Source: an uncultured Gemmatimonadota bacterium
GTDB taxonomy: Bacteria > Gemmatimonadota > Gemmatimonadetes > Palauibacterales > Palauibacteraceae
DNA: 45,533 nucleotides
NCBI GenBank assembly: GCA_964392705.1
Contig: CAYMQZ010000004.1
Location: 1-45,533, forward strand
Reading direction: 5' to 3'
The notes beneath the pieces are model-generated. The model had not been told where the DNA came from and did not search any database. It saw only the letters and a program-made list of their open reading frames with translations. Of this stretch, positions 1-45,533 are shown piece after piece; within the stretch, counting starts at the first letter, position 1; every line of letters begins with the position of its first letter. Position numbers and translations under genes: made by a program.

Positions 1-153
1 GGCTACCGGGACGTGCGGGAGATGCGGGCCATGCCGACGGTCGCTCCTCTCCGGGAGCACCCACGCTTCCGGGCGCTCGTCGAGCGCATGGAGATCCTGC
101 TCGCCGAGGAGCGGCGGCGGATCGAGGCCGAGGGCTGGGGGGTTCCCGACTAG
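1..153 (+). CDS. 3' end of an upstream gene (C-terminal 50 aa, function unknown)
   Basis: Frame 1 is open from the window edge to TAG at 151-153 (...PRFRALVERMEILLAEERRRIEAEGWGVPD*). No domain is recognisable in this fragment. Confidence 0.4.
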   Translation, partial: GYRDVREMRAMPTVAPLREHPRFRALVERMEILLAEERRRIEAEGWGVPD

Positions 154-1667
154 CTCCCTTCCCAGGGCGCCTCGACGGCGACCGGCTCGTTCCGGTTGGC
201 TGCCGTCCCGTCGCCGAGCTCGGCCGAACGATTGAGGCCCCAGCAATACAGGGTTCCGTCCATCCCCAGGCCGCAGACATGCCCTCCGTCGACGGCGATG
301 CGCTCGAAGTCGCGCCCGCCCGCCGCGCGCACGGGCGTCGTCCGGGTTTCGTTCGTGCCGTCGCCGAGCTGGCCCGCGTCGTTGGCGCCCCAGCAGTAGA
401 CCGCGCCCGAAGCCGTGCGGCCGCAGGTGTGGTGCTGCCCGGCGCCGATCTCGACGAAGCTCGGGCCACCCGCCACCGCCACGGGCGTCGTGCTGCTCAG
501 GTTCGTCCCGTCGCCGAGCTGGCCGGCGCCGTTGGCTCCCCAGCAGTATGCCTCCCCGGCATCGGTCAGCGCGCAGGTGTGCCGCTCGCCGGCCGCCACC
601 TGCGCGAAGGTCTGATCGCCCTGCACCCGGACGGGCGTGTGCCGCTCGGTCGTGGTCCCGTCGCCCAGCTCGCCATCGTCGTTGGGACCCCAGCAGTACG
701 CGGCCCCGTCGGTCGTGACGCCGCAGGTGTGGTTGCCGCCGCCGGCGCCGGCGGCGCTCACCTGCACGAACGTGAGGTCGCCCGCGACCGCGGCAGGCGT
801 GAGCCGATCGGTCGTCGTCCCGTCCCCCAGCTGGCCCTCGCCGTTCCTGCCCCAGCAGTAGGCGGTCCCGTCGGCCGTCACCCCACAGGTATGGTTGCCG
901 CCGGCGCTGATCTGGGCGAACCGGTGCCCTCCACTCACCGGGTCGGGAGTGATGTCGAACGCACCGGTCGCTCCGTCCCCGCGCTCGCCGAAGAAGCCGT
1001 TCGCCCAGCAGTACGCCGTCCCGTCCCCCATCAGGCCGCACACCTGACCGCCCCCGAGGCTGATCCGGTCCAGGGTGACCCCGGCGTCGATCGGTACGGG
1101 CCGGCTCTCGGTCCCCACCCCCTCCCTGAGGAGCTGCCCGTGGACGTTGTCGCCCCAGCAGTAGAGGGTGCGGTGGGTGGTGACCGCGCAGCTGTTGATG
1201 AGCCCGGCGCTCACGTTCGCCCAGGCGAGCTCTCCGGCCCGCACGACCAGGTCCGCGGAGCCTGTGACGCCGGAGGCCGCCGCTCGGATGGTGGCGATGC
1301 CGTTGCCCCGGGCCGTCACGCTCCCGTCCCCATCGACCGTGGCCACCGATTCGTCCGAGCTGCCCCAGGTGAAGGAGACGCCCGACACCGCCTGACCGTT
1401 CTGGTCCCTGGCGGTGGCCTCGAGCTGCCGCGTGGCGCCCAGCTCGGCGAGCTCCAACGAGGACGGGGAGACGGTGACGCTCCTCACCGTGGGTTGGGGG
1501 GCCGGACCGTCGGGCCCCGTGGGACCCTCACCCCCTCCGCAGGCCGCCCCGAGGGTCAGGGCCGACAGGGAGAGGACGGCCACGGGGCGCCGGAGCACGG
1601 AGTGGAAGAAGTCGAGCGACGCCTTCCGGAGGCCGCGCGCGAGGCGAATGTGGACAGTTCGACGCAT
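150..1667 (-). CDS. Lipoprotein with a Big_2-type Ig-like domain and a seven-bladed RCC1-repeat beta-propeller
   Basis: 505-aa ORF. It has a lipobox-like N-terminus (LSALTLGAAC) and a Big_2-like segment (VTVSPSSLELAELGATRQLEATARDQNG...ATVDGDGSVTARGNG). There are seven copies of the RCC1 signature YCWG.N..GQLGDGT. Confidence 0.85.
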   Translation of the reverse strand: MRRTVHIRLARGLRKASLDFFHSVLRRPVAVLSLSALTLGAACGGGEGPTGPDGPAPQPTVRSVTVSPSSLELAELGATRQLEATARDQNGQAVSGVSFTWGSSDESVATVDGDGSVTARGNGIATIRAAASGVTGSADLVVRAGELAWANVSAGLINSCAVTTHRTLYCWGDNVHGQLLREGVGTESRPVPIDAGVTLDRISLGGGQVCGLMGDGTAYCWANGFFGERGDGATGAFDITPDPVSGGHRFAQISAGGNHTCGVTADGTAYCWGRNGEGQLGDGTTTDRLTPAAVAGDLTFVQVSAAGAGGGNHTCGVTTDGAAYCWGPNDDGELGDGTTTERHTPVRVQGDQTFAQVAAGERHTCALTDAGEAYCWGANGAGQLGDGTNLSSTTPVAVAGGPSFVEIGAGQHHTCGRTASGAVYCWGANDAGQLGDGTNETRTTPVRAAGGRDFERIAVDGGHVCGLGMDGTLYCWGLNRSAELGDGTAANRNEPVAVEAPWEGS

Positions 1668-2005
1668 GGCTGGAGCTCCGCTGAACGAGGCAGGCGGATG
1701 AGCCGTCCCACCCGCACGGCTCGCAGTCTGGAGAGACCCTCTAAACGGCTCGTCAACACAGCATCAATTCTGCGTCATTTCCGAGAAGCGCCGGTCACGG
1801 GCGGGCGCTCCCCCCTCCGAGTGCGAGCCGCGCCCTCTCGCCCGGCGAGACCCGCGCGTGTCCCGCGCGCCCGTGCCCGACGTCCGGCTTGCGGACGGCC
1901 GGATCGCGTGGCAGCCTGAGCGTCCCGGTTTGGGCGCGCCGCCCCGCCGAAAGCGTGGGTGGAGCGCGCGGCCGTCGGATGCCAGGAAACGTCCCCACGG
2001 TCCCG

Positions 2006-5000
2006 ATGAGAACGGAGTGGTCGATGCGCCCGAGCGCGTTCCAGGTCCGGTCCCACGGTCGGATCGACGTTCCCCGTCACCCGGGCCGGGTCCTCGTGGC
2101 GGGTGCGTTGACGGCCCTGCTGCTTTTCCCCGTCGCCGCGGAGGGGCAGCGGCAGGCCGCCGCCGACGCCCTGGACCCCGCGCTCCTCGCCGGCATGGAA
2201 GCCCGCCAGATCGGCCCCGCCGGCATGAGCGGCCGGATCGCCTCGATCGACGCCGTGGCCTCCGACCCCGACATCATCTACATCGGGGCCGCCACCAGCG
2301 GCGCCTGGAAGTCCGAGAACCGGGGGCTCACCTGGGAGCCGCTGTTCGACGAGCAGCCGGTGCACTCGATCGGCGCCGTGGCCGTCTTCCAACCCAGCCC
2401 CGACGTCGTCTGGGTCGGGACGGGGGAAGGGAACACCCGGAACTCCGTCTCGGTGGGGAACGGCGTCTACCGGTCGCGGGACGGCGGCCGCACCTGGGAG
2501 CACGTGGGGCTCGAGGGCACCGAGCGGATCCACAAGATCGTGCTCCACCCGACCGATTCGGACGTCGCCTACGTCGCGGCGCTCGGCCACCTGTGGGGAG
2601 AGAACCCGGAGCGGGGCGTCTACCGGACGACGGACGGCGGCCGCACCTGGGAGAGGGTGCTGTACGTGGACGAGCGGACGGGCGCGGCCGACCTGGCCGT
2701 GGATCCCACGAACCCCCGCAAGCTGTTCGCGGCCATGTGGGAGCACGGGCGCCGGCCCTACTTCTTCGAGTCGGGCGGCCCGGGATCGGGGCTCTACGTG
2801 ACCCACGACGGCGGCGACACCTGGGAGCGCCGCACCCCGGAGGACGGCCTTCCCGAGGGCGACCTGGGCCGGATCGGGATCGGGATCTCGCGCTCGAACC
2901 CCGAGATCGTCTACGCCCTGGTCGAGGCGGAGAGCAACGTGCTCCTGCGCTCCGACGACGGGGGCCGGAGCTTCCGGACAGTGAACCGGGAGAGGAACAT
3001 CGCCCCCCGCCCCTTCTACTACGCCAGCATCTGGATCGACCCGCGGAACCCGAACGTCGTCTACAACGTGCACTCGCTGGTCACGCGCTCCGAGGACGGC
3101 GGCGAGTCGTTCGAGACCCTGGTCCCCTTCAACACCGCCCACCCCGACCACCACGCCTTCTGGATCCACCCCGAGGACCCCGAGCTGCTGATGACGGGGA
3201 ACGACGGCGGCTTCTACCTGAGCGACGACCGGGGCGAGAACTGGGACTTCTCGGCCAACCTCCCCTTCGCCCAGTTCTACCACATCCGCGTGGACCGCGA
3301 GACCCCGTATCACGTGTACGGGGGGCTTCAGGACAACGGCTCCTGGAAGGGGCCGGCCGAGGTGTGGGAGAACGGCGGGATCCGGAACCACCACTGGGAG
3401 GAGATCGCGTTCGGCGACGGCTTCGACGCCGCGCCCGACCCCGAGGACCACATGAAGGGGTACGGGATGAGCCAGGAGGGCTTCCTGGTGCGCTGGGACC
3501 TGCGCACGGGCGAGCGGAAGAGCGTCCGTCCGCCCCCGCCCGACCCGGAGACGACCCTCCGCTTCAACTGGAACGCGGGCTTCGCGCAGGACCCGTTCGA
3601 CCCGGCCACGATCTACTACGGGAGCCAGTTCGTGCACCGCTCGCCGGACCGCGGCGAGAGCTGGGAGCTCATCAGCCCGGACCTCACCACCGACAACCCC
3701 GACTGGCAGATCTACCCGGAGAGCGGGGGCCTCACGCCCGACGTGACGGGGGCGGAGAACTACACGACGATCGTGGCGATCGAGCCCAGCCCGATCCAGG
3801 AAGGCGTTCTCTGGGTGGGCACGGACGACGGCCGGCTGCATGTAACTCGTGACGGCGGCGAGTCGTGGACCGCCGTGGAGGGGAACGTGCCCGGCGTGCC
3901 GGCGAACACGTGGATCCCCCACATCCACGCCTCCGCTCACGCTGCCGGGACCGCGTTCGCCGTCTTCGACGACCACCGCCGCGACGACTGGACGCCCTAC
4001 GTCTACCGGACCGATGACTTCGGTGCGAGCTGGACGCGCCTGGCGGGCCAGGGCGGGGGCGCCGGGCCCCGGACGGCGGAGGCTCCCGACGACGGGGTCT
4101 GGGGATACGCCCTCTCCATCGTCCAGGACCCGGTCGACCCCGACCTCCTCTTCCTGGGGACCGAGTTCGGGCTGTACGCCAGCCTGGACGGCGGGGGAAG
4201 CTGGATGCGCTGGGAGCACGGCGTGCCCACGGCCAGCGTGATGGACCTGCGGGTCCAGCCCGACGAGGCCGATCTGGTGCTGGGGACGCACGGCCGCTCC
4301 ATCTACGTGCTGGACGACATCCGGCCTCTCCGGGGGCTGGACGCGGCGAGGCTGGCCGAGCCGCTCCACCTGTTCGACATTCCGGACGCGGTCCAGTACG
4401 AGGTGAAGCAGACGGGCGCCTCGCGCTTCCCCGGCCAGGAGGAGTTCCGGGGCGAGAACGAGCCGTACGGCGCGCTGATCACCTTCTCGGCGAGCCGCGA
4501 CGACCTGCCGCACCCCGAGGAGGAGGTCGAGCGCGCCCGCAAGGAGCGCGAGCGGGAGGAGCGGCGCGCGACGGAGACGATGGAGGCCACGGAGGAGGAG
4601 CGCGAGCCGGAGGTGGCGGGCGAGGCCACGGGGGCAGAGGCCGAGGCGATGGGCCCATCGGGGCCGCAGGAGGAACCGGAGGCCGAGCGCGGCCCACGGG
4701 TGAAGGTGGAGGTCGCCGACGGGTCGGGCGAGGTGGTCCGCACCTTCGAGCGGCCCGTGTCGCTGGGGGTGAACCGGATCACTTGGAACCTGCGCCGGGA
4801 CCCCTTCGAGCGCCCCGACACGGGCGAGGAGGAGGAGGAGTTCTCGTTCTTCGGGCCCTCGGGCGCCGAGGTCCCGCCGGGCACCTACACCGTGACCCTG
4901 ACGCTGGGCGAGGCCGAGGCGAGCGGATCGGTCGAGGTGCTCCCCGACCCGCGGCAGGACATCCTGGCCGCCGATCGGCGCCGGCAGTACGAGACCATCC

Positions 5001-5467
5001 TCGAGGGCGGCGCGCTGCGGAACGCCCTCGCCGAGGCGATCACCAACATCTACGACGCCCGCCGCGAGATCGACGTCGTCCTCCGCAAGGCGCGGGCGGC
5101 GGGCGAGGGGGAGGAGGCCGAGGGTCCCTACGCCGAGCTCACCCGGGCGGGCCGGGAGCTGAAGCGGGGGCTCACGGAGCTCGAGGAGCGGCTGTGGGTG
5201 CCGCCGGAGACGAAGGGAATCGTGGCCAGCGATCACCTCCCGTGGAGCAAGGTGCAGACCGCGATCCGCTTCCTGGGGTCCACGCGCGCGGCGCCGAGCG
5301 AGACGAACCTGGCCTACCTGGAGGTGGCGCGGGCGACGACGGACGCGGCGCTGGAGGAGGTGAACGCGCTGTTCGCCGGGGAGGTGGCCGCGTTCCGGGA
5401 GCGGGTCGAGGCGTCCGACCTCGTCCTCTTCCCGGCGTTCGAGGCGGTCGAGGTGGAGCTTCCGTAG
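2006..5467 (+). CDS. Secreted BNR/Asp-box repeat protein (sortilin/VPS10-like)
   Basis: About ten S/T-x-D-x-G-x-(T/S)-W/F Asp-box motifs (SRDGGRTWEH, TTDGGRTWER, THDGGDTWER, SDDGGRSF, SEDGGESFE, SDDRGENW, SPDRGESWE, TRDGGESWT, TDDFGASWT, SLDGGGSWM). A signal-peptide-like segment VLVAGALTALLLFPVAAEG follows ATG 2006/2024. The start is uncertain (TTG 1889, ATG 2006 or ATG 2024). Confidence 0.8.
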   Translation: MRTEWSMRPSAFQVRSHGRIDVPRHPGRVLVAGALTALLLFPVAAEGQRQAAADALDPALLAGMEARQIGPAGMSGRIASIDAVASDPDIIYIGAATSGAWKSENRGLTWEPLFDEQPVHSIGAVAVFQPSPDVVWVGTGEGNTRNSVSVGNGVYRSRDGGRTWEHVGLEGTERIHKIVLHPTDSDVAYVAALGHLWGENPERGVYRTTDGGRTWERVLYVDERTGAADLAVDPTNPRKLFAAMWEHGRRPYFFESGGPGSGLYVTHDGGDTWERRTPEDGLPEGDLGRIGIGISRSNPEIVYALVEAESNVLLRSDDGGRSFRTVNRERNIAPRPFYYASIWIDPRNPNVVYNVHSLVTRSEDGGESFETLVPFNTAHPDHHAFWIHPEDPELLMTGNDGGFYLSDDRGENWDFSANLPFAQFYHIRVDRETPYHVYGGLQDNGSWKGPAEVWENGGIRNHHWEEIAFGDGFDAAPDPEDHMKGYGMSQEGFLVRWDLRTGERKSVRPPPPDPETTLRFNWNAGFAQDPFDPATIYYGSQFVHRSPDRGESWELISPDLTTDNPDWQIYPESGGLTPDVTGAENYTTIVAIEPSPIQEGVLWVGTDDGRLHVTRDGGESWTAVEGNVPGVPANTWIPHIHASAHAAGTAFAVFDDHRRDDWTPYVYRTDDFGASWTRLAGQGGGAGPRTAEAPDDGVWGYALSIVQDPVDPDLLFLGTEFGLYASLDGGGSWMRWEHGVPTASVMDLRVQPDEADLVLGTHGRSIYVLDDIRPLRGLDAARLAEPLHLFDIPDAVQYEVKQTGASRFPGQEEFRGENEPYGALITFSASRDDLPHPEEEVERARKEREREERRATETMEATEEEREPEVAGEATGAEAEAMGPSGPQEEPEAERGPRVKVEVADGSGEVVRTFERPVSLGVNRITWNLRRDPFERPDTGEEEEEFSFFGPSGAEVPPGTYTVTLTLGEAEASGSVEVLPDPRQDILAADRRRQYETILEGGALRNALAEAITNIYDARREIDVVLRKARAAGEGEEAEGPYAELTRAGRELKRGLTELEERLWVPPETKGIVASDHLPWSKVQTAIRFLGSTRAAPSETNLAYLEVARATTDAALEEVNALFAGEVAAFRERVEASDLVLFPAFEAVEVELP

Positions 5468-5476
5468 GGGGTCGTC

Positions 5477-5566
5477 ATGGAGGCATCGATGATCCGGACC
5501 CAGGTGCAGTTCACCGAAGAGCGGTTGGAGGCCCTGCTCGCGGCCGGCCGTCGCGATTTGACATGA
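5477..5566 (+). CDS. Possible 29-codon mini-ORF resembling the N-terminus of a ribbon-helix-helix (CopG-like) protein
   Basis: ATG 5477 to TGA 5564-5566 encodes MEASMIRTQVQFTEERLEALLAAGRRDLT. Its stop overlaps ATG 5563 of the downstream kinase (ATGA). It is too short to be a complete RHH domain and may be a remnant or non-coding. Confidence 0.2.
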   Translation: MEASMIRTQVQFTEERLEALLAAGRRDLT

Positions 5567-7242
5567 CGGAGCGGGCTTCCACGGTCCGTCGGCTCTTCAT
5601 CGAGCTGCACGGAGCGCCGCCCGCCCGCATCGAGTCCGTCTCCGCGGACGGATCAGCCCGCAGCTACTGGCGGCTGTGGGGCCCTGGCGGCGAGACCGTG
5701 ATCGGCGCCCACGGGCCCGAGCCGGAGGAGAACCGGGCGTTCCTCTCCTTCTCCCGGAGCTTCCGGAAGCTGGGGCTTCCCGTGCCGGAGATCCTGGCGG
5801 CCGACGAGGAGGAGGGGGTCTGGCTGGCCGAGGACCTGGGGGACCGCACGCTGTTCGACGTGCTGACGGAGGCGCGGGAAGGCCCCGCGGCCGACCCCGA
5901 CGAGGCGGGTGGCTTCCCGGCTTCCGTGGTGCCGCTGTACGAGCGGGTGCTCGAGTGGCTGCCCCGCTTCCAGGTGGAAGGAGGACGGGCGATCGACTTC
6001 GGCGTCGCGTACCCGCGGGAGGCGTTCGACCGCCAGTCCGTCCTCTGGGACCTGAACTATTTCAAGTACCATTTCCTGAAGCTGGCGCACGTGCCGTTCA
6101 GCGAGGCGCGGCTGGAGCGGGACTTCGGACGACTGACCCGGTTCCTCGCGAAGGCGCCCTCCGACTTCTTCCTCTACCGGGACTTCCAGTCGCGGAACGT
6201 GATGATCCGCGACGGCGAGCCCTGGTTCATCGACTACCAGGGCGGACGGAAGGGCGCGCTCCAGTACGACGTGGCCTCGCTGCTCTACGATGCCAAGGCC
6301 GACCTTCCGGCCGCGCTTCGCGCGCGGTTCCTGGAGGGCTACCTGGATGGCCTCGAGAATCACGTTCCCGTGGACCGGGAGGACTTCCGGGACCGCTACC
6401 CGGCTTTCGTGCTCGTGCGGCTGTTGCAGGCGATGGGCGCCTACGGCTACCGCGGGTTCTACGAGCGGAAGCCGCACTTCATGCAGAGCGTGCCGTACGC
6501 GGCGCGGGCGCTCGGCCGCATGGCGGAGGCCGGACTGCCTTTGCGAGCTCCCGAGCTCGAGGCCGTCCTCGGCCGGATCGCCGAGGCGTGGGCCGACCGG
6601 GATCCGGAGGCGTGGACGGAGTGGCCGGAGCTGGCCTGGGCTCCCAGGCCGGAGCGCATCGCCCGTTCCGATGATGTCGAGCGCGCCGCCCGTGCCGGCG
6701 GCGCGGACCGCCCCGGTCAGGCGACGGTCGAACCCTCGCGCCCGACGGCTGCCGCCTCGGCGGCGGCGGACGCCCAGCCTCCGACGGCCGGGAAAGCGCA
6801 GGAGCCGGCGCTCACGGTCCGGGTGGGCAGCTTCAGCTTCCGGCGTGGATATCCTCCGGATGAGACCAGGCATGGGGGGCCGGTCTTCGATTGCCGGGTC
6901 CTTCCGAACCCGGGCCGCCTGGAGGCCTACCGGGACTCCACGGGGCTCGAGGACGAGACGATCGCTTTCCTCGCGGCCCGGGAGGAGACCGGGCGCTTCT
7001 GGGAGCTGGTGCGCCCGTTGGCCGAAGCGCAGGTGCGGGAGTTCCTGGAGCGCGGCCACGCCGAGCTCACGATCCACTTCGGCTGCACGGGTGGCCAGCA
7101 CCGGTCCCCGTACTTCGCCGAGCGGCTCGCCCGTCATCTGCGGGAGGAGTTTCCGCGGATTCGCGTGGAGGTCTTGCACCGCGAGCGGGACGCCTGGCCG
7201 GGCGAGGCGTCGGGAGCCGACGCCACCCGGTCGGCGGGCTGA
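5563..7242 (+). CDS. amgK: AmgK-like anomeric amino-sugar kinase (APH fold) fused to a RapZ/YvcJ C-terminal domain
   Basis: 559 aa from ATG 5563. The kinase motifs YRDFQSRNVMI...FIDYQGG...YDVASLLYD resemble MurNAc/GlcNAc anomeric kinase. After a Pro/Ala-rich linker, the C-terminal ~130 aa (LTVRVGSFSFRRGYPPD...VFDCRVLPNPG...TIHFGCTGGQHRSPYFAERLA) aligns by eye with the E. coli RapZ C-terminal domain (SIFSFGFKHG...VFDVRFLPNPHW...AIGCTGGKHRSVYIAEQLA). Confidence 0.75.
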   Translation: MTERASTVRRLFIELHGAPPARIESVSADGSARSYWRLWGPGGETVIGAHGPEPEENRAFLSFSRSFRKLGLPVPEILAADEEEGVWLAEDLGDRTLFDVLTEAREGPAADPDEAGGFPASVVPLYERVLEWLPRFQVEGGRAIDFGVAYPREAFDRQSVLWDLNYFKYHFLKLAHVPFSEARLERDFGRLTRFLAKAPSDFFLYRDFQSRNVMIRDGEPWFIDYQGGRKGALQYDVASLLYDAKADLPAALRARFLEGYLDGLENHVPVDREDFRDRYPAFVLVRLLQAMGAYGYRGFYERKPHFMQSVPYAARALGRMAEAGLPLRAPELEAVLGRIAEAWADRDPEAWTEWPELAWAPRPERIARSDDVERAARAGGADRPGQATVEPSRPTAAASAAADAQPPTAGKAQEPALTVRVGSFSFRRGYPPDETRHGGPVFDCRVLPNPGRLEAYRDSTGLEDETIAFLAAREETGRFWELVRPLAEAQVREFLERGHAELTIHFGCTGGQHRSPYFAERLARHLREEFPRIRVEVLHRERDAWPGEASGADATRSAG

Positions 7243-7268
7243 CGGGCCGCCCCGGGAGCGCTCCGAGG

Positions 7269-8093
7269 ATGGAAGCCATGATCCTGGCCGCCGGACTCGG
7301 CACGCGCCTCCGGCCCCTGACCGACCGGGTGCCGAAGGCGCTGGTGCAGGTGGCGGGAATCACCCTCCTGGAGCGGGTCGCTCGTCGGCTGGTCGACGCC
7401 GGGGCCGATCGGCTCATCGTGAACGTCCACCACCACGCCGACCGGGTCGTCCGCTTCCTCGAGACGCGGGATGGCTTCGGGGTCGAGGTGCGCGTCTCGC
7501 GCGAGACGGAGGAACCGCTGGAGACGGGCGGAGGGCTTCGCCGGGCCGCTCCGCTGTTCGCGGGGGAGGAGCCCTTCTTCCTCCACAACGTGGACGTGCT
7601 CTCGGACCTGGACCTCCGGGTCATGCTCGCCAGGCATCTGGAGGAGATGGAGCCGGCGGCTCCCGGTGGCGCGACCGGCGAGCCTTCGGCCGGGGCCGGG
7701 AAGGCGGTCGGCACGGATTCCCCCGCGGCCGTGGCGGGCGGCGGTCCGCTCCTCGCCACCCTGGCCGTGCAGGACCGGGAAACCTCGCGGCCGCTGCTCG
7801 TGGACGAGCGGGGGGTCTTCGGCGTGGCGAACCTGCGCACCGGATGGCGGTGCGAGGCCCGCGAGCCGGTCGGGAAGGTGCGACGGGTCGGCTTCTGCGG
7901 AATCCACGTCGTCTCGCCCGGGATTCACGGCCGGATCACGGAGGAGGGGAAGTTCCCGATCTGGGAGCCCTACTTCCGGCTCGCCGCCGAGGGGTGGCGC
8001 ATCCTTCCGTACGACATCGGTCCCGCCCGCTGGCTGGAGGTGGGGACGCCCGAGCGTCTGGAGCGCGCCCGGGAGCTCCTCTCGGGCCCGTGA
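7269..8093 (+). CDS. murU: MurU-like sugar-1-phosphate nucleotidyltransferase
   Basis: N-terminal ILAAGLGTRLRPLTDRVPKALV nucleotidyltransferase signature. It lies immediately downstream of the AmgK-like kinase, which is the canonical amgK-murU pairing. A ~35-aa Ala/Gly/Pro-rich insertion (about 7641-7750) is not typical for the family. Confidence 0.7.
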   Translation: MEAMILAAGLGTRLRPLTDRVPKALVQVAGITLLERVARRLVDAGADRLIVNVHHHADRVVRFLETRDGFGVEVRVSRETEEPLETGGGLRRAAPLFAGEEPFFLHNVDVLSDLDLRVMLARHLEEMEPAAPGGATGEPSAGAGKAVGTDSPAAVAGGGPLLATLAVQDRETSRPLLVDERGVFGVANLRTGWRCEAREPVGKVRRVGFCGIHVVSPGIHGRITEEGKFPIWEPYFRLAAEGWRILPYDIGPARWLEVGTPERLERARELLSGP

Positions 8094-8136
8094 GTGCCTC
8101 GCTACGGTCGATCTTCCGCGCTCGGCGGACGCCGGC

Positions 8137-8508
8137 TCACGCCTCGTCCCCGGACCGCCCGCGGGTCAGGATCCAGGCGTACAGGAAGGCGTTCAGCATG
8201 ATGACCAGAACCCCGAGGAAGAGGTGGATCTCTCCCCAGCGCTCCGGATACAGGAGCCCGCCCAGGTAGTGCTCGATGAACCCCCCCTCGTAGCCGGCCT
8301 GACCGGCGGCCCGACGCAGCCGGTTCTCCAGCGGCGTGAGCGGACACACCCAGCCCCAGAACTCGATGGCCGCGCCGTAGGCGGCGCAGGGCACGTGGAC
8401 CCACGCGATCCAGCGACGCCACAAGAGAAGCAGGGCGCCCAGGATGACGAACAGGACGAAGCCGCCGTGTACGAGCATCGTCAGGTCGGCGAGCAGCGAG
8501 TACACCAT
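8137..8508 (-). CDS. Small integral membrane protein (DUF2784-like)
   Basis: 123-aa ORF with about four hydrophobic helices (LTMLVHGGFVLFVILGALLLLW, HVPCAAYGAAIEFWGWVCPLTPLE, LFLGVLVIMLNAFLYAWIL). Confidence 0.65.
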   Translation of the reverse strand: MVYSLLADLTMLVHGGFVLFVILGALLLLWRRWIAWVHVPCAAYGAAIEFWGWVCPLTPLENRLRRAAGQAGYEGGFIEHYLGGLLYPERWGEIHLFLGVLVIMLNAFLYAWILTRGRSGDEA

Positions 8509-8727
8509 GGGATGGAGGTATGGGCCGGGCGGGCGTCGGGCCAGCCCGGGGCCCGCGGCGGCTCGCGGACCCTCGACGAGACGGTTCGGGGATGCGCGTG
8601 GGCGGCCCGGGACCCGAAGGCTCGGGCCGCGGGCCCTCGCGTCGCGGACGCCGGGTTTGAAGGTTCCCGTCGAGGGGGGACGGCGCGGAAAGGGGAAGGC
8701 CGCGATGAGACCGTCGGGAGAGAGCGC

Positions 8728-9738
8728 GTGAGGGCGATCCGCATCGGCGATCCCGGCGGGCCCGAAGCCCTGCGGCTGGAGGAGGCGGCGGATCCGGTTC
8801 CCGGGCCGGATGACCTCCTGGTCCGCGTGCGGGCGGCGGCGCTGAACCGCGCGGATCTGATCCAGCGCAGGGGCGGCTATCCGGCGCCGCCCGACGCCCC
8901 CCCGGACGTTCCCGGCCTGGAGATGGCCGGCGAGGTCCTGTCCGTCGGCGAGCGCGCGCGGGCCGTCGGGAGCTTCTCCGAGGGCGATCGCGTCATGGGG
9001 CTGCTCGGAGGAGGCGGCTACGCCGAGCGGGCCCGGCTACCCGCGACGCACGCCATGCCGATTCCGGCCGGGCTCTCCTTCGAGGAGGCGGCGGCGGTCC
9101 CCGAGGTCTTCCTCACCGCGTGGGACGCGCTCTTCGCGCGCGGACGGCTGGGCGCCGGCGAGAGCGCCCTGATCCACTCGGCGGGCGGGGGCGTGGGAAC
9201 GGCCGCGATCCAGATCGCGCGGGCGGCGGGCGCCGCGCGGATCTTCGGCACCGCCTCCGGGGCGAAGCTCGAGGGGCTGGCCGAGCGCGGCCTGGACCTG
9301 GACGTGGCGGTCGACTACCGTCGCGAGTCCTTCGGAGCGGCCGTCCGGCGCGAGACGGGCGGTAGGGGCGTGGACGTGATCCTGGATACGGTGGGGGCGC
9401 CCTACTGGACGGAGAACGTGGCGTCCCTGGCGCCGCTCGGGCGCCTGGTGATCGTGGGGCTGCTGGGAGGAGCCGGAGCCGAGGTCGACCTGCGGGCGCT
9501 CATGCGGAAGCGCGCCACGGTGGTGGGGACGGTCCTCCGGCACCGGGCGGCGGCCGAGAAGGCGGCGCTGGTCCGGGAGTTCGTCGAGCGCGGCCTTCCC
9601 CTGTTCGCCGACGGCCGGCTGCGCCCCGTCGTGGACCGGACGTTCCCGCTGGAGGAGGCGTCCGGAGCGCACCGCTACATGGAGGAGAACCGCAACCTGG
9701 GGAAGATCGTGCTGACTCTCGAGGGCGGGTCTTCGTGA
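8728..9738 (+). CDS. NAD(P)H:quinone oxidoreductase (zeta-crystallin/PIG3-type MDR)
   Basis: GTG 8728 start. The sequence RAIRIGDPGGPEALRLEE...LLVRVRAAALNRADLIQRRGGYP...GLEMAGEV is typical of the family, with a GGGVG dinucleotide-binding motif (HSAGGGVGTAAIQIA) and C-terminal GKIVLT. Confidence 0.85.
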   Translation: MRAIRIGDPGGPEALRLEEAADPVPGPDDLLVRVRAAALNRADLIQRRGGYPAPPDAPPDVPGLEMAGEVLSVGERARAVGSFSEGDRVMGLLGGGGYAERARLPATHAMPIPAGLSFEEAAAVPEVFLTAWDALFARGRLGAGESALIHSAGGGVGTAAIQIARAAGAARIFGTASGAKLEGLAERGLDLDVAVDYRRESFGAAVRRETGGRGVDVILDTVGAPYWTENVASLAPLGRLVIVGLLGGAGAEVDLRALMRKRATVVGTVLRHRAAAEKAALVREFVERGLPLFADGRLRPVVDRTFPLEEASGAHRYMEENRNLGKIVLTLEGGSS

Positions 9739-10502
9739 CCCCGTGGACCGGGCAGCTCCTCCTGGCGAACGGGGTGATCTTCCTGGCCCAGCTCGCGATT
9801 CCGGGCCTGATGCAGGAGCTGTGGCTCGTGCCGGCGCTGATCCCCACCCGCCCCTGGACGCTGATCACCTACATGTTCCTGCACGGCGGCCTGTGGCACC
9901 TCGCCTTCAACATGATCGCCCTCTACTTCTTCGGGCCCCGGGTGGAGGCCCGGCTGGGCGGGACACGCTTCCTGTGGCTCTACTTCCTGAGCGGGATCAC
10001 CGGTGCCCTCCTCTCGCTCGCCTTCACGCCGTGGGCGCGGATCGTGGGGGCCTCGGGCGCCGTGTTCGGCATCCTCCTCGCGTTCGCCCGCTACTGGCCC
10101 CGGGAGAAGATCTACATCTGGGCCGTCCTCCCGATCGAGGCACGCTGGTTCGTCCTGCTCATCACCGCCTTCTCGCTGTACGCGGGCTTCACCGGGCAGT
10201 CGGGCGGCGTGGCGCATTTCGCCCACCTGGGCGGCTTCCTCGGCGGCTGGCTCTACCTGAAGTGGTCCGAGTGGCGCACGGGGGCGGCCCGGCGCGAGTT
10301 CCGGAAGAAGGTGCGGAGCCCGGCGCTCCGCGCCAGCGGCGGCGAGCTGAAGAAGAAGTTCGAGGCGATCGACCCGGAGGAGCTGCACGAGGCGAACCGG
10401 GCGGCGTACGATGAGATCGCGGGCAAGATCGACCGGGACGGCATCTCGACCCTGACGGACCGGGAACGCACCTTCATCGAGCGGTTCAGCCCGGGAGCGT
10501 GA
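9735..10502 (+). CDS. Rhomboid-family intramembrane serine protease with a charged C-terminal tail
   Basis: Motifs HGGLWHLAFNM, catalytic GASGAVFG and AHLGGFLGG. The GTG start overlaps the upstream stop (GTGA). Confidence 0.85.
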   Translation: MTPWTGQLLLANGVIFLAQLAIPGLMQELWLVPALIPTRPWTLITYMFLHGGLWHLAFNMIALYFFGPRVEARLGGTRFLWLYFLSGITGALLSLAFTPWARIVGASGAVFGILLAFARYWPREKIYIWAVLPIEARWFVLLITAFSLYAGFTGQSGGVAHFAHLGGFLGGWLYLKWSEWRTGAARREFRKKVRSPALRASGGELKKKFEAIDPEELHEANRAAYDEIAGKIDRDGISTLTDRERTFIERFSPGA

Positions 10503-13072
10503 GAGCGGTGGACCCGTCGCGGGAAGGCGGCCGGGGGACTTCCGCCCACGCGGCGAACGCGCCCGAGGCGGCGGGTCCGCCCGACGTGGGATCCCGCCGT
10601 CGGGTCCGGGCGCGGATCGAGGGGACGGTGCAGGGGGTGGGCTTCCGACCCTACGCCTACAGACTGGCGCGCGAGCTGGGACTCGCGGGCTGGGTGCGGA
10701 ACGACGCCCGCGGCGTGCTGCTGGAGGTCGAGGGAGGGGCCCGCGAGGTCGGGCGCTTCCTGGAGCGGCTGCCGGCGCAGGCTCCCCCGCTGGCGACGGT
10801 CGAGCGGGTCGAGAGCGAGGAGCGGGCGCCCGAGGGCGGGGCGGCGTTCCGAATCGTCGAGAGCGAGGGGGGCGCCCGGCCCTCGGCGCTCGTCTCGCCG
10901 GACACGGCGACCTGCGGGGATTGCCTGCGGGAGCTGTTCGACCCGGGCGACCGCCGCCATCGCTACCCGTTCATCAACTGTACGAACTGCGGCCCGCGTT
11001 TCACGATCGTGCGGGGCATCCCGTACGACCGGCCGCAGACCACGATGGCCTCCTTCACCATGTGCGAGCCGTGCCGCGCCGAGTACGAGGATCCGGGGAA
11101 CCGTCGCTTCCACGCGCAGCCGAACGCCTGCCCGGCGTGCGGCCCCACCGTCGCCCTGCGGGGCGCGGGGGGACGCCCGGTCCCCGAAGGGGACTCTCGG
11201 GACGCGGTGGAGGCGGCGGCGAGGGCGATTCTCGAGGGCGCCATCGTGGCGGTGAAGGGGCTCGGCGGCTTCCACCTGGCCTGCCGGGCCGACCACGAGG
11301 CCGCGGTGGCCGAGCTGCGGGGTCGCAAGCACCGCGAGGACAAGCCGTTCGCGCTGATGGTGCCGGACCTGTCCTCGGCGCGCGGGCTCGTCGAGCTGGG
11401 GGCCGAGGAGGAGGCTCTGCTCGCGGCGCGCGAGCGCCCGATCGTCCTGGCTCCGCGGCGGGCCGGCGCGGCGGTCGCCGAGGCGGCCGCTCCCGGCCAC
11501 CGGGACCTGGGCCTCATGCTGCCCTACTCGCCGCTCCACCACGTCCTCCTGGCGGACGCCGCCCGGCCGCTGGTGATGACCAGCGGGAACGTCTCCGACG
11601 AGCCGATCGCCTACCGGGACGAGGAGGCGATGGAGAGGCTGGCCGGGATCGCGGACCTGTTCCTGCTCCACGACCGGCCGATCCAGACCCGCACCGACGA
11701 CTCCGTGATGCGGGTCGTGTCGGTGGCCGGCGAGCGACGCCCCCTGATGCTCCGCCGGTCGCGAGGCTACGTGCCGGCGCCGGCCGATCTACCCGCCGAC
11801 GCCCCGCGGCCGATCCTGGCCTGCGGCGGGCACCTGAAGGTCACCTTCGCGCTGGCCCGGGGGCGCCGCGTCTGGGTCGGCCCCCACATCGGCGACCTCG
11901 AGAACCTGGAGACGCTCCTCTCCTTCGAGGAAGGGATCCGGCACCTGGAGCGGCTGTTCGAGCTGCAGCCGGACGTGGTCGCCCACGACCTGCACCCCGA
12001 GTACCTGTCGAGCAAGTACGCGCGGGAGCGCGCGGACCCTGCGGCTTCCCGGTCGAGCTTGCGTGGAGAGCGGGCCGGCCCCGGCCTCGAGCTCCTGGGC
12101 GTGCAGCACCACCACGCCCACCTGGCCGGCTGCCTGGCCGAGCACGGCGAGACCGGTCCGGCGCTCGGCGCGATCTACGACGGGACGGGCTACGGGCCCG
12201 ACGGCACGGTCTGGGGCGGGGAGCTGCTGCTCGGAGACCTGGAGAGCTTCGAGCGGGTGGGGTACCTGTGGCCGGTGCGCCTTCCGGGCGGCGAGGCCGC
12301 GGTCCGCCAGCCGTGGCGGATGGTCTGCGCGTGGCTCCTCGAGCTGGGGGAGGCGACCGGATCGGCAGGCGCGACCGGCGCGAGGGACGAATCGAGCCCG
12401 AAGGCCGAGACGGGGCCGCCGGGCGAGAGCGACCCGCGACGTCAGGTGCCCGCGCTTCCCGCCGCGCTGCAGGGCCGGGTCGATCCGGGGGACTGGGAGA
12501 ACGTCGCCCGGCTCGCCCGCTCGGGCCTCGCGTCCCCCGTCACCACCAGCATGGGCCGCCTGTTCGACGCGGTCTCGGCCCTGTGCGGTCTCCGGCTGCG
12601 GGTGACCTACGAGGGACAGGCGGCGATCGAGCTCGAGATGGCCGCGTCCCGGTACGACGGGAGAGCCGATGACCGGCCCGCCTATCCCCTGCCGCTCGCC
12701 GGGAGCGCGGAGGGCCGCCGGCTGCTGGACGCCCGCGCCACCGTCCGCGCGGCCCTCGAGGATCTGCAGGAGGGAGAGGCGGTCGGCCGGGTGGCGGCCC
12801 GGTTCCACGAGGGGGTCGCGGCCGGGACGGCCGAAGCGTGTCGCGTCGAGGCCGAGCGCGCCGGCGTCGAGACCGTGGTCCTGTCTGGCGGCGTGTTCCA
12901 GAACGTACGGCTCCTGGAGAGCACCGCGGCCCGGCTGGCGGCCTCCGGCCTGCGTCCCCTGGTGCCCGAGCGCTTTCCGCCCAACGACGGGGGTCTCTCG
13001 TACGGACAGGCGGCCTGCGCGGCGGCCCGGCTGGCCTCCGGCGCCGATGGGCGTCCGGCGGGCGCGAAATGA
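10499..13072 (+). CDS. hypF: [NiFe]-hydrogenase maturation carbamoyltransferase HypF
   Basis: Acylphosphatase domain (VRARIEGTVQGVGFRPYAYRLA...GWVRNDARGVLLEVEG). Two CxxC-x18-CxxC zinc fingers (CGDCLRELFDPGDRRHRYPFINCTNCGPRFT; CEPCRAEYEDPGNRRFHAQPNACPACGP). YrdC-like and Kae1-like C-terminal domains. The GTG start overlaps the rhomboid stop. Confidence 0.95.
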   Translation: MRAVDPSREGGRGTSAHAANAPEAAGPPDVGSRRRVRARIEGTVQGVGFRPYAYRLARELGLAGWVRNDARGVLLEVEGGAREVGRFLERLPAQAPPLATVERVESEERAPEGGAAFRIVESEGGARPSALVSPDTATCGDCLRELFDPGDRRHRYPFINCTNCGPRFTIVRGIPYDRPQTTMASFTMCEPCRAEYEDPGNRRFHAQPNACPACGPTVALRGAGGRPVPEGDSRDAVEAAARAILEGAIVAVKGLGGFHLACRADHEAAVAELRGRKHREDKPFALMVPDLSSARGLVELGAEEEALLAARERPIVLAPRRAGAAVAEAAAPGHRDLGLMLPYSPLHHVLLADAARPLVMTSGNVSDEPIAYRDEEAMERLAGIADLFLLHDRPIQTRTDDSVMRVVSVAGERRPLMLRRSRGYVPAPADLPADAPRPILACGGHLKVTFALARGRRVWVGPHIGDLENLETLLSFEEGIRHLERLFELQPDVVAHDLHPEYLSSKYARERADPAASRSSLRGERAGPGLELLGVQHHHAHLAGCLAEHGETGPALGAIYDGTGYGPDGTVWGGELLLGDLESFERVGYLWPVRLPGGEAAVRQPWRMVCAWLLELGEATGSAGATGARDESSPKAETGPPGESDPRRQVPALPAALQGRVDPGDWENVARLARSGLASPVTTSMGRLFDAVSALCGLRLRVTYEGQAAIELEMAASRYDGRADDRPAYPLPLAGSAEGRRLLDARATVRAALEDLQEGEAVGRVAARFHEGVAAGTAEACRVEAERAGVETVVLSGGVFQNVRLLESTAARLAASGLRPLVPERFPPNDGGLSYGQAACAAARLASGADGRPAGAK

Positions 13073-13243
13073 GGCCGTCGCGGTGCGGCCCTCGGTTCGC
13101 GGGCCCGCCCCCCGGCCGCCTTAACTTCGCCAGTCCGAAGCACCTTCGTTGCAGCGTCCTGTCTTGACTCGGAATCGGGCGTCTCTCCAATTGGTATGAA
13201 GATTGCCCGAGGATAGGGGCATCCTCGAGAGGCGGAGCGAAGC

Positions 13244-14521
13244 ATGACGCCACCCGAAGCGACGGCCCCGGCACCGGAGGCCCAGCTCCGGTCAACGGCC
13301 GAGATCACCCGCCGTCCGGATGTCGAGCCCGAGCCGAGCGCGAAGCGACTGCGCGAGGGCCCGCTCAAGACGATCCACGTCTTCTGGATGGCGGGGATGA
13401 GCTGCGACGGCTGCACGATCTCCGCCGCCGGCGCTACCAACCCGAGCGTCGAAGACCTCCTGAACGGCAACCTCCCCGGCCTCCCGAAGGTGATCCTCCA
13501 CCACCCGGTGCTCTCCGTCGAAGCGGGGGAGGAGTTCATCCACAACTTCCAGCTCGCCTGGGAAGGCAAGCTGGCCGCCCCGTACGTGTGCATCTACGAG
13601 GGGTCGATCGCCGACGAGCGGATCGCCGGCCGATCCGGCGGCTACTGGTCCGGCATGGGCGTGGAGCGGGGCGAGAACGGTCCCCAGCCCGTCCCGACGG
13701 CGAAGTGGCTGGAGCGCCTGGCGCCCGGAGCGGCGGCCGTGATCGCGATCGGGACCTGCGCCACCTGGGGCGGGATTCCCGCGGCCGCCGGCAACCCCAC
13801 GGGCGCGATGAGCGTGATGGACTTCCTGGGGGAGGATTTCCGAAGCGCGTACGGGCTCCCGGTGGTGAACATCCCGGGCTGCGCCCCGCAGGGCGACAAC
13901 TTCACGGAGACCGTGGCCGCCGTGCTCCTCTTCCTCCAGGGGATCGCCCCCATCCCCGACTTCGACGAGCTGGGCCGGCCCGCCTGGCTGTTCGGCGAGA
14001 CGGTGCACCGGGGCTGCACGCGCGCGGGGTGGTACGAGGAGGGCACCTTCGCCGAGGAGTACGGCGACAAGGAGTGCCTGGTCGACGTGGGCTGCTGGGG
14101 GCCGGTCGTCAACTGCAACATCGTGAAGCGCGGGGCGATCAACCACATGGGGGGCTGCATGGAGGCCGGCGGCGTGTGCATCGGCTGCACCATGCCCGGC
14201 TTCCCCGACAAGTTCAGCCCCTTCTACAAGACGCCGCCGGGCTCGGTGTTTTCGACCGCCGGCTCGCGGACCCTGGGCGGCGTCGTGCGCCGGCTGCGGC
14301 GCATGTCCATCCGGGAGCTCGACCGGGAGTCCCGGTGGGACGTCGCGGGCGACGTGCCCAGCGGCTGGGGGCACCTCCAGGAGCCGGGCATCTTCCGCAA
14401 GGCGATGCAGTTCTTCTACGAGATCTGGCAGTTCTGGGGCGCGGAGAAGCCGGGACGGGACGACGACGAGGGCTGGCCGCTCTCCCGTCCGGGCTCGAAG
14501 GACGACTACCCCGTCGGCTAG
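13244..14521 (+). CDS. [NiFe]-hydrogenase small subunit, Tat-less (uptake type, group 1h/1l-like)
   Basis: MAGMSCDGCTIS, GTCATWGGIP, PGCAPQGDNF, CTRAGW, CLVDVGCWGPVVNCN and GGCMEAGGVCIGCTMPGFPD are FeS ligand patterns of hydrogenase small subunits. There is no RRxFxK twin-arginine signal and no C-terminal hydrophobic anchor. Confidence 0.92.
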   Translation: MTPPEATAPAPEAQLRSTAEITRRPDVEPEPSAKRLREGPLKTIHVFWMAGMSCDGCTISAAGATNPSVEDLLNGNLPGLPKVILHHPVLSVEAGEEFIHNFQLAWEGKLAAPYVCIYEGSIADERIAGRSGGYWSGMGVERGENGPQPVPTAKWLERLAPGAAAVIAIGTCATWGGIPAAAGNPTGAMSVMDFLGEDFRSAYGLPVVNIPGCAPQGDNFTETVAAVLLFLQGIAPIPDFDELGRPAWLFGETVHRGCTRAGWYEEGTFAEEYGDKECLVDVGCWGPVVNCNIVKRGAINHMGGCMEAGGVCIGCTMPGFPDKFSPFYKTPPGSVFSTAGSRTLGGVVRRLRRMSIRELDRESRWDVAGDVPSGWGHLQEPGIFRKAMQFFYEIWQFWGAEKPGRDDDEGWPLSRPGSKDDYPVG

Positions 14522-14626
14522 GAAGCTCACCCGGGGGGGCGGCGCGGCCGCCGCCCGCGGAGAAGGCCGCGCGTCCGCGGCCGGCATGTCGCTCCGCGGC
14601 CGCCCTCGTCGCAAGGAAGGGAAGGA

Positions 14627-14944
14627 ATGCAGATGACCATGACCGTGCCCGAGCTCTTCCTGGACTGGGGCTTCTGGTACCTGGTCGGGACCGCCGTGGT
14701 GCTGATCGCGGCAGCGCTCCTGATCACGATCCTGCTCGTGGCGCGCTCCATCGCGGGGCACGCCGAGCGCGCCCTCGCGGCCGGTGCCCGGATCGAGGAG
14801 AACACGCGCGCCATCTGGGCCCTGCAGGACGCCCTGGAAGGGATGCGGACGATTCACGAGCGCGCCGGCGCGGTGGAGGAGAAGGCCGCGTTCCTGGCGG
14901 ACGCGGTCCACGGCGAGGGCGCGGCGCCGCGGACCGAGGCATGA
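14627..14944 (+). CDS. Small single-pass membrane protein 1 of 5 between the hydrogenase subunit genes
   Basis: 105 aa. Purine-rich SD (GGAAGGGAAGGA) upstream. One hydrophobic helix (FWYLVGTAVVLIAAALLITILLV) followed by an Ala/Glu/Arg-rich helical tail that contains RIEENTRAI. Confidence 0.7.
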   Translation: MQMTMTVPELFLDWGFWYLVGTAVVLIAAALLITILLVARSIAGHAERALAAGARIEENTRAIWALQDALEGMRTIHERAGAVEEKAAFLADAVHGEGAAPRTEA

Positions 14945-14966
14945 CCGCCGGAAGCGGGAGGCACGC

Positions 14967-15278
14967 GTGGAAGCCGTGAACGCGCCGATGTGGTGGATCA
15001 CGCTCGGCGTGGGGCTGGTGATCGTGCTCGTCGTGGCCCTGCTCCTTCAGCTCATCGTGAACACGGCCCGCCGGATCCGCGGGACCCTGGAAGCGATCTG
15101 GGTGGCGGGCCCGATGATCGCGAACAACACCGCTCACGTCGACCTCGTGCGGCGGATCAACCTGGTGGCTGGCCACATCCTGGAGGTGGCCGGCCGGATC
15201 GTCGGCCACACCGAGCGCATCCAGGAGCATGCGGACGGCTGCGCCGGGTGTCCCCACTGCGTGGTCGGATGGTCCTGA
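14967..15278 (+). CDS. Small single-pass membrane protein 2 of 5; C-terminal CxxCxxC
   Basis: About 103 aa from GTG 14967, preceded by GGGAGG 6 nt upstream (alternative starts GTG 14976, ATG 14988). Helix MWWITLGVGLVIVLVVALLLQLIV, a tail containing MIANNTAHV, and a C-terminus HADGCAGCPHCVVGWS. Confidence 0.65.
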   Translation: MEAVNAPMWWITLGVGLVIVLVVALLLQLIVNTARRIRGTLEAIWVAGPMIANNTAHVDLVRRINLVAGHILEVAGRIVGHTERIQEHADGCAGCPHCVVGWS

Positions 15279-15356
15279 TGCGACGCCCCATCCGGCACCG
15301 GAGGTCCTGATGCGAGGCGCAGCGCCGAATCGGAGACGCGGGAAGGAAGCCTGGCC

Positions 15357-15650
15357 ATGCTGTTGCTGACGGTCCTCACGATCGGCCTGGTCCTCCTGCT
15401 CGTGGGCGCGCTCGTCGTCTACCTGCTCAAGATCATCGCCGAGCTGGAGGCGATCGGAGGCGCGCCGACCAGCCTCCTGGCCCACGTGCGCTGGGGGGTG
15501 CGCGCGATCGAGGTGCAGACCCGGCCGATCGAGCCGGGCGTGGGCAGCCTGAACGCGGGTCTCGGCCAGATCGGCGAGGGACTGGCGGCGGTGCAGGCGA
15601 ACCTGCGGGGCCTGGCCCAGGCCCTGCGTAGACAGGGGTCCCGCTCATGA
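15357..15650 (+). CDS. Small single-pass membrane protein 3 of 5
   Basis: 97 aa. SD-like GGGAAGGAAG upstream. Helix LLLTVLTIGLVLLLVGALVVYLL and a helical tail containing AIEVQTRPI. Confidence 0.7.
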   Translation: MLLLTVLTIGLVLLLVGALVVYLLKIIAELEAIGGAPTSLLAHVRWGVRAIEVQTRPIEPGVGSLNAGLGQIGEGLAAVQANLRGLAQALRRQGSRS

Positions 15651-15955
15651 TCCAGGTGACGCTCCAGGCCCCGACCGCCGTGCTCGCGCTCTGGTGGGTC
15701 GCCCTCGGCCTGACGCTGCTCCTGATCGTGCCCGTCGCTCTCTACCTGCTGCACCGCACCTGGCGGGCGGCCCGGAACATCCAGCGCTACACGGCGGAGG
15801 CCCTGCGCGCCGGGGCGGGCATCGCGGCGCACACCGCGCAGCTCACGGCGCTGGACGACACGATCGCCGGGGCCGGCCCGCTGCTCGAGCGGACGGAGGC
15901 GATCCAGGGGCTCACGGCGGAGGTGAAAGAGATCCTCCTCGGGCGGGTGGGATAG
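15647..15955 (+). CDS. Small single-pass membrane protein 4 of 5
   Basis: 102 aa. ATGA overlap with the previous ORF. Helix VLALWWVALGLTLLLIVPVALYLL and a tail containing GIAAHTAQL. Confidence 0.7.
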   Translation: MIQVTLQAPTAVLALWWVALGLTLLLIVPVALYLLHRTWRAARNIQRYTAEALRAGAGIAAHTAQLTALDDTIAGAGPLLERTEAIQGLTAEVKEILLGRVG

Positions 15956-15963
15956 GAGACGGC

Positions 15964-16227
15964 ATGCTGCTCTACTGGCTCACGCTGGGCGTCGTGCTCG
16001 CGATCATCCTGGCCCTGGCGGGCTACCTGATCGCCATCGCCTGGGCGTTGGCGCGGGCGCGCGCCAACGTGGCCAGGCTGGCCGACGGCCTGGAGGCGAT
16101 CGCCGGCCACACCGATCCACTGGAAGAGAAGCTGGGGACGATCGGGAGCGCCGTCGGGCGCGTGGCCGACGGTTTCGGCGAGGTGGACCGCCACCTCGGC
16201 GAAGTGGCCTCGGCGCTGGGCGGATAG
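15964..16227 (+). CDS. Small single-pass membrane protein 5 of 5
   Basis: 87 aa from ATG 15964, with GGAGA 5 nt upstream. Helix LLYWLTLGVVLAIILALAGYLIAIAWAL and a tail containing AIAGHTDPL. Confidence 0.7.
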   Translation: MLLYWLTLGVVLAIILALAGYLIAIAWALARARANVARLADGLEAIAGHTDPLEEKLGTIGSAVGRVADGFGEVDRHLGEVASALGG

Positions 16228-16241
16228 AGGGGGAACGGATC

Positions 16242-18131
16242 ATGTGCTTCAAGAACCTGCCGATCGAGTTCGACGAGGCCGGAAGGGCCACGCTCAAGGA
16301 GGCGATCCCCGACCCGTACGCCCAGCGGGAGGTGCGGACGAAGGCGCCGCCGCAGCTGGACCGGGGGCAGATCGAGGAGCTCCTCGCCCGGAACGGCTAC
16401 CTGAAGAACGTGGACTTCGACCCGGTGACCCGGGTGGCGGGCGCGCTCGCCTTCCATTCGGTCTGCGACCTCGAGGAGCGGAAGGTGCTCGAGGCGCGCT
16501 CGATGGCCACGCTGTTCCGGGGCTACGAGATCATCGCCATGGGACGCGACCCCCGGGACGCGATCTTCATCACCAGCCGCGCCTGCGGCGTGTGCGGGGG
16601 CGTGCATTCGGTGACCTCGGCCATGGCCACGGAGATGGCGTTCGGCATCTGCCCGCCGCCATTGGGGATCGTCATCCGCAACCTGGCGCTGGCGCTCGAG
16701 TTCCTGTACGACCACCCGCTCCACCTCTTCCTGCTCGCCGGTCCGGACTACTCGGAGCAGATCGTCCGGCAGACGAACCCCGAGTACCTGGACGTCGCGA
16801 AGACGTGGGAGTGCCCGCACGCCGACCTCCACGGCTTCGCCACGATGCACGAGCTGATGGAGGAGATGAACCCGCTCACGGGGAACCTCTACCTCGAGGC
16901 GCTCCATATGACCCGGGTCGTCCGGGAGGCGTACGTGCTCATCTGCGGCAAGTACCCCCACCCGCAGACGATCGTCCCCGGCGGCATGAGCTCGACCGTG
17001 GACTTCACGGTCATGAACGAGATCTACCAGCGGGTGCAGCGCTTCTTCGACTACGGGAAGAAGGCGGTCGGCATCTGGGAGGACCTCACCGCCTTCTTCT
17101 ACGAGCGCGACCCCCGTTACCGCGAGGTCGGGTCCCGCTCACCCACCATGGTCGACACGGGCATCTTCGACCATCCCGAGGCGTACGACGCCAGGTACGA
17201 GAACGCGGGCGAATGGGGGAAGCGGCGCTGGGAGACCCCGGGCGCGATCGTCGACGGGGAGCTGGTGACGACGGACCTCCACCAGATCAACATGGGGACC
17301 GAAGAGTTCGTCGAGCATTCCTACTACGAAGAGTGGGCCTCGCACCGCCACCCGGAGGACCCGGTCGGGAACCCGCTCAGCAGGTTCCACCCCTGGAACG
17401 AGGAGACCCGCCCCAAGCCCGAGGGCCAGAGCTGGAAGGAGAAGTACTCCTGGGCGAAGTCGCCGCGTTGGGACCGCCGGGCCGCGGAGGCCGGCTGCTA
17501 TGCGAGGCTGTGGAACTCCGCCGCCGCCCGGCAGATGCCCGAGTCGGACTACATGATCCCGACCGGCCGCTCCCTGCGCTTCATCGTGCCGCGCGGGAAG
17601 CTGCCCGAGACGGAGCTCGAATGGGAGATTCCCGAGGACTGGAACGCGTTCGAGCGCAACCTCGGGCGCGCGTACTGCATCCCCTACATGGCCCTGGTGG
17701 CGCAGGAGAACTGGGAGATCGGGATGGAGCTCATGAAGCGGGGAGAGCGGAAGGTCTCGACCCCGTTCGAGGTGCCCAGGAAGGGCCACCGGATCGGCGT
17801 CGGCTTCTGGGGCGCCGGTCGGGGCTGGCTCACGCACCACCTGGAGCTGGAGAACGGCGTGATCTCCAGCTACCAGATCCTCACGCCGTCGACCTGGAAC
17901 GCCTCGCCCCAGGACCCGTGGGGGAACCCCGGCCCCTACGAGGAGGCCGTCCTCAACACGCCGCTGCTGGAGAGCTTCGACGACCCGGATCGCTTCCGCG
18001 GCGTGGACATCCTGCGGACGATACGCAGCTTCGACCCCTGCATGCCGTGCACGACCCATACGCACGTCGAAGGAGCCGACCGCGTCCTGTCGACCGAGGT
18101 GAACACCTGCGCCTGCGGCGTCGAAGAGTAG
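16242..18131 (+). CDS. [NiFe]-hydrogenase large subunit
   Basis: 629 aa. N-terminal Ni-Fe ligand pair in TSRACGVCGGVHS and C-terminal pair in RSFDPCMPCTTHTH, followed by a ~22-aa C-terminal extension (the expected endopeptidase substrate). SD GAGGGGGAA upstream. Confidence 0.95.
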   Translation: MCFKNLPIEFDEAGRATLKEAIPDPYAQREVRTKAPPQLDRGQIEELLARNGYLKNVDFDPVTRVAGALAFHSVCDLEERKVLEARSMATLFRGYEIIAMGRDPRDAIFITSRACGVCGGVHSVTSAMATEMAFGICPPPLGIVIRNLALALEFLYDHPLHLFLLAGPDYSEQIVRQTNPEYLDVAKTWECPHADLHGFATMHELMEEMNPLTGNLYLEALHMTRVVREAYVLICGKYPHPQTIVPGGMSSTVDFTVMNEIYQRVQRFFDYGKKAVGIWEDLTAFFYERDPRYREVGSRSPTMVDTGIFDHPEAYDARYENAGEWGKRRWETPGAIVDGELVTTDLHQINMGTEEFVEHSYYEEWASHRHPEDPVGNPLSRFHPWNEETRPKPEGQSWKEKYSWAKSPRWDRRAAEAGCYARLWNSAAARQMPESDYMIPTGRSLRFIVPRGKLPETELEWEIPEDWNAFERNLGRAYCIPYMALVAQENWEIGMELMKRGERKVSTPFEVPRKGHRIGVGFWGAGRGWLTHHLELENGVISSYQILTPSTWNASPQDPWGNPGPYEEAVLNTPLLESFDDPDRFRGVDILRTIRSFDPCMPCTTHTHVEGADRVLSTEVNTCACGVEE

Positions 18132-18137
18132 GCTCGC

Positions 18138-18893
18138 ATGACCCAGGGCTCCGAGCCGCCCGAAGGGGACTCCACGGCCTCCGGCGACGAGCTGCGCGCC
18201 GCGGCCTCCGGCGACGAGCTGCGCGCCGCGGCCTCCACGCTGGTCGGGGGCGTGGGATATCACGATCTCCGGGACTTCTCGGTCGGGCCCCTGCTGGTCG
18301 AGCGGCTGCGGGCGGAGAGCTGGCCGGACGGCGTCGTGGTCGAGGACCTGAGCTACGACCCCGTGAAGGTCGTCCACCGCCTCGCCGGCCAGGATCCGCC
18401 CTTCCGTCGCCTGGTCGTGGTCTCGTCGGTGCGCCGCGGGCGGCGCGCCGGCACCGTGACCGCCTACCGCTGGGACCGCTCCCTGCCGAACCCCGCGGAG
18501 ATTCAGGACCGGGTCTCGGAGGCCGTGACCGGCGTGATCGGGCTCGACAACCTGCTGATCGTGCTCCGGGCGTTCGGAGAGGCTCCTCCCGAAGTCTACG
18601 TGGTCGAGATCGAGCCGGCCGTGGAGGCGATGGGCGAGGCGCTGAGCCCGCCGGTGGCGGAGGCGGCGGCGGAGGCCGCCCGCCTCGCGCGTCGGCTCGC
18701 CCTGCACGTGGGATCCGAGCCGGCCGTCCCGACGTCGGCCCTCGGGGCCGGAGGCACCATGAACGGGCACGGAGCGGGGCCGCGGGTCACGCCCTTCGAT
18801 CCCCTCTCGCTCGAAGCCGGGACAGGCGACCGTCGGCGCGGGAGCGATCGGGCCGGTAGGGGCGATGCGCCATCGACGGGAGGGGGTTCGTGA
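18138..18893 (+). CDS. Hydrogenase-endopeptidase-like protein with apparently substituted metal ligands and a low-complexity tail
   Basis: The core LVGGVGYHDLRDFSVGPLLVERL...RLVVVSSVRRG...VIGLDNLLIVLRAFG...VYVVEIEP resembles the HybD/HyaD fold. The DA box reads SS and no His is visible at the third ligand position (by-eye alignment). The N-terminus contains a duplicated SGDELRAAA. Confidence 0.5.
   Translation: MTQGSEPPEGDSTASGDELRAAASGDELRAAASTLVGGVGYHDLRDFSVGPLLVERLRAESWPDGVVVEDLSYDPVKVVHRLAGQDPPFRRLVVVSSVRRGRRAGTVTAYRWDRSLPNPAEIQDRVSEAVTGVIGLDNLLIVLRAFGEAPPEVYVVEIEPAVEAMGEALSPPVAEAAAEAARLARRLALHVGSEPAVPTSALGAGGTMNGHGAGPRVTPFDPLSLEAGTGDRRRGSDRAGRGDAPSTGGGS
18177..18230. repeat. Perfect 27-bp tandem duplication (2 copies plus 6 nt of a third)
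   Basis: GCCTCCGGCGACGAGCTGCGCGCCGCG occurs at 18177-18203 and again at 18204-18230, followed by GCCTCC. It is in frame and encodes ASGDELRAA twice. Confidence 0.95.
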
Positions 18894-19918
18894 AGCGCGA
18901 GGAGATCGACGCGCTGTCGGAGCGTCTGAACGGCCTGCTGGCCGAGCTGGAGGCGGGCGCCCCGCCCGAGGTTCTCGAGGCCGTCGTGGAGCTGGTGGAG
19001 GGGATCCAGCGCGTGCACGCGGAGGGCCTCCGGCGGGTGGCCGAGCTGCTCGCCGAGGACCGCGAGCGCTTCGGCCGGGCGCTCGACGACCCCGTGGTCT
19101 CGAACCTCTTCCTGCTCTACGACCTGGCGCTGGTCGATGAGCGGGGGCGGGCCGAGGCCGCCCTCGAGGCCGTGCGCCCGCTGGCCCGCTCCCACGGCGG
19201 CGAGATCGAGCTCGTGGACGTGGACGAGGGCGTCGTGACGGTCCGACTCCACGGCGCCTGCCACGGCTGCCCCTCCTCCACCGCGACGCTCCGGGGCGGG
19301 ATCGAGCGGGTCCTGGTCGAGAGGCTCCCGGGCTTCGTGCGCCTCGAGGTGGCCGGAGAGGACGGCTCGACCGACGCCCCGACCGGCTCCATCCGTCCAG
19401 TCGACGCCCCGGCGGACGCGGGATCCCCGGCCGGAGATGTCGGGAACCCGGTGGGGCCCGGAGCGCTCGAGGCCGGCGGACCGGGTTCCGCGACGGGTGA
19501 CCTGTCCGTCGTGCCGCGGGAGAATCTGGTCCGGCTGGAGAAGCGGCTCTCGGAGGGCCGTCGCCGGGCTTCGAGGTCGGGTACGGGCTCGGAGCCGGAC
19601 GGCGGGTCCGGGCCCCGGCGGGTCGACGTGACGGCCCTCGACGACCTTCCTGGACAGGACCTGTTCGGCACGCTGGTCGGGAACTTTCCCCTCCTCCTGG
19701 TGCCCCTGGGCGACGGCGTGGCCGCCTACCGGAACGTCTGTCCGGGCTCCGCGCTTCCCCTCCATCTGGGCGAGCTGGAGAGCGGGGCTGTCGTCTGTCC
19801 CTGGCACGGTTGCCGGTTCGACGGCCGGACGGGCGAGCGGCGGGAGGGAGCCGGTCCGCCGCTCGAGGCGCTGTCCGCCTCGATCGAGGCGGGCCGGGTG
19901 AAGGTCGACCTCCCGTGA
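18890..19918 (+). CDS. NifU-like domain / Rieske-like domain fusion protein (HhyE/HucE-like putative FeS protein)
   Basis: The central segment HGGEIELVDVDEGVVTVRLHGACHGCPSSTATLRGGIERVL is a NifU C-terminal-type CxxC domain. The C-terminus AAYRNVCPGSALPLHLGELESGAVVCPWHGCRFDGRTGE is Rieske-like. The GTG start overlaps the upstream stop. Confidence 0.7.
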   Translation: MKREEIDALSERLNGLLAELEAGAPPEVLEAVVELVEGIQRVHAEGLRRVAELLAEDRERFGRALDDPVVSNLFLLYDLALVDERGRAEAALEAVRPLARSHGGEIELVDVDEGVVTVRLHGACHGCPSSTATLRGGIERVLVERLPGFVRLEVAGEDGSTDAPTGSIRPVDAPADAGSPAGDVGNPVGPGALEAGGPGSATGDLSVVPRENLVRLEKRLSEGRRRASRSGTGSEPDGGSGPRRVDVTALDDLPGQDLFGTLVGNFPLLLVPLGDGVAAYRNVCPGSALPLHLGELESGAVVCPWHGCRFDGRTGERREGAGPPLEALSASIEAGRVKVDLP

Positions 19919-20433
19919 TCGCGTCCCGCCGCGTCCTGGTCGCCTGCATGGGCAACGTGCTCCGGAGCGACGACGGCTTCGGAGTGGCGGTGGCGAGGGA
20001 GCTGGCGGAGCGAACGCTCCCGCCCGAGGTGACGCTTATCGAGGTGGGCACAGGGGGGATCCACCTCGTGCAGGAGCTGCTCGACGGTTACGATGCGCTG
20101 GTGATCGTGGACGCGGTCGATCGCGAGGCGGAGCCGGGCGCGGTGTTCCTGCTGAAGCCCCGCGTACCGGACCTCGACCCCATGCCGGAGGAGGAGCGGA
20201 GCGCGCTGCTGGCCGACATGCACTACACCGTGCCTTCGCGGGCCCTGATCGTCGCCAAGGCGCTGGGAACGCTGCCCCCGCGGACCTGGATCCTGGGGTG
20301 CCAGCCGCTCGAGGGCCAAGCGCTGGGGCTCGAGCTGTCCGATGTGGTGCGGAAGGCCGTGCCCGTGGCCGTGGCCCGGCTCGAGCGGCTCTGGGGCGAG
20401 CTCGGCCTGACCGAGACCGTGGGACGCCCGTGA
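19915..20433 (+). CDS. [NiFe]-hydrogenase maturation endopeptidase (HyaD/HybD/HupD family)
   Basis: VLVACMGNVLRSDDGFGVAVA, ALVIVDAVD and LLADMHYTVP supply the three conserved acidic/acidic/His metal-ligand boxes. The GTG start overlaps the upstream TGA. Confidence 0.85.
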   Translation: MIASRRVLVACMGNVLRSDDGFGVAVARELAERTLPPEVTLIEVGTGGIHLVQELLDGYDALVIVDAVDREAEPGAVFLLKPRVPDLDPMPEEERSALLADMHYTVPSRALIVAKALGTLPPRTWILGCQPLEGQALGLELSDVVRKAVPVAVARLERLWGELGLTETVGRP

Positions 20434-20879
20434 GCGAGCGCGACGGGGAGACGCCCGTGAGCCAGCCCGAGGATCGGCGAGCGGCCGGTGGCGTCGAGCC
20501 TGGCGGGGACGGCGGCGCGGGGGCGGTCGAGAGGCTCCGGCGGCGCGACGAGATGCTCCAGGTGCTCTTCTGGCTCGAGGGGGAGGGGTTCTCCTCCGAC
20601 ATGACGGCGAGGGGGATCCGGCGTTTCCTGAACTGGCCCCCCGAGAGGATCGCCGCCGGGCTGCAGGACCTCGTGCGGTCGGGCTTCGCGGTGGCCGACG
20701 AGGAGGAGGGCCGCTATCGGCTCACGCGCCAGGGGCGCCACGAGGGCGGACGCCGCTTCCTGGAGGAGTTCGCGCCGATCCTTTCGAGAGACACGCATCA
20801 CGGGAGCGAGTGCCAGGACCCCGACTGCGAGTGCCACACCTCGCCCTTGGGGGCGGCGGCCTGCCGGGCGAACGCATGA
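20430..20879 (+). CDS. Hypothetical winged-helix-like protein with a C-terminal Cys/His cluster
   Basis: GTG 20430 overlaps the upstream stop (alternative ATG 20553). LQVLFWLEGEGF...IAAGLQDLVRSGFAVADEEEGRYRLTRQG looks like a winged helix. The C-terminus is THHGSECQDPDCECHTSP. Its stop overlaps the ATG of the CooC-like gene. Confidence 0.55.
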   Translation: MSERDGETPVSQPEDRRAAGGVEPGGDGGAGAVERLRRRDEMLQVLFWLEGEGFSSDMTARGIRRFLNWPPERIAAGLQDLVRSGFAVADEEEGRYRLTRQGRHEGGRRFLEEFAPILSRDTHHGSECQDPDCECHTSPLGAAACRANA

Positions 20880-21655
20880 AGATCGCTATCGGAGGCAAGG
20901 GAGGCACGGGAAAGACGACCGTGGCCGGCACCCTGGCCCGGGCCCTGGGCCAGGCCGGTCGCGACGTGATCGCCTTCGACGGCGACTCCAACCCGAACCT
21001 CGCGGCGATCGTCGGCTTCCCTCCCGAGGGGACATCGGAGATTTCCGAGCTTCCGCGTGACCTGTTCGAGATCGTGGAGGAGAACGGCGAGCGGCGCCGC
21101 GTGCTCACCATGCCGCCGTCCAAAGTGGTGGACCGCTTCGGGACGGTCGGACCGGACGGGGTCCGCCTGCTGGTGGGGGGGCGCGTCGGCCATGCGGGCG
21201 CGGGGTGAATGTGCCGAGCCCACGCCACGGTCCGTGGCCTCATCGGCGAGTTGGTCGGAGCGGAGCTCGAGGGACGTGACGTCGTCCTCGACATGGAGGC
21301 GGGGCTCGAGCACATGAGCCGCGGCACGCCGCGGCACGTGGACACCCTGCTCGCCGTCGTCGAGCCGTACTTCCGGTCGCTCGAGGCGGGACGGCGGGTC
21401 GTGGAGCTGGCCCGCGAGCTGGACGTTCCCGCCGTCTACGCCGTGGCGAACAAGGTGCGGAGGGACGACGACGCGGCCGCGATCCGGGAGTTCTGCGACC
21501 GCCACGAGCTGCCGATCCTGGTCTCGATCCCCTTCGACGAGTCGATGATCGACGCGGAGCGCGAAGGCCAGGCCCCGATCGACCACGACCCGGCCTCGCC
21601 GGCCGTCTCCGAGATCCGCAGGCTGGCCGGGGCGCTCGTGGCGGACGGGGGATAA
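20876..21655 (+). CDS. CooC-type (MinD/Mrp-class) Ni-insertion ATPase interrupted by an in-frame TGA at 21206-21208 (candidate Sec codon, or pseudogene/split gene)
   Basis: P-loop MKIAIGGKGGTGKTT. Track ORFs 20810-21208 and 21209-21655 are in the same frame and are separated only by the TGA. The joined sequence GRVGHAGAG-[TGA]-MCRAHATVRGLIGEL...VVLDMEAGLEHMSRGT...LLAVVEP aligns with CooC GTVNHAGSG-C-VCPEHALVRTLL...DMEAGIEHFGRGT. Confidence 0.7.
21218..21247 (+). promoter_or_regulatory. SECIS-like stem-loop downstream of the in-frame UGA
   Basis: The apical stem GCCACG (21224-21229) pairs with CGTGGC (21233-21238) around loop GUC (or a 5-bp stem with loop GGUCC). The lower stem GCC (21218-21220) pairs with GGC (21245-21247) across an internal loop. 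The apical stem begins 15 nt after the UGA. Confidence 0.35.
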
Positions 21656-21683
21656 GCGACTCGAGGACCCCGCCCTCCCCGGC

Positions 21684-23486
21684 TCACGGCCCGCTCCCGT
21701 CGTCCTCTGTGGCCGGGTGCGGGGAGGGGATGGCCGAGAGGAGCGCCACCGTGTAGGGATGGGCCGGGTGGGAGAACACCCGTTGCGCTTCCCCGACCTC
21801 CACCAGCCGTCCCAGGTACATCACGGCGACGCGGTGAGCCACCGAGCGGACGACCGCGAGGTCGTGGGCGATGAGCAGCATGGAGATCCCCAGCTCGGCC
21901 TGTAGGTCCCGAAGCAGTCCCAGGACCCGGGCGCGCACCGCCGCATCCAGGGCGGTCACCGGCTCATCGAGCACCAGGACCTCGGGGTCGAGGGCCAGGG
22001 CCCGCGCGATGCCCACACGCTGGCGCTGTCCGCCCGACAGCTGGTGCGGATACCGGCCGGCCAACTCGGGCTCCAGCCGCACGAGCTCCAGGAGCCGACG
22101 CACGCGGGCCTCGCCGCCGGCCGCCCGGAAGCGGCCGTGCGCCCGGAGCGGCGCGGCCACGGTCTCGGCCACGGTGCGGCGCGGGTTGAGCGAGGCGAGC
22201 GGGTCCTGGAAGACCATCTGGATGCGGGCGCGCAGCCGGCGCAGCCGGCGCCGATCCGCCGAGAGGAGGTCCTCGCCGTCCAGGTACACGTGGCCCGCGA
22301 CGGGGCGGTCGAGGGCGAGCAGCGCGCGAGCCAGGGTCGATTTCCCGCAGCCCGATTCCCCGACCAGGCCCATCGTCTCGCCGCGGCGGAGCTCGAAGCT
22401 CACCCCGTCCACCGCGCGGACCGTGGCGCTCCGCGCCCGGGGGCCGTCGCCGCGGTGCTCGACGATCAGGTCCACGACGCGAAGGACCGGCTCCGTGGCG
22501 GCGCCGTCCGTCCCAGGCGCCCGATGCGGGCCGGTCGGCGGGTTCAGGGCGGCCGGCGCGCTCGGGCCGCTCGGCGGGCTCGCCGTGATCCGGGACCCCC
22601 CCTCCGCCCCCGGCTTCGGGCGCGCGGTCCCGTTCGACGGCCCCAGGAGATCCGCGGCCGCGAGCAGCTCGCGCGTCTTCTCCCGCTCCGGATTCGCGAA
22701 CAGCTCCCGGATGGGACGGAACTCGATCACGCGTCCCCCGTCCATGACCGCGACGCGCTCCGCCAGCTGGGCGACGACGGCCAGGTCGTGGGAGATCAGG
22801 AGCGCGGCCGCCCCGGTGTCCCGCAGCGCCTCCCGCAGCAGCTCGAGGATCTGGGCCTGGACGGTCACGTCGAGCGCCGTCGTCGGCTCGTCCGCGATCA
22901 GGAGGCGAGGGCCGTTCGCGATCGCCATGGCCACGACCGCCCGCTGTCTCATGCCCCCGGACCACTGATGGGGGAACGGATGGCGTTCGGCGTGCGCCGC
23001 GGAAATCCCGACTCGTTCCAGGAGTCCGAGCGAGCGTCGGCGGGCCTCCCGCCTCGAGAGGTCCGTGTGCGCCCGCAGGGCCTCCGCGACCTGATCCACG
23101 ACGCGATACCAGGGGTGGAGCGAGGACAGCGGATCCTGGAAGATCATCCCGATCTCGCGTCCCCGGAGCCCTCGCACTCGACGCTCGGGGAGTGAGAGCA
23201 CGTCACGGCCGCGCCAACCGATCCGGCCCCCGATCGCGTGCCGGGCCGGGAGGAGCCGGAGGATCGAGAGGGCCGTGAGCGTCTTCCCGCTTCCCGATTC
23301 GCCGATGAGGCCCACGGTCTCCCCGGCGCGGATCTCCAGGTCGACGCCGCGCAGGGGTCGAGCCCACCCTTCCCGGGTCTCGAGCTCGACGCACAGGTCG
23401 GTCACCCTCAAAAGCTCGCCGCCCCCCGGCGGCTCGCCGCCCGCGAGCCCCGATCCTCGATCGGCCGTCCGCTTTCGTTCGGCCAT
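21684..23486 (-). CDS. Fused double ATP-binding protein of a peptide/nickel-type (Dpp/Opp/Nik) ABC importer
   Basis: 600 aa from ATG at 23486. Two ABC cassettes (GESGSGKT...SGGMRQR...LLIADEPTTALD and GESGCGKST...LSGGQRQR...VLVLDEPVTALD) joined by a Pro/Ala/Gly linker. The longer track ORF (to 24194) overlaps the permease and was rejected. Confidence 0.9.
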   Translation of the reverse strand: MAERKRTADRGSGLAGGEPPGGGELLRVTDLCVELETREGWARPLRGVDLEIRAGETVGLIGESGSGKTLTALSILRLLPARHAIGGRIGWRGRDVLSLPERRVRGLRGREIGMIFQDPLSSLHPWYRVVDQVAEALRAHTDLSRREARRRSLGLLERVGISAAHAERHPFPHQWSGGMRQRAVVAMAIANGPRLLIADEPTTALDVTVQAQILELLREALRDTGAAALLISHDLAVVAQLAERVAVMDGGRVIEFRPIRELFANPEREKTRELLAAADLLGPSNGTARPKPGAEGGSRITASPPSGPSAPAALNPPTGPHRAPGTDGAATEPVLRVVDLIVEHRGDGPRARSATVRAVDGVSFELRRGETMGLVGESGCGKSTLARALLALDRPVAGHVYLDGEDLLSADRRRLRRLRARIQMVFQDPLASLNPRRTVAETVAAPLRAHGRFRAAGGEARVRRLLELVRLEPELAGRYPHQLSGGQRQRVGIARALALDPEVLVLDEPVTALDAAVRARVLGLLRDLQAELGISMLLIAHDLAVVRSVAHRVAVMYLGRLVEVGEAQRVFSHPAHPYTVALLSAIPSPHPATEDDGSGP

Positions 23487-24328
23487 CACCGTCCCCTCCC
23501 CGCGGCGGTCAGCGCGTCCCCCAGCAGGTTGAATCCCAGCACCGCGACCACGATGGCCAGGCCCGGGAAGACCGCCAGCCACCAGGCCGTGCGGAGGAAG
23601 GGCTGCGCCTGGGCCGCCAGGTAGCCCCAGCTCAGTGCGCTCGGATCCGTCACTCCCAGGAAGCCCAGGCCGGCCTCGATCAGGAGCACGCGGCCGAGGA
23701 TGAGCCCGAGCAGGGCCACGGCGGCCGGCAGCGCGTTCGGCAGGATCTCCGTCCACAGGATCCGACCGGGCGAGGCCCCGCCGGCTCGCGCCGCGAGGAC
23801 GAACTCCCGCTCGCGGAGCGTCATCACCTCCGCCCGCACCACCCGCGCCAGCAGCGTCCACGAGGTCAGGCCCAGCACCAGGATCAGCGTCGCCAGCCCG
23901 GGTCCGAGGAGGGCGATCGCCAGAATCGCGAGGAAGAAGCGAGGGACGACCTGCACGACCTCCGTGGCGCGCATGAGCAGGTCGTCCGTCCAGCCGCCCG
24001 CGAAGCCCGAGACGGCCCCGATCGCGCAGCCGAGGAGCAGCGCGAGGCCGCCCACGGCGACGGTCACCAGGAGCGAGGTCCGAGCGCCATACAGGATCCC
24101 GCTCAGCAGATCCCGCCCCAGGGGGTCGGTGCCCAGCGGGTGCCCGGGACCGGGCGGCGCCAGAGCCGGGCCGGCGATCTCGAACGGGTTCCACGGCGCC
24201 ACGGCCGGCCCCAGGAGCCCGAGGAGCACGAAGCCCGCGAGGATGGCCGCCCCCACGAGCCCACCTGGACGCCGGAGCGCCGGGGCCCCGACGCCCGCGA
24301 CCGCGGCCGCCAGGCGGGCCTCAGCCAT
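23486..24328 (-). CDS. ABC peptide/nickel permease (DppC/NikC-like)
   Basis: 280 aa with multiple TM helices. N-terminal PLGTDPLGRDLLSGILYGARTSL and the EAA-loop region FVLAARAGGASPGRILWTEILPNALP. Confidence 0.9.
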   Translation of the reverse strand: MAEARLAAAVAGVGAPALRRPGGLVGAAILAGFVLLGLLGPAVAPWNPFEIAGPALAPPGPGHPLGTDPLGRDLLSGILYGARTSLLVTVAVGGLALLLGCAIGAVSGFAGGWTDDLLMRATEVVQVVPRFFLAILAIALLGPGLATLILVLGLTSWTLLARVVRAEVMTLREREFVLAARAGGASPGRILWTEILPNALPAAVALLGLILGRVLLIEAGLGFLGVTDPSALSWGYLAAQAQPFLRTAWWLAVFPGLAIVVAVLGFNLLGDALTAAGRGR

Positions 24329-25286
24329 AGCGCACCCGGGGGTCGAGCCGGGCGTAGGCGAGGTCGGCGAGCAGGTTCCCCAGGAGCACGCCGAAGGCGA
24401 CCAGGGTGAAGATCCCGAGCAGGACCGGGCTGTCCCGGGTCTGGACGGCGTCCACCAGCAGACGGCCGATCCCCGGCCAGCCGAAGACGATCTCCACGAG
24501 CACGGCCCCCGAGACCAGGAAGCCCAACCGCGACCCGAGCACGGTGACGACCGGCAGCAGGGCCCGCGGCAGCGCGTGCACCAGGGTCACGCGCCACGGG
24601 GGGAGCCCCTTGGCCCGGGCGGTCCGTACGTGGTCCGACGCCATCTCGTCGATCAGGGCCTCCCGGGTGAGCCGGGCGATCGCCGCGAGCTGCTGGGAGG
24701 CGAGCACGAGGGCGGGAAGCGCCAGGTGGCGGGCCACGTCGAGCCACCGCTCCGGGCCCGTCGCCTCGGAGCCCGGCGTCACCATCCCCTGGATCGGGAA
24801 GACCCCCAGGCCGAAGGCCAGGCCCAGGATGGCGAGCTGCCCCAGCCAGAAGACCGGGGAGGCGTACAGGGTCAGGGCGCCCACCGAGACGACCGCGTCC
24901 GGCCAGCGGCGGTGTCGGGTCCCCGCGGCCACGCCGGCCAGGAGGCCCAGGACCGTGGACAGGACGAGGGATGTGGCGGCCAACAGGAGCGTGGGCGGGA
25001 GCCGCTCGGCGATCACGGCCATGGCGGGGCGCCCATGGATGTAGGAGAGGCCGAAGTCTCCCCGCACGAGTCGGCCGAAGTACGTCGCGAGCCGCTCGGG
25101 AAGCGGTCGGTCCAGGCCGAACCGCTCGCGCATGAAGGCGAAGTACGCCGCGTCGCCGTGTTCCCCGGCCAGCGCGAGGACGGGGTCGCCCGGCGCGAGA
25201 TGGATCAAGAGGAAGCCGATCAGGACGATCGCGGCGGCCGTGAGGAGAGCCTGGACCGCCCGCCGGACCAGATAGCGGCCGCTCAT
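24321..25286 (-). CDS. ABC peptide/nickel permease (DppB/NikB-like)
   Basis: 321 aa from ATG at 25286 (MSGRYLVRRAVQALLT...). Typical HLAPGDP and DHVRTARAKGLPPWRVTLVHALPRALLPV motifs. Confidence 0.9.
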   Translation of the reverse strand: MSGRYLVRRAVQALLTAAAIVLIGFLLIHLAPGDPVLALAGEHGDAAYFAFMRERFGLDRPLPERLATYFGRLVRGDFGLSYIHGRPAMAVIAERLPPTLLLAATSLVLSTVLGLLAGVAAGTRHRRWPDAVVSVGALTLYASPVFWLGQLAILGLAFGLGVFPIQGMVTPGSEATGPERWLDVARHLALPALVLASQQLAAIARLTREALIDEMASDHVRTARAKGLPPWRVTLVHALPRALLPVVTVLGSRLGFLVSGAVLVEIVFGWPGIGRLLVDAVQTRDSPVLLGIFTLVAFGVLLGNLLADLAYARLDPRVRYG

Positions 25287-25296
25287 GCTCCACCGC

Positions 25297-26928
25297 TCAC
25301 GGTCCGCAGGAAGCGGCCTCCGCGAAGTGGCCGTACAGGGCGAAGCCGGAGCACTCCGGCCTGTAGGCCCGGGTGGTTTCCGTCTCCACCAGCCAGAAGT
25401 ACGGGAGGTCCCGCACCAGGATCTCCTGGATCCGCCGGTAGATCGCCCCCCGCTCGTCACGATCGAGAGTCCGCCGGCCGGCGTCGAACAGCGAGTCCAC
25501 GATGGGGTTCCGGTAGGCCGACGAGTTGGAGAAGGGCACGGGCGCGATGTTGGAGGAGACGTACATCCGCCGCACCCCGATCTCGGGATCCGTCATGTTG
25601 CAGTAGGAGACGACGTTCGTGTCGAACTCCCGCCGCCGGAACACCTCCTCGACGAACAGGGGAGGCTCGAGCGCCCGCGGCTCCAGCGCGATCCCGACCC
25701 GGCGCAGCTGGGCCCTGAGAAGCTCGCCGTAGGCCGTGAAGGCGGGAAAGTGGTGAAAGCCGAAACGCAGCGGCGACCCGTCGGGCACTCCCTCCACGCC
25801 ACGGGCGACGCGGATCCCGGGGGCGCGAGGCCGATCCCCGCCGGCCTCGTCGGGCGACCTCCATCCCGCCCGCTCGAGCAGGAGGCGCGCCCGGGCGGGG
25901 TCGTGGTCGGGCATCGGGAGGTCCTCGGCGTGAGCGAAGGGGATCCCGCTCGAGATCGGGGCCTCCGCCACCCGCCCCTCGCCGAACAGGATCCGCTCGA
26001 CGAACTGCCCGCGGTCGATCGCATGCGCTACGGCGCGCCGAAGCCCCGGGTCACGAAAAAAAGGCCTGTCCAGGTTGAAGCTGAGCGTCATGACGCAGTT
26101 CGACCCGCCGGAGCCGAGGCCGCTCGAGACGAGGGGGAACCCCCGCTGTCGGAGCCGCTCCTGATCCGGGCCCCGCACGCCGTTCAGGAAGTCCACCTCC
26201 CCCGCCTCGAGGGCCAGGGCCTGGTTGCCGGCGTCCGGGATGATCGGCATGACCAGCCGCCGGGCGCGGGGGAGGCCCGGCTTGTGGTAGCGGGGGTGGG
26301 CGGCGTACCGAAGCTCCACGTCCGGGACGTGGGCCTCGAAGCGGAAGGGGCCCGTCCCCACGGGCTCCCGGTTGGCCGGGTTGGTGAGGGGGTCGCTCCC
26401 CTCGAAGAGGTGGCGCGGCAGGATCGCGGCCTCGTGCACGTTCAGTTGCTGGAGGAACGGCGCGTACGGCTCGCGGAACCGGAAGACGACCTCGTGCGGC
26501 CCCGGCGTCTCGATCGAGCCGAGCACGGTGCCCAGCGAGGCGCGGGCCCGGGCGTGGTACTTCAGCAGCACCTCCTCGAAGGTGAACTGCACGTCCGCCG
26601 AGGTGAACGGCCGGCCGTCGTGCCACCGTACGTCCTCCCGCAGCCGGAAACGGTACGTGGCGCCGCCGTCCTCCACCGTCCAGGACTCGGCCAGGTCGGG
26701 CACCGGATCCAGCTCGGCGGTCAGCTCCACGAGCCCGCTGTACAGGCTGCGCGAGGCCGTGTGGACGCCACCCTGGGTCGTGATCACCGGGTTCAGGTGC
26801 TCGGGGCTGTCCGAGAGGGGCACGACGAGCGTGCCGCGTCGCGTCCCCTCGTAGGCCGCCTGGTCGCATCCCGCGGCGAGGAGAAGCGCTCCCAGCGGCA
26901 GGGCCAGCGGCCGGATCCGTGCGGTCAT
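25297..26928 (-). CDS. Family-5 solute-binding lipoprotein (DppA/OppA/NikA-like)
   Basis: 543 aa from ATG at 26928. Lipoprotein signal MTARIRPLALPLGALLLAAGC. Family-5 features include LAESWTVEDGGATYRFRLREDVRWHDGRPFTSADV. Confidence 0.88.
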   Translation of the reverse strand: MTARIRPLALPLGALLLAAGCDQAAYEGTRRGTLVVPLSDSPEHLNPVITTQGGVHTASRSLYSGLVELTAELDPVPDLAESWTVEDGGATYRFRLREDVRWHDGRPFTSADVQFTFEEVLLKYHARARASLGTVLGSIETPGPHEVVFRFREPYAPFLQQLNVHEAAILPRHLFEGSDPLTNPANREPVGTGPFRFEAHVPDVELRYAAHPRYHKPGLPRARRLVMPIIPDAGNQALALEAGEVDFLNGVRGPDQERLRQRGFPLVSSGLGSGGSNCVMTLSFNLDRPFFRDPGLRRAVAHAIDRGQFVERILFGEGRVAEAPISSGIPFAHAEDLPMPDHDPARARLLLERAGWRSPDEAGGDRPRAPGIRVARGVEGVPDGSPLRFGFHHFPAFTAYGELLRAQLRRVGIALEPRALEPPLFVEEVFRRREFDTNVVSYCNMTDPEIGVRRMYVSSNIAPVPFSNSSAYRNPIVDSLFDAGRRTLDRDERGAIYRRIQEILVRDLPYFWLVETETTRAYRPECSGFALYGHFAEAASCGP

Positions 26929-27236
26929 GCGAGCCAAGGTAAGGATGCGCGGTCGGGACGCGCACGGCCCGACCCCCGGGCGCTTCCCGCGGCGGCACGC
27001 GTGCGGTCGGACGGCCCGCCGTGCGGCGACTCCATGGAGGGCGAGCCTTGACACGCCCCGTCCCGGTTCGAAGCTTTCGGCGTTGGAGGGCATCTCGTTC
27101 GACGAGTCGCCCGGGATGTAGACCAGCCGAGAGCGCGTCCCGGATCGCTCCAGAGACGGCCGGCTTCTTGCTCCGTGGAACGGTCGCCGGGACGAGATTC
27201 AGCCCCCTCGATTCCGATTGCCGGGAAGGTGTGACC

Positions 27237-27515
27237 ATGTGCTTGGCGATCCCGGGGCGGGTGGTGGAATATACGGACGAGGCGCACCGGCTCGCGTCCG
27301 TTGACGTGGCGGGCGTCCGGCGCGTGGTGAACGTCGGGCTCCTGGACGACGAGGACGGTGGGGTGCGACCGGGCGACTGGGTGCTCATCCACGTCGGCTT
27401 CGCCATGTCCCGCGTCGACGAGGAGGAAGCGCGGGCCACCCTCGAGCTGCTGGAGCGGATGGGCTCCGAGTTCGACGCCGAGCTCGAAGAGTTCATCGCG
27501 AGCGAGATCCAATGA
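27237..27515 (+). CDS. hypC: Hydrogenase maturation chaperone HypC
   Basis: Canonical N-terminus MCLAIPGRVV and GDWVLIHVGFAMSRVDEEEA. 92 aa. Confidence 0.92.
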   Translation: MCLAIPGRVVEYTDEAHRLASVDVAGVRRVVNVGLLDDEDGGVRPGDWVLIHVGFAMSRVDEEEARATLELLERMGSEFDAELEEFIASEIQ

Positions 27516-27763
27516 CGTCCCGCTCGCCCGCCTGTCATCCCTCGAGCGGCTGCGTCACCTGCTCGGACGAGGGGGTTCCGATGCGCGTGCTCGAGGCCGA
27601 TCCGGCCCGGTCCCTCGCCACTTGCGCCGACGAGGCCGGTGTGCGGTCGGAGGTGATGACGGACCTGGTGGGATCCGTGTCGCCGGGGGATCGTCTGCTC
27701 GTGCACGCCGGGACGGCGCTTCTCGCCCTGGACCCGGAGACCGTGGTCGGAGGGAACCCGTGA
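27512..27763 (+). CDS. Atypical HypC/HupF-family protein (no Cys2; internal CVTCSDE)
   Basis: 83 aa with an ATGA overlap with hypC. CVTCSDEGVPMRVLE...GDRLLVHAGTALLAL resembles the HypC OB-fold core but lacks the N-terminal MC. Confidence 0.55.
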   Translation: MTSRSPACHPSSGCVTCSDEGVPMRVLEADPARSLATCADEAGVRSEVMTDLVGSVSPGDRLLVHAGTALLALDPETVVGGNP

Positions 27764-28875
27764 AGTTCGTCGACGAGTTCCGCGACCCCGAGCTGGGCCG
27801 CGTGCTCTCCGAGAAGATCGCGGCCACGGTCGAGCCGGGGCGCCACTACAAGATCATGGAGGTGTGCGGCGGGCACACGCACACCATCTACCGCTATGGC
27901 GTGGATGACCTGCTGCCGGGGAACGTGGAGCTGGTCCACGGGCCGGGCTGTCCCGTGTGCGTTATCCCGATGGGCCGGGTGGACGACGGGATCGCCGTCG
28001 CCAGGCGTCCCGAGGTCATCTTCACCTGCTTCGGGGACATGATGCGCGTGCCCGGCGGCGAGGGTACGCTGCTCGAGGCGAAGGCGGAGGGGGCCGACGT
28101 GCGGATGGTCTACTCGCCGCTCGACGCGCTCCGGATCGCGCGGGACAACCCGGACCGCGAGGTGGTCTTCTTCGCCGTGGGCTTCGAGACGACCGCGCCC
28201 TCCACGGCGCTCACGCTGATGCGCGCGAAGGCGGAGGGGATCGGCAACTTCTTCTGCTTCTCCAACCACGTGACGATCGTCCCGCCGCTGCGCGCGCTCC
28301 TCGAGTCCCCCGACCTGCGGCTGGACGGCTTCATCGGGCCCGGTCATGTCTCCACCGTGATCGGCGCCCGCCCCTACGAGTTCATCCCGGCCGACTACGG
28401 GAAGCCGATCGTGGTCTCGGGCTTCGAGCCGCTGGACGTGCTCCAGTCGGTCCACATGGTGCTCGCCCAGCTCACGGAAGGCCGCTGCGAGGTGGAGAAC
28501 CAGTACCGGCGGGTCGTCCCTTACGACGGGAATCCCCAGGCCCTGAGGGCGCTGGCCGAGGTCTTCGAGCTCCGTCCCCACTTCGAGTGGCGGGGGCTGG
28601 GCTTCATCTCCCAGAGCGGGCTCAAGGTGTCGGAGACGTACGCCGACTTCGACGCCGAGCTGCGCTACCAGGTGCCGGGGGTCCGGGTGGCCGATCCGAA
28701 GGCCTGCCAGTGCGGCGAGGTGCTGAAGGGCGTGATCAAGCCGTGGGAGTGCAAGGTGTTCGGGACGGCCTGCACGCCGGAGCGGCCGATCGGCACCTGC
28801 ATGGTCTCCAGCGAGGGAGCCTGCGCCGCCTACTACAACTTCGGGCGGTTCGCCCGTGAGCGGGAGGTCGTGTGA
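27760..28875 (+). CDS. hypD: Hydrogenase maturation protein HypD
   Basis: KFVDEFRD, MEVCGGHTH, HGPGCPVCV, FAVGFETTAP, GPGHVS and the C-terminal CxxxxxxC region. The GTG start overlaps the upstream TGA. Confidence 0.95.
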   Translation: MKFVDEFRDPELGRVLSEKIAATVEPGRHYKIMEVCGGHTHTIYRYGVDDLLPGNVELVHGPGCPVCVIPMGRVDDGIAVARRPEVIFTCFGDMMRVPGGEGTLLEAKAEGADVRMVYSPLDALRIARDNPDREVVFFAVGFETTAPSTALTLMRAKAEGIGNFFCFSNHVTIVPPLRALLESPDLRLDGFIGPGHVSTVIGARPYEFIPADYGKPIVVSGFEPLDVLQSVHMVLAQLTEGRCEVENQYRRVVPYDGNPQALRALAEVFELRPHFEWRGLGFISQSGLKVSETYADFDAELRYQVPGVRVADPKACQCGEVLKGVIKPWECKVFGTACTPERPIGTCMVSSEGACAAYYNFGRFAREREVV

Positions 28876-30098
28876 AGGCGGGGGAGACCGGGGTGGCCCG
28901 CGCCTCGGAGGACGGGGGCGACGGCTCCCGGGAAAGGCCCCCGGAGGCCCGCGAGCGCGAGGCGCTGGCCAAGATCGAGAAGGCCCGCTCGATGCCGCCG
29001 AGGTTCCGCGACGAGCGCATCACGATGGCGCACGGCGCGGGCGGCAAGGCCACCCACACGCTCATCGAGGGCCTGTTCGTGCCGGCGCTGACCGGCGGGA
29101 GACGCCCGCGGGCCGGGGCGTCCCTCGAGGAACGAGCCGTGCGGGAGCGGGCCGGGGCCGCCCAGCCCGACGCCGTTCATCCCCTCCGGCTCCTGGACGA
29201 CTCGGGCGTGATCCGGGTGGAGGCCGGGGGCCTGGCCGTCACGACGGACAGCTTCGTGGTCAAGCCGATCCGCTTTCCCGGCGGCTCGATCGGGGAGCTG
29301 GCGGTGAACGGAACGGTGAACGACCTGGCGGTGGCCGGCGCGCGGCCGCTCGCGCTCACGCTGTCGCTCGTGCTGGAGGAGGGGCTCACCGCCGAGGAGC
29401 TGCGGGCCGAGGTGGAGGCGATCGCCGGGGCCGCCGAGGAAGCGGGGGTCGAGATCGTGGCGGGGGACACGAAAGTCGTGGAGCGCGGGCACTGCGATTC
29501 CATGTACATCTGCACCACCGGGCTCGGTCGGGTGGACGGCCGCGGCTCCCTCTCGCCCGCCTCGCTGCGGCCGGGCGACCGGATCCTGGTCTCGGGACGG
29601 GTCGGCGACCACGGAACCGCGATCATGCTGGCCCGGGGCGAGTTCGATCTCGGGGCCCCGATCGAGTCGGACACCCGCAGCTTGTGGCCCGCGGCCGACG
29701 CGCTGCTCGAGGCCGCGGGATCGCGGCTCCGCTGCATGCGCGACGCCACTCGCGGCGGGGTGGCCACGGTGCTGAACGAGCTGGCGGCGGCTTCGGAGGT
29801 CGCGGTGCTGGTGCGGGAAGACGCGGTCCCCGTCCATCCCACGGTGGCCGGAGCGTGCGAGATCCTGGGCATCGACGCGATGTACGTGGCCAACGAGGGG
29901 AAGCTGGTCGCGGTCGTGGCGCCGGAGGCGGCCGAGGATGCGTTGGCCGCCCTGAGGGAGGTTCCGGGCTGCGAGGAGGCGGCCGAGATCGGCGAGGTCC
30001 GGACGGAGCCCGACGGCATGGTCCTGGTCCAGACCGCCTTCGGCGGGCGACGCGTGATGGACCTGCTCGTCGGCGATCCGCTGCCACGGATCTGCTAG
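28872..30098 (+). CDS. hypE: Hydrogenase maturation protein HypE (carbamoyl dehydratase)
   Basis: ITMAHGAGGKAT, the AIR-synthase-like fold and the diagnostic C-terminus DPLPRIC. GTG 28872 overlaps the hypD stop. A ~40-aa charged N-terminal extension makes ATG 28992 an alternative start. Confidence 0.9.
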   Translation: MKAGETGVARASEDGGDGSRERPPEAREREALAKIEKARSMPPRFRDERITMAHGAGGKATHTLIEGLFVPALTGGRRPRAGASLEERAVRERAGAAQPDAVHPLRLLDDSGVIRVEAGGLAVTTDSFVVKPIRFPGGSIGELAVNGTVNDLAVAGARPLALTLSLVLEEGLTAEELRAEVEAIAGAAEEAGVEIVAGDTKVVERGHCDSMYICTTGLGRVDGRGSLSPASLRPGDRILVSGRVGDHGTAIMLARGEFDLGAPIESDTRSLWPAADALLEAAGSRLRCMRDATRGGVATVLNELAAASEVAVLVREDAVPVHPTVAGACEILGIDAMYVANEGKLVAVVAPEAAEDALAALREVPGCEEAAEIGEVRTEPDGMVLVQTAFGGRRVMDLLVGDPLPRIC

Positions 30099-31354
30099 TG
30101 CGCCGGCTCCGGGCCGAGCCCTCTCGAGAACGGAAGGACGGGCTCGGGAGCCGTCTGGATGAGCTGCTCGAGACCCGAACGGCCGCGAACGATCGTTTCT
30201 TCGCCGACGAGGCCGAGCGGCTCGCGCGACTCTGTCATCGGATGGCGGAACGGTTCGCCCGCGGCGGGCGGCTGGTCTCCTTCGGCCTCTCGCCGCAGGC
30301 GCGCTCCGACGCGCGCCACGTGGCGGTCGAGTTCGTCCACCCGGTGATCGTCGGGAAGCGGGCGCTTCCCGCCATCGGCCTGGCCGGCGAGGGCGGCCCG
30401 CTCGCGCTGCAGGCCGAGCTGGTGCTGCGTCCCGAGGACATCGCGATCGGCTTCGGGCCCGACGAGGAGGCCGGCGGGGAGGGGACGCGGGAGGCGCTGC
30501 GGCGGGCGCGGGAGCTGGGTTGTCTGACCGTGGCCTTCTCTCCCTGCGGGGCCGAGTGGGAGTTCCTCCCGCCCAGCGAGGATCCGTTCGTCCGGCAGGA
30601 GCTGGTGGAGACGCTGTACCACGTGCTGTGGGAGCTGGTGCACGTCTTCTTCGAGCACCGGGGCCTGCTCGAGGGCCGCACGATGGGGCGGGCGCACGAC
30701 GTGGGCCCCTCGCGCTTCCTCTACCCTTTCCTCGGCGAGGAGGAGCACGACCTGGACGCGGTGCTCGAGGACGTACGCCGGTCGGTGCTCATGAAGGCCG
30801 ACGAGGTGGGGGAGCTGCGGGTGCGCACCCTGGAGCGGGGACGAGAGGAGTTGCTGGCCGCCGCCGCCGCGACGCGCGCGGCCCTCGACGCGGGGGGCCT
30901 CCTGCTGGCGTTCGGGAACGGCGGCTCGGCGACGGACGCGATGGACGCCGTGGCCGACTTCCGCGCGGCCCCCCAGGGATGGCCGGCTCGGCGCGCCCTG
31001 GACCTCACCGAGGACGCGTCGATCCTCACCGCGGTCGGGAACGACGTCGGGATCGAGGAGATCTTCGCCCGGCAGGTCATCGCGTACGGCCGCGAGGCCG
31101 ACGTGGCGTTAGCCATCTCCACGAGCGGGAACTCCCGCAACGTGATCCGGGCCCTCGGCGAGGCGCGCCGTCGCGGGCTGGTCACCGTGGCGCTGGTCGG
31201 CTACGACGGCGGTCGCGTGCTCTCCGAGAGGCTGGCCGACCACGTCGTCGTCTCGCCGTCGGAGCACATCCCCCGCATCCAGGAGGCCCAGGCCAGCGCG
31301 TACCATGTCTTGAGGGAGCTGGTGGAGCTCGTTCCTGGAGCGCCGAAACCCTGA
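30098..31354 (+). CDS. Tandem SIS-domain protein (GmhA/phosphoheptose-isomerase-like) associated with the hyp genes
   Basis: About 418 aa. The second half (LLAFGNGGSATDAMDAVADF...VALAISTSGNSRNVIRALGEARRRGLVTVALVGYDGG...HIPRIQEAQASAYHVL) is a clear GmhA-type SIS domain. The first half is a more degenerate SIS-like repeat. GTG 30098 abuts the hypE stop, and the start is uncertain. Confidence 0.7.
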   Translation: MRRLRAEPSRERKDGLGSRLDELLETRTAANDRFFADEAERLARLCHRMAERFARGGRLVSFGLSPQARSDARHVAVEFVHPVIVGKRALPAIGLAGEGGPLALQAELVLRPEDIAIGFGPDEEAGGEGTREALRRARELGCLTVAFSPCGAEWEFLPPSEDPFVRQELVETLYHVLWELVHVFFEHRGLLEGRTMGRAHDVGPSRFLYPFLGEEEHDLDAVLEDVRRSVLMKADEVGELRVRTLERGREELLAAAAATRAALDAGGLLLAFGNGGSATDAMDAVADFRAAPQGWPARRALDLTEDASILTAVGNDVGIEEIFARQVIAYGREADVALAISTSGNSRNVIRALGEARRRGLVTVALVGYDGGRVLSERLADHVVVSPSEHIPRIQEAQASAYHVLRELVELVPGAPKP

Positions 31355-31412
31355 GCGAATTCGGACGGCGGCGCAGGATGCGTCGTCGTACTCGTGGGGG
31401 CAGTCGCTGGCG

Positions 31413-33401
31413 CTAGCCGCCGCCGCCCGCCCGGAGAGCCTCGGACGTCGGTTCCCCCGTCCGTTCCGCCTCGGACGGCGCCGCCTCGGACCGTTCCGCC
31501 TCCGCCTCGCCCGGCACCTCGGTCTCCGGAGCCAGCGCCTCGGCCGCGGCCTGGAGACCCACGATCCCGTCCTCGAGGAACGTGTAGCGGCCGTCCAGGA
31601 CCCCGCGGGCTGCCCGGTAGAGCGCCACGTCGTCGTTGTCCGACATCGCGTCGAAGAGCCGGTCGACCCGGCGCCGCGCCACGCGGCAGAACACGTCCGC
31701 CAGCTCCCGCGCCTCGGCCGCGTCGGGCTTTCCGGTGCGCTCGAGCATCCGGGCGCGACAGGCCGAGGCCGCCATCGCGAACAACTCCCCCCCGATGTCC
31801 ACGGCCCGGAACAGGATGCCCTGCTTCTTCTGGAGCCCGGCGCCGTGTCGCACCATCTTGTGGAACAGGGTGCGGGCCAGCTCGCGCGAGGAGCGGTCGA
31901 CGAAGCGCAGGTGGTCGGCCAGCTCGCCGAACTCGGAGTACTTCGGCCAGCGCCCCCAGCCCAGCCAGCGGGACGGGTACCACTTCGCGTATTCGAAGCC
32001 CACCTTCGGGAGCTCGGCCAGCTTCTCGGCCATCGAGAGGTCGCCCTCGACCAGCTCGCCCGCGACCTGGAGGTGCCAGTCCACGGCCTCGCGGGCGATG
32101 AACAGCCGCATGATCTCGCTGGAGCCCTCGAAGATCCGGTTGATCCGGAAGTCGCGCAGCATCCGCTCGGCGGGAACCGGGACCTCGCCCCGCGCCGCGA
32201 GGGAATCGGCCCGCTCGTAGCCCCGTCCCCCGCGGATCTGCACGGTCTCGTCGGTCAGCCGCCAGCCGTGCTCCGTGTTGAACAGCTTGGCCATGGCCGC
32301 CTCGAGCCGGATGTCGTAGCCGCCCCGGTCCACCATCATCGCCGGCAGCTCGGCCACCGCCTCCATGGCGAAGGCGTGGGCCGCGATGTCGGTGATCATG
32401 TGGGCCACCGCCTCGTGCTTGCCGACCGCCTGCCCCCACTGCACCCGCTCGTTCCCCCACTTGCGCACGATCTCGAGCGCGGCCTTCGCCGTGCCCCCCG
32501 AGACCGCCGGGATCGTGAGCCGCCCCGTGTTCAGGGTGACGAGCGCGACCTTGAGGCCGCGTCCCTCCTTTCCGATCAGGTTCTCCTTCGGGATCCGCAC
32601 GTTCTCGAAGCGCAGCACGCCGTTCTCGATCCCGCCGAGCCCCATGAAGTGGCAGCGGCGCACGACCTCGGCTCCCGGCCAGTCCATCTCGACGATGAAG
32701 GCGGAGATCTTGCGCGTGTCGGTGTGGCGGGCCATGACGACGATCACGTCGGCGACCGTGCCGTTCGTGCACCACAGCTTCTCGCCGTTCAGGATGAAGT
32801 CGCCCTCCTCGGTCCGCTCGACCGAGCTGGCCAGCCGGGCCGGGTCGGAGCCCACCTCGGCCTCGGTGAGCGCGAAGGCCGAGATCTGTCCCTCCGCGAA
32901 GCGGGGCAGGTACTTTCGCTTCTGCTCCTCGGTGCCGAACAGCATGAGCGGCTGAGGGACGCCGATCGACTGGTGGGCGGAGAGGAGCGCCACGAGGCTT
33001 CCGTCGAGCGTCCCCACGAGCTCGAGGATCTTCGAGTACTCCGTCTGGTGGAACCCGTGGCCGCCGTACTCCTGCGGGATCTTGAGCGCGAAGGCCTTCA
33101 TCTCCCGCAGCCGGTCCACCACCTCGGGGGGGATCTTCCGGTCCCGGTCGATCTTCTCGGAGTCGACCTCGGTGCGCAGGAACTCCCGCAGCTCGTCCAT
33201 GAAGGTCCGCGCCCGGTCCGAGACGAACTCGTCGGGGTCGGGATAGGGGTGGATCAGGTCGAGTCGGAAGTCCCCCAGGAAGAGGTCGCGGAGGAACGTG
33301 TGTCCCCCCCACTCCCTCTCGCGCGCGGCCTCGGCGACGCGTCGGGCCTCGGCCTCGCTCACCTCGCCGGCGCCCGCCGGCCGCTGTCCTGTATCGCTCA
33401 T
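31413..33401 (-). CDS. Long-form acyl-CoA dehydrogenase
   Basis: 662 aa. Contains [24 protein letters not shown] and IRGGRGYE, with an extended C-terminal helical domain. Confidence 0.88.
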
Positions 33402-33689
33402 GGTCGGTCTTCCTTCGCCTGCGGGTCCGCCTCCTCGGGGAGCCCGACGACGTCATCCACGGCCGAAGAGGTCACGGGAAAAGCTATGCCCGAGCAGGTG
33501 TGGTAGCCAGCGCGAGGGCCGCTCGCCACGCTCTCGCTCGCGCGCGTCCGGGAACCTTGACTTCCAGGGCGCGGTCGCCACTATTCGTCTCGGGCCTTCG
33601 CCGGCGCCCGCGGCCCGCTTCGACGTTCGCGCTCCATCGCCCTCGGGAGCGAAGGACGCGCCCGCACCGACCCGAAAAGAGGAGGCTCC

Positions 33690-34520
33690 ATGGCTTACGC
33701 CAACCCCGACGCCCTCGTGTCCACCGACTGGCTGGCCGCCCGGTTGGACGACCCGTCGGTCCGGCCGATCGAGGTGGACGAGGACACCACGGCCTACGAG
33801 AAGGGACACGTCCCCGGGGCCGTGGGCTGGGACTGGAACCGGGATCTGCACCACGGCGTTCGGCGGGACTACGTGGATCAGGCGGGGCTGAAGGACCTGC
33901 TCGAGCGATCCGGCGTGAGCGACGACACGACCGTCGTCCTCTACGGAGGCAACAACAACTGGTTCGCCGCCTACGCGTACTGGCTCTGCAGATACCGCGG
34001 CTTCGACAACGTGAAGCTCCTGGATGGGGGGCGGAAGAAGTGGGAGCTCGAGGGCCGCGAGTCGACGACCGACGCCCCGGACGTGCCCGTCGGCAGCCTC
34101 TCCGACCTCGGACCGGAGCGGCCGGATCTGCGGGCGCTGCGCGAGCACGTGCTGGACCGGATCGGACGCGCCGCCTTCATCGACGTCCGCTCGCCCGAGG
34201 AGTTCTCCGGCGAGAAGCTGGCGCCCGACCATCTGCCCCAGGAGCAGCCGTACGTCGGCGGGCACGTCCCCGGGGCCCACAACATCTCGTGGGGCAAGGC
34301 GGCCAACGAGGACGGCACGTTCAAGTCGGTCGACGAGCTGCGGGAGATCTACCGCGACTGCATCGACGCCGACGAGGTCATCGCCTACTGCCGGATCGGC
34401 GAGCGCGCGGCCCACACCTGGTTCGTCTTCCAGGAGCTCCTGGGGCACGACCGGGTGCGGAACTACGACGGCTCCTGGACCGAGTACGGGTCCATGGTGA
34501 ACGTCCCGGTCGAGCGCTAG
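33690..34520 (+). CDS. Two-domain rhodanese (thiosulfate/3-mercaptopyruvate sulfurtransferase, SseA-type)
   Basis: 276 aa. LVSTDWLAARLDDPSVRPIEVD, GHVPGA twice, and the active-site loop AYCRIGERAAH. Strong SD AAGAGGAGG upstream. Confidence 0.9.
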   Translation: MAYANPDALVSTDWLAARLDDPSVRPIEVDEDTTAYEKGHVPGAVGWDWNRDLHHGVRRDYVDQAGLKDLLERSGVSDDTTVVLYGGNNNWFAAYAYWLCRYRGFDNVKLLDGGRKKWELEGRESTTDAPDVPVGSLSDLGPERPDLRALREHVLDRIGRAAFIDVRSPEEFSGEKLAPDHLPQEQPYVGGHVPGAHNISWGKAANEDGTFKSVDELREIYRDCIDADEVIAYCRIGERAAHTWFVFQELLGHDRVRNYDGSWTEYGSMVNVPVER

Positions 34521-34574
34521 GCTGGGCGAGGAGCGAGCCGGCGCGTGAAGGCCCGGGAGCCGGAGCCCGCACCG

Positions 34575-34985
34575 TCAGTCCTGCTCCTCCAGACGTCTCT
34601 GGAGCACCTCCAGGAGCTCCCCGAAGTCGTCCACCGCGGAGCCGATGCTCGCGGCCACGATCTCGTAGTCGATCTCCTCGTAGAGGTGGACGAGGATGTT
34701 CCTGAGGCCGGCGGCGTCTGCCAGGCGGCCCGCCAGATCTTCGGGTAACAGTCCTCTCCGGCCGGCCCGCTCGAACGTCTCGCGGTAGGAAGTCGGCGTT
34801 TCGTCTCGCTCGGCCAGCTCGTGGGCCAGGATGTCCACGGAGACCTGCACGAGCAACTCCAGGAGCCGCTCGACCTCGTAGGGATCCTCCCGGAGCTCGG
34901 CCGCCGATCGGCCGCGGTGGGGGACGAGGTCGGACAGGTAGGCCCGCAGCCGCTCGAGCTTCCGGGCCAGCACCTCAGGGGACAA
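34575..34985 (-). CDS. hepT: HepT-like (DUF86) toxin
   Basis: 136 aa. Contains the R-x4-H-x-Y motif (RNILVHLY). It overlaps the upstream nucleotidyltransferase gene by 11 nt. Confidence 0.8.
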   Translation of the reverse strand: MSPEVLARKLERLRAYLSDLVPHRGRSAAELREDPYEVERLLELLVQVSVDILAHELAERDETPTSYRETFERAGRRGLLPEDLAGRLADAAGLRNILVHLYEEIDYEIVAASIGSAVDDFGELLEVLQRRLEEQD

Positions 34986-35391
34986 GCCGGTCCTCCTCGG
35001 CGAGCCGGCGCAGACGCGAGCGCAGGGCCCGTCGGAAGGGCAGGGCGTCGTCGTAGAGCATCAGGGCCCGCACCTTCTCGTCGATGAAGAGCCCGCGGCG
35101 GTCCTCGTACAGAGGCTCCCCGCCTCGGAAGACCTCGAAGCGGAGCACCGGATCGGTGCGTTCGTGCAGAAAGACCACATCCGCGCCGTCGGAGCCGCAG
35201 ACGTCCTGCAGCTCGCCGATGATCCGTAGCCGGCGCGCCGGGTCCGGAAGCTTCTCGAACCAGAGCGCCAGGTCCACGTCCCGCTCGACCGGCGGACCGG
35301 CTCGGGCCCGGGAGCCGAAGAGCACGCACAGACGGCAACCGGACTCCTCCGCCCACTTCTCGATCGCTTCCCTCACGTCGCCCGCGGACAT
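34975..35391 (-). CDS. mntA: MntA-like minimal nucleotidyltransferase antitoxin
   Basis: 138 aa from ATG at 35391. LFGSRARAG...DVDLAL is the GSxxxG...DxD MNT signature. Confidence 0.8.
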   Translation of the reverse strand: MSAGDVREAIEKWAEESGCRLCVLFGSRARAGPPVERDVDLALWFEKLPDPARRLRIIGELQDVCGSDGADVVFLHERTDPVLRFEVFRGGEPLYEDRRGLFIDEKVRALMLYDDALPFRRALRSRLRRLAEEDRLVP

Positions 35392-35438
35392 GGCGGGAAT
35401 ATAGGGCGGCGCCGGCCCCCTGCGGAGGGACCCTCCAT

Positions 35439-36443
35439 CTACCGGCGCCCGCGGGCGGCCCGGGCCTGCTCCCGGCCCAGCTCCCGCTCCACCCACTCCC
35501 GGGCCACCTCCCGGTAGTCCCGTCCCTCGACGTCCACCTGCCGGTTGAGCCGGCGCATCTCGCGCGTGTCGATGCGGCCGGCCAGCGCCTCGAGGGCCGG
35601 GCCCAGCGACGCATGGGCGTCGAGCGCCGCGCCGCGCACGACGACCGCGGCCTCGTAGGGCGGAAAGTAGCTCCGGTCGTCCTCGAGCTGCGCCAGGTCC
35701 AGCGCCTCGATCTGGCCATCCGTCGAGTTGCCCGCGATGAGATCCACCTCACCGGCCGCCAGCGCCCGGTAGGTGAGCTGGAGGTCCATGAGCCGCGGCG
35801 CTCGGCCGAACTCCAGGCCGTAAGCCCGCTTCAACCCGGACAGCCCGTCCTCGCGCTCGGCGAACTCGTAGCCGAAGCCGGGGGTCCAGCTCCCGGCGTG
35901 CGGGACGGCGTCGGAGAGGGTCTCGAGCCCCAGCGAGTCGGCGGTGGACCGCCGCACCAGCATGGCGAAGGTGTTCTCGAAGCCCAGCGGGGGCAGCCAC
36001 TCGAGGTTCCAGCGCTCCCGGTAGAGCGATGTGACGGCCCGGTACACGGAGTCGGGATCGGACACGGGCTCCTTCTCCAGGATCGCCGTGAACGCCGTGC
36101 CCGTGTACTCCACGTAGGCGTCGATCTCGCCGGTCGCCAGGGCGCGATGACAGATGAAGCTGCCGCCCAGGTGGAGGCGGCGGCGCACGGGAAGGTCGGC
36201 GCGCCGCTCGATCCACCGCGCGACGATCTCGCCCAGGATGTCCTGCTCCGTGAAGTTCTTGGAGCCCACGGCGATCGCTCCGGCTCCGCCCCCGCACGCC
36301 AGCGGGCCGAGGGAGAGCGTGCCGGCGAGCAGGAGAACCGCGAGGTCTGGCCGGCGGTCGGCCTCATGGACCGCAGGGGAGGGCCGGCCGTTGCACCCCG
36401 AAAACGCCCCGCGAGGGCCGCCCGGGAGACCGGATGGCTTCAT
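35439..36443 (-). CDS. Quaternary-amine (glycine betaine/choline-type, OpuBC/OsmX-like) ABC substrate-binding lipoprotein
   Basis: IAVGSKNFTEQDILGEI...GEIDAYVEYTGTA...GNSTDGQI are typical of OpuAC-family binding proteins. Lipobox LGPLAC. ATG 36443 forms an ATGA overlap with the permease stop (alternative ATG 36452). Confidence 0.8.
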   Translation of the reverse strand: MKPSGLPGGPRGAFSGCNGRPSPAVHEADRRPDLAVLLLAGTLSLGPLACGGGAGAIAVGSKNFTEQDILGEIVARWIERRADLPVRRRLHLGGSFICHRALATGEIDAYVEYTGTAFTAILEKEPVSDPDSVYRAVTSLYRERWNLEWLPPLGFENTFAMLVRRSTADSLGLETLSDAVPHAGSWTPGFGYEFAEREDGLSGLKRAYGLEFGRAPRLMDLQLTYRALAAGEVDLIAGNSTDGQIEALDLAQLEDDRSYFPPYEAAVVVRGAALDAHASLGPALEALAGRIDTREMRRLNRQVDVEGRDYREVAREWVERELGREQARAARGRR

Positions 36444-37078
36444 TCGCGCCACCGGGACAGCCGGGTCTCGGCGAGGCCGAGCGCCCGGTCGACCGCCAGC
36501 GCCAGCAGCGCGGCCGGAATCGCGCCCGCCAGGATCACCCGGTTGTCGACCATCGAGATGCCCTGGAAGATGAAGACGCCGAGCCCGCCGGCACCGATGA
36601 AGGCGGCGATCGTCGTGACGCCGATCCCGATCACCGCGGCCAGCCGGATCCCTCCCATGATCACCCCGAGCGCCAGTGGAAGCTCCACCTGGCGGAGGAG
36701 CTGGCCGCCCGTCATGCCCATGGCGCGGCCCGCCTCGCGCACGGCGGGGTCGATCCCCCGGATGCCCTCGTACGTGTTGCGGATGATCGGGAGCAGCGCG
36801 TAGGCGACCAGCGCCACCAGGGCGGGCTTCACGCCCAGGCCCCCGACCAGCGGGACGGGGATCAGGAAGCCCAGGAGCGCGAGGCTCGGGATGGTCTGGA
36901 GCACGTTCGCGCTTCCGAGCACGGGGCCGCGCGCCCGCTCGCGCCGGGTGAGAAGGATCCCCAGCGGGACGCCGGCCGCGGTCGCGATCGCCGTCGAGAT
37001 CCCCACCAGGAGCACGTGCTCGCCCGTCCTGAGCAGCACCTGGTCGACGTTGGCGAACAGGTAGTCGAGGAATCCCAT
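36440..37078 (-). CDS. Betaine-type ABC permease (OpuBB/ProW-like)
   Basis: 212 aa. Contains LQTIPSLALLGFLIPV and AGRAMGMTGGQLLRQVELPLA (EAA loop). Confidence 0.88.
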   Translation of the reverse strand: MGFLDYLFANVDQVLLRTGEHVLLVGISTAIATAAGVPLGILLTRRERARGPVLGSANVLQTIPSLALLGFLIPVPLVGGLGVKPALVALVAYALLPIIRNTYEGIRGIDPAVREAGRAMGMTGGQLLRQVELPLALGVIMGGIRLAAVIGIGVTTIAAFIGAGGLGVFIFQGISMVDNRVILAGAIPAALLALAVDRALGLAETRLSRWRE

Positions 37079-37911
37079 CAATCCGCCAGCCGGGCGGTCT
37101 CGAGGAAGGCGCGCACGGCCTCGTCGTCGTGGGCCCGGAAGTCGTCCGGCGTTCCGACGAACCGGATCCGGCCGTCGTCCAGGAACGCGATCCGGTCCGC
37201 CAGGAAGAGCGCCTCGCGAACGTCGTGGGTCACGAAGAGGAGGCTCTTCTCCAACCGGCGGCTCAGCTCCCGGAACTCGCGCTGCAGGTCGTGGCGGGTG
37301 ATCGGATCCAGGGCCCCGAACGGCTCGTCGCACAGCAGGATGGGCGGGTCCGCCGCCAGGGCCCGCACCACGCCCACCCGCTGCCGCTGACCTCCGGAGA
37401 GCTCGCGGGGGTACCGCTCGGCGAGCGCGTCCGGGGGCAGCCCCACCAGCTCCAGGAGCTCGACCACCCGCGCTTCGATATGCTCCCGCTCCCATCCCAG
37501 CAGACGCGGGACCAGCCCCGCGTTCCGGCGCACCGTGAAGTGGGGGAAGAGCCCCACCTCCTGGATCACGTAGCCCACGCGTCGCCGAAGCCGGATCGGG
37601 TCCCAGCTCGTCGTCGCCCGCCCCTCGACCCGTACCTCGCCGCGGTCGGGCTCGAGCAGCCGATTCACGAGCCGAAGGGCCGTCGACTTGCCCGACCCGC
37701 TCCGACCGAGCAGGACCAGCGTCTCCGACGGCTCGACCCGCAGGCTCAGATCGTGGAGCACCGGACGCCCCCCGAGCGAGATCGCCGCGCGGTCGAACTC
37801 CACGGTCGCCCGCTCGCCTCGCGGCACGCCGGCGGCCCGGGGATCCGTTCCGCCGGAGGCGCTCGACTCGCGCGACGGCGGGTCGGAGCCGAATATTCTC
37901 CCCTCGGTCAT
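37078..37911 (-). CDS. Betaine-type ABC ATP-binding protein (no CBS domains)
   Basis: 277 aa from ATG at 37911. Contains GRSGSGKST, LSGGQRQRVGV and LLCDEPFGALD. Confidence 0.88.
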   Translation of the reverse strand: MTEGRIFGSDPPSRESSASGGTDPRAAGVPRGERATVEFDRAAISLGGRPVLHDLSLRVEPSETLVLLGRSGSGKSTALRLVNRLLEPDRGEVRVEGRATTSWDPIRLRRRVGYVIQEVGLFPHFTVRRNAGLVPRLLGWEREHIEARVVELLELVGLPPDALAERYPRELSGGQRQRVGVVRALAADPPILLCDEPFGALDPITRHDLQREFRELSRRLEKSLLFVTHDVREALFLADRIAFLDDGRIRFVGTPDDFRAHDDEAVRAFLETARLAD

Positions 37912-37943
37912 GGCCTCGTGGAAACGGGGCCGACAGCCCGTCG

Positions 37944-37988
37944 CTGGCAAGGGGAGGGGAGATGAACCTGGCAAGGGGAGGGGAGATG
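37944..37988. repeat. 21-nt direct repeat with 24-nt period that duplicates an SD plus ATG
   Basis: CTGGCAAGGGGAGGGGAGATG occurs at 37944-37964 and again at 37968-37988, separated by AAC. Confidence 0.95.
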
Positions 37989-38669
37989 CATGGGGGACGT
38001 GCCCTGGCCGCCGCGCGCTTCGCCCGCCCGGCGCTGCGCCGCCCGTCCGTTTCGGTGGGACTGGCGCTGCTCCTCCTCGCTCCGGCGCCGCTTCTCGCGC
38101 AGCGGGCGGAGCTGATCCCGCAGATCGGCGTCTTCACACCGCTGACCTCGCTGGGGACCGCGGAGGACGACGGCGGAAGCGCCTTCACGCTGGGCGAGCG
38201 GGAGCGCGGATTCGCCTACGGCGCCGCGGTCCAGTTCGGGGGCGCGACGCCGGCCGGCGTGAGGGCTACCGTGCTCTTCGGGACGGGCTCGGACGTGCCC
38301 GTCACCGGTCCCGGATGCGCGGACGAGGACGCCTGCGCCGTCGAGAACAACCTGCGCATGCTCACCGGGGCGGTCGTGATTCGTCCGCTTCCGGGCCTCA
38401 TCGTGGTGCGGCCCTACCTCCTGGCGGGCGGCGGGTGGAAGCGCTTCGGCTTCGACGAGGCCCAGCTCGAGAGCCTGGGCCTGCAGGGCGCGATCGGGGA
38501 TCATACGAAGAGGGCGTGGCAGCTGGGGGCCGGCCTCGAGCTGAGCGTCGGCCTGTCGGCCATCGTCGTGGAGCTGAACGACTTCATCTCGGGCTTCGAC
38601 GTCGAGGAGGATCGGGGCGACGGCAAGACGCAGCACGACCTCTTCCTCACCGTCGGCCTCAAGCTGTGA
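37962..38669 (+). CDS. Outer-membrane beta-barrel protein (OmpA-like/OMP_b-brl)
   Basis: Signal peptide SVGLALLLLAPAPLLAQ, alternating-hydrophobic beta strands and a C-terminal LFLTVGLKL. The start is ATG 37962 or the duplicated ATG 37986. Confidence 0.7.
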   Translation: MNLARGGEMHGGRALAAARFARPALRRPSVSVGLALLLLAPAPLLAQRAELIPQIGVFTPLTSLGTAEDDGGSAFTLGERERGFAYGAAVQFGGATPAGVRATVLFGTGSDVPVTGPGCADEDACAVENNLRMLTGAVVIRPLPGLIVVRPYLLAGGGWKRFGFDEAQLESLGLQGAIGDHTKRAWQLGAGLELSVGLSAIVVELNDFISGFDVEEDRGDGKTQHDLFLTVGLKL

Positions 38670-38700
38670 GAGGATCGCCGCGCCTCCGACGGCGAGGCGA

Positions 38701-39729
38701 ATGACGGAGGACCGGAGCTCGCCTCCGACGGCCGCGCCCTCCGGCGAGCGGCTCGAGATCCGCGGGACCCGGCCGGAGGCCGACCGGCGGGCGGAGATGC
38801 GCCGGGACGTGCGGCGCGGGCTGGGCTCGCGCCCCAAGGAGCTCCCTCCCAAGTACTTCTACGACGCCCGGGGATCCCGGCTCTTCGAGCGGATCACCGA
38901 GCTTTCGGAATACTACCTAACCCGCGTGGAGCGATGGATCCTGGAGCGGCTCTCGCCCGAGCTGGTGGCCGAGACGCGGCCCCGGGTCCTGGTCGAGTTC
39001 GGCTCGGGGAGCGCGGCCAAGACCCGGATCCTGCTGGACGCGATGGAGGAGGCCGGCCTGCTGAGGGGGTTCGCGCCGATCGACGTGAGCGCCGCGGCGC
39101 TCCGGGAATCGGCGGAGCGGCTGCTGGCCGACTACCCCCGGCTCCGGATCGTCGGGCAGATCGGCGATTTCCGGCGCCCCCGGGAGCTTCCCTTCGAGGG
39201 GGAGCCGCGGCTGGTGGCCTTCCTGGGGTCCACGATCGGGAACCTGAGGCCCGCCTCCGCCGTGGATTTCCTCCGGGGCGTGGGCGGGGCGATGGACGCC
39301 GCCGATGCGTTCCTGGTGGGCTTCGACCTGGTGAAGGACCCGGGGCGCCTGGAGGCGGCGTATAACGACCGGGCGGGGGTCACGGCCGCGTTCAACCGTA
39401 ACGTCCTCCGGGTGCTGAACCGCGAGCTGGCCGCCGACTTCGACCTGGACGCCTTCGTTCACCGGGCGTTCTACGACGCGGAACGCGCCCGGATCGAGAT
39501 GCACCTCGTGTCCGAGCGGGAGCAGACGGTGCGGATCGGAGAGCTGGAGATGGAGATCGAGTTCGAGCGGGGGGAGACGATCCGGACGGAGTTGAGCTAC
39601 AAGTACACGCGTGATTCGGCCCTGGAGATGCTGAGCGCGGCCGGGTTCGTCCCGACGCGCTGGCGGACGGACCCCGATGAGCTTTTCGCGGTGGCGGTGG
39701 CTCGCGCCGGGGAGCGGGGAGCCGCGTGA
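38701..39729 (+). CDS. egtD: EgtD-family L-histidine N-alpha-methyltransferase
   Basis: It is colinear with mycobacterial EgtD as I recall it: LPPKYFYDARGSRLFERIT.LSEYY.TR, EFGSGSAAKTRILLDAM, FLGSTIGNL, DLVKDPGRLEAAYNDRAGVTAAFNRNVLRVLNRELAADFDLDAF, ELSYKY. Confidence 0.85.
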   Translation: MTEDRSSPPTAAPSGERLEIRGTRPEADRRAEMRRDVRRGLGSRPKELPPKYFYDARGSRLFERITELSEYYLTRVERWILERLSPELVAETRPRVLVEFGSGSAAKTRILLDAMEEAGLLRGFAPIDVSAAALRESAERLLADYPRLRIVGQIGDFRRPRELPFEGEPRLVAFLGSTIGNLRPASAVDFLRGVGGAMDAADAFLVGFDLVKDPGRLEAAYNDRAGVTAAFNRNVLRVLNRELAADFDLDAFVHRAFYDAERARIEMHLVSEREQTVRIGELEMEIEFERGETIRTELSYKYTRDSALEMLSAAGFVPTRWRTDPDELFAVAVARAGERGAA

Positions 39730-39730
39730 G

Positions 39731-41290
39731 ATGAGCGGCGCGGAGGATCCCGCCCGGCCGGGAGAGGCCGCCCCACCCACCGGCGAGCGGGAGGGACGAT
39801 CGGAGACGAGACGCGACCTGCTTCGCCGACTCCGGAGGCTGGAGGCGGAGAGCCGCCGGCTGGAACCGGACGCCGCCGAGCGGGCGCGCGTGCGCGAGGG
39901 GGTGGTCGCCTACGCCGAGGAGTTCCTGGAGCGGGTGGCGGAGCTCAAGGCGTACGAGGCGGACAAGGAGGCCGCTCGCGACCTCCGGCGCCGTCCCATC
40001 GGGGAGCCGACCGAGATCGAGGAGCTGCTCCGGCTGATCGAGCGTTGCGTGGACCGCCCCGGCCTCAACCCCGCTTCGGGAGGTCACCTGGCCTACATTC
40101 CGGGCGGCGGCATCTACCTGTCGGCCCTCGGCGACTACCTGGCCGACGTGACCAACCGGTACGCCGGCGTGCGCTTCGCGGGGCCGGGCGCCGTCGAGAT
40201 GGAGAACCTCTGCCTCGAATGGATGGCGGCTCTCGTGGGCTACCCTCGCGAGGCGGGCGGGAACCTGGCCAGCGGCGGGAGCATCGCGAACCTCATCGGA
40301 ATCGTGGCGGCGCGCGACGCTCACGGGCTGCGGGCGACCGACTTCTCGCGGGCGGTGGTCTACCTGACCGGGCAGGTGCATCACTGCGTGGACAAGGCGC
40401 TCCGCGTGGCGGGGCTCGGGGAGTGCGTGCGGCGACGCGTGGAGCTGGACGACCGGTACCGGATGCGCCCGGACGCGCTCCGTCGCGCCGTGGCCGCCGA
40501 CCGGGACGCCGGGCTCCTCCCCTGGCTCGTCATCGCCTCGGCGGGCACGACGGACGTCGGGGCCGTGGACCCGCTCGAGGAGATCGCCGAGGTCGCGGAG
40601 GAGGAGGGGCTCTGGTACCATATCGATGCCGCGTACGGCGGGTTCTTCGCCCTCGTCGAGGAGTGCCGGCCCCGCCTCCGCGGCATGGACCGCTCCGACT
40701 CGATCGTGCTCGATCCCCACAAGGGCCTCTTCCTCCCCTACGGCACCGGGGCGGTGCTCGTGAAGGACCGGCGCGCCATGCACCGGGCGCACTGGTACGA
40801 GGCCGCCTACATGCAGGACACCGTGGCCGAGGAATCGAGGGAGATCGGCTCGCCGGCCGAGCTCTCCCCCGAGCTCACCAAGCACTTTCGAGGCCTGCGG
40901 CTGTGGCTTCCCCTCGAGATCCACGGGGTCGAGCCGTTCCGGGCCTGCCTGGAGGAGAAGCTGCTTCTCGCCCGCTACTTCCACGGCCGGGTGCGGGAGC
41001 TGGGTTTCGAGGTGGGTCCCGAGCCCGAGCTCTCGGTGTGCATCTACCGCTGGGTGCCCGAGCGGGGCGATGCGAACGCTTTCAACGAGGCGCTGGTCGA
41101 GGCGATCCATCGGGACGGCCGCGTGTTCCTCTCCTCGACCACGATCGACGGCGTCTTCTGGCTGCGGCTGGCGGTCCTTTCCTTCCGGACGCACCGGAAA
41201 ACGGTGGACCTCGCCCTGGAGATCCTGCAGGAGAAGGTGGAGGGGCTGGAGAGACAGGGCGTGGAGACGACCGTCGGGAAGGGCCGATGA
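39731..41290 (+). CDS. Group II PLP-dependent amino-acid decarboxylase
   Basis: 519 aa. Contains SGGSIANLIGIVAARD, WYHIDAAYGGF and the PLP-lysine box VLDPHKGLFLPYGTG. The start is 2 nt after the egtD-like stop. Confidence 0.85.
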   Translation: MSGAEDPARPGEAAPPTGEREGRSETRRDLLRRLRRLEAESRRLEPDAAERARVREGVVAYAEEFLERVAELKAYEADKEAARDLRRRPIGEPTEIEELLRLIERCVDRPGLNPASGGHLAYIPGGGIYLSALGDYLADVTNRYAGVRFAGPGAVEMENLCLEWMAALVGYPREAGGNLASGGSIANLIGIVAARDAHGLRATDFSRAVVYLTGQVHHCVDKALRVAGLGECVRRRVELDDRYRMRPDALRRAVAADRDAGLLPWLVIASAGTTDVGAVDPLEEIAEVAEEEGLWYHIDAAYGGFFALVEECRPRLRGMDRSDSIVLDPHKGLFLPYGTGAVLVKDRRAMHRAHWYEAAYMQDTVAEESREIGSPAELSPELTKHFRGLRLWLPLEIHGVEPFRACLEEKLLLARYFHGRVRELGFEVGPEPELSVCIYRWVPERGDANAFNEALVEAIHRDGRVFLSSTTIDGVFWLRLAVLSFRTHRKTVDLALEILQEKVEGLERQGVETTVGKGR

Positions 41291-42198
41291 GGGGAGATCC
41301 CGGGTCGGGGCGCCGCTTCGCGGCCCTCCTGCTCTTCGCCGCCGCGGCGGGGACGGGCTGCGTCGGGGCCTCCGAGGAGAGGACCCGTCCCTTCGCGATC
41401 GGGGCGATACCGGACCAGGACCCGGAGCGGCTCCAGCGGCTCTACGGGCTCCTCGCCTCCCACCTGGAGCGGGAGCTGGGCGTACCGGTCGCGTACCGCC
41501 CCGTCACGGACTACGCGGCCGCCATCACGGCCTTCCGGGTGGGGGACCTGGACATGGCGTGGTTCGGGGGGCTGACGGGGGTCCAGGCCCGGCTTCAGGT
41601 GGAGGGGGCTCGGGCCATTCTCCAGCGCGCCATCGACGAGCGGTTCCGCAGCGTTTTCATCGCGAACGTCGAGAGCGGCATCGACCCGTTCGACGAGGTC
41701 CAGGGCCTGCGACGACTCGCGGGGCACACCTTCACCTTCGGGAGCGAATCCTCCACCTCGGGCCGCCTCATGCCCCAGCACTTCCTGCGGCAGGCCGGGC
41801 TGGAGCTCTCCGACTTCCGGGGGGAGCCGGGCTTTTCGGGCTCCCACGACCGAACGATCAAGCTGGTGGAATCCGGCACCTACGAGGCGGGCGCCCTGAA
41901 CGAGCGAGTATGGGGGGCCCGGGAGGCGGAGGGGGCCGTGGACACCTCGAAGGTCCGGGTGCTCTGGCGGACGCCTCCCTACCACGACTACCACTGGGTG
42001 ATACGACCCGATGTGGAGGAGCGTTTCGGCGAGGGCTTCGTGGAGCGCGTGCGCCGGGGGTTCCTCGAGCTCGACCCGGCAGCGCCGGAGGAGCGACGCA
42101 TCTTGGAGCTGTTCGGCGCCGAGCGGTTCGTCCCCGCCGGGAACGAGGACTACCGGCGGATCGAGGAGATCGGACGGGAGATCGGGAAGATCCGGTGA
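41287..42198 (+). CDS. phnD: PhnD-family (phosphonate/phosphite-type) ABC substrate-binding lipoprotein
   Basis: Lipobox AAAGTGC, with DMAWFGG and FGSESSTSGRLMPQHFL. ATGA overlap with the decarboxylase stop. Confidence 0.8.
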   Translation: MRGDPGSGRRFAALLLFAAAAGTGCVGASEERTRPFAIGAIPDQDPERLQRLYGLLASHLERELGVPVAYRPVTDYAAAITAFRVGDLDMAWFGGLTGVQARLQVEGARAILQRAIDERFRSVFIANVESGIDPFDEVQGLRRLAGHTFTFGSESSTSGRLMPQHFLRQAGLELSDFRGEPGFSGSHDRTIKLVESGTYEAGALNERVWGAREAEGAVDTSKVRVLWRTPPYHDYHWVIRPDVEERFGEGFVERVRRGFLELDPAAPEERRILELFGAERFVPAGNEDYRRIEEIGREIGKIR

Positions 42199-42229
42199 AC
42201 GTCGCCCCGGCGAGGGCTTGAGGACGCAC

Positions 42230-43033
42230 GTGCCGCCCGTCTTCGAGCTCGAGGGCGCCGTCGTGCGCCACGGAGCGCTCGAGGCCCTCCGCGGGATCGA
42301 CCTCCGGGTCACGGAGGGAGAACGGGTCGCGCTGGCCGGCCCCAGCGGGGCGGGGAAGACGACCCTCCTTCGCCTCCTGAACGGATCCCTCTTCGCCCAG
42401 GAGGGGACGGTCCGCGCCTTCGGGCGGGAGCTCGACCGCCTCCCCCGCCCGGAGCTCCGGGCGCTCCAGCGGCGGATCGGCACCGTCCACCAGCAGTTCC
42501 ACCTCGTGGACTCGCTCCGCGTGATCCACAACGTCAACGTGGGCCGGCTCGGCGAGTGGCCGTTATGGAAGGCGGCCCTCTCCCTCCTCCGCCCCCTCGG
42601 GAGACGCACGGCCGCCCGGGCGCTCGCCGAGGTGGGGATCGCCGACAAGCTCTACGAGCGGACGGACCGGCTGTCCGGGGGCGAGCAGCAGCGCGTGGCG
42701 CTCGCGCGGGCCCTGGTCCAGGACCCGGAGGTCGTGCTGGCCGACGAGCCGATCGCCAGCCTGGACCGCGAGAACAGCCGCCGCGTCATGGATCTCCTCC
42801 GACGCCTGAACGAGGAGGGGGGAAAGACGCTGGTGGCGAGCATGCACGACATCAGGTTCGCGCTCCGCTACTTCGAGCGGATCGTGGGGCTCCGCGAGGG
42901 CCGGGTCCTCTTCGACCTGCCGGCCGGCCGGGTGGACGAGGAGCGGGTGGAGCGCCTGTACGCGATCGAGCGGACCGCAGGCGAGTTCGGAGAGCCCGTC
43001 CGGGGGGCCGGGGAGCCCGCCGGCCCCGGTTGA
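42230..43033 (+). CDS. phnC: PhnC-type ABC ATP-binding protein
   Basis: GPSGAGKTTLLRLLNG, IGTVHQQFHLV, LSGGEQQRVALARAL and VLADEPIASLD. The GTG 42230 start is tentative. Confidence 0.82.
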   Translation: MPPVFELEGAVVRHGALEALRGIDLRVTEGERVALAGPSGAGKTTLLRLLNGSLFAQEGTVRAFGRELDRLPRPELRALQRRIGTVHQQFHLVDSLRVIHNVNVGRLGEWPLWKAALSLLRPLGRRTAARALAEVGIADKLYERTDRLSGGEQQRVALARALVQDPEVVLADEPIASLDRENSRRVMDLLRRLNEEGGKTLVASMHDIRFALRYFERIVGLREGRVLFDLPAGRVDEERVERLYAIERTAGEFGEPVRGAGEPAGPG

Positions 43034-43035
43034 GG

Positions 43036-44898
43036 GTGGGCGTGGAGCGCCGGCAGGTGGTCGGGCCGGGCGGCGCCGTAGCGGTCGCCGCGCCGCGCCC
43101 CTGGCGGAGTCGACGGGCGCTGTGGTCCCTCCTCATCCTGGTGGGGGTCGGCTGGGCGCTCGGGGAGGCGGGGCTCGCCCGCCGCGAGCTCCTGAACCCG
43201 GGGGGGTGGTCGCAGCTCCGGGCCTTCCTGGAGGCCGCGCTCCGGCCGGAGACGGCTGCGGTCTTCCTGCGGCTGGCGGCCGACGCGGCGCTCGTCACGC
43301 TCGCCTTCGCCGTCTGGGGCACCGCGCTCAGCGTGGCGTTCGGGATCGTCGGCGGGCTCCTGGGATCGGAGACCTGGTGGCGCTCCGTCCTTCCGGATCG
43401 CGGCGGTCGACTCCGGTGGCTGGGCGGCTGGCGCGCGCCCTGGGTGGCCGTGCGGGCGGCCCTCAGCGTTCCCCGCGCGATCCACGAGATCGTGTGGGGG
43501 CTCTTCTTCGTCGCGATCCTGGGCCTGGACCCGCTGGTGGGGATCCTGGCGATCGCGATCCCGTTCGGCGCCATCACGGCGAAGGTCTTCTCGGAGATCT
43601 TGGACGAGAGCGCCGGGCCGCCGCTCGCCGCGCTCCAGGAGTCGGGCGTCCGTTCCCTTCCGGCGGTCCTCTACGGGCTGCTCCCGCGCGCCTTCCCCGA
43701 CCTCCTCTCCTACGCCTTCTACCGGTTCGAGTGCTCGATCCGCTCTGCGGCCGTGCTCGGGATCATCGGGGCCGGCGGTCTGGGCTATCAGATCCTCCTG
43801 AGCCTCCAGTCGCTCCGCTACGGGGAGATGTGGACCTTCCTCTACGCGCTCGTCCTCCTCACCGGGCTGGCGGACCTCTGGAGCACCGCGCTCCGGCGCC
43901 GCCTGGGCTCCGCACACCGGATCCACGTGCGGCTCCGGGAGGCGGCGGGGCCCGCCGGGGCGGGGGCCCGCCGGCCCCGGGTCGAAGCCCCCGATCGTCT
44001 CGAGACCGCGGGACGCGACGCCGGCGCGCCGGAGACGGTCGGGTCGCTAGCGACGGCCGGGGCGATCGAGACCGTGCCGGGACGCGACCCGTTCCTCCGA
44101 GGCTCCCTCGTCGCACTGGGCTTCCTGCTGCTGTTCTCCTTCCTCTACCTGGACGCGGGGTGGGGGAAGCTGGCCGCCCCCCGAACGGGCGAGCTCCTGG
44201 CGCAGGTCCTGGGCGACGCCTTCCCGCCCGCGCTCGGCGGCCTGACGCTCGCCGACTACTTCCGGCTCTCGGCCGACACGCTGGCCATGTCGATCCTGGC
44301 GATCGCCCTCGCCGGGGCGGGGGGCGTGCTTTTCTCCTACCCCGGGGCCCACAACTTCCTCCTCCCCGGAGGGATCCTGAACCCCGGGGGCGGGAGCCGC
44401 GTGGCCGCCCTGGCGGGAACGGCCGTTTTCGCTGCCACGCGGGCCTTCCTCCTCTTCCTGCGGGCGGTTCCGGCGCCGATCTGGGCGCTGCTCCTTCTCT
44501 TCGTCCTCTTCCCGGGGATCCTGACGGGCGCGCTGGCGCTCGCCCTCTACACGTGGGGCGTGCTCGGGCGGCTGATGGCGGAGACGACGGAGAACCTGGA
44601 CGCGCGGCCCCTCCGGGCGCTCCGGGTCCAGGGCGCGACGGGGGCCGGCGTGTTCCTGTACGGGGTGCTCCCCGCCTCTGCCGCCCGCTACACCTCCTAC
44701 CTGCTCTACCGCTGGGAGGTGGCCATCCGGGCCACGGCGATGGTGGGCGTGGTGGGGGCCGGCGGGCTGGGACGCCTCCTCCAGGAGCAGCTCACGAGCT
44801 TCGACTACGCCGCCGTGGCGACCACGATGCTCTTCTACGTGGGGCTCGCCTTCCTGGTGGACCTCCTGAGCGCGCGGGTGCGGGCGGATTTGAGGTAG
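43036..44898 (+). CDS. phnE: Fused double PhnE-type ABC permease
   Basis: About 620 aa. Two permease modules, each ending in a GAGGLG motif (AAVLGIIGAGGLGYQILL; TAMVGVVGAGGLGRLLQE), joined by an Ala/Gly/Arg linker. The start is one of TTG 43030, GTG 43036 or GTG 43042. Confidence 0.8.
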   Translation: MGVERRQVVGPGGAVAVAAPRPWRSRRALWSLLILVGVGWALGEAGLARRELLNPGGWSQLRAFLEAALRPETAAVFLRLAADAALVTLAFAVWGTALSVAFGIVGGLLGSETWWRSVLPDRGGRLRWLGGWRAPWVAVRAALSVPRAIHEIVWGLFFVAILGLDPLVGILAIAIPFGAITAKVFSEILDESAGPPLAALQESGVRSLPAVLYGLLPRAFPDLLSYAFYRFECSIRSAAVLGIIGAGGLGYQILLSLQSLRYGEMWTFLYALVLLTGLADLWSTALRRRLGSAHRIHVRLREAAGPAGAGARRPRVEAPDRLETAGRDAGAPETVGSLATAGAIETVPGRDPFLRGSLVALGFLLLFSFLYLDAGWGKLAAPRTGELLAQVLGDAFPPALGGLTLADYFRLSADTLAMSILAIALAGAGGVLFSYPGAHNFLLPGGILNPGGGSRVAALAGTAVFAATRAFLLFLRAVPAPIWALLLLFVLFPGILTGALALALYTWGVLGRLMAETTENLDARPLRALRVQGATGAGVFLYGVLPASAARYTSYLLYRWEVAIRATAMVGVVGAGGLGRLLQEQLTSFDYAAVATTMLFYVGLAFLVDLLSARVRADLR

Positions 44899-44920
44899 GG
44901 GAGGGTCGGGCTCGGCCCGC

Positions 44921-45533
44921 TCAGCTCGCTTCCGCGCCCACCTCCTCCAGGAGCTCCGCCCACGCCCGCCGCTCCCGCTGCGGGTCCACGAGGGCGGCCC
45001 GCCGGGCGCAGGCGGCCCGGAGCCAGCGGTAGAAGGCGGGGTCGGTCTCGGCGCGGCGGAGGAGGGCCGCCAGGGCGGCCGCGTCGCCGACGGGGACGTA
45101 GCCGGGGTAATCCTGGCCCAGCATTCCCACGAGCCCGTCCACGCGCGTGCAGACGATCGGCACGCCGGCGGAGAGCGCCTCGGAGATCGCGTTCCCGGCC
45201 CCCTCGAGTCGCGAGGTGAGGGCGAGAAGCCGGCTCTGCTCCAGGATCCGGAGGGCCTTCGCCCGCGCCACCTCGCCGAGCCACAGGTAGCGCGGGTTCC
45301 TCGTCATCTCCTCCCGGGCCCTCGCTTCCAGGCCTGGATCCATCGCCGCCCCGCAGTGGACGATCCGGATCCGGGAGTCGTCGGGCAGTCGACGGGCCGC
45401 CTCGGCCGGCAGGAGAGGCTCCTTGACGGGTCGCAGGTGGGCGAGGAGGACGACCTGGAAGTCGCCGGCGGACTCGGCGCCGCCGCTGCCCTGCGGCCGG
45501 GCTCCGCGGCGGCCCTCCGGTCCGGTTCCAGGG
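44921..45533 (-). CDS. GT-B glycosyltransferase (family 1/4-like), 5'-truncated by the window edge
   Basis: The reading frame is open from 45532 down to the stop at 44921-44923. The C-terminal half (LLALTSRLEGAGNAISEALSAGVPIVCTRVDGL) carries the E-x7-E-type GT1/GT4 signature. Confidence 0.7.
   Translation of the reverse strand, partial: PGTGPEGRRGARPQGSGGAESAGDFQVVLLAHLRPVKEPLLPAEAARRLPDDSRIRIVHCGAAMDPGLEARAREEMTRNPRYLWLGEVARAKALRILEQSRLLALTSRLEGAGNAISEALSAGVPIVCTRVDGLVGMLGQDYPGYVPVGDAAALAALLRRAETDPAFYRWLRAACARRAALVDPQRERRAWAELLEEVGAEAS

Follow-up and report, generated by a model that had tools for sequence, protein, structure and literature searches.

[quoted passage not shown] Supplementary Note 1 of that study reports a four-Cys proximal cluster, a C-terminal extension of HylS, and a tri-cysteine motif in one HylTM, and already raises the hypothesis that the HylTMs form a membrane anchor or electron outlet. 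An AlphaFold3 model of the Hymenobacter roseosalivarius enzyme published in 2026 (PMC13554262) depicts the HylTMs as a membrane-anchoring, tube-like scaffold beside the HylS extension, and this organism oxidizes atmospheric H2 aerobically and with high affinity (PMC13554262, PMC10305171). Not every carrier should be assumed to be active, since cultures of two marine isolates that encode a group 1l enzyme consumed no H2 (PMC10305171).

The group 1h (Hhy) enzymes, including Cupriavidus necator HofKG (PDB 5AA5) and mycobacterial Hhy, are described in the literature, as are those of group 1l, as high-affinity aerobic uptake enzymes, and they likewise have no Tat signal and a NifU-family partner gene after that of the large subunit (L). 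They differ in that S and L lie next to each other (a gap of 38 nt in pHG1), TM genes are missing, Asp takes the place of a Cys ligand at the proximal cluster, and DUF5947 and DUF6084 genes lie downstream. Isp-type group 1e operons (hynS-isp1-isp2-hynL) encode a heme b membrane protein and an HdrD-like Fe-S protein between the two subunits, and the enzyme is periplasmic and Tat-exported. The Mycobacterium smegmatis group 2a enzyme Huc, reportedly described by Grinter et al. in 2023, is said to be a Tat-less cytoplasmic uptake enzyme that a helical tube of HucM keeps at the membrane, which lets its distal cluster reach quinone.

Here we analyze a window of 45,533 nt from an uncultured Gemmatimonadota bacterium (GCA_964392705.1 CAYMQZ010000004.1:1-45533). 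We consider it likely that it carries another [NiFe]-hydrogenase of the already published group 1l, with a complete operon whose HylTMs would act as a membrane-tethering stalk.

Layout and conservation of the Hyl operon

Maturation (hyp) genes flank the Hyl operon on both sides, and all of the features are on the plus strand, as follows.

10499..13072, +: hypF, carbamoyltransferase (Pfam HypF_C_2, Sua5_yciO_yrdC, zf-HYPF, HypF_C, Acylphosphatase), directly upstream of the operon
13244..14521, +: hylS, [NiFe]-hydrogenase small subunit, 425 aa (Pfam NiFe_hyd_SSU_C and Oxidored_q6)
14627..14944, +: hylTM gene 1 after hylS, 105 aa, ATG start (GC3 0.94; hydropathy 2.88 at residues 20-38)
14967..15278, +: hylTM gene 2, 103 aa, GTG start (GC3 0.91; hydropathy 3.07)
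15357..15650, +: hylTM gene 3, 97 aa (GC3 0.93; hydropathy 2.92)
15647..15955, +: hylTM gene 4, 102 aa, ATGA overlap with gene 3 (GC3 0.97; hydropathy 2.47)
15964..16227, +: hylTM gene 5, 87 aa (GC3 0.93; hydropathy 2.75)
16242..18131, +: hylL, [NiFe]-hydrogenase large subunit, 629 aa (Pfam NiFeSe_Hases)
18138..18893, +: X251, predicted protease-fold paralogue, 251 aa (hhalign against HupD; TIGR00072)
18890..19918, +: hylE, NifU-like and Rieske [2Fe-2S] protein (Pfam NifU, Rieske)
19915..20433, +: hupD, maturation endopeptidase (Pfam HycI; codon-position GC)
20553..20879, +: conserved protein, 108 aa (tblastn matches in related loci)
20876..21655, +: CooC-like P-loop NTPase with in-frame TGA (metal-site CxC, hairpin)
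27231..30098, +: hyp cluster (Pfam)
27231-27515, +: hypC (Pfam)
27512-27763, +: second hypC-like gene (Pfam)
about 27790-28875, +: hypD (Pfam)
28872-30098, +: hypE (Pfam)

A first-pass annotation of this DNA had described S and L genes 1.7 kb apart, five intervening same-strand ORFs of 87 to 105 aa, each with an SD-like purine run or an ATGA overlap, and an island devoid of a cytochrome b gene, and this description holds. The hylS-hylL gap measures 1,720 nt and is filled by five same-strand genes (105, 103, 97, 102, and 87 aa); a GGAGG-like purine run precedes the start in four of them, and gene 4, which has only a weak run, relies on its ATGA overlap. A Pfam scan of ORFs from 10.5 to 31 kb found no cytochrome b domain. 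The hylTM ORFs have third-position GC of 0.91 to 0.97 and second-position GC of 0.44 to 0.49, the same as the S and L genes, and this signature was not found in their antisense or alternative frames; ORFs 2 and 5 are nested within longer stop-to-stop frames, the upstream portions of which are without it. We found no Pfam family for any of the five, and public gene callers annotate gene 4 as 'hypothetical protein'.

The five hylTM ORFs are genuine genes, conserved in sequence and in order. Comparison of synteny at orthologous loci, a check proposed with the first-pass annotation, shows that the order S-TM1..5-L is kept in 47 of the 51 related loci with enough upstream DNA, spanning at least nine phyla, with the five orthologues in the same order at 30 to 67% amino acid identity. 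Each position constitutes its own orthologue set, with orthologues of gene 1 present in 56 loci and those of gene 5 sharing 32 to 64% identity. One related locus has four TM genes only, and three loci have a variant, newly found here and nested within the group 1l clade, in which no gene separates S from L and the HylTM family is represented by two to four genes just upstream of S; the linkage of S and L to the HylTM genes thus survives rearrangement.

Downstream, X251 directly follows hylL in 54 loci, matches HupD (hhalign probability 99.96%) and TIGR00072 (58.9 bits, above the cut-off), and is without the three metal-ligand positions of the protease; from these profile matches, it is a predicted degenerate protease paralogue. 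The position of hylE is conserved in 48 loci, and the hupD frame is open from 19810, with a coding signature (codon-position GC) only from the GTG at 19915. The 108-aa protein has no Pfam or NCBIfam match and carries a C-terminal motif (H-G-E-C-x-D-P-x-C-D-C-H...C) that is kept in its relatives. It has 61 tblastn matches in related loci, the best 45 of which come from 44 loci and are mostly located after hupD and before the CooC-like gene; the protein may function in nickel handling or in regulation. A possibly newer observation concerns the CooC-like gene itself, for a nickel ATPase, in which the position of the first Cys in the CxC metal site is occupied by an in-frame TGA (21206-21208), with a SECIS-like hairpin (21224-21238) after it.

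The HylTM proteins and their possible roles

Each of the HylTMs has one N-terminal segment with a hydropathy of 2.5 to 3.1 (Kyte-Doolittle, 19-residue window, threshold 1.6), and no comparable segment was found on this scale in S, L, X251, or HylE. Lys and Arg residues cluster C-terminal to the helix, suggesting an N-out/C-in topology, and 56 orthologue sets agree with the window in both hydropathy and the positive-inside rule. An AlphaFold2 monomer of HylTM 4 has a mean pLDDT of 87 and is nearly all helix (residues 10-75, then 77-101), and the tails, of about 60 to 70 residues, are predicted to be helical and cytoplasmic. The original description of a single N-terminal hydrophobic helix and a helical tail in every ORF is borne out. 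Profile comparisons by hhalign give probabilities of 98.7 to 99% among TM1, TM2, and TM4, 98.7% for TM3 against TM5, and 82 to 94% for TM5 against TM1, TM2, and TM4 (reversed-sequence controls, at most 52%), and indicate that the five are paralogues of one small stand-alone family, a detail that is new here.

The product of hylTM gene 2 carries the C-terminal motif H-A-x2-C-x2-C-P-x-C (HADGCAGCPHC in the window), which is present in 45 of 57 orthologues, and the remaining four HylTMs are almost Cys-free. The 12 loci that lack the motif belong to Chloroflexota, Verrucomicrobiota, Planctomycetota, a Sphingomicrobium, and an Armatimonadota MAG, and otherwise retain all five hylTM genes; in one of them the motif is broken by an in-frame stop. 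The motif may bind a metal or Fe-S center, but with about one-fifth of related loci lacking it, it is not essential for all family members.

It is conceivable, although we think it rather unlikely, that the HylTMs are mainly an electron wire and not an anchor, with the His/Cys3 group of the second HylTM ligating an additional Fe-S cluster, which the two halves of the dimer might share and which would conduct electrons from the distal HylS cluster towards the membrane. The distal cluster of [NiFe]-hydrogenase small subunits is itself ligated by one His and three Cys, and the conservation of just such a set of residues in one HylTM, the other four being essentially Cys-free, is in keeping with this role. 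The same idea is put forward by Ortiz et al. (bioRxiv 10.1101/2020.08.06.239558). However, it does not readily account for the loci that dispense with the motif while keeping the five genes, and the motif sits where the roughly 70-residue tail is farthest from the membrane, and so by itself could not contact quinone. We note that the wire and anchor functions are compatible, not exclusive.

A role for the five HylTMs as assembly, maturation, or regulatory factors and not as enzyme subunits, for example in keeping the apo-enzyme membrane-bound while its cofactors are inserted, is improbable. The island is certainly rich in maturation genes, including the extra protease-like paralogue and two HypC genes, and four of the five HylTMs have no recognizable cofactor-binding domain. 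Nonetheless, the hylTM genes lie between the structural genes, closely spaced or overlapping, which points to co-translation in equimolar amounts; a hetero-oligomer of defined composition explains five distinct paralogues kept in one order across phyla better than a chaperone does; and the published AlphaFold3 model puts the HylTMs against HylS (PMC13554262).

Assignment to group 1l

HylL is 62 to 82% identical to 60 relatives, and its best large-subunit match is 83% identical, compared with 40 to 41% for group 1h references and 31 to 32% for group 1d and 2b references. A neighbor-joining tree of the large subunit places the window and the related loci in a single clade (50/50 bootstraps) that is sister to, and apart from, group 1h and includes Mackay Glacier MAG (MGR_bin) contigs from the group-defining study. 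The group 1l layout given for comparison in the first-pass annotation (S, about five short TM genes, L) agrees with the arrangement of Ortiz et al. We base membership in group 1l on this clade, on its MAG contigs, and on the features in common, the reference enzymes compared being those of groups 1h, 1d, and 2b.

The published group 1l diagnostics are all present: the four-Cys cluster, the HylS extension, no Tat signal, a tri-Cys HylTM, a NifU-Rieske HylE, and the endopeptidase. Of solved structures, 5AA5 comes nearest for both subunits (HylS 51% identical to 5AA5_A, HylL 42% to 5AA5_C); the HylS proximal-cluster motif is SCDGC in the window and its orthologues, corresponding to four Cys ligands, whereas 5AA5_A has GCDGD. 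There is no twin-arginine motif in the window HylS or any of 53 orthologues and no hydrophobic C-terminal anchor in HylS, as had been claimed at the outset (no RRxFxK, no anchor), although HylS does have a conserved C-terminal extension of about 60 aa past the end of the 5AA5_A alignment (motifs VPSGWGH and FFY..WQ.WG..KPGR). With HylS lacking an export signal, the catalytic HylSL core should stay cytoplasmic. The HylL metal-site motifs RACGVCGGVH and DPCMPCTTH do not vary within the clade, and HylL has a clade-specific N-terminal extension (MCFKNLPIEFD) and C-terminal tail (NTCAC).

Compared with the H. roseosalivarius and Antarctic soil MAG loci, the window has the same gene order, a Tat-less four-Cys HylS, the tri-Cys tail, CbiA-type and SIS genes nearby, and the same sister relationship to group 1h. 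The sequence is new, and the locus differs in its host, probably a Gemmatimonadota, in the length of the HylS extension (about 60 aa, versus about 100 aa in the published note), and in that the tri-Cys protein is encoded by the second gene after hylS, whereas the paper names it HylTM4; the names agree if the paper's numbering runs from the hylL side.

That the enzyme belongs elsewhere, either to group 1h with an insertion or to the Isp-type group 1e, is very improbable. The closest solved structure is indeed a group 1h enzyme (5AA5), but large-subunit identity to that group is only 40 to 42%, HylL falls outside the HofG/HhyL cluster, the S-L pair is split where group 1h loci have adjacent S-L followed by NifU, DUF5947, and DUF6084 genes, and the proximal-cluster ligand is Cys, not Asp. 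Group 1e operons also have genes of a membrane/electron-transfer module, two in number, separating S and L. Those two genes are unlike each other, in contrast to the five single-pass paralogues here, which are without a Pfam domain and are neither a multi-helix heme b Isp1 nor an HdrD-like Isp2, and gene content and the missing Tat motif on HylS set the window apart from this group. Finally, the notion that a lineage-specific insertion or non-coding spacer DNA separates S and L, with ORFs that arise only from the high GC content, has practically no probability and is refuted, for although long spurious ORFs are common in all six frames at 72% GC, the codon-position GC signature is specific to the five hylTM frames, protein sequence and gene order are conserved in those 47 of 51 loci across many phyla, and a whole-library profile search returned 530 HylTM-family cluster representatives, with nearly all of the best 150 of these being about 80 to 185 aa.

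A proposed membrane stalk for the Hyl enzyme

The proposal that the HylTMs are the membrane anchor or electron outlet of a cytoplasm-facing, Tat-independent enzyme is consistent with their predicted topology and their conservation here. The resemblance to Huc/HucM (PDB 7UTD) is functional and extends to the stalk concept only: there is one membrane-associated protein in Huc versus five different single-pass paralogues in Hyl, the Huc large subunit is only distantly related to HylL, and a HylTM profile gave no significant match to any PDB sequence, HucM included (best E = 0.11, to generic coiled coils). If the HylTMs do form a membrane-tethering stalk, one copy of each would bundle into a helical structure holding an (HylSL)2 core against the membrane's inner face, with the conserved HylS C-terminal extension as the probable point of attachment. 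The distal [4Fe-4S] cluster would then be close enough to use membrane quinone, and electrons from H2 would thereby enter the aerobic respiratory chain.

The genes between hylS and hylL

The first-pass annotation placed the small- and large-subunit genes of a [NiFe]-hydrogenase (hylS and hylL) apart from each other, with five same-strand ORFs between them, and this arrangement is confirmed. The two genes are separated by 1,720 nt, and Pfam recognizes both small-subunit domains in hylS and the NiFeSe_Hases domain in hylL. The five intervening genes, HylTM1-5, are counted here from hylS:

13244-14521, + strand: hylS, 425 aa
14627-14944, + strand: first HylTM ORF, 105 aa
14967-15278, + strand: second HylTM ORF, 103 aa, GTG start
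15357-15650, + strand: third HylTM ORF, 97 aa
15647-15955, + strand: fourth HylTM ORF, 102 aa, ATGA overlap with the third
15964-16227, + strand: fifth HylTM ORF, 87 aa
16242-18131, + strand: hylL, 629 aa

Because the window is 72% GC, long open frames are abundant in all six frames. All five HylTM ORFs have a GC3 of 0.91 to 0.97 with a second-position GC of 0.44 to 0.49, as do hylS and hylL, and this coding signature is not seen in the antisense frames, nor where the longer frames around ORFs 2 and 5 extend upstream of these ORFs. The signature, together with orthologues in fixed order at 47 of 51 loci, excludes the explanation that these are spurious ORFs. The proposed translation signals are also borne out: GGAGG-like purine runs precede four of the five starts, and the fourth gene has a weak purine run and an ATGA that overlaps the stop of the third.

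The description of each product as one N-terminal hydrophobic helix with a helical tail agrees with the hydropathy of all five (a single N-terminal segment each, Kyte-Doolittle 2.5 to 3.1) and with an AlphaFold2 model of the fourth, which, from a shallow alignment, is a near-continuous helix (residues 10-75 and 77-101; pLDDT 87). Lys and Arg are almost lacking ahead of the helix, and two or three lie just behind it, in the window as well as across 56 orthologue sets, so that an N-out/C-in topology is predicted, with the helical tails in the cytoplasm. None of the five matches a Pfam or NCBIfam family, and we regard a sub-threshold NrfG match in that search as noise. HylS has neither a twin-arginine motif nor any hydrophobic segment, in the window and in 53 orthologues, as expected from the annotated lack of a Tat signal and C-terminal anchor. 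A scan of ORFs from 10.5 to 31 kb revealed no cytochrome b domain, again in line with the annotation. Consensus scanning for promoters and terminators over 12.8-21.8 kb gave nothing, a result that carries no information at 72% GC in a non-enterobacterial genome.

Class assignment and conservation of the layout

For both subunits, the nearest solved structure is 5AA5, from the Cupriavidus necator enzyme of group 1h, with 42% (L) and 51% (S) identity over the aligned parts. The top matches to L in public protein and genome collections are 83 to 65% identical and derive mostly from Gemmatimonadota and Acidobacteriota MAGs, and a search of the plasmid collection with L returned group 1h enzymes only (39 to 42% identity), with no further group 1l example. 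A genome scan yielded 532 relatives, of which the 80 best loci (62 to 82% identity) were compared. In a neighbour-joining tree of L from the window, 60 loci, and references from annotated plasmids for groups 1h (C. necator HofG and M. intracellulare), 1d (HoxG), and 2b (HoxC), the window and the 60 loci form a single clade in 50 of 50 bootstraps. This clade is sister to group 1h (40 to 44% identity) and distant from groups 1d and 2b (31 to 32%). Several of the related loci are MGR_bin contigs, from the Mackay Glacier MAGs analysed in the study that defined group 1l; according to that study (Ortiz et al., bioRxiv 10.1101/2020.08.06.239558), each MAG hydrogenase is of group 1h or of group 1l. 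For MGR_bin286, the contig matched here differs from the one bearing the group 1h enzyme.

In the published group 1l cluster of Hymenobacter roseosalivarius, five short transmembrane proteins, HylTM1-5, are encoded between HylS and HylL, and the order continues after HylL with HylE, of Rieske type, and the maturation endopeptidase; Supplementary Note 1 of the same study describes a four-Cys proximal cluster in group 1l (with an Asp in group 1h), a C-terminal extension of HylS, and HylTMs that are 12 to 30% identical among themselves (bioRxiv 10.1101/2020.08.06.239558). The locus shares these characters. HylS has the proximal-cluster motif SCDGC, whereas 5AA5 has GCDGD, and carries a conserved extension of ~60 residues, at about positions 366 to 425; the second small protein ends in HADGCAGCPHC; and a NifU-Rieske HylE and a HycI-type protease are present. 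Assignment to another hydrogenase subgroup is excluded by the separation of the clade from the group 1h, 1d, and 2b references and by the SCDGC motif. Since every published group 1l feature checked is present, the link to group 1l drawn in the first-pass annotation was correct and, from its clade, the MGR_bin contigs, and the shared sequence features, the locus belongs to the published group 1l system. The split arrangement and the membrane-anchor hypothesis are both already in print, and the interpretation in the first-pass annotation is supported.

Synteny was assessed at the 51 loci that extend 3 kb or more upstream of hylL. The order S, five TM genes, L is found in 47, with a median of ~1.6 kb between the end of S and the start of L, and one locus (L015) has four TM genes only. 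At the other three (L024, L067, and L072), S adjoins L, and immediately ahead of S lie two to four genes of the HylTM family; because these three nest among canonical loci within the clade, adjacency is a secondary rearrangement. In either layout the TM genes remain linked to S and L.

Each HylTM position has a separate orthologue set. In profile-profile comparisons TM1, TM2, and TM4 pair at 98.7 to 99% probability and TM3 with TM5 at 98.7%, and TM5 matches TM1, TM2, and TM4 at 82 to 94%; reversed-sequence controls reach at most 52%. By these comparisons the five HylTMs are paralogues. Searched exhaustively with the family profile, 1.84 billion cluster representatives contained only 530 members, and nearly all of the best 150 are 80 to 185 aa, which indicates a narrow, stand-alone family. 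The exhaustive search was needed for the family size, a word-indexed search with the fourth HylTM having returned only 24 close relatives. Comparison of the 80 loci sharpens the picture: constant are the five paralogous single-pass genes, their N-out/C-in topology, and the HylS extension; optional are the tri-Cys motif and where the TM genes lie with respect to hylS.

Other genes of the island and a CooC-like gene with an in-frame TGA

The hydrogenase island and its flanks include the following features:

10499-13072, + strand: hypF
16242-16380, + strand: HylL residues 1-46, clade-specific N-terminal extension
18060-18131, + strand: HylL residues 607-629, tail past the DPCxxCxxH cleavage motif
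18138-18893, + strand: protease-fold paralogue, directly after hylL
20553-20879, + strand: conserved Cys/His-rich protein, 108 aa, between hupD (maturation endopeptidase) and the CooC-like gene
20876-21655, + strand: CooC-like P-loop NTPase, frame broken by TGA at 21206-21208
21224-21238, + strand: hairpin GCCACG-GUC-CGUGGC
21684-27093, - strand: Opp/Nik-type ABC transporter (solute-binding protein, two permeases, fused double ATPase), between the hyl operon and hypCDE
27231-27763, + strand: two tandem HypC/HupF-family genes

The island also has hypD, hypE, and a SIS-domain gene. Two features elsewhere in the window are unrelated to the hydrogenase: a toxin-antitoxin-type pair of a HepT-like RNase and a nucleotidyltransferase (34575-35496, - strand), and a histidine-specific SAM methyltransferase (Methyltransf_33, EgtD-like; 38701-39729, + strand).

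The N-terminal extension of HylL starts MCFKNLPIEFD, with Met-Cys in 61 of 61 sequences, and its tail contains NTCAC in 58 of 61; neither occurs in the references of groups 1h, 1d, and 2b. The pattern of these three conserved Cys at the HylL termini suggests that they form an additional metal site or a handle for maturation. The protease-fold paralogue of HupD/HycI follows hylL directly in 54 loci; it matches HupD at 99.96% probability in hhalign and TIGR00072 above cut-off, and is probably noncatalytic because all three metal-ligand positions are lost.

The CooC-like NTPase has CooC1 of Carboxydothermus hydrogenoformans as its best PDB match (3KJE, E = 5e-30), and in that alignment the TGA falls on the first Cys of the CxC metal-binding motif in CooC1. 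Among 46 orthologues beside group 1l operons, this column is TGA in 30, a Cys codon (TGC/TGT) in 16, and never TAA or TAG, and the TGA-bearing genes are scattered over many phyla. The hairpin begins 18 nt downstream of the first TGA base. Across 22 distinct TGA-bearing sequences, 86% of its cells are paired, compared with 30 to 45% when the partners are slid, and three of the six pairs have compensatory changes; TGA-bearing genes retain a mean of 5.3 of the 6 pairs vs 3.6 in Cys-bearing genes, the same peptide being encoded. Its GGUC loop resembles the loop that SelB binds in the fdhF SECIS of E. coli. This codon pattern, with the hairpin, has the look of a selenocysteine/cysteine pair, and the gene probably encodes a selenocysteine-containing nickel-insertion ATPase that gene callers cut in two. 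We found no description of a selenocysteine-containing CooC in the limited set of literature searched; Rfam matched no family in the whole window or the TGA surroundings, and a tRNA scan of the window found no tRNA-Sec and no other tRNA. A second, more distant CooC-like paralogue at L059 (~11824-12561) has two apparent in-frame stops in the motif (G*P*CG), where its relative at L041 has GCPC-CG.

The 108-aa protein belongs to no Pfam or NCBIfam family. It has 61 tblastn matches in related loci, with the 45 matches listed coming from 44 loci, and its C-terminal motif H-G-E-C-x-D-P-x-C-D-C-H...C is kept in them. As neither hypA nor hypB is found in the window, nickel may be delivered by this protein paired with the CooC-like ATPase, and the ABC transporter could be a nickel importer.

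A possible role for the HylTMs

As HylS has no export signal, the catalytic core should stay cytoplasmic. The five HylTM genes are co-linear, tightly spaced or overlapping, and each is single-pass. One copy of each paralogue would probably be bundled into a stalk that would hold (HylSL)2 at the inner membrane face and would provide the distal cluster with a route to quinone. An AlphaFold3 model from 2026 has the HylTMs intertwined as tube-like scaffolds beside the HylS extension (PMC13554262).

The His/Cys3 tail of the second HylTM bears on how electrons might travel. It is kept in 45 of 57 orthologues, and its tri-Cys/His motif may be a ligand of a metal or Fe-S centre. It is missing mainly from Chloroflexota, Verrucomicrobiota, and Planctomycetota loci, all of which retain the five genes; loci whose second HylTM lacks it are L003, L033, L046, L053, L057, L059, L063, L071, L075, L077, and L078. 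Such a patchy distribution speaks against an indispensable role. Less likely, the HylTMs are assembly factors, or they form an obligate electron wire by way of a metal-binding tail; against the latter stand the loci that lack the motif yet keep all five genes.

A more far-reaching reading, which we hold to be less probable than not, is that the HylTMs, one of each, would form a hollow helical stalk that anchors the cytoplasmic (HylSL)2 and, between membrane and distal cluster, also carries either quinone or, via a metal centre at the His/Cys3 tail of the second HylTM, electrons. This module would be independent in evolution of cytochrome b and of HucM, the stalk protein of the mycobacterial Huc enzyme and a functional counterpart of the proposed stalk. 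The proposed roles are alike, without homology: the HylTM family profile has no detectable relative in the PDB, HucM included, and gives generic coiled-coil/HAMP matches only (E ≥ 0.11). A HylTM stalk coupling hydrogenase to quinone is already outlined in the literature and would be new only if experimentally proven.

The window adds one more complete, well-behaved group 1l example, from a probable Gemmatimonadota genome, and together with the locus comparison it leaves the published picture of group 1l unchanged. Among the hydrogenases of Antarctic desert soils, those of group 1l are reported to be the most abundant, and they are also common in polar seawater. How trace H2 supplies respiration with electrons through them is therefore relevant to the global H2 sink.

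Follow-up and report, generated by a model that had tools for sequence, protein, structure and literature searches.

Between the genes for the small and the large subunit of a [NiFe]-hydrogenase, the 45,533-nucleotide stretch of DNA from an uncultured Gemmatimonadota bacterium that was analyzed here (the window) carries five short open reading frames (positions 14627-16227), co-oriented on the + strand and coding for 87-105 amino acids each. The locus raises the question of what these five proteins are, whether they share a common origin, and what they might do for the enzyme. Each contains a single 19-residue segment near its N-terminus with a mean Kyte-Doolittle hydropathy of 2.5-3.1, followed by Arg or Lys residues and a tail rich in Ala, Gly, Glu and Arg, and the architecture described in the initial annotation, a transmembrane (TM) helix with a helical tail of this composition, is therefore present in all five ORFs.

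Gene layout and identity of the array

Group 1l [NiFe]-hydrogenases are cytosolic group 1 enzymes related to group 1h, although in a clade of their own, and their hallmark is a set of five short TM ORFs between hylS and hylL, with a Rieske-type HylE and a HupD endopeptidase encoded downstream of HylL (2020 bioRxiv 10.1101/2020.08.06.239558; PMC13554262). The same gene arrangement is found in the window, where five short ORFs with one predicted TM helix each separate the two subunit genes, and the genes for a NifU and Rieske protein and for a HycI-type protease lie downstream of HylL (Table 1). As this order of HylS, five TM ORFs, HylL, NifU-Rieske and protease is the hallmark of group 1l, the five ORFs are HylTM1-5, named in 2020/21, an identity that the initial annotation had missed. 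Judged by the published description of group 1l Hyl, nothing essential is different, and the array is orthologous. More than 580 relatives with the same gene layout were found, and the locus closest in HylL (82% identical) belongs to an uncultured Gemmatimonadaceae MAG. The nearest solved structure to HylL is the group 1h enzyme 5AA5 (E 1e-144), from which it has clearly diverged; a profile search of PDB sequences returned no structure of group 1l. By inspection, HylS has a long C-terminal extension and no twin-arginine signal with a subsequent hydrophobic region. HypF is also among the genes flanking the array (Pfam). The start of HylTM4 overlaps the stop of HylTM3 (ATGA), and the GTG start of HylTM2 was chosen by us, with a Shine-Dalgarno-like GGGAGG 7 nt upstream.

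Table 1. Features of the hydrogenase locus (nucleotide positions in the window; aa, amino acids)
Feature	Position	Strand	Details
HylS, [NiFe]-hydrogenase small subunit	13244..14521	+	Pfam Oxidored_q6 E 4e-21, NiFe_hyd_SSU_C E 5e-22
HylTM1	14627..14944	+	105 aa, ATG start, subfamily A; TM helix ~aa 20-38
HylTM1 motif IEENT	14792-14806	+	aa 56-60; orthologue consensus Ir.nT.pIW.L.tTN
HylTM2	14967..15278	+	103 aa, GTG start, subfamily A
HylTM2 motif IANNT	15117-15131	+	aa 51-55
HylTM2 C-terminal H-x3-C-x2-C-x2-C	15228-15260	+
HylTM3	15357..15650	+	97 aa, ATG start, subfamily B; IGG-x-P loop after TM helix
HylTM3 motif IEVQT	15507-15521	+	aa 51-55
HylTM4	15647..15955	+	102 aa, ATG start, subfamily A
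HylTM4 motif IAAHT	15821-15835	+	aa 59-63; orthologue consensus GIAgNT..i.ALd.TI
HylTM5	15964..16227	+	87 aa, ATG start, subfamily B
HylTM5 motif IAGHT	16099-16113	+	aa 46-50; orthologue consensus eav..hT.PLp.kLtTIN
HylL, [NiFe]-hydrogenase large subunit	16242..18131	+	Pfam NiFeSe_Hases E 1e-75
HylE-like NifU + Rieske protein	18890..19918	+	Pfam NifU E 1e-22, Rieske E 1e-8
HupD/HycI-type maturation endopeptidase	19810..20433	+	Pfam HycI E 1e-18

Separately, a CooC-like NTPase encoded downstream of the array appears to be a selenoprotein. Its CxC motif is specified with either UGA or Cys, and a short hairpin just after it covaries. This hairpin is evident only through comparison across loci, and the RNA fold of the whole region after the UGA was no better than that of shuffled sequences.

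Two subfamilies and a shared motif

Relationships among the five proteins were analyzed by profile comparison with hhalign on the tails only, the TM helix having been removed. As evidenced by this analysis, the proteins fall firmly into two subfamilies, A with HylTM1, HylTM2 and HylTM4 (E 5e-14 for the pair 1-4, 1e-11 for 2-4 and 4e-9 for 1-2) and B with HylTM3 and HylTM5 (E 5e-12), in the order A-A-B-A-B along the array. Reversed controls scored at most 24 and column-shuffled controls at most 15. The same partition emerges from the single sequences of the window, with Smith-Waterman z values of 8.2 for 1-4, 8.5 for 3-5, 4.9 for 2-4 and 3.1 for 1-2, and family HMMs cross-match inside each subfamily at 20-56 bits.

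All five proteins contain the I-x-x-[N/H/Q]-T pentapeptides that had been quoted from the sequence, and the motif lies at about the reported distance of 20-30 residues past the helix; counted from the first basic residue beyond the helix, the Thr comes 19-30 residues later. When the residues of each tail were shuffled 5000 times, I..[NHQ]T arose by chance with a probability of 0.005-0.048 per protein. As the pattern had been defined post hoc from these very data, conservation provides the better test, and it was assessed in 49 related loci plus the window (50 orthologues per position) that cover Gemmatimonadota, Acidobacteriota, Methylomirabilota, Chloroflexota, Armatimonadota, Planctomycetota, Verrucomicrobiota, Actinomycetota and Proteobacteria. 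The motif Thr is retained in all 50 orthologues of HylTM1, HylTM2 and HylTM3, in 48/50 of HylTM4 and in 44/50 of HylTM5, with an aliphatic residue at -4 in 47-50 of the 50 orthologues at each position. Among 63 A-type tails and 44 B-type proteins this Thr is invariant, as are A-N-N-T in 68 database homologues of HylTM2 and G-x-R-A-I-E-x-x-T in 32 HylTM3 sequences; in the most diverged Actinomycetota arrays it is replaced in some members (ERQL, GIARNL, GGKLPEHL). The pentapeptide, whose conservation in orthologues had been proposed as a check, is thus conserved across at least eight phyla.

The conserved element is also longer than first noted and reads [IV]-x-x-[NHEQ]-T-x-x-[ILV], extended by L at +6 in HylTM1, HylTM2 and HylTM4 and by a conserved aliphatic residue at +7 in HylTM3 (V) and HylTM5 (L). 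A second conserved layer follows, T(+9)-N/I(+10) in the A-type chains and L/I(+10)-N(+11) in the B-type chains. Every HylTM of the window combines an N-terminal TM helix, the motif 19-30 residues further on and the T-N or L-N pair another 9-11 residues downstream.

Could the likeness be purely compositional, a property of Ala/Gly/Glu/Arg-rich amphipathic helices placed behind a TM helix, with the pentapeptide as a chance match? The tails are indeed helical and of low complexity, and the motif pattern was defined after inspection. Against this stand the TM-free scores within the groups, which far exceed those of reversed and shuffled profiles, and the near-invariance of the Thr and of the aliphatic residue at -4 across phyla in which neighbouring residues vary. 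For the relationships within each group this explanation was rejected on the hhalign scores and their controls, and as an account of the array as a whole it is extremely improbable.

The link between the two subfamilies is of a different strength. Over 58 columns, the merged A and B profiles align with a score of 30.7 (E 9e-6, probability 83%), the motif being in register with a one-residue indel, and a separate hhalign run gave E 1.4e-5. Reversed profiles reached 8.8-9.3 and 150 column shuffles a mean of 8.0 with a maximum of 15, while the motif region alone scored 16.2 against a null maximum of 12.9 in 150 shuffles. Replication on independent variant arrays yielded 21.6 versus 9.8 for the reversed profile; once diverged variant arrays had been added to both profiles, the score was no higher (29.9). 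With single sequences the A-B likeness was undetected (Smith-Waterman z at most 2.3), as it was in HMM-against-sequence comparisons, save for one natural, in-frame chimera of HylTM3 and HylTM4 in locus L015. Note that E values of coiled-coil-like profiles can be misleadingly low, as the B profile scores 2.5e-11 against designed coiled coils that are not homologous. The mutual profile similarity beyond composition that the initial annotation had suggested looking for was therefore found above controls for the pairs 1-2, 1-4, 2-4 and 3-5 and for merged A and B, and the A-B link is probable, albeit moderate and unproven.

These data have to be weighed against the possibility that A and B are unrelated families that converged because their chains pack at a common level in a single heteromeric bundle. 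Such convergence would account for a likeness that emerges solely when profiles are compared with profiles, at E ~1e-5, single-sequence and HMM-against-sequence comparisons staying within the groups; pattern alone can bring coiled-coil profiles of this type to E 1e-11 against designed proteins, and to align B with A a one-residue indel has to be placed inside the motif itself. However, reversed profiles preserve both composition and a/d spacing and nevertheless score only 9-11 versus ~30, A and B align collinearly through 58-60 columns with their motifs in register, and the motif region by itself beats all 150 shuffles. Moreover, A and B genes are adjacent, equal in size and identical in architecture, and nature has produced an in-frame fusion of the two types in L015. 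We regard convergence as unlikely. Most likely a single ancestral gene, coding for a TM helix with a helical tail, gave rise to all five HylTM; it would have been duplicated first to yield an A/B pair and then in tandem. Of the serial duplication of a single ancestral gene that had been postulated, paralogy within A and within B thus stands, and a common origin of A and B has moderate support.

A loose resemblance to DUF948 and YtxH proteins had also been noted, and membership in these families would explain the general architecture of a TM helix with a coiled coil. This found no support: neither the five full-length proteins, scanned against Pfam and NCBIfam, nor 63 A-type and 39 B-type tails gave a match at or near the gathering score. 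DUF948 (PF06103) was touched by one of the 63 A-type tails at E 0.098 and YtxH (PF12732) never appeared, and none of 240 database homologues among the matches listed had a precomputed Pfam domain. Across the five proteins and 102 orthologue tails, these scans returned only sub-threshold matches to coiled-coil or TM families. At this sensitivity membership in either family was rejected, the gathering threshold not having been reached, and we consider it very improbable.

Predicted helix break, proposed bundle and the HylTM2 tail

AlphaFold2 models of the HylTM2 and HylTM3 monomers (pLDDT 81-83, with a low pTM of 0.34-0.42) predict a break in the helix at the position of the motif. In HylTM2, a helix of residues 6-51 and another of residues 57-91 are separated by a break at 52-56 (ANNTA), and in HylTM3 helices span residues 2-35, 40-55 and 58-96, the second one ending at the motif Thr ahead of a break at R56-P57. 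As these are models of monomers, the break may vanish in the assembled complex. A Foldseek search of the PDB with the HylTM2 model yielded no match.

A profile search of PDB sequences with subfamily B matched the designed coiled coils sc-apCC-6, sc-CC-5 and CC-Hept, at up to E 2.5e-11. As designs cannot be homologues, homology was rejected for these matches, which reflect pattern or composition only. The proteins matched are de novo alpha-helical barrels, and a barrel-type heptad pattern is therefore indicated for B.

Where does this leave the function of the array? In an AlphaFold complex model of the Hymenobacter enzyme, HylTM1-5 are intertwined as a tube-like membrane scaffold (PMC13554262), and the hetero-oligomeric helical bundle or stalk suggested from the window sequence agrees with this published model. 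Each chain would be oriented N-out, C-in, since basic residues follow the helix and HylS lacks a Tat signal. In its cytoplasmic tail, a proximal helix would be separated by a short break from a distal one of ~35-40 residues, with the shared [IV]-x-x-[N/H/E/Q]-T exactly at the break and the T-N or L-N pair about three helical turns further on the same face. The five genes are closely packed and in part overlap, and their products, one copy per chain, would assemble into a parallel hetero-pentameric helical bundle or tube by which the cytosolic HylSL core is held at the membrane. The conserved break and the polar layers may keep these five dissimilar chains in register, and the bundle may also admit quinone to the distal FeS cluster. 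Note that the spacing from TM helix to motif is unequal between the chains (19-30 residues), which makes a strictly in-register bundle harder to reconcile. On balance we consider it likely that the five HylTM are paralogues in two subfamilies that carry their motif at a helix break and form a membrane-anchoring, hetero-pentameric bundle.

The C-terminus of HylTM2 raises an alternative, namely that the HylTM proteins are not a passive stalk, but factors for assembly or maturation, or a module for electron transfer whose His-Cys3 metal or FeS site in HylTM2 relays electrons to quinone. All 68 database homologues share the residues H88, C92, C95, P96 and C98, H-x3-C-x2-C-x2-C is present in 38/50 HylTM2 orthologues, and the array lies amid structural and maturation genes. 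Yet the Cys motif is missing from the other 12, mostly from Chloroflexota, which retain all five genes nonetheless, so it does not constitute the core function. The location of the genes between those of two structural subunits, with a 1:1 order held across phyla, and the scaffold placement in the published complex model likewise speak against this alternative, and we judge it to be quite unlikely.

Distribution and comparison with other membrane links

The gene order 1-2-3-4-5 was found in 58/58 complete arrays from related loci of at least eight phyla, partial arrays at contig ends being consistent with it, and in 50 sources that hold both subunits the gap between hylS and hylL contains exactly five TM ORFs. 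Variant arrays of three, four or five genes occur elsewhere in the cluster, always with both A and B types: related lineages have four-gene A-B-A-B arrays upstream of HylS, and in others A-A-A-B arrays are transcribed divergently or a 1-2-3-4-5 cassette is located 4 kb downstream of HylL. When the B profile was run exhaustively against 1.84 billion representatives, 816 matches were obtained at E 1e-3 or better; the best 150 of these 816 are all HylTM-like with 70-130 aa, the few long ones are a repeat protein of low complexity or chimeras from assembly, and no new domain context appeared among the matches. With no Pfam or NCBIfam model and at least 816 clusters at 50% identity for the B profile alone, there is a clear annotation gap. 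The A/B paralogy, the motif at the helix break, the His-Cys3 tail of HylTM2 and the relocated three-, four- and five-gene arrays go beyond the texts on Hyl that were searched, and the main texts of the papers naming HylTM make no mention of paralogy, duplication or a motif.

Group 1l enzymes are reported to be the dominant oxidizers of atmospheric H2 in Antarctic and other desert soils. Anchors duplicated in two subfamilies, a polar motif that is almost invariant and lies at a predicted hinge, and an order-conserved, mobile cassette offer handles on their link to the respiratory chain. The results suggest residues for mutation, minimal A/B combinations for co-expression, and cultured hosts such as Halovulum marinum (L094), with its canonical array.

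Among known membrane links, the cytochrome b anchors of HyaC/HoxZ type in group 1 uptake hydrogenases are likewise membrane subunits encoded with the structural genes, and they connect the hydrogenase to the quinone pool. They are, however, single polytopic proteins with heme-ligating His residues that serve periplasmic, Tat-exported enzymes, whereas HylS lacks a Tat signal. In the TM helices of HylTM no His is conserved, and transfer via heme in the manner of cytochrome b is therefore unlikely. Loci of group 1m contain two small TM proteins. DUF948 and YtxH proteins share with HylTM the N-terminal TM helix followed by a helical tail, but no significant sequence match. In the de novo barrels CC-Type2, CC-Hept, sc-CC-5 and sc-apCC-6, as in the distal helix of B, small residues flank the Leu/Ile core positions; at the level of sequence this heptad pattern is a signature of bundles of at least five helices with a lumen.

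A further parallel is HucM of the Mycobacterium smegmatis group 2a hydrogenase Huc, which forms a stalk like the one proposed here, a helical coiled-coil tube that joins a cytosolic, oxygen-insensitive, high-affinity hydrogenase to the membrane (PMC10017518). HucM is a single protein that forms a homotetramer via its C-terminal region (PMC10017518) and has no array of N-terminal TM helices, whereas HylTM are five different single-pass chains. In searches of all PDB chains at E up to 10, with the Huc entries in the library, neither the A nor the B profile retrieved a Huc chain, and the relation is one of analogy, not of membership. A more far-reaching version of the anchoring bundle would have A and B chains of one ancient paralogous family form a hetero-pentameric alpha-helical barrel, in which a ring of Asn, Thr and His at the break and a second Asn layer ~16 Å away constitute the polar gate, or end, of a conduit for quinone beside the distal FeS cluster, with the His-Cys3 motif of HylTM2 as an added metal or FeS site in many lineages. 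We put this forward as a rather improbable proposal, by which the HylTM barrel would be the heteromeric counterpart of the HucM tube.

The HylTM gene array and its locus

The gap between the genes for the small (HylS) and large (HylL) subunits of a [NiFe]-hydrogenase is occupied by five ORFs on the + strand, TM1 to TM5, around which (14627-16227) the G+C content of the window is 73%. Upstream of each ORF is a purine-rich stretch resembling a Shine-Dalgarno sequence, successive ORFs are spaced by 22, 78, -4 and 8 nt, and every product has a single strongly hydrophobic stretch of 19 residues near the N-terminus, after which come basic residues and a tail rich in Ala, Gly, Glu and Arg. HypF is encoded upstream of the hydrogenase genes, a NifU-Rieske protein and a HycI/HupD protease downstream. 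This layout is exactly the one published as the hallmark of group 1l [NiFe]-hydrogenases, where five short proteins predicted to be transmembrane, HylTM1-5, sit between HylS and HylL and are followed by the Rieske-type HylE and HupD (Ortiz et al., bioRxiv 10.1101/2020.08.06.239558; PMC9561532), and the five ORFs are HylTM1-5. The proteins are already known since 2020/21; their relatedness or a shared motif is unmentioned in the main texts naming them (bioRxiv 10.1101/2020.08.06.239558, PMC9561532, PMC13554262). New here are the paralogy, an extended motif at a predicted hinge and the variant arrays, an incremental advance that helps experiment design on an ecologically important enzyme. The closest solved large-subunit structure is the group 1h enzyme 5AA5 (E 1e-144), and the PDB copy searched held no group 1l structure.

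Features of the window and variant TM arrays in related loci
Feature	Source	Position	Strand	Remark
HylS, small-subunit gene	window	13244-14521		5' of five-ORF region
TM1	window	14627-14944	+	
TM2	window	14967-15278	+	GTG start
TM3	window	15357-15650	+	
TM4	window	15647-15955	+	
TM5	window	15964-16227	+	
HylL, large-subunit gene	window	16242-18131		3' of five-ORF region
CooC/CbiA-like P-loop NTPase	window	20876-21655	+	downstream of hydrogenase
Variant TM array	L021	3437-4685		
Variant TM array	L082	5217-6509	-	
Variant TM cassette	L086	13998-15459		

Two ORFs of the same cluster, 18138-18893 (251 aa) and 20298-20879 (193 aa), look conserved and have no Pfam match. The CooC/CbiA-like NTPase gene carries an in-frame TGA (21206-21208) at the first Cys position of a G-C-x-C-x-x-H metal-binding motif, a codon that across orthologous loci from several phyla is TGA in 25 and TGC/TGT (Cys) in 15-18. 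A hairpin of 5 bp with a G-U-containing loop (21224-21238) begins 16 nt past the UGA in TGA loci, where 88.8% of it is paired and 10 compensatory cells are counted (reached by 0 of 500 shuffles); pairing of the same region in the Cys loci amounts to only 61%, without any excess. This alternation and the covarying hairpin make it probable that the protein is a selenocysteine-containing Ni-insertion NTPase. A literature search found no published description of a selenocysteine-containing CooC-like NTPase, and the window contains no tRNA gene.

Conserved motif and paralogy

Relatives were gathered with the large subunit as query, one genome per species, and the best 80 of more than 580 were kept; the closest of these, an uncultured Gemmatimonadaceae MAG, shares 82% identity. 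Every source with both subunits and a gap of 1.4-2.2 kb had TM ORFs at a spacing of ~300 nt, with exactly five in 50 sources, the window counted among them. Assigned by family HMMs, the ORFs follow the order 1-2-3-4-5 in 58 of 58 complete arrays, and arrays broken off at contig ends agree.

The initial annotation had proposed a single paralogous family with a shared I-x-x-[N/H/Q]-T motif, and the five pentapeptides it quoted are all present exactly as given. The motif is conserved in the equivalent ORFs of other loci, with the Thr kept in 50/50 orthologues of TM1, TM2 and TM3, 48/50 of TM4 and 44/50 of TM5, preceded by Asn in TM1, TM2 and TM4, Glu/Gln in TM3 and His/Asn in TM5. Position -4 from this Thr is aliphatic in 47-50 of 50 orthologues for each protein. 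The conserved block is longer than the pentapeptide, with an aliphatic residue also at +3, Leu at +6 in TM1/2/4, and a conserved aliphatic at +7 in TM3 (Val) and TM5 (Leu). A second polar pair follows, T(+9)-N/I(+10) in TM1/2/4 and L/I(+10)-N(+11) in TM3/5, and as the two pairs are spaced by ~11 residues, or three helical turns, they fall on one helix face.

Orthologue profiles were compared by hhalign on the tails, with the TM helices cut off to exclude their contribution. TM1 matched TM4 (E 5e-14), TM2 matched TM4 (E 1e-11), TM1 matched TM2 (E 4e-9) and TM3 matched TM5 (E 5e-12), and reversed-profile controls scored at most 23.8. Single window sequences gave Smith-Waterman z values of 8.2, 4.9, 3.1 and 8.5 for these same pairs, and no signal for pairs across the groups (z ≤2.3). 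Profiles and single sequences yield the same four within-group relationships, and sequence comparison argues firmly for two subfamilies, A (TM1, TM2, TM4) and B (TM3, TM5), in the arrangement A-A-B-A-B. The B profile also matched de novo alpha-helical-barrel coiled coils in the PDB (sc-apCC-6, sc-apCC-4, sc-CC-5, CC-Hept) at up to E 2.5e-11, so that E-values in this sequence class are inflated and overstate significance. The likeness is one of pattern only and suggests barrel-type packing.

Merged A and B profiles aligned over 58 columns with a score of 30.7 (E 9e-6, probability 83%), an alignment that keeps the motif in register and needs a one-residue indel; a separate hhalign implementation gave E 1.4e-5. 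Reversed profiles scored ~9, and column shuffles (n=150) had a mean of 8.0, sd 1.9 and maximum of 15. The motif block by itself scored 16.2 vs a null maximum of 12.9, and the signal was seen again in an independent set of variant arrays only (21.6 vs 9.8 for the reversed profile). Paralogy is thus upheld within each subfamily, the link between them is moderate, and their common ancestry appears quite probable.

Neither Pfam nor NCBIfam has a model covering HylTM proteins. The annotation had also likened them to DUF948/YtxH, and this link was dropped, as in a Pfam search of the tails DUF948 matched one only (E 0.098) and YtxH none. All 240 database homologues listed are annotated as hypothetical, without a domain, and an exhaustive search with the B profile alone yielded at least 816 clusters (50% identity) without revealing any new domain context. 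The original observation is real, and its interpretation holds in a form refined to two subfamilies and without DUF948/YtxH.

Variant arrays

Some lineages have HylS adjoining HylL and their TM genes at another place. In five Acidobacteriota loci (L021, L055, L072, L090, L100) of this kind a four-gene A-B-A-B array lies upstream. Actinomycetota loci (L075, L081-L097) have three or four TM genes (A, A, A, B) with divergent transcription, and in Solirubrobacteraceae (L086, L087, L098) a very diverged 1-2-3-4-5 cassette, with the motif Thr replaced in some members, is found 4 kb downstream of HylL. Placed so variously around the hydrogenase genes, the array behaves as a movable cassette. Both types are present in every array, a constancy that fits duplication of an A/B pair. 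The two small proteins reported for group 1m clusters, of 82-92 aa with a single TM helix each and no identifiable domain (PMC9561532), might be such a pair. The array of locus L015 has four genes only, one of them (~5280-5616) an in-frame chimera of the N-terminal part of TM3 (TM helix to ..KIRLGLRA) and the C-terminal part of TM4 (VAPAAAIASNT...), which could have arisen by genuine unequal recombination of paralogues or be an artefact of the MAG assembly.

Predicted hinge and possible role

AF2 monomer models of TM2 and TM3 have a pLDDT of 81-83 and low pTM. TM2 is modelled as helix 6-51, a break at A52-A56 (ANNTA) and helix 57-91, and TM3 as helices 2-35 and 40-55, ending with the motif Thr, a break at R56-P57 and helix 58-96. 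In both subfamilies the motif thus marks a predicted break between a proximal and a long distal helix, consistent with conserved prolines at +2 (TM1, TM5) and +5 (TM3). The C-terminus of TM2 (15228-15260) bears an H-x3-C-x2-C-x2-C motif (HADGCAGCPHC). Its His, its three Cys and one Pro do not vary among 68 database homologues. The motif is missing in 12/50 orthologues, mostly Chloroflexota, and may provide the stalk with a metal or FeS site.

The basic residues following the TM helix, the lack of a Tat signal in HylS and a cytosolic core resembling group 1h point to a cytoplasmic location of the tails. In a 2026 AlphaFold model HylTM1-5 intertwine as tube-like scaffolds by which the cytosolic HylSL dimer is kept at the membrane (PMC13554262). 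Beyond predicted secondary structure, we infer that one each of TM1-TM5 (1:1:1:1:1) would form a parallel bundle or tube, in which the helix break and the two polar layers would keep the five distinct chains in register with one another. None of the five has a conserved His in its TM helix, making a heme relay unlikely. Quinone may reach the distal cluster through the HylTM bundle, in analogy to Huc and its HucM tube (PMC10017518).

Follow-up and report, generated by a model that had tools for sequence, protein, structure and literature searches.

A CooC-like ATPase gene within a hydrogenase cluster

The gene considered here lies on the forward strand at positions 20876..21655 of the window, by which we mean the whole 45.5-kb stretch of DNA that was analysed, and its 259 codons specify a CooC-like ATPase of the MinD/SIMIBI class, as judged from Pfam entry PF01656, the structure 3kje and an alignment of homologues. 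The reading frame contains a TGA triplet at 21206..21208, which we propose to be a selenocysteine (Sec) codon, Sec111, and two codons later a TGC at 21212..21214 (Cys113) that encodes the second residue of a predicted metal-binding U-x-C motif, here U-M-C. The original prediction had placed this TGA in frame between two open reading frames (20810-21208 and 21209-21655) and held that, joined, these give one complete ATPase; both statements were borne out when the window was re-read, the joined product being a CbiA/MinD-type P-loop ATPase. The start then assigned to GTG 20810 was not upheld, because homologues begin at ATG 20876 (MKIAIGGKGG...), and this codon, which shares the sequence ATGA with the overlapping stop of the gene before it, is almost certainly the true start of the gene.

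The deviant Walker A motif (P-loop) GKGGTGKT, encoded at 20894..20917 on the forward strand, is nearly invariant in the homologue alignment. The closest relative of solved structure is CooC1 of Carboxydothermus hydrogenoformans (3kje, E=5e-30, residues 1-233), which, rather than the CooC of Rhodospirillum rubrum, served as the reference sequence for aligning the motif. As had been predicted, the residue of CooC1 that aligns with the TGA is the first Cys of its CxC motif, within GSQCYC; a Cys stands at this position in 23 of 23 aligned full-length homologues (consensus GCMC), and the second Cys of the motif, C113, is invariant in the same alignment. Scans with Pfam and NCBIfam gave no match of the ATPase to the HypB or CobW families, and no NCBIfam model for its own family was found.

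The genes upstream, all on the forward strand, belong largely to a [NiFe]-hydrogenase system. The hypF open reading frame (10415..13072) was recognised from acylphosphatase, zinc-finger and YrdC/Kae1-type motifs in its translation and has homologues in at least six of the orthologous loci described below. It is followed by a hydrogenase small subunit that resembles HhyS (13241..14521), assigned by sequence match and also found near the TGA-containing gene in other loci, and by a large subunit of group 1h type (16296..18131), whose best match in the PDB is 5aa5 HofG at E=1e-144, as against 1e-55 for other hydrogenase groups, and whose C-terminal motif, DPCMPCTTH, has Cys and not Sec. Domain scans and synteny identify two paralogous hydrogenase maturation endopeptidases at 18132-18893 and about 19810-20433, with a NifU-Rieske protein (18890-19918) encoded between them. 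Directly upstream of the ATPase gene lies a conserved partner open reading frame (20430..20879) whose product resembles a winged helix in its N-terminal part and carries an invariant His/Cys motif (HHGSECQDPDCECH...C) in its C-terminal part; this product matches no Pfam or NCBIfam family, and its homologues adjoin both Sec and Cys forms of the ATPase gene in at least 51 loci.

On the other side, the reverse strand carries an Opp/Nik-type ABC transporter (21684..27198) made up of a fused double ATPase, one or more permeases and a substrate-binding protein that best matches NikA, with a score (TIGR02294 nikA, 134.6 bits) below the family cut-off; such a transporter stands beside the ATPase gene in at least about 20 loci. 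Beyond it, family scans place hypC (27237-27515), hypD (ending at 28875) and hypE (28872-30098), which together span 27237..30098 of the forward strand.

The same neighbours, namely hhyS, hhyL, hyp genes and proteases, recur in the window and in at least about 50 loci. Within 8 kb of the TGA-containing gene, HhyS is encoded in at least 42 loci, HhyL in at least 37, the protease in at least 35, the partner in at least 33 and the NifU-Rieske protein in at least 26, and no gene of the CO dehydrogenase families (cooS/acsA/acsB-type) was found among the scanned open reading frames of the window. The ATPase gene is thus a fixed part of a group 1h [NiFe]-hydrogenase maturation cluster and not of a CO-dehydrogenase cluster. 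The CooC-type identity that had been predicted therefore stands only in part: fold, deviant Walker A, CxC motif and similarity to 3kje agree with it, but the gene sits in a hydrogenase cluster with no CO dehydrogenase genes, so we name the protein CooC-like rather than CooC.

Conservation of the in-frame TGA

Throughout the 45.5-kb window, the TGA at 21206-21208 is the only in-frame stop that is flanked by coding signal and coincides with no gene boundary. Many other genes of the window end in TGA as an ordinary stop, and the codon has therefore not been reassigned.

To survey orthologues, the pattern H-A-G-x-G-TGA-x-C-x-A-H was compared with the GTDB representative (species-level) genomes, which returned at least 119 loci. 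Among the loci listed, at least 85 are genuine orthologues with TGA at the same codon, and they span about eight phyla, the carriers including Rubrobacteraceae, Limnocylindria/Chloroflexia, Pyrinomonadaceae, Vicinamibacteria, Thermoanaerobaculia, Gemmatimonadota, Planctomycetota and Myxococcota, besides others. The nearest orthologues of the window gene among the matches listed are those at loci L037 and L065. The original prediction had raised the questions whether orthologues carry TGA or TGC at this position and whether the hairpin downstream covaries; at least 85 species have retained TGA, and the hairpin, as described in the next section, does covary.

These data bear directly on the proposal that the TGA is a nonsense mutation of TGC in a pseudogene, or a sequencing or assembly error at A 21208. 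A single base change suffices to turn TGC into TGA, and public gene callers do split the gene into two open reading frames. Against this, the same TGA recurs in at least 85 species-level genomes produced with many assemblers, some of them represented by contigs of several megabases (CBDCNI010000001.1 of Rubrobacteraceae, 3.39 Mb; CAWCGQ010000001.1, 2.6 Mb), and again in an independent Logan contig, L001, which is 84.5% identical to the window gene at the nucleotide level. In the comparison with L001, dN/dS is 0.106 upstream of the TGA and 0.123 downstream, that is, about 0.11 on either side, and both halves of the gene are under purifying selection. When a database of 5.8 billion proteins was searched, all close relatives from Rubrobacteraceae, in some 75 clusters, proved to be C-terminal fragments of 146-150 aa, and no Cys form that was intact exceeded 57% identity; the TGA has therefore become fixed throughout this diverse clade. 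Neither decay of the gene, at odds with its conservation and purifying selection, nor an assembly error, at odds with the many independent assemblies, was borne out, and we give this explanation next to no credence.

A second proposal takes the gene to be genuinely split, translation stopping at the TGA and restarting at the adjacent ATG so that two polypeptides form an ATPase with a single-Cys site. The ATG does follow the TGA directly in the window and both halves are conserved; this ATG, though, encodes the Met that is conserved within G-C-M-C, and many orthologues have CTG, CTC, CTA, CTT, AAC, GCG/GCT or AAG after the TGA and hence no start codon at the junction. The stop, moreover, always falls exactly at the codon of the predicted metal ligand, and the synonymous suppression and covarying hairpin reported below lie downstream of it, in the place of a SECIS, whereas a ribosome-binding site would have to lie upstream. 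The next codon not being a start in so many orthologues, the split-gene alternative also fails, and we hold it to be very improbable.

Cys-form orthologues such as those at P0008 and P0047 hold the same synteny slot as the Sec forms, and a rough neighbour-joining tree requires at least 12 switches between Sec and Cys. Because the switching is so frequent and the gene contexts are identical, the contribution of Sec can be studied here as a natural experiment.

An RNA element downstream of the UGA

The proposed bacterial SECIS occupies 21213..21247 of the forward strand, with a lower stem at 21213-21217/21243-21247, an upper stem at 21224-21229/21233-21238 and the apical loop GUC at 21230-21232. 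Folding recovers the hairpin GCCACG-GUC-CGUGGC of the original prediction at 21224-21238, together with its lower stem; it lies 19-33 nt after the U of the UGA, and 21 nt separate the UGA from the apical loop. Published constraints on bacterial SECIS elements (PMC13188914) ask for an apical loop of 3-9 nt with a G within its first two positions, for 4-16 bp in the upper stem, for a distance of 16-37 nt from UGA to loop and for a minimum free energy of -7.5 kcal/mol or lower. With its GUC loop, 6-bp upper stem, 21-nt spacing and energy of -17.6 to -18.7 kcal/mol, the hairpin of the window agrees with all of these.

Such agreement is, by itself, not above chance in DNA of 72% G+C. The energy of -18.7 kcal/mol corresponds to z=+1.05 against dinucleotide shuffles, again not above chance, and the folding energies of the 57 nt after the UGA, compared with synonymous-codon shuffles, give a mean z of -0.16 for Sec forms and -0.19 for Cys forms. 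Since these energy tests carried no signal, stability was dropped as a measure, and stem length by position, synonymous rates and covariation were used instead. A search of Rfam likewise found no family over the whole window at gathering thresholds and nothing meaningful on 21100-21350 at E values up to 10.

What raises the element above chance is the comparison of orthologues, beginning with synonymous rates. The longest run of identity between the window gene and L001 is 48 nt (21203-21250) and covers the hairpin, the next longest being 23 nt. Over 33 independent pairs of Sec forms, synonymous difference falls from 0.37 in codons -30..-1 to 0.15 in codons +1..+10 (Fisher p=1e-13, kinship ignored), whereas pairs of Cys forms (n=10) have a rate of 0.36 in codons +1..+10 and no dip (p=0.52); the suppression differs between Sec and Cys pairs at p=4e-5, kinship again ignored.

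Stem length was scored for a contiguous hairpin whose loop falls within nt 19-29. The Sec forms average 6.28 bp, as against 4.02 bp in their own synonymous-codon shuffles, and the Cys forms, a small control of 26-29 sequences, Val-Arg standing at the same codons in only 5 of them, average 3.62 bp as against 3.84 bp in shuffles (Mann-Whitney p=3e-11, kinship ignored); for single sequences the hairpin p-values are modest, with a median of 0.125. Covariation points the same way. In the helix formed by columns 17-23/29-35, 74% of cells are paired, compared with a shuffled mean of 66.6%, and 68 cells are changed on both sides, compared with a shuffled mean of 26.9, values that none of 500 shuffles reached (kinship ignored). 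Pair 21-31 is CG in 31 sequences and UA in 23, and pair 22-30 is AU in 26, GC in 21, CG in 4 and UA in 4. The register of the hairpin varies by clade, with at least three to be distinguished (i+j = 52, 50 or 43), so that no one model can fit all sequences and a single covariance model would mislead. An RNA element 3' of the UGA is thus under selection, and this selection is specific to the TGA forms.

What the element and the conservation attest is selection and read-through, not the identity of the residue inserted, and the UGA might accordingly be recoded to something other than Sec: to Cys, through a SECIS- and SelB-dependent selC* of the tRNA(ReC) type, or to Trp, Cys or Arg through near-cognate read-through. 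Systems based on tRNA(ReC) are mentioned in the literature (PMC13582414). A Cys inserted in this way, however, would gain nothing over a TGC codon, yet TGA is kept in many lineages beside Cys forms, with the repeated switches noted above, and TGA serves as a normal stop in the window. In addition, at one orthologous locus, L094, a canonical selA (TIGR00474, 564 bits), whose product makes Sec-tRNA, lies about 750 nt from the ATPase gene. We therefore consider recoding to a residue other than Sec to be quite improbable.

The 45.5-kb window contains no selA, selB, selC or selD; tRNA-Sec was found neither in it nor in the 60 orthologous loci scanned for tRNAs, and E. coli SelB, used as a query against the DNA of orthologous loci, gave only a weak GTPase match. 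An AIRS-domain gene of the window was considered as selD and rejected, as it is hypE (TIGR02124, 386.6 bits). Use of Sec is documented for Rubrobacter, Acidobacteria and Chloroflexi (PMC1794560).

Returning to insertion of Sec, it is very probable that the in-frame TGA does encode selenocysteine. The claim of the original prediction, that a UGA replacing the first Cys of the motif and followed by a SECIS marks a candidate selenoprotein, is supported by conservation, orthology in synteny, selection and the RNA element alike.

Proposed role and comparison with known systems

We consider it probable that the gene encodes a 259-residue Sec-containing CooC-like ATPase, decoded by means of UGA and SECIS, that acts as the nickel-delivery NTPase of the group 1h hydrogenase. 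The hairpin at 21213-21247, with its GUC loop 22-24 nt past the UGA, would act as a bacterial SECIS and recruit SelB-GTP-Sec-tRNA(Sec), so that Sec would be inserted at codon 111 instead of translation being terminated. By analogy with CooC1, the ATPase would dimerise upon binding ATP, and the dimer interface may hold one metal ion, most likely Ni(II), with Sec111 and Cys113 of each subunit as predicted ligands. Together with the His/Cys-rich protein encoded upstream and the adjacent Nik-like importer, it could then deliver nickel to the hydrogenase large subunit and so fill the role that HypB has elsewhere.

The HypB signature (NVGNLVC-type motif) is absent from the whole window, in which hypC, hypD, hypE and hypF are present, and apart from the ABC ATPases no other P-loop protein was found there. 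Because the window lacks hypB, the ATPase is most likely the nickel-delivery NTPase of the hydrogenase, an assignment that we infer from synteny and homology, and hypA and hypB may lie elsewhere in the genome. That last point also favours a different proposal, in which the protein is a real selenoprotein with another job, such as a CooC for CO dehydrogenase, an ATPase for Fe-S or another cofactor, or a regulator of the neighbouring transporter. The nearest solved relative is indeed a CO dehydrogenase factor, relatives are named 'CO dehydrogenase maturation factor' by JGI, and MinD-class ATPases have varied roles. The scanned window, however, has no cooS/acsB-type gene, the synteny with hhy and hyp genes extends across phyla for both Sec and Cys forms, the CxC predicted metal site is conserved, and genes for a NikA-like transporter and a His/Cys-rich partner adjoin that of the ATPase. 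Another job thus carries a small but real probability.

If nickel delivery is the role, the locus may encode a nickel-delivery module that dispenses with HypB and consists of the ATPase, its His/Cys-rich partner and a Nik-like importer, and Sec would serve as the nickel ligand of a metallochaperone and not as a redox catalyst; it may allow tighter or faster handling of nickel or resist oxidative inactivation in air. The group 1h class, which has high affinity and is insensitive to O2, is held responsible for the microbial uptake of atmospheric H2. Selenium supply would then be tied to this uptake, connecting a trace element with a global trace-gas sink in a way that can be tested. We put at about even the chances of the broader proposition that an unrecognised selenoprotein family makes the maturation of group 1h hydrogenases selenium-dependent in dominant soil groups, with Sec as a nickel ligand and a HypA/HypB-independent route involving the His/Cys-rich partner. 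The dominant soil groups concerned are Rubrobacteraceae, Pyrinomonadaceae, Vicinamibacteria, Limnocylindria and Gemmatimonadota, among others.

The ATPase family is not among the entries of a 2026 catalogue of prokaryotic selenoproteins, and no Sec-containing CooC or hydrogenase-maturation ATPase was found in a literature search that covered a minority of subscription journals. Public records yielded no annotation of the ATPase as a selenoprotein, the gene being split into fragments there. Because current pipelines divide it between a 'hypothetical protein' and a fragment, it is counted wrongly when the gene content of soil metagenomes is surveyed for hydrogenase maturation. If confirmed, a large family (at least 85 species in about eight phyla) would join the bacterial selenoproteome.

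Among characterised proteins, CooC1 of C. hydrogenoformans (3kje/3kjg/3kjh/3kji), which matures the Ni C-cluster of CO dehydrogenase, is the closest, being alike over its full length and sharing the deviant Walker A GKGG-x-GKT, the DxEAG-x-EH switch region and a C-x-C motif in the same place of the alignment (C-Y-C in CooC1, U-M-C here), a motif that in CooC1 binds the metal at the ATP-dependent dimer interface. It differs in that its first ligand is Cys and not a predicted UGA-encoded Sec, in that the window gene is associated with genes of a group 1h [NiFe]-hydrogenase and with hyp genes and not with cooS/acs, and in that the partner of the window ATPase is a small, conserved, His/Cys-rich protein of no assigned family.

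Two kinds of HypB offer a functional comparison. The Mrp/MinD-type HypB of Thermococcus kodakarensis (3vx3, 5aun-5auq) is likewise a MinD-class ATPase and not a G3E GTPase, and it acts in nickel insertion into [NiFe]-hydrogenase, a functional precedent for a non-HypB NTPase in maturation; unlike the window ATPase it is archaeal, its similarity (3vx3) is weak (E=8e-6, C-terminal half only), CooC1 being far closer, and we know of no Sec form of it. Canonical HypB, a G3E GTPase that works with HypA, resembles the window ATPase in the proposed NTP-driven delivery of nickel to the large subunit before C-terminal cleavage and in being encoded among [NiFe]-hydrogenase and hyp genes. This likeness supports the statement that the ATPase works like HypB, not its membership of that family, since it belongs to another fold class and has neither the G3E domain nor the HypB signature.

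Lineages with group 1h hydrogenase are largely aerobic, and most carriers of the Sec-containing ATPase are expected to be aerobes. According to a 2026 review, bacterial selenoproteins occur mainly in anaerobic pathways. Like the known bacterial selenoproteins, the ATPase would have Sec in place of a metal-ligand or CxxC-type Cys and a SECIS within the open reading frame, and its Cys-form homologues coexist with the Sec forms; unlike them, it is of a MinD-class family, has a U-x-C motif and is found mainly in soil lineages with group 1h hydrogenase.

A probable selenocysteine codon in a CooC-like ATPase gene

Two ORFs in the same frame, with TGA 21206-21208 between them, join to give a 259-codon gene that runs from the ATG at 20876 to 21655 on the forward strand (N-terminus MKIAIGGKGGTGKTT...). 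A single ATPase gene with an in-frame TGA had been predicted from the sequence, and this part stands; the GTG at 20810, the start chosen by ORF finding, is not the likely one, because homologues begin at ATG 20876, and this codon and the upstream gene's stop overlap as ATGA. The joined product is a CbiA/MinD-type P-loop ATPase (PF01656), for which no model in NCBIfam release 20 scored above its cut-off and no specific model exists there. Among proteins of solved structure the best match is CooC1, a maturation factor of CO dehydrogenase (3kje, E=5e-30, residues 1-233), and in this alignment the TGA falls on the first cysteine of GSQCYC. All 23 of the full-length database homologues aligned have cysteine there (consensus HAGxGCMCxAHA), which bears out the placing of the TGA at the first cysteine of the CxC motif; we refer to the residue as Sec111 and to its partner as Cys113. 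Many genes in the window, where G+C is 69-75%, end normally in TGA. Apart from one ordinary gene boundary, a six-frame scan of the window revealed no further in-frame stop flanked on both sides by sequence of coding-type composition.

The same TGA is present in an independent Logan contig from another sample (L001; 84.5% nucleotide identity), against which dN/dS is 0.106 upstream (80 codons) and 0.123 downstream (148 codons) of the TGA. The longest stretch without a substitution, 48 nt, covers 21203-21250, the next longest being 23 nt. The pattern H-A-G-x-G-TGA-x-C-x-A-H was then found at 119 or more loci in GTDB species-representative genomes, and translation of the 119 matches listed gave at least 85 genuine orthologues with TGA at exactly the Sec111 codon. 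Carriers include Rubrobacteraceae, Rubrobacter, Limnocylindria, Chloroflexia, Anaerolineales, Pyrinomonadaceae, Vicinamibacteria, Thermoanaerobaculia, Bryobacterales, Gemmatimonadota, Gemmatales, Pirellulaceae, Kofleriaceae, 'Deltaproteobacteria', Verrucomicrobia, Fervidibacter and Entotheonella. This recurrence in L001 and in at least 85 GTDB orthologues, together with low dN/dS on both sides, rules out a sequencing error or a pseudogene. A split gene restarting at the TGA/ATG junction is likewise excluded, since only some orthologues have ATG next to the TGA and others have CTG, CTC, CTA, CTT, AAC, GCG/GCT or AAG, so that many have no start codon there. When a Rubrobacteraceae protein was used as query, the search returned about 75 clusters of C-terminal fragments of 146-150 aa at 87-95% identity and no intact protein above 57% identity, which shows the interruption to be fixed across the whole clade.

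Orthologues with a cysteine codon at this position (Cys forms) also exist. With the same flanking pattern, 85 of the 119 TGA matches listed from GTDB and about 31 of 120 TGY matches from metagenome contigs were genuine. The two collections differ and the ratio is no estimate of frequency, but it suggests that, where this exact motif is concerned, Sec forms are at least not rare beside Cys forms. One Rubrobacteraceae MAG (JACCSM01, MGR_bin48) carries two TGA copies on different contigs (L024 and L042), which could be paralogues or strain heterogeneity.

An RNA element 3' of the TGA

The predicted SECIS-like hairpin is present in the window, with a lower stem at 21213-21217/21243-21247, an upper stem at 21224-21229/21233-21238 and an apical GUC loop at 21230-21232, 21 nt separating UGA and loop (all on the forward strand), and it conforms to all of the published constraints on bacterial SECIS elements (PMC13188914). 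Its stability is unremarkable and is no evidence in itself: the 60 nt from the TGA fold at -18.7 kcal/mol (z=+1.05 against shuffles), and folding against synonymous-codon shuffles of each gene gave mean z values of -0.16 (79 TGA forms) and -0.19 (26 Cys forms).

Evidence for the element comes instead from comparison of orthologues. Across 33 non-overlapping pairs of TGA forms with a mean identity of 0.85, the fraction differing among codons for identical residues was 0.395 in codons -30 to -11 relative to the TGA, 0.329 in -10 to -1, 0.150 in +1 to +10 (0.112 in +6 to +10) and 0.244 in +11 to +16. The dip in +1 to +10 relative to -30 to -1 is significant over these 33 pairs (Fisher p=1e-13, phylogeny uncorrected), whereas 10 control pairs of Cys forms with the same mean identity, drawn from a metagenome scan with TGY replacing TGA, gave 0.359 in +1 to +10 and no dip (p=0.52; a small set from another collection). 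The synonymous rates of Sec and Cys forms differ with p=4e-5, again uncorrected for phylogeny.

Each sequence was then scored by the longest uninterrupted stem that closes a loop of 3-8 nt within nt 19-29, counted from the U of UGA. The mean was 6.28 bp for 76 TGA forms, compared with 4.02 bp after synonymous shuffling of the same genes, and 3.62 bp for 26 Cys forms, compared with 3.84 bp after shuffling (Mann-Whitney p=3e-11, phylogeny uncorrected, with modest per-sequence p-values). In an ungapped alignment of 78 distinct TGA forms, the helix formed by columns 17-23/29-35 had 74.4% of cells paired (shuffled mean 66.6%), 68 cells changed on both sides (26.9) and a covariation score of 0.261 (0.131); none of 500 shuffles reached any of these three values (phylogeny uncorrected), and in slid controls 20-55% of cells were paired. 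At pair 21-31, 31 sequences have CG and 23 have UA; at pair 22-30, 26 have AU, 21 have GC, and CG and UA occur in 4 each. Vicinamibacteria-type sequences use the register slid by -2, which ranks second (AUGCCGC-GGU-GCGGCAU), and a third occurs in Rubrobacteraceae (GCGCAC-loop-GUGCGC). For the same A-S-V-R-G residues, Cys forms use helix-breaking codons such as GCG UCC GUG CGU GGC, the TGA-form counterpart being GCC UCC GUG CGA GGC. Synonymous change, a positioned hairpin and covariation thus discriminate TGA forms from Cys forms or shuffles, and an RNA element just 3' of the TGA is under selection. The original selenoprotein interpretation gains support from this element, from conservation of the TGA and from the Cys orthologues.

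Genomic setting and Sec decoding

The gene lies within a [NiFe]-hydrogenase cluster at 10415-30098. On the forward strand this comprises hypF (10415-13072, recognised by motifs in its translation), the small subunit HhyS (13241-14521), three to four small ORFs, apparently membrane or coiled-coil (14522-15955), and the large subunit HhyL (16296-18131), which ends in DPCMPCTTH with cysteine rather than Sec. Homologues of two of the small ORFs (15279-15650 and 15632-15955) occur in 13-14 loci, and loci L242 and L243 have small genes of a similar kind. HhyL is far closer to the Ralstonia 'actinobacterial-type' hydrogenase 5aa5 (E=1e-144) than to other groups (about 1e-55) and is therefore of the group 1h type. 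Two paralogous maturation endopeptidases follow (18132-18893, which matches a superfamily model only, and 19810-20433, both forward), conserved in 24 and 35 loci respectively, and a NifU-Rieske protein is encoded between HhyL and the CooC-like gene. An Opp/Nik-type ABC transporter with a NikA-like component (21684-27198, reverse strand) lies inside the cluster, and hypC, hypD and hypE come last, after it.

Directly upstream of the CooC-like gene, and joined to it by the ATGA overlap, is a conserved ORF (about 20430-20879, forward) with no Pfam or NCBIfam assignment. Its N-terminal region is winged-helix-like, and towards its C-terminus it carries the invariant motif H...C-x-[DE]-P-x-C-x-C-[HQ]...C (in the window, HHGSECQDPDCECHTSPLGAAAC). 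Homologues adjoin Sec as well as Cys forms, in 51 loci altogether (L242:8625-8999 and L243:8593-9000 are examples), which makes it a candidate metal-binding partner.

In tblastn searches of window proteins against the 85 TGA loci, with all matches within loci of 8 kb or less, neighbours were HhyS (42 loci), HhyL (37), the HycI-like protease (35), the upstream ORF (33), NifU-Rieske (26), the transporter binding protein (20), hypCD (10) and hypE (10). Two Cys-form loci (P0008 and P0047) have their gene in the same slot of the same cluster, which makes the two forms orthologues. At least 12 Sec/Cys switches are implied by a rough NJ tree built from 54 Sec and 91 Cys forms, in which the window sequence groups with two from Gemmatimonadota. 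The window ORFs that were scanned include no CO-dehydrogenase gene, and the window has neither a HypB signature nor a P-loop protein beyond this ATPase and ABC ATPases. A motif search of the cluster gave no HypA-like ORF, though hypC, hypD, hypE and hypF are present; hypA and hypB may lie elsewhere in the genome or be replaced.

Downstream of the hydrogenase region are a tandem-rhodanese sulfurtransferase (33561-34520, forward), with no in-frame TGA and no homologue among the orthologous loci compared, and a HepT-like toxin RNase (34575-35060, reverse). An EgtD-type histidine-specific methyltransferase (PF10017, E=1.6e-110) and, after it, a PLP-dependent decarboxylase (together 38578-41290, forward) may form a betaine or thiohistidine-type pathway, unrelated to the CooC-like gene.

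Neither tRNA genes nor sel genes were found in the window. A direct physical link to Sec machinery was found in one locus only, from a Gemmatales MAG (L094): a bona fide selA (3114-4547, forward; 44% identity to E. coli SelA; TIGR00474, 564 bits with a cut-off of 268) is separated by about 750 nt from the TGA gene (5217-5981, reverse). Selenoproteins were listed in Rubrobacter xylanophilus, Acidobacteria and Chloroflexi by Zhang et al. in 2006 (PMC1794560), which shows that the Sec trait exists in these groups as such, not thereby in these particular genomes.

Proposed function and relation to known systems

The most economical reading, based on homology and synteny, is that the CooC-like ATPase would bind nickel through Sec111 and Cys113 at the dimer interface and deliver it to the Hhy large subunit, with the His/Cys-rich upstream protein helping delivery and the Nik-like importer supplying the metal. 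We consider it very probable that selenocysteine is inserted at the UGA and that the ATPase is dedicated to the hydrogenase cluster; that it is specifically a nickel-insertion NTPase is a modestly favoured proposal.

The protein is not listed in a 2026 catalogue of prokaryotic selenoproteins, where the nearest item is a CobW-related (G3E) selenoprotein, nor in a 2022 review, and no relevant work on selenocysteine with CooC, HypB, hhyL, atmospheric H2 or hydrogenase maturation was found in the open-access literature. Within the limits of that literature we treat it as an undescribed selenoprotein family, one that is widespread and has been missed by annotation, its fragments being named 'hypothetical protein' (NCBI) or 'CO dehydrogenase maturation factor' (JGI). 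It would place Sec in a metallochaperone site, and the hydrogenase class concerned is the one linked to atmospheric H2 uptake. A nickel-insertion role for a MinD-class ATPase has a precedent in the Thermococcus Mrp/MinD-type HypB (3vx3), a weak match to the window protein. The proposed family shares the familiar traits of selenoproteins, namely Sec replacing a functional cysteine, a SECIS within the ORF and Cys homologues.
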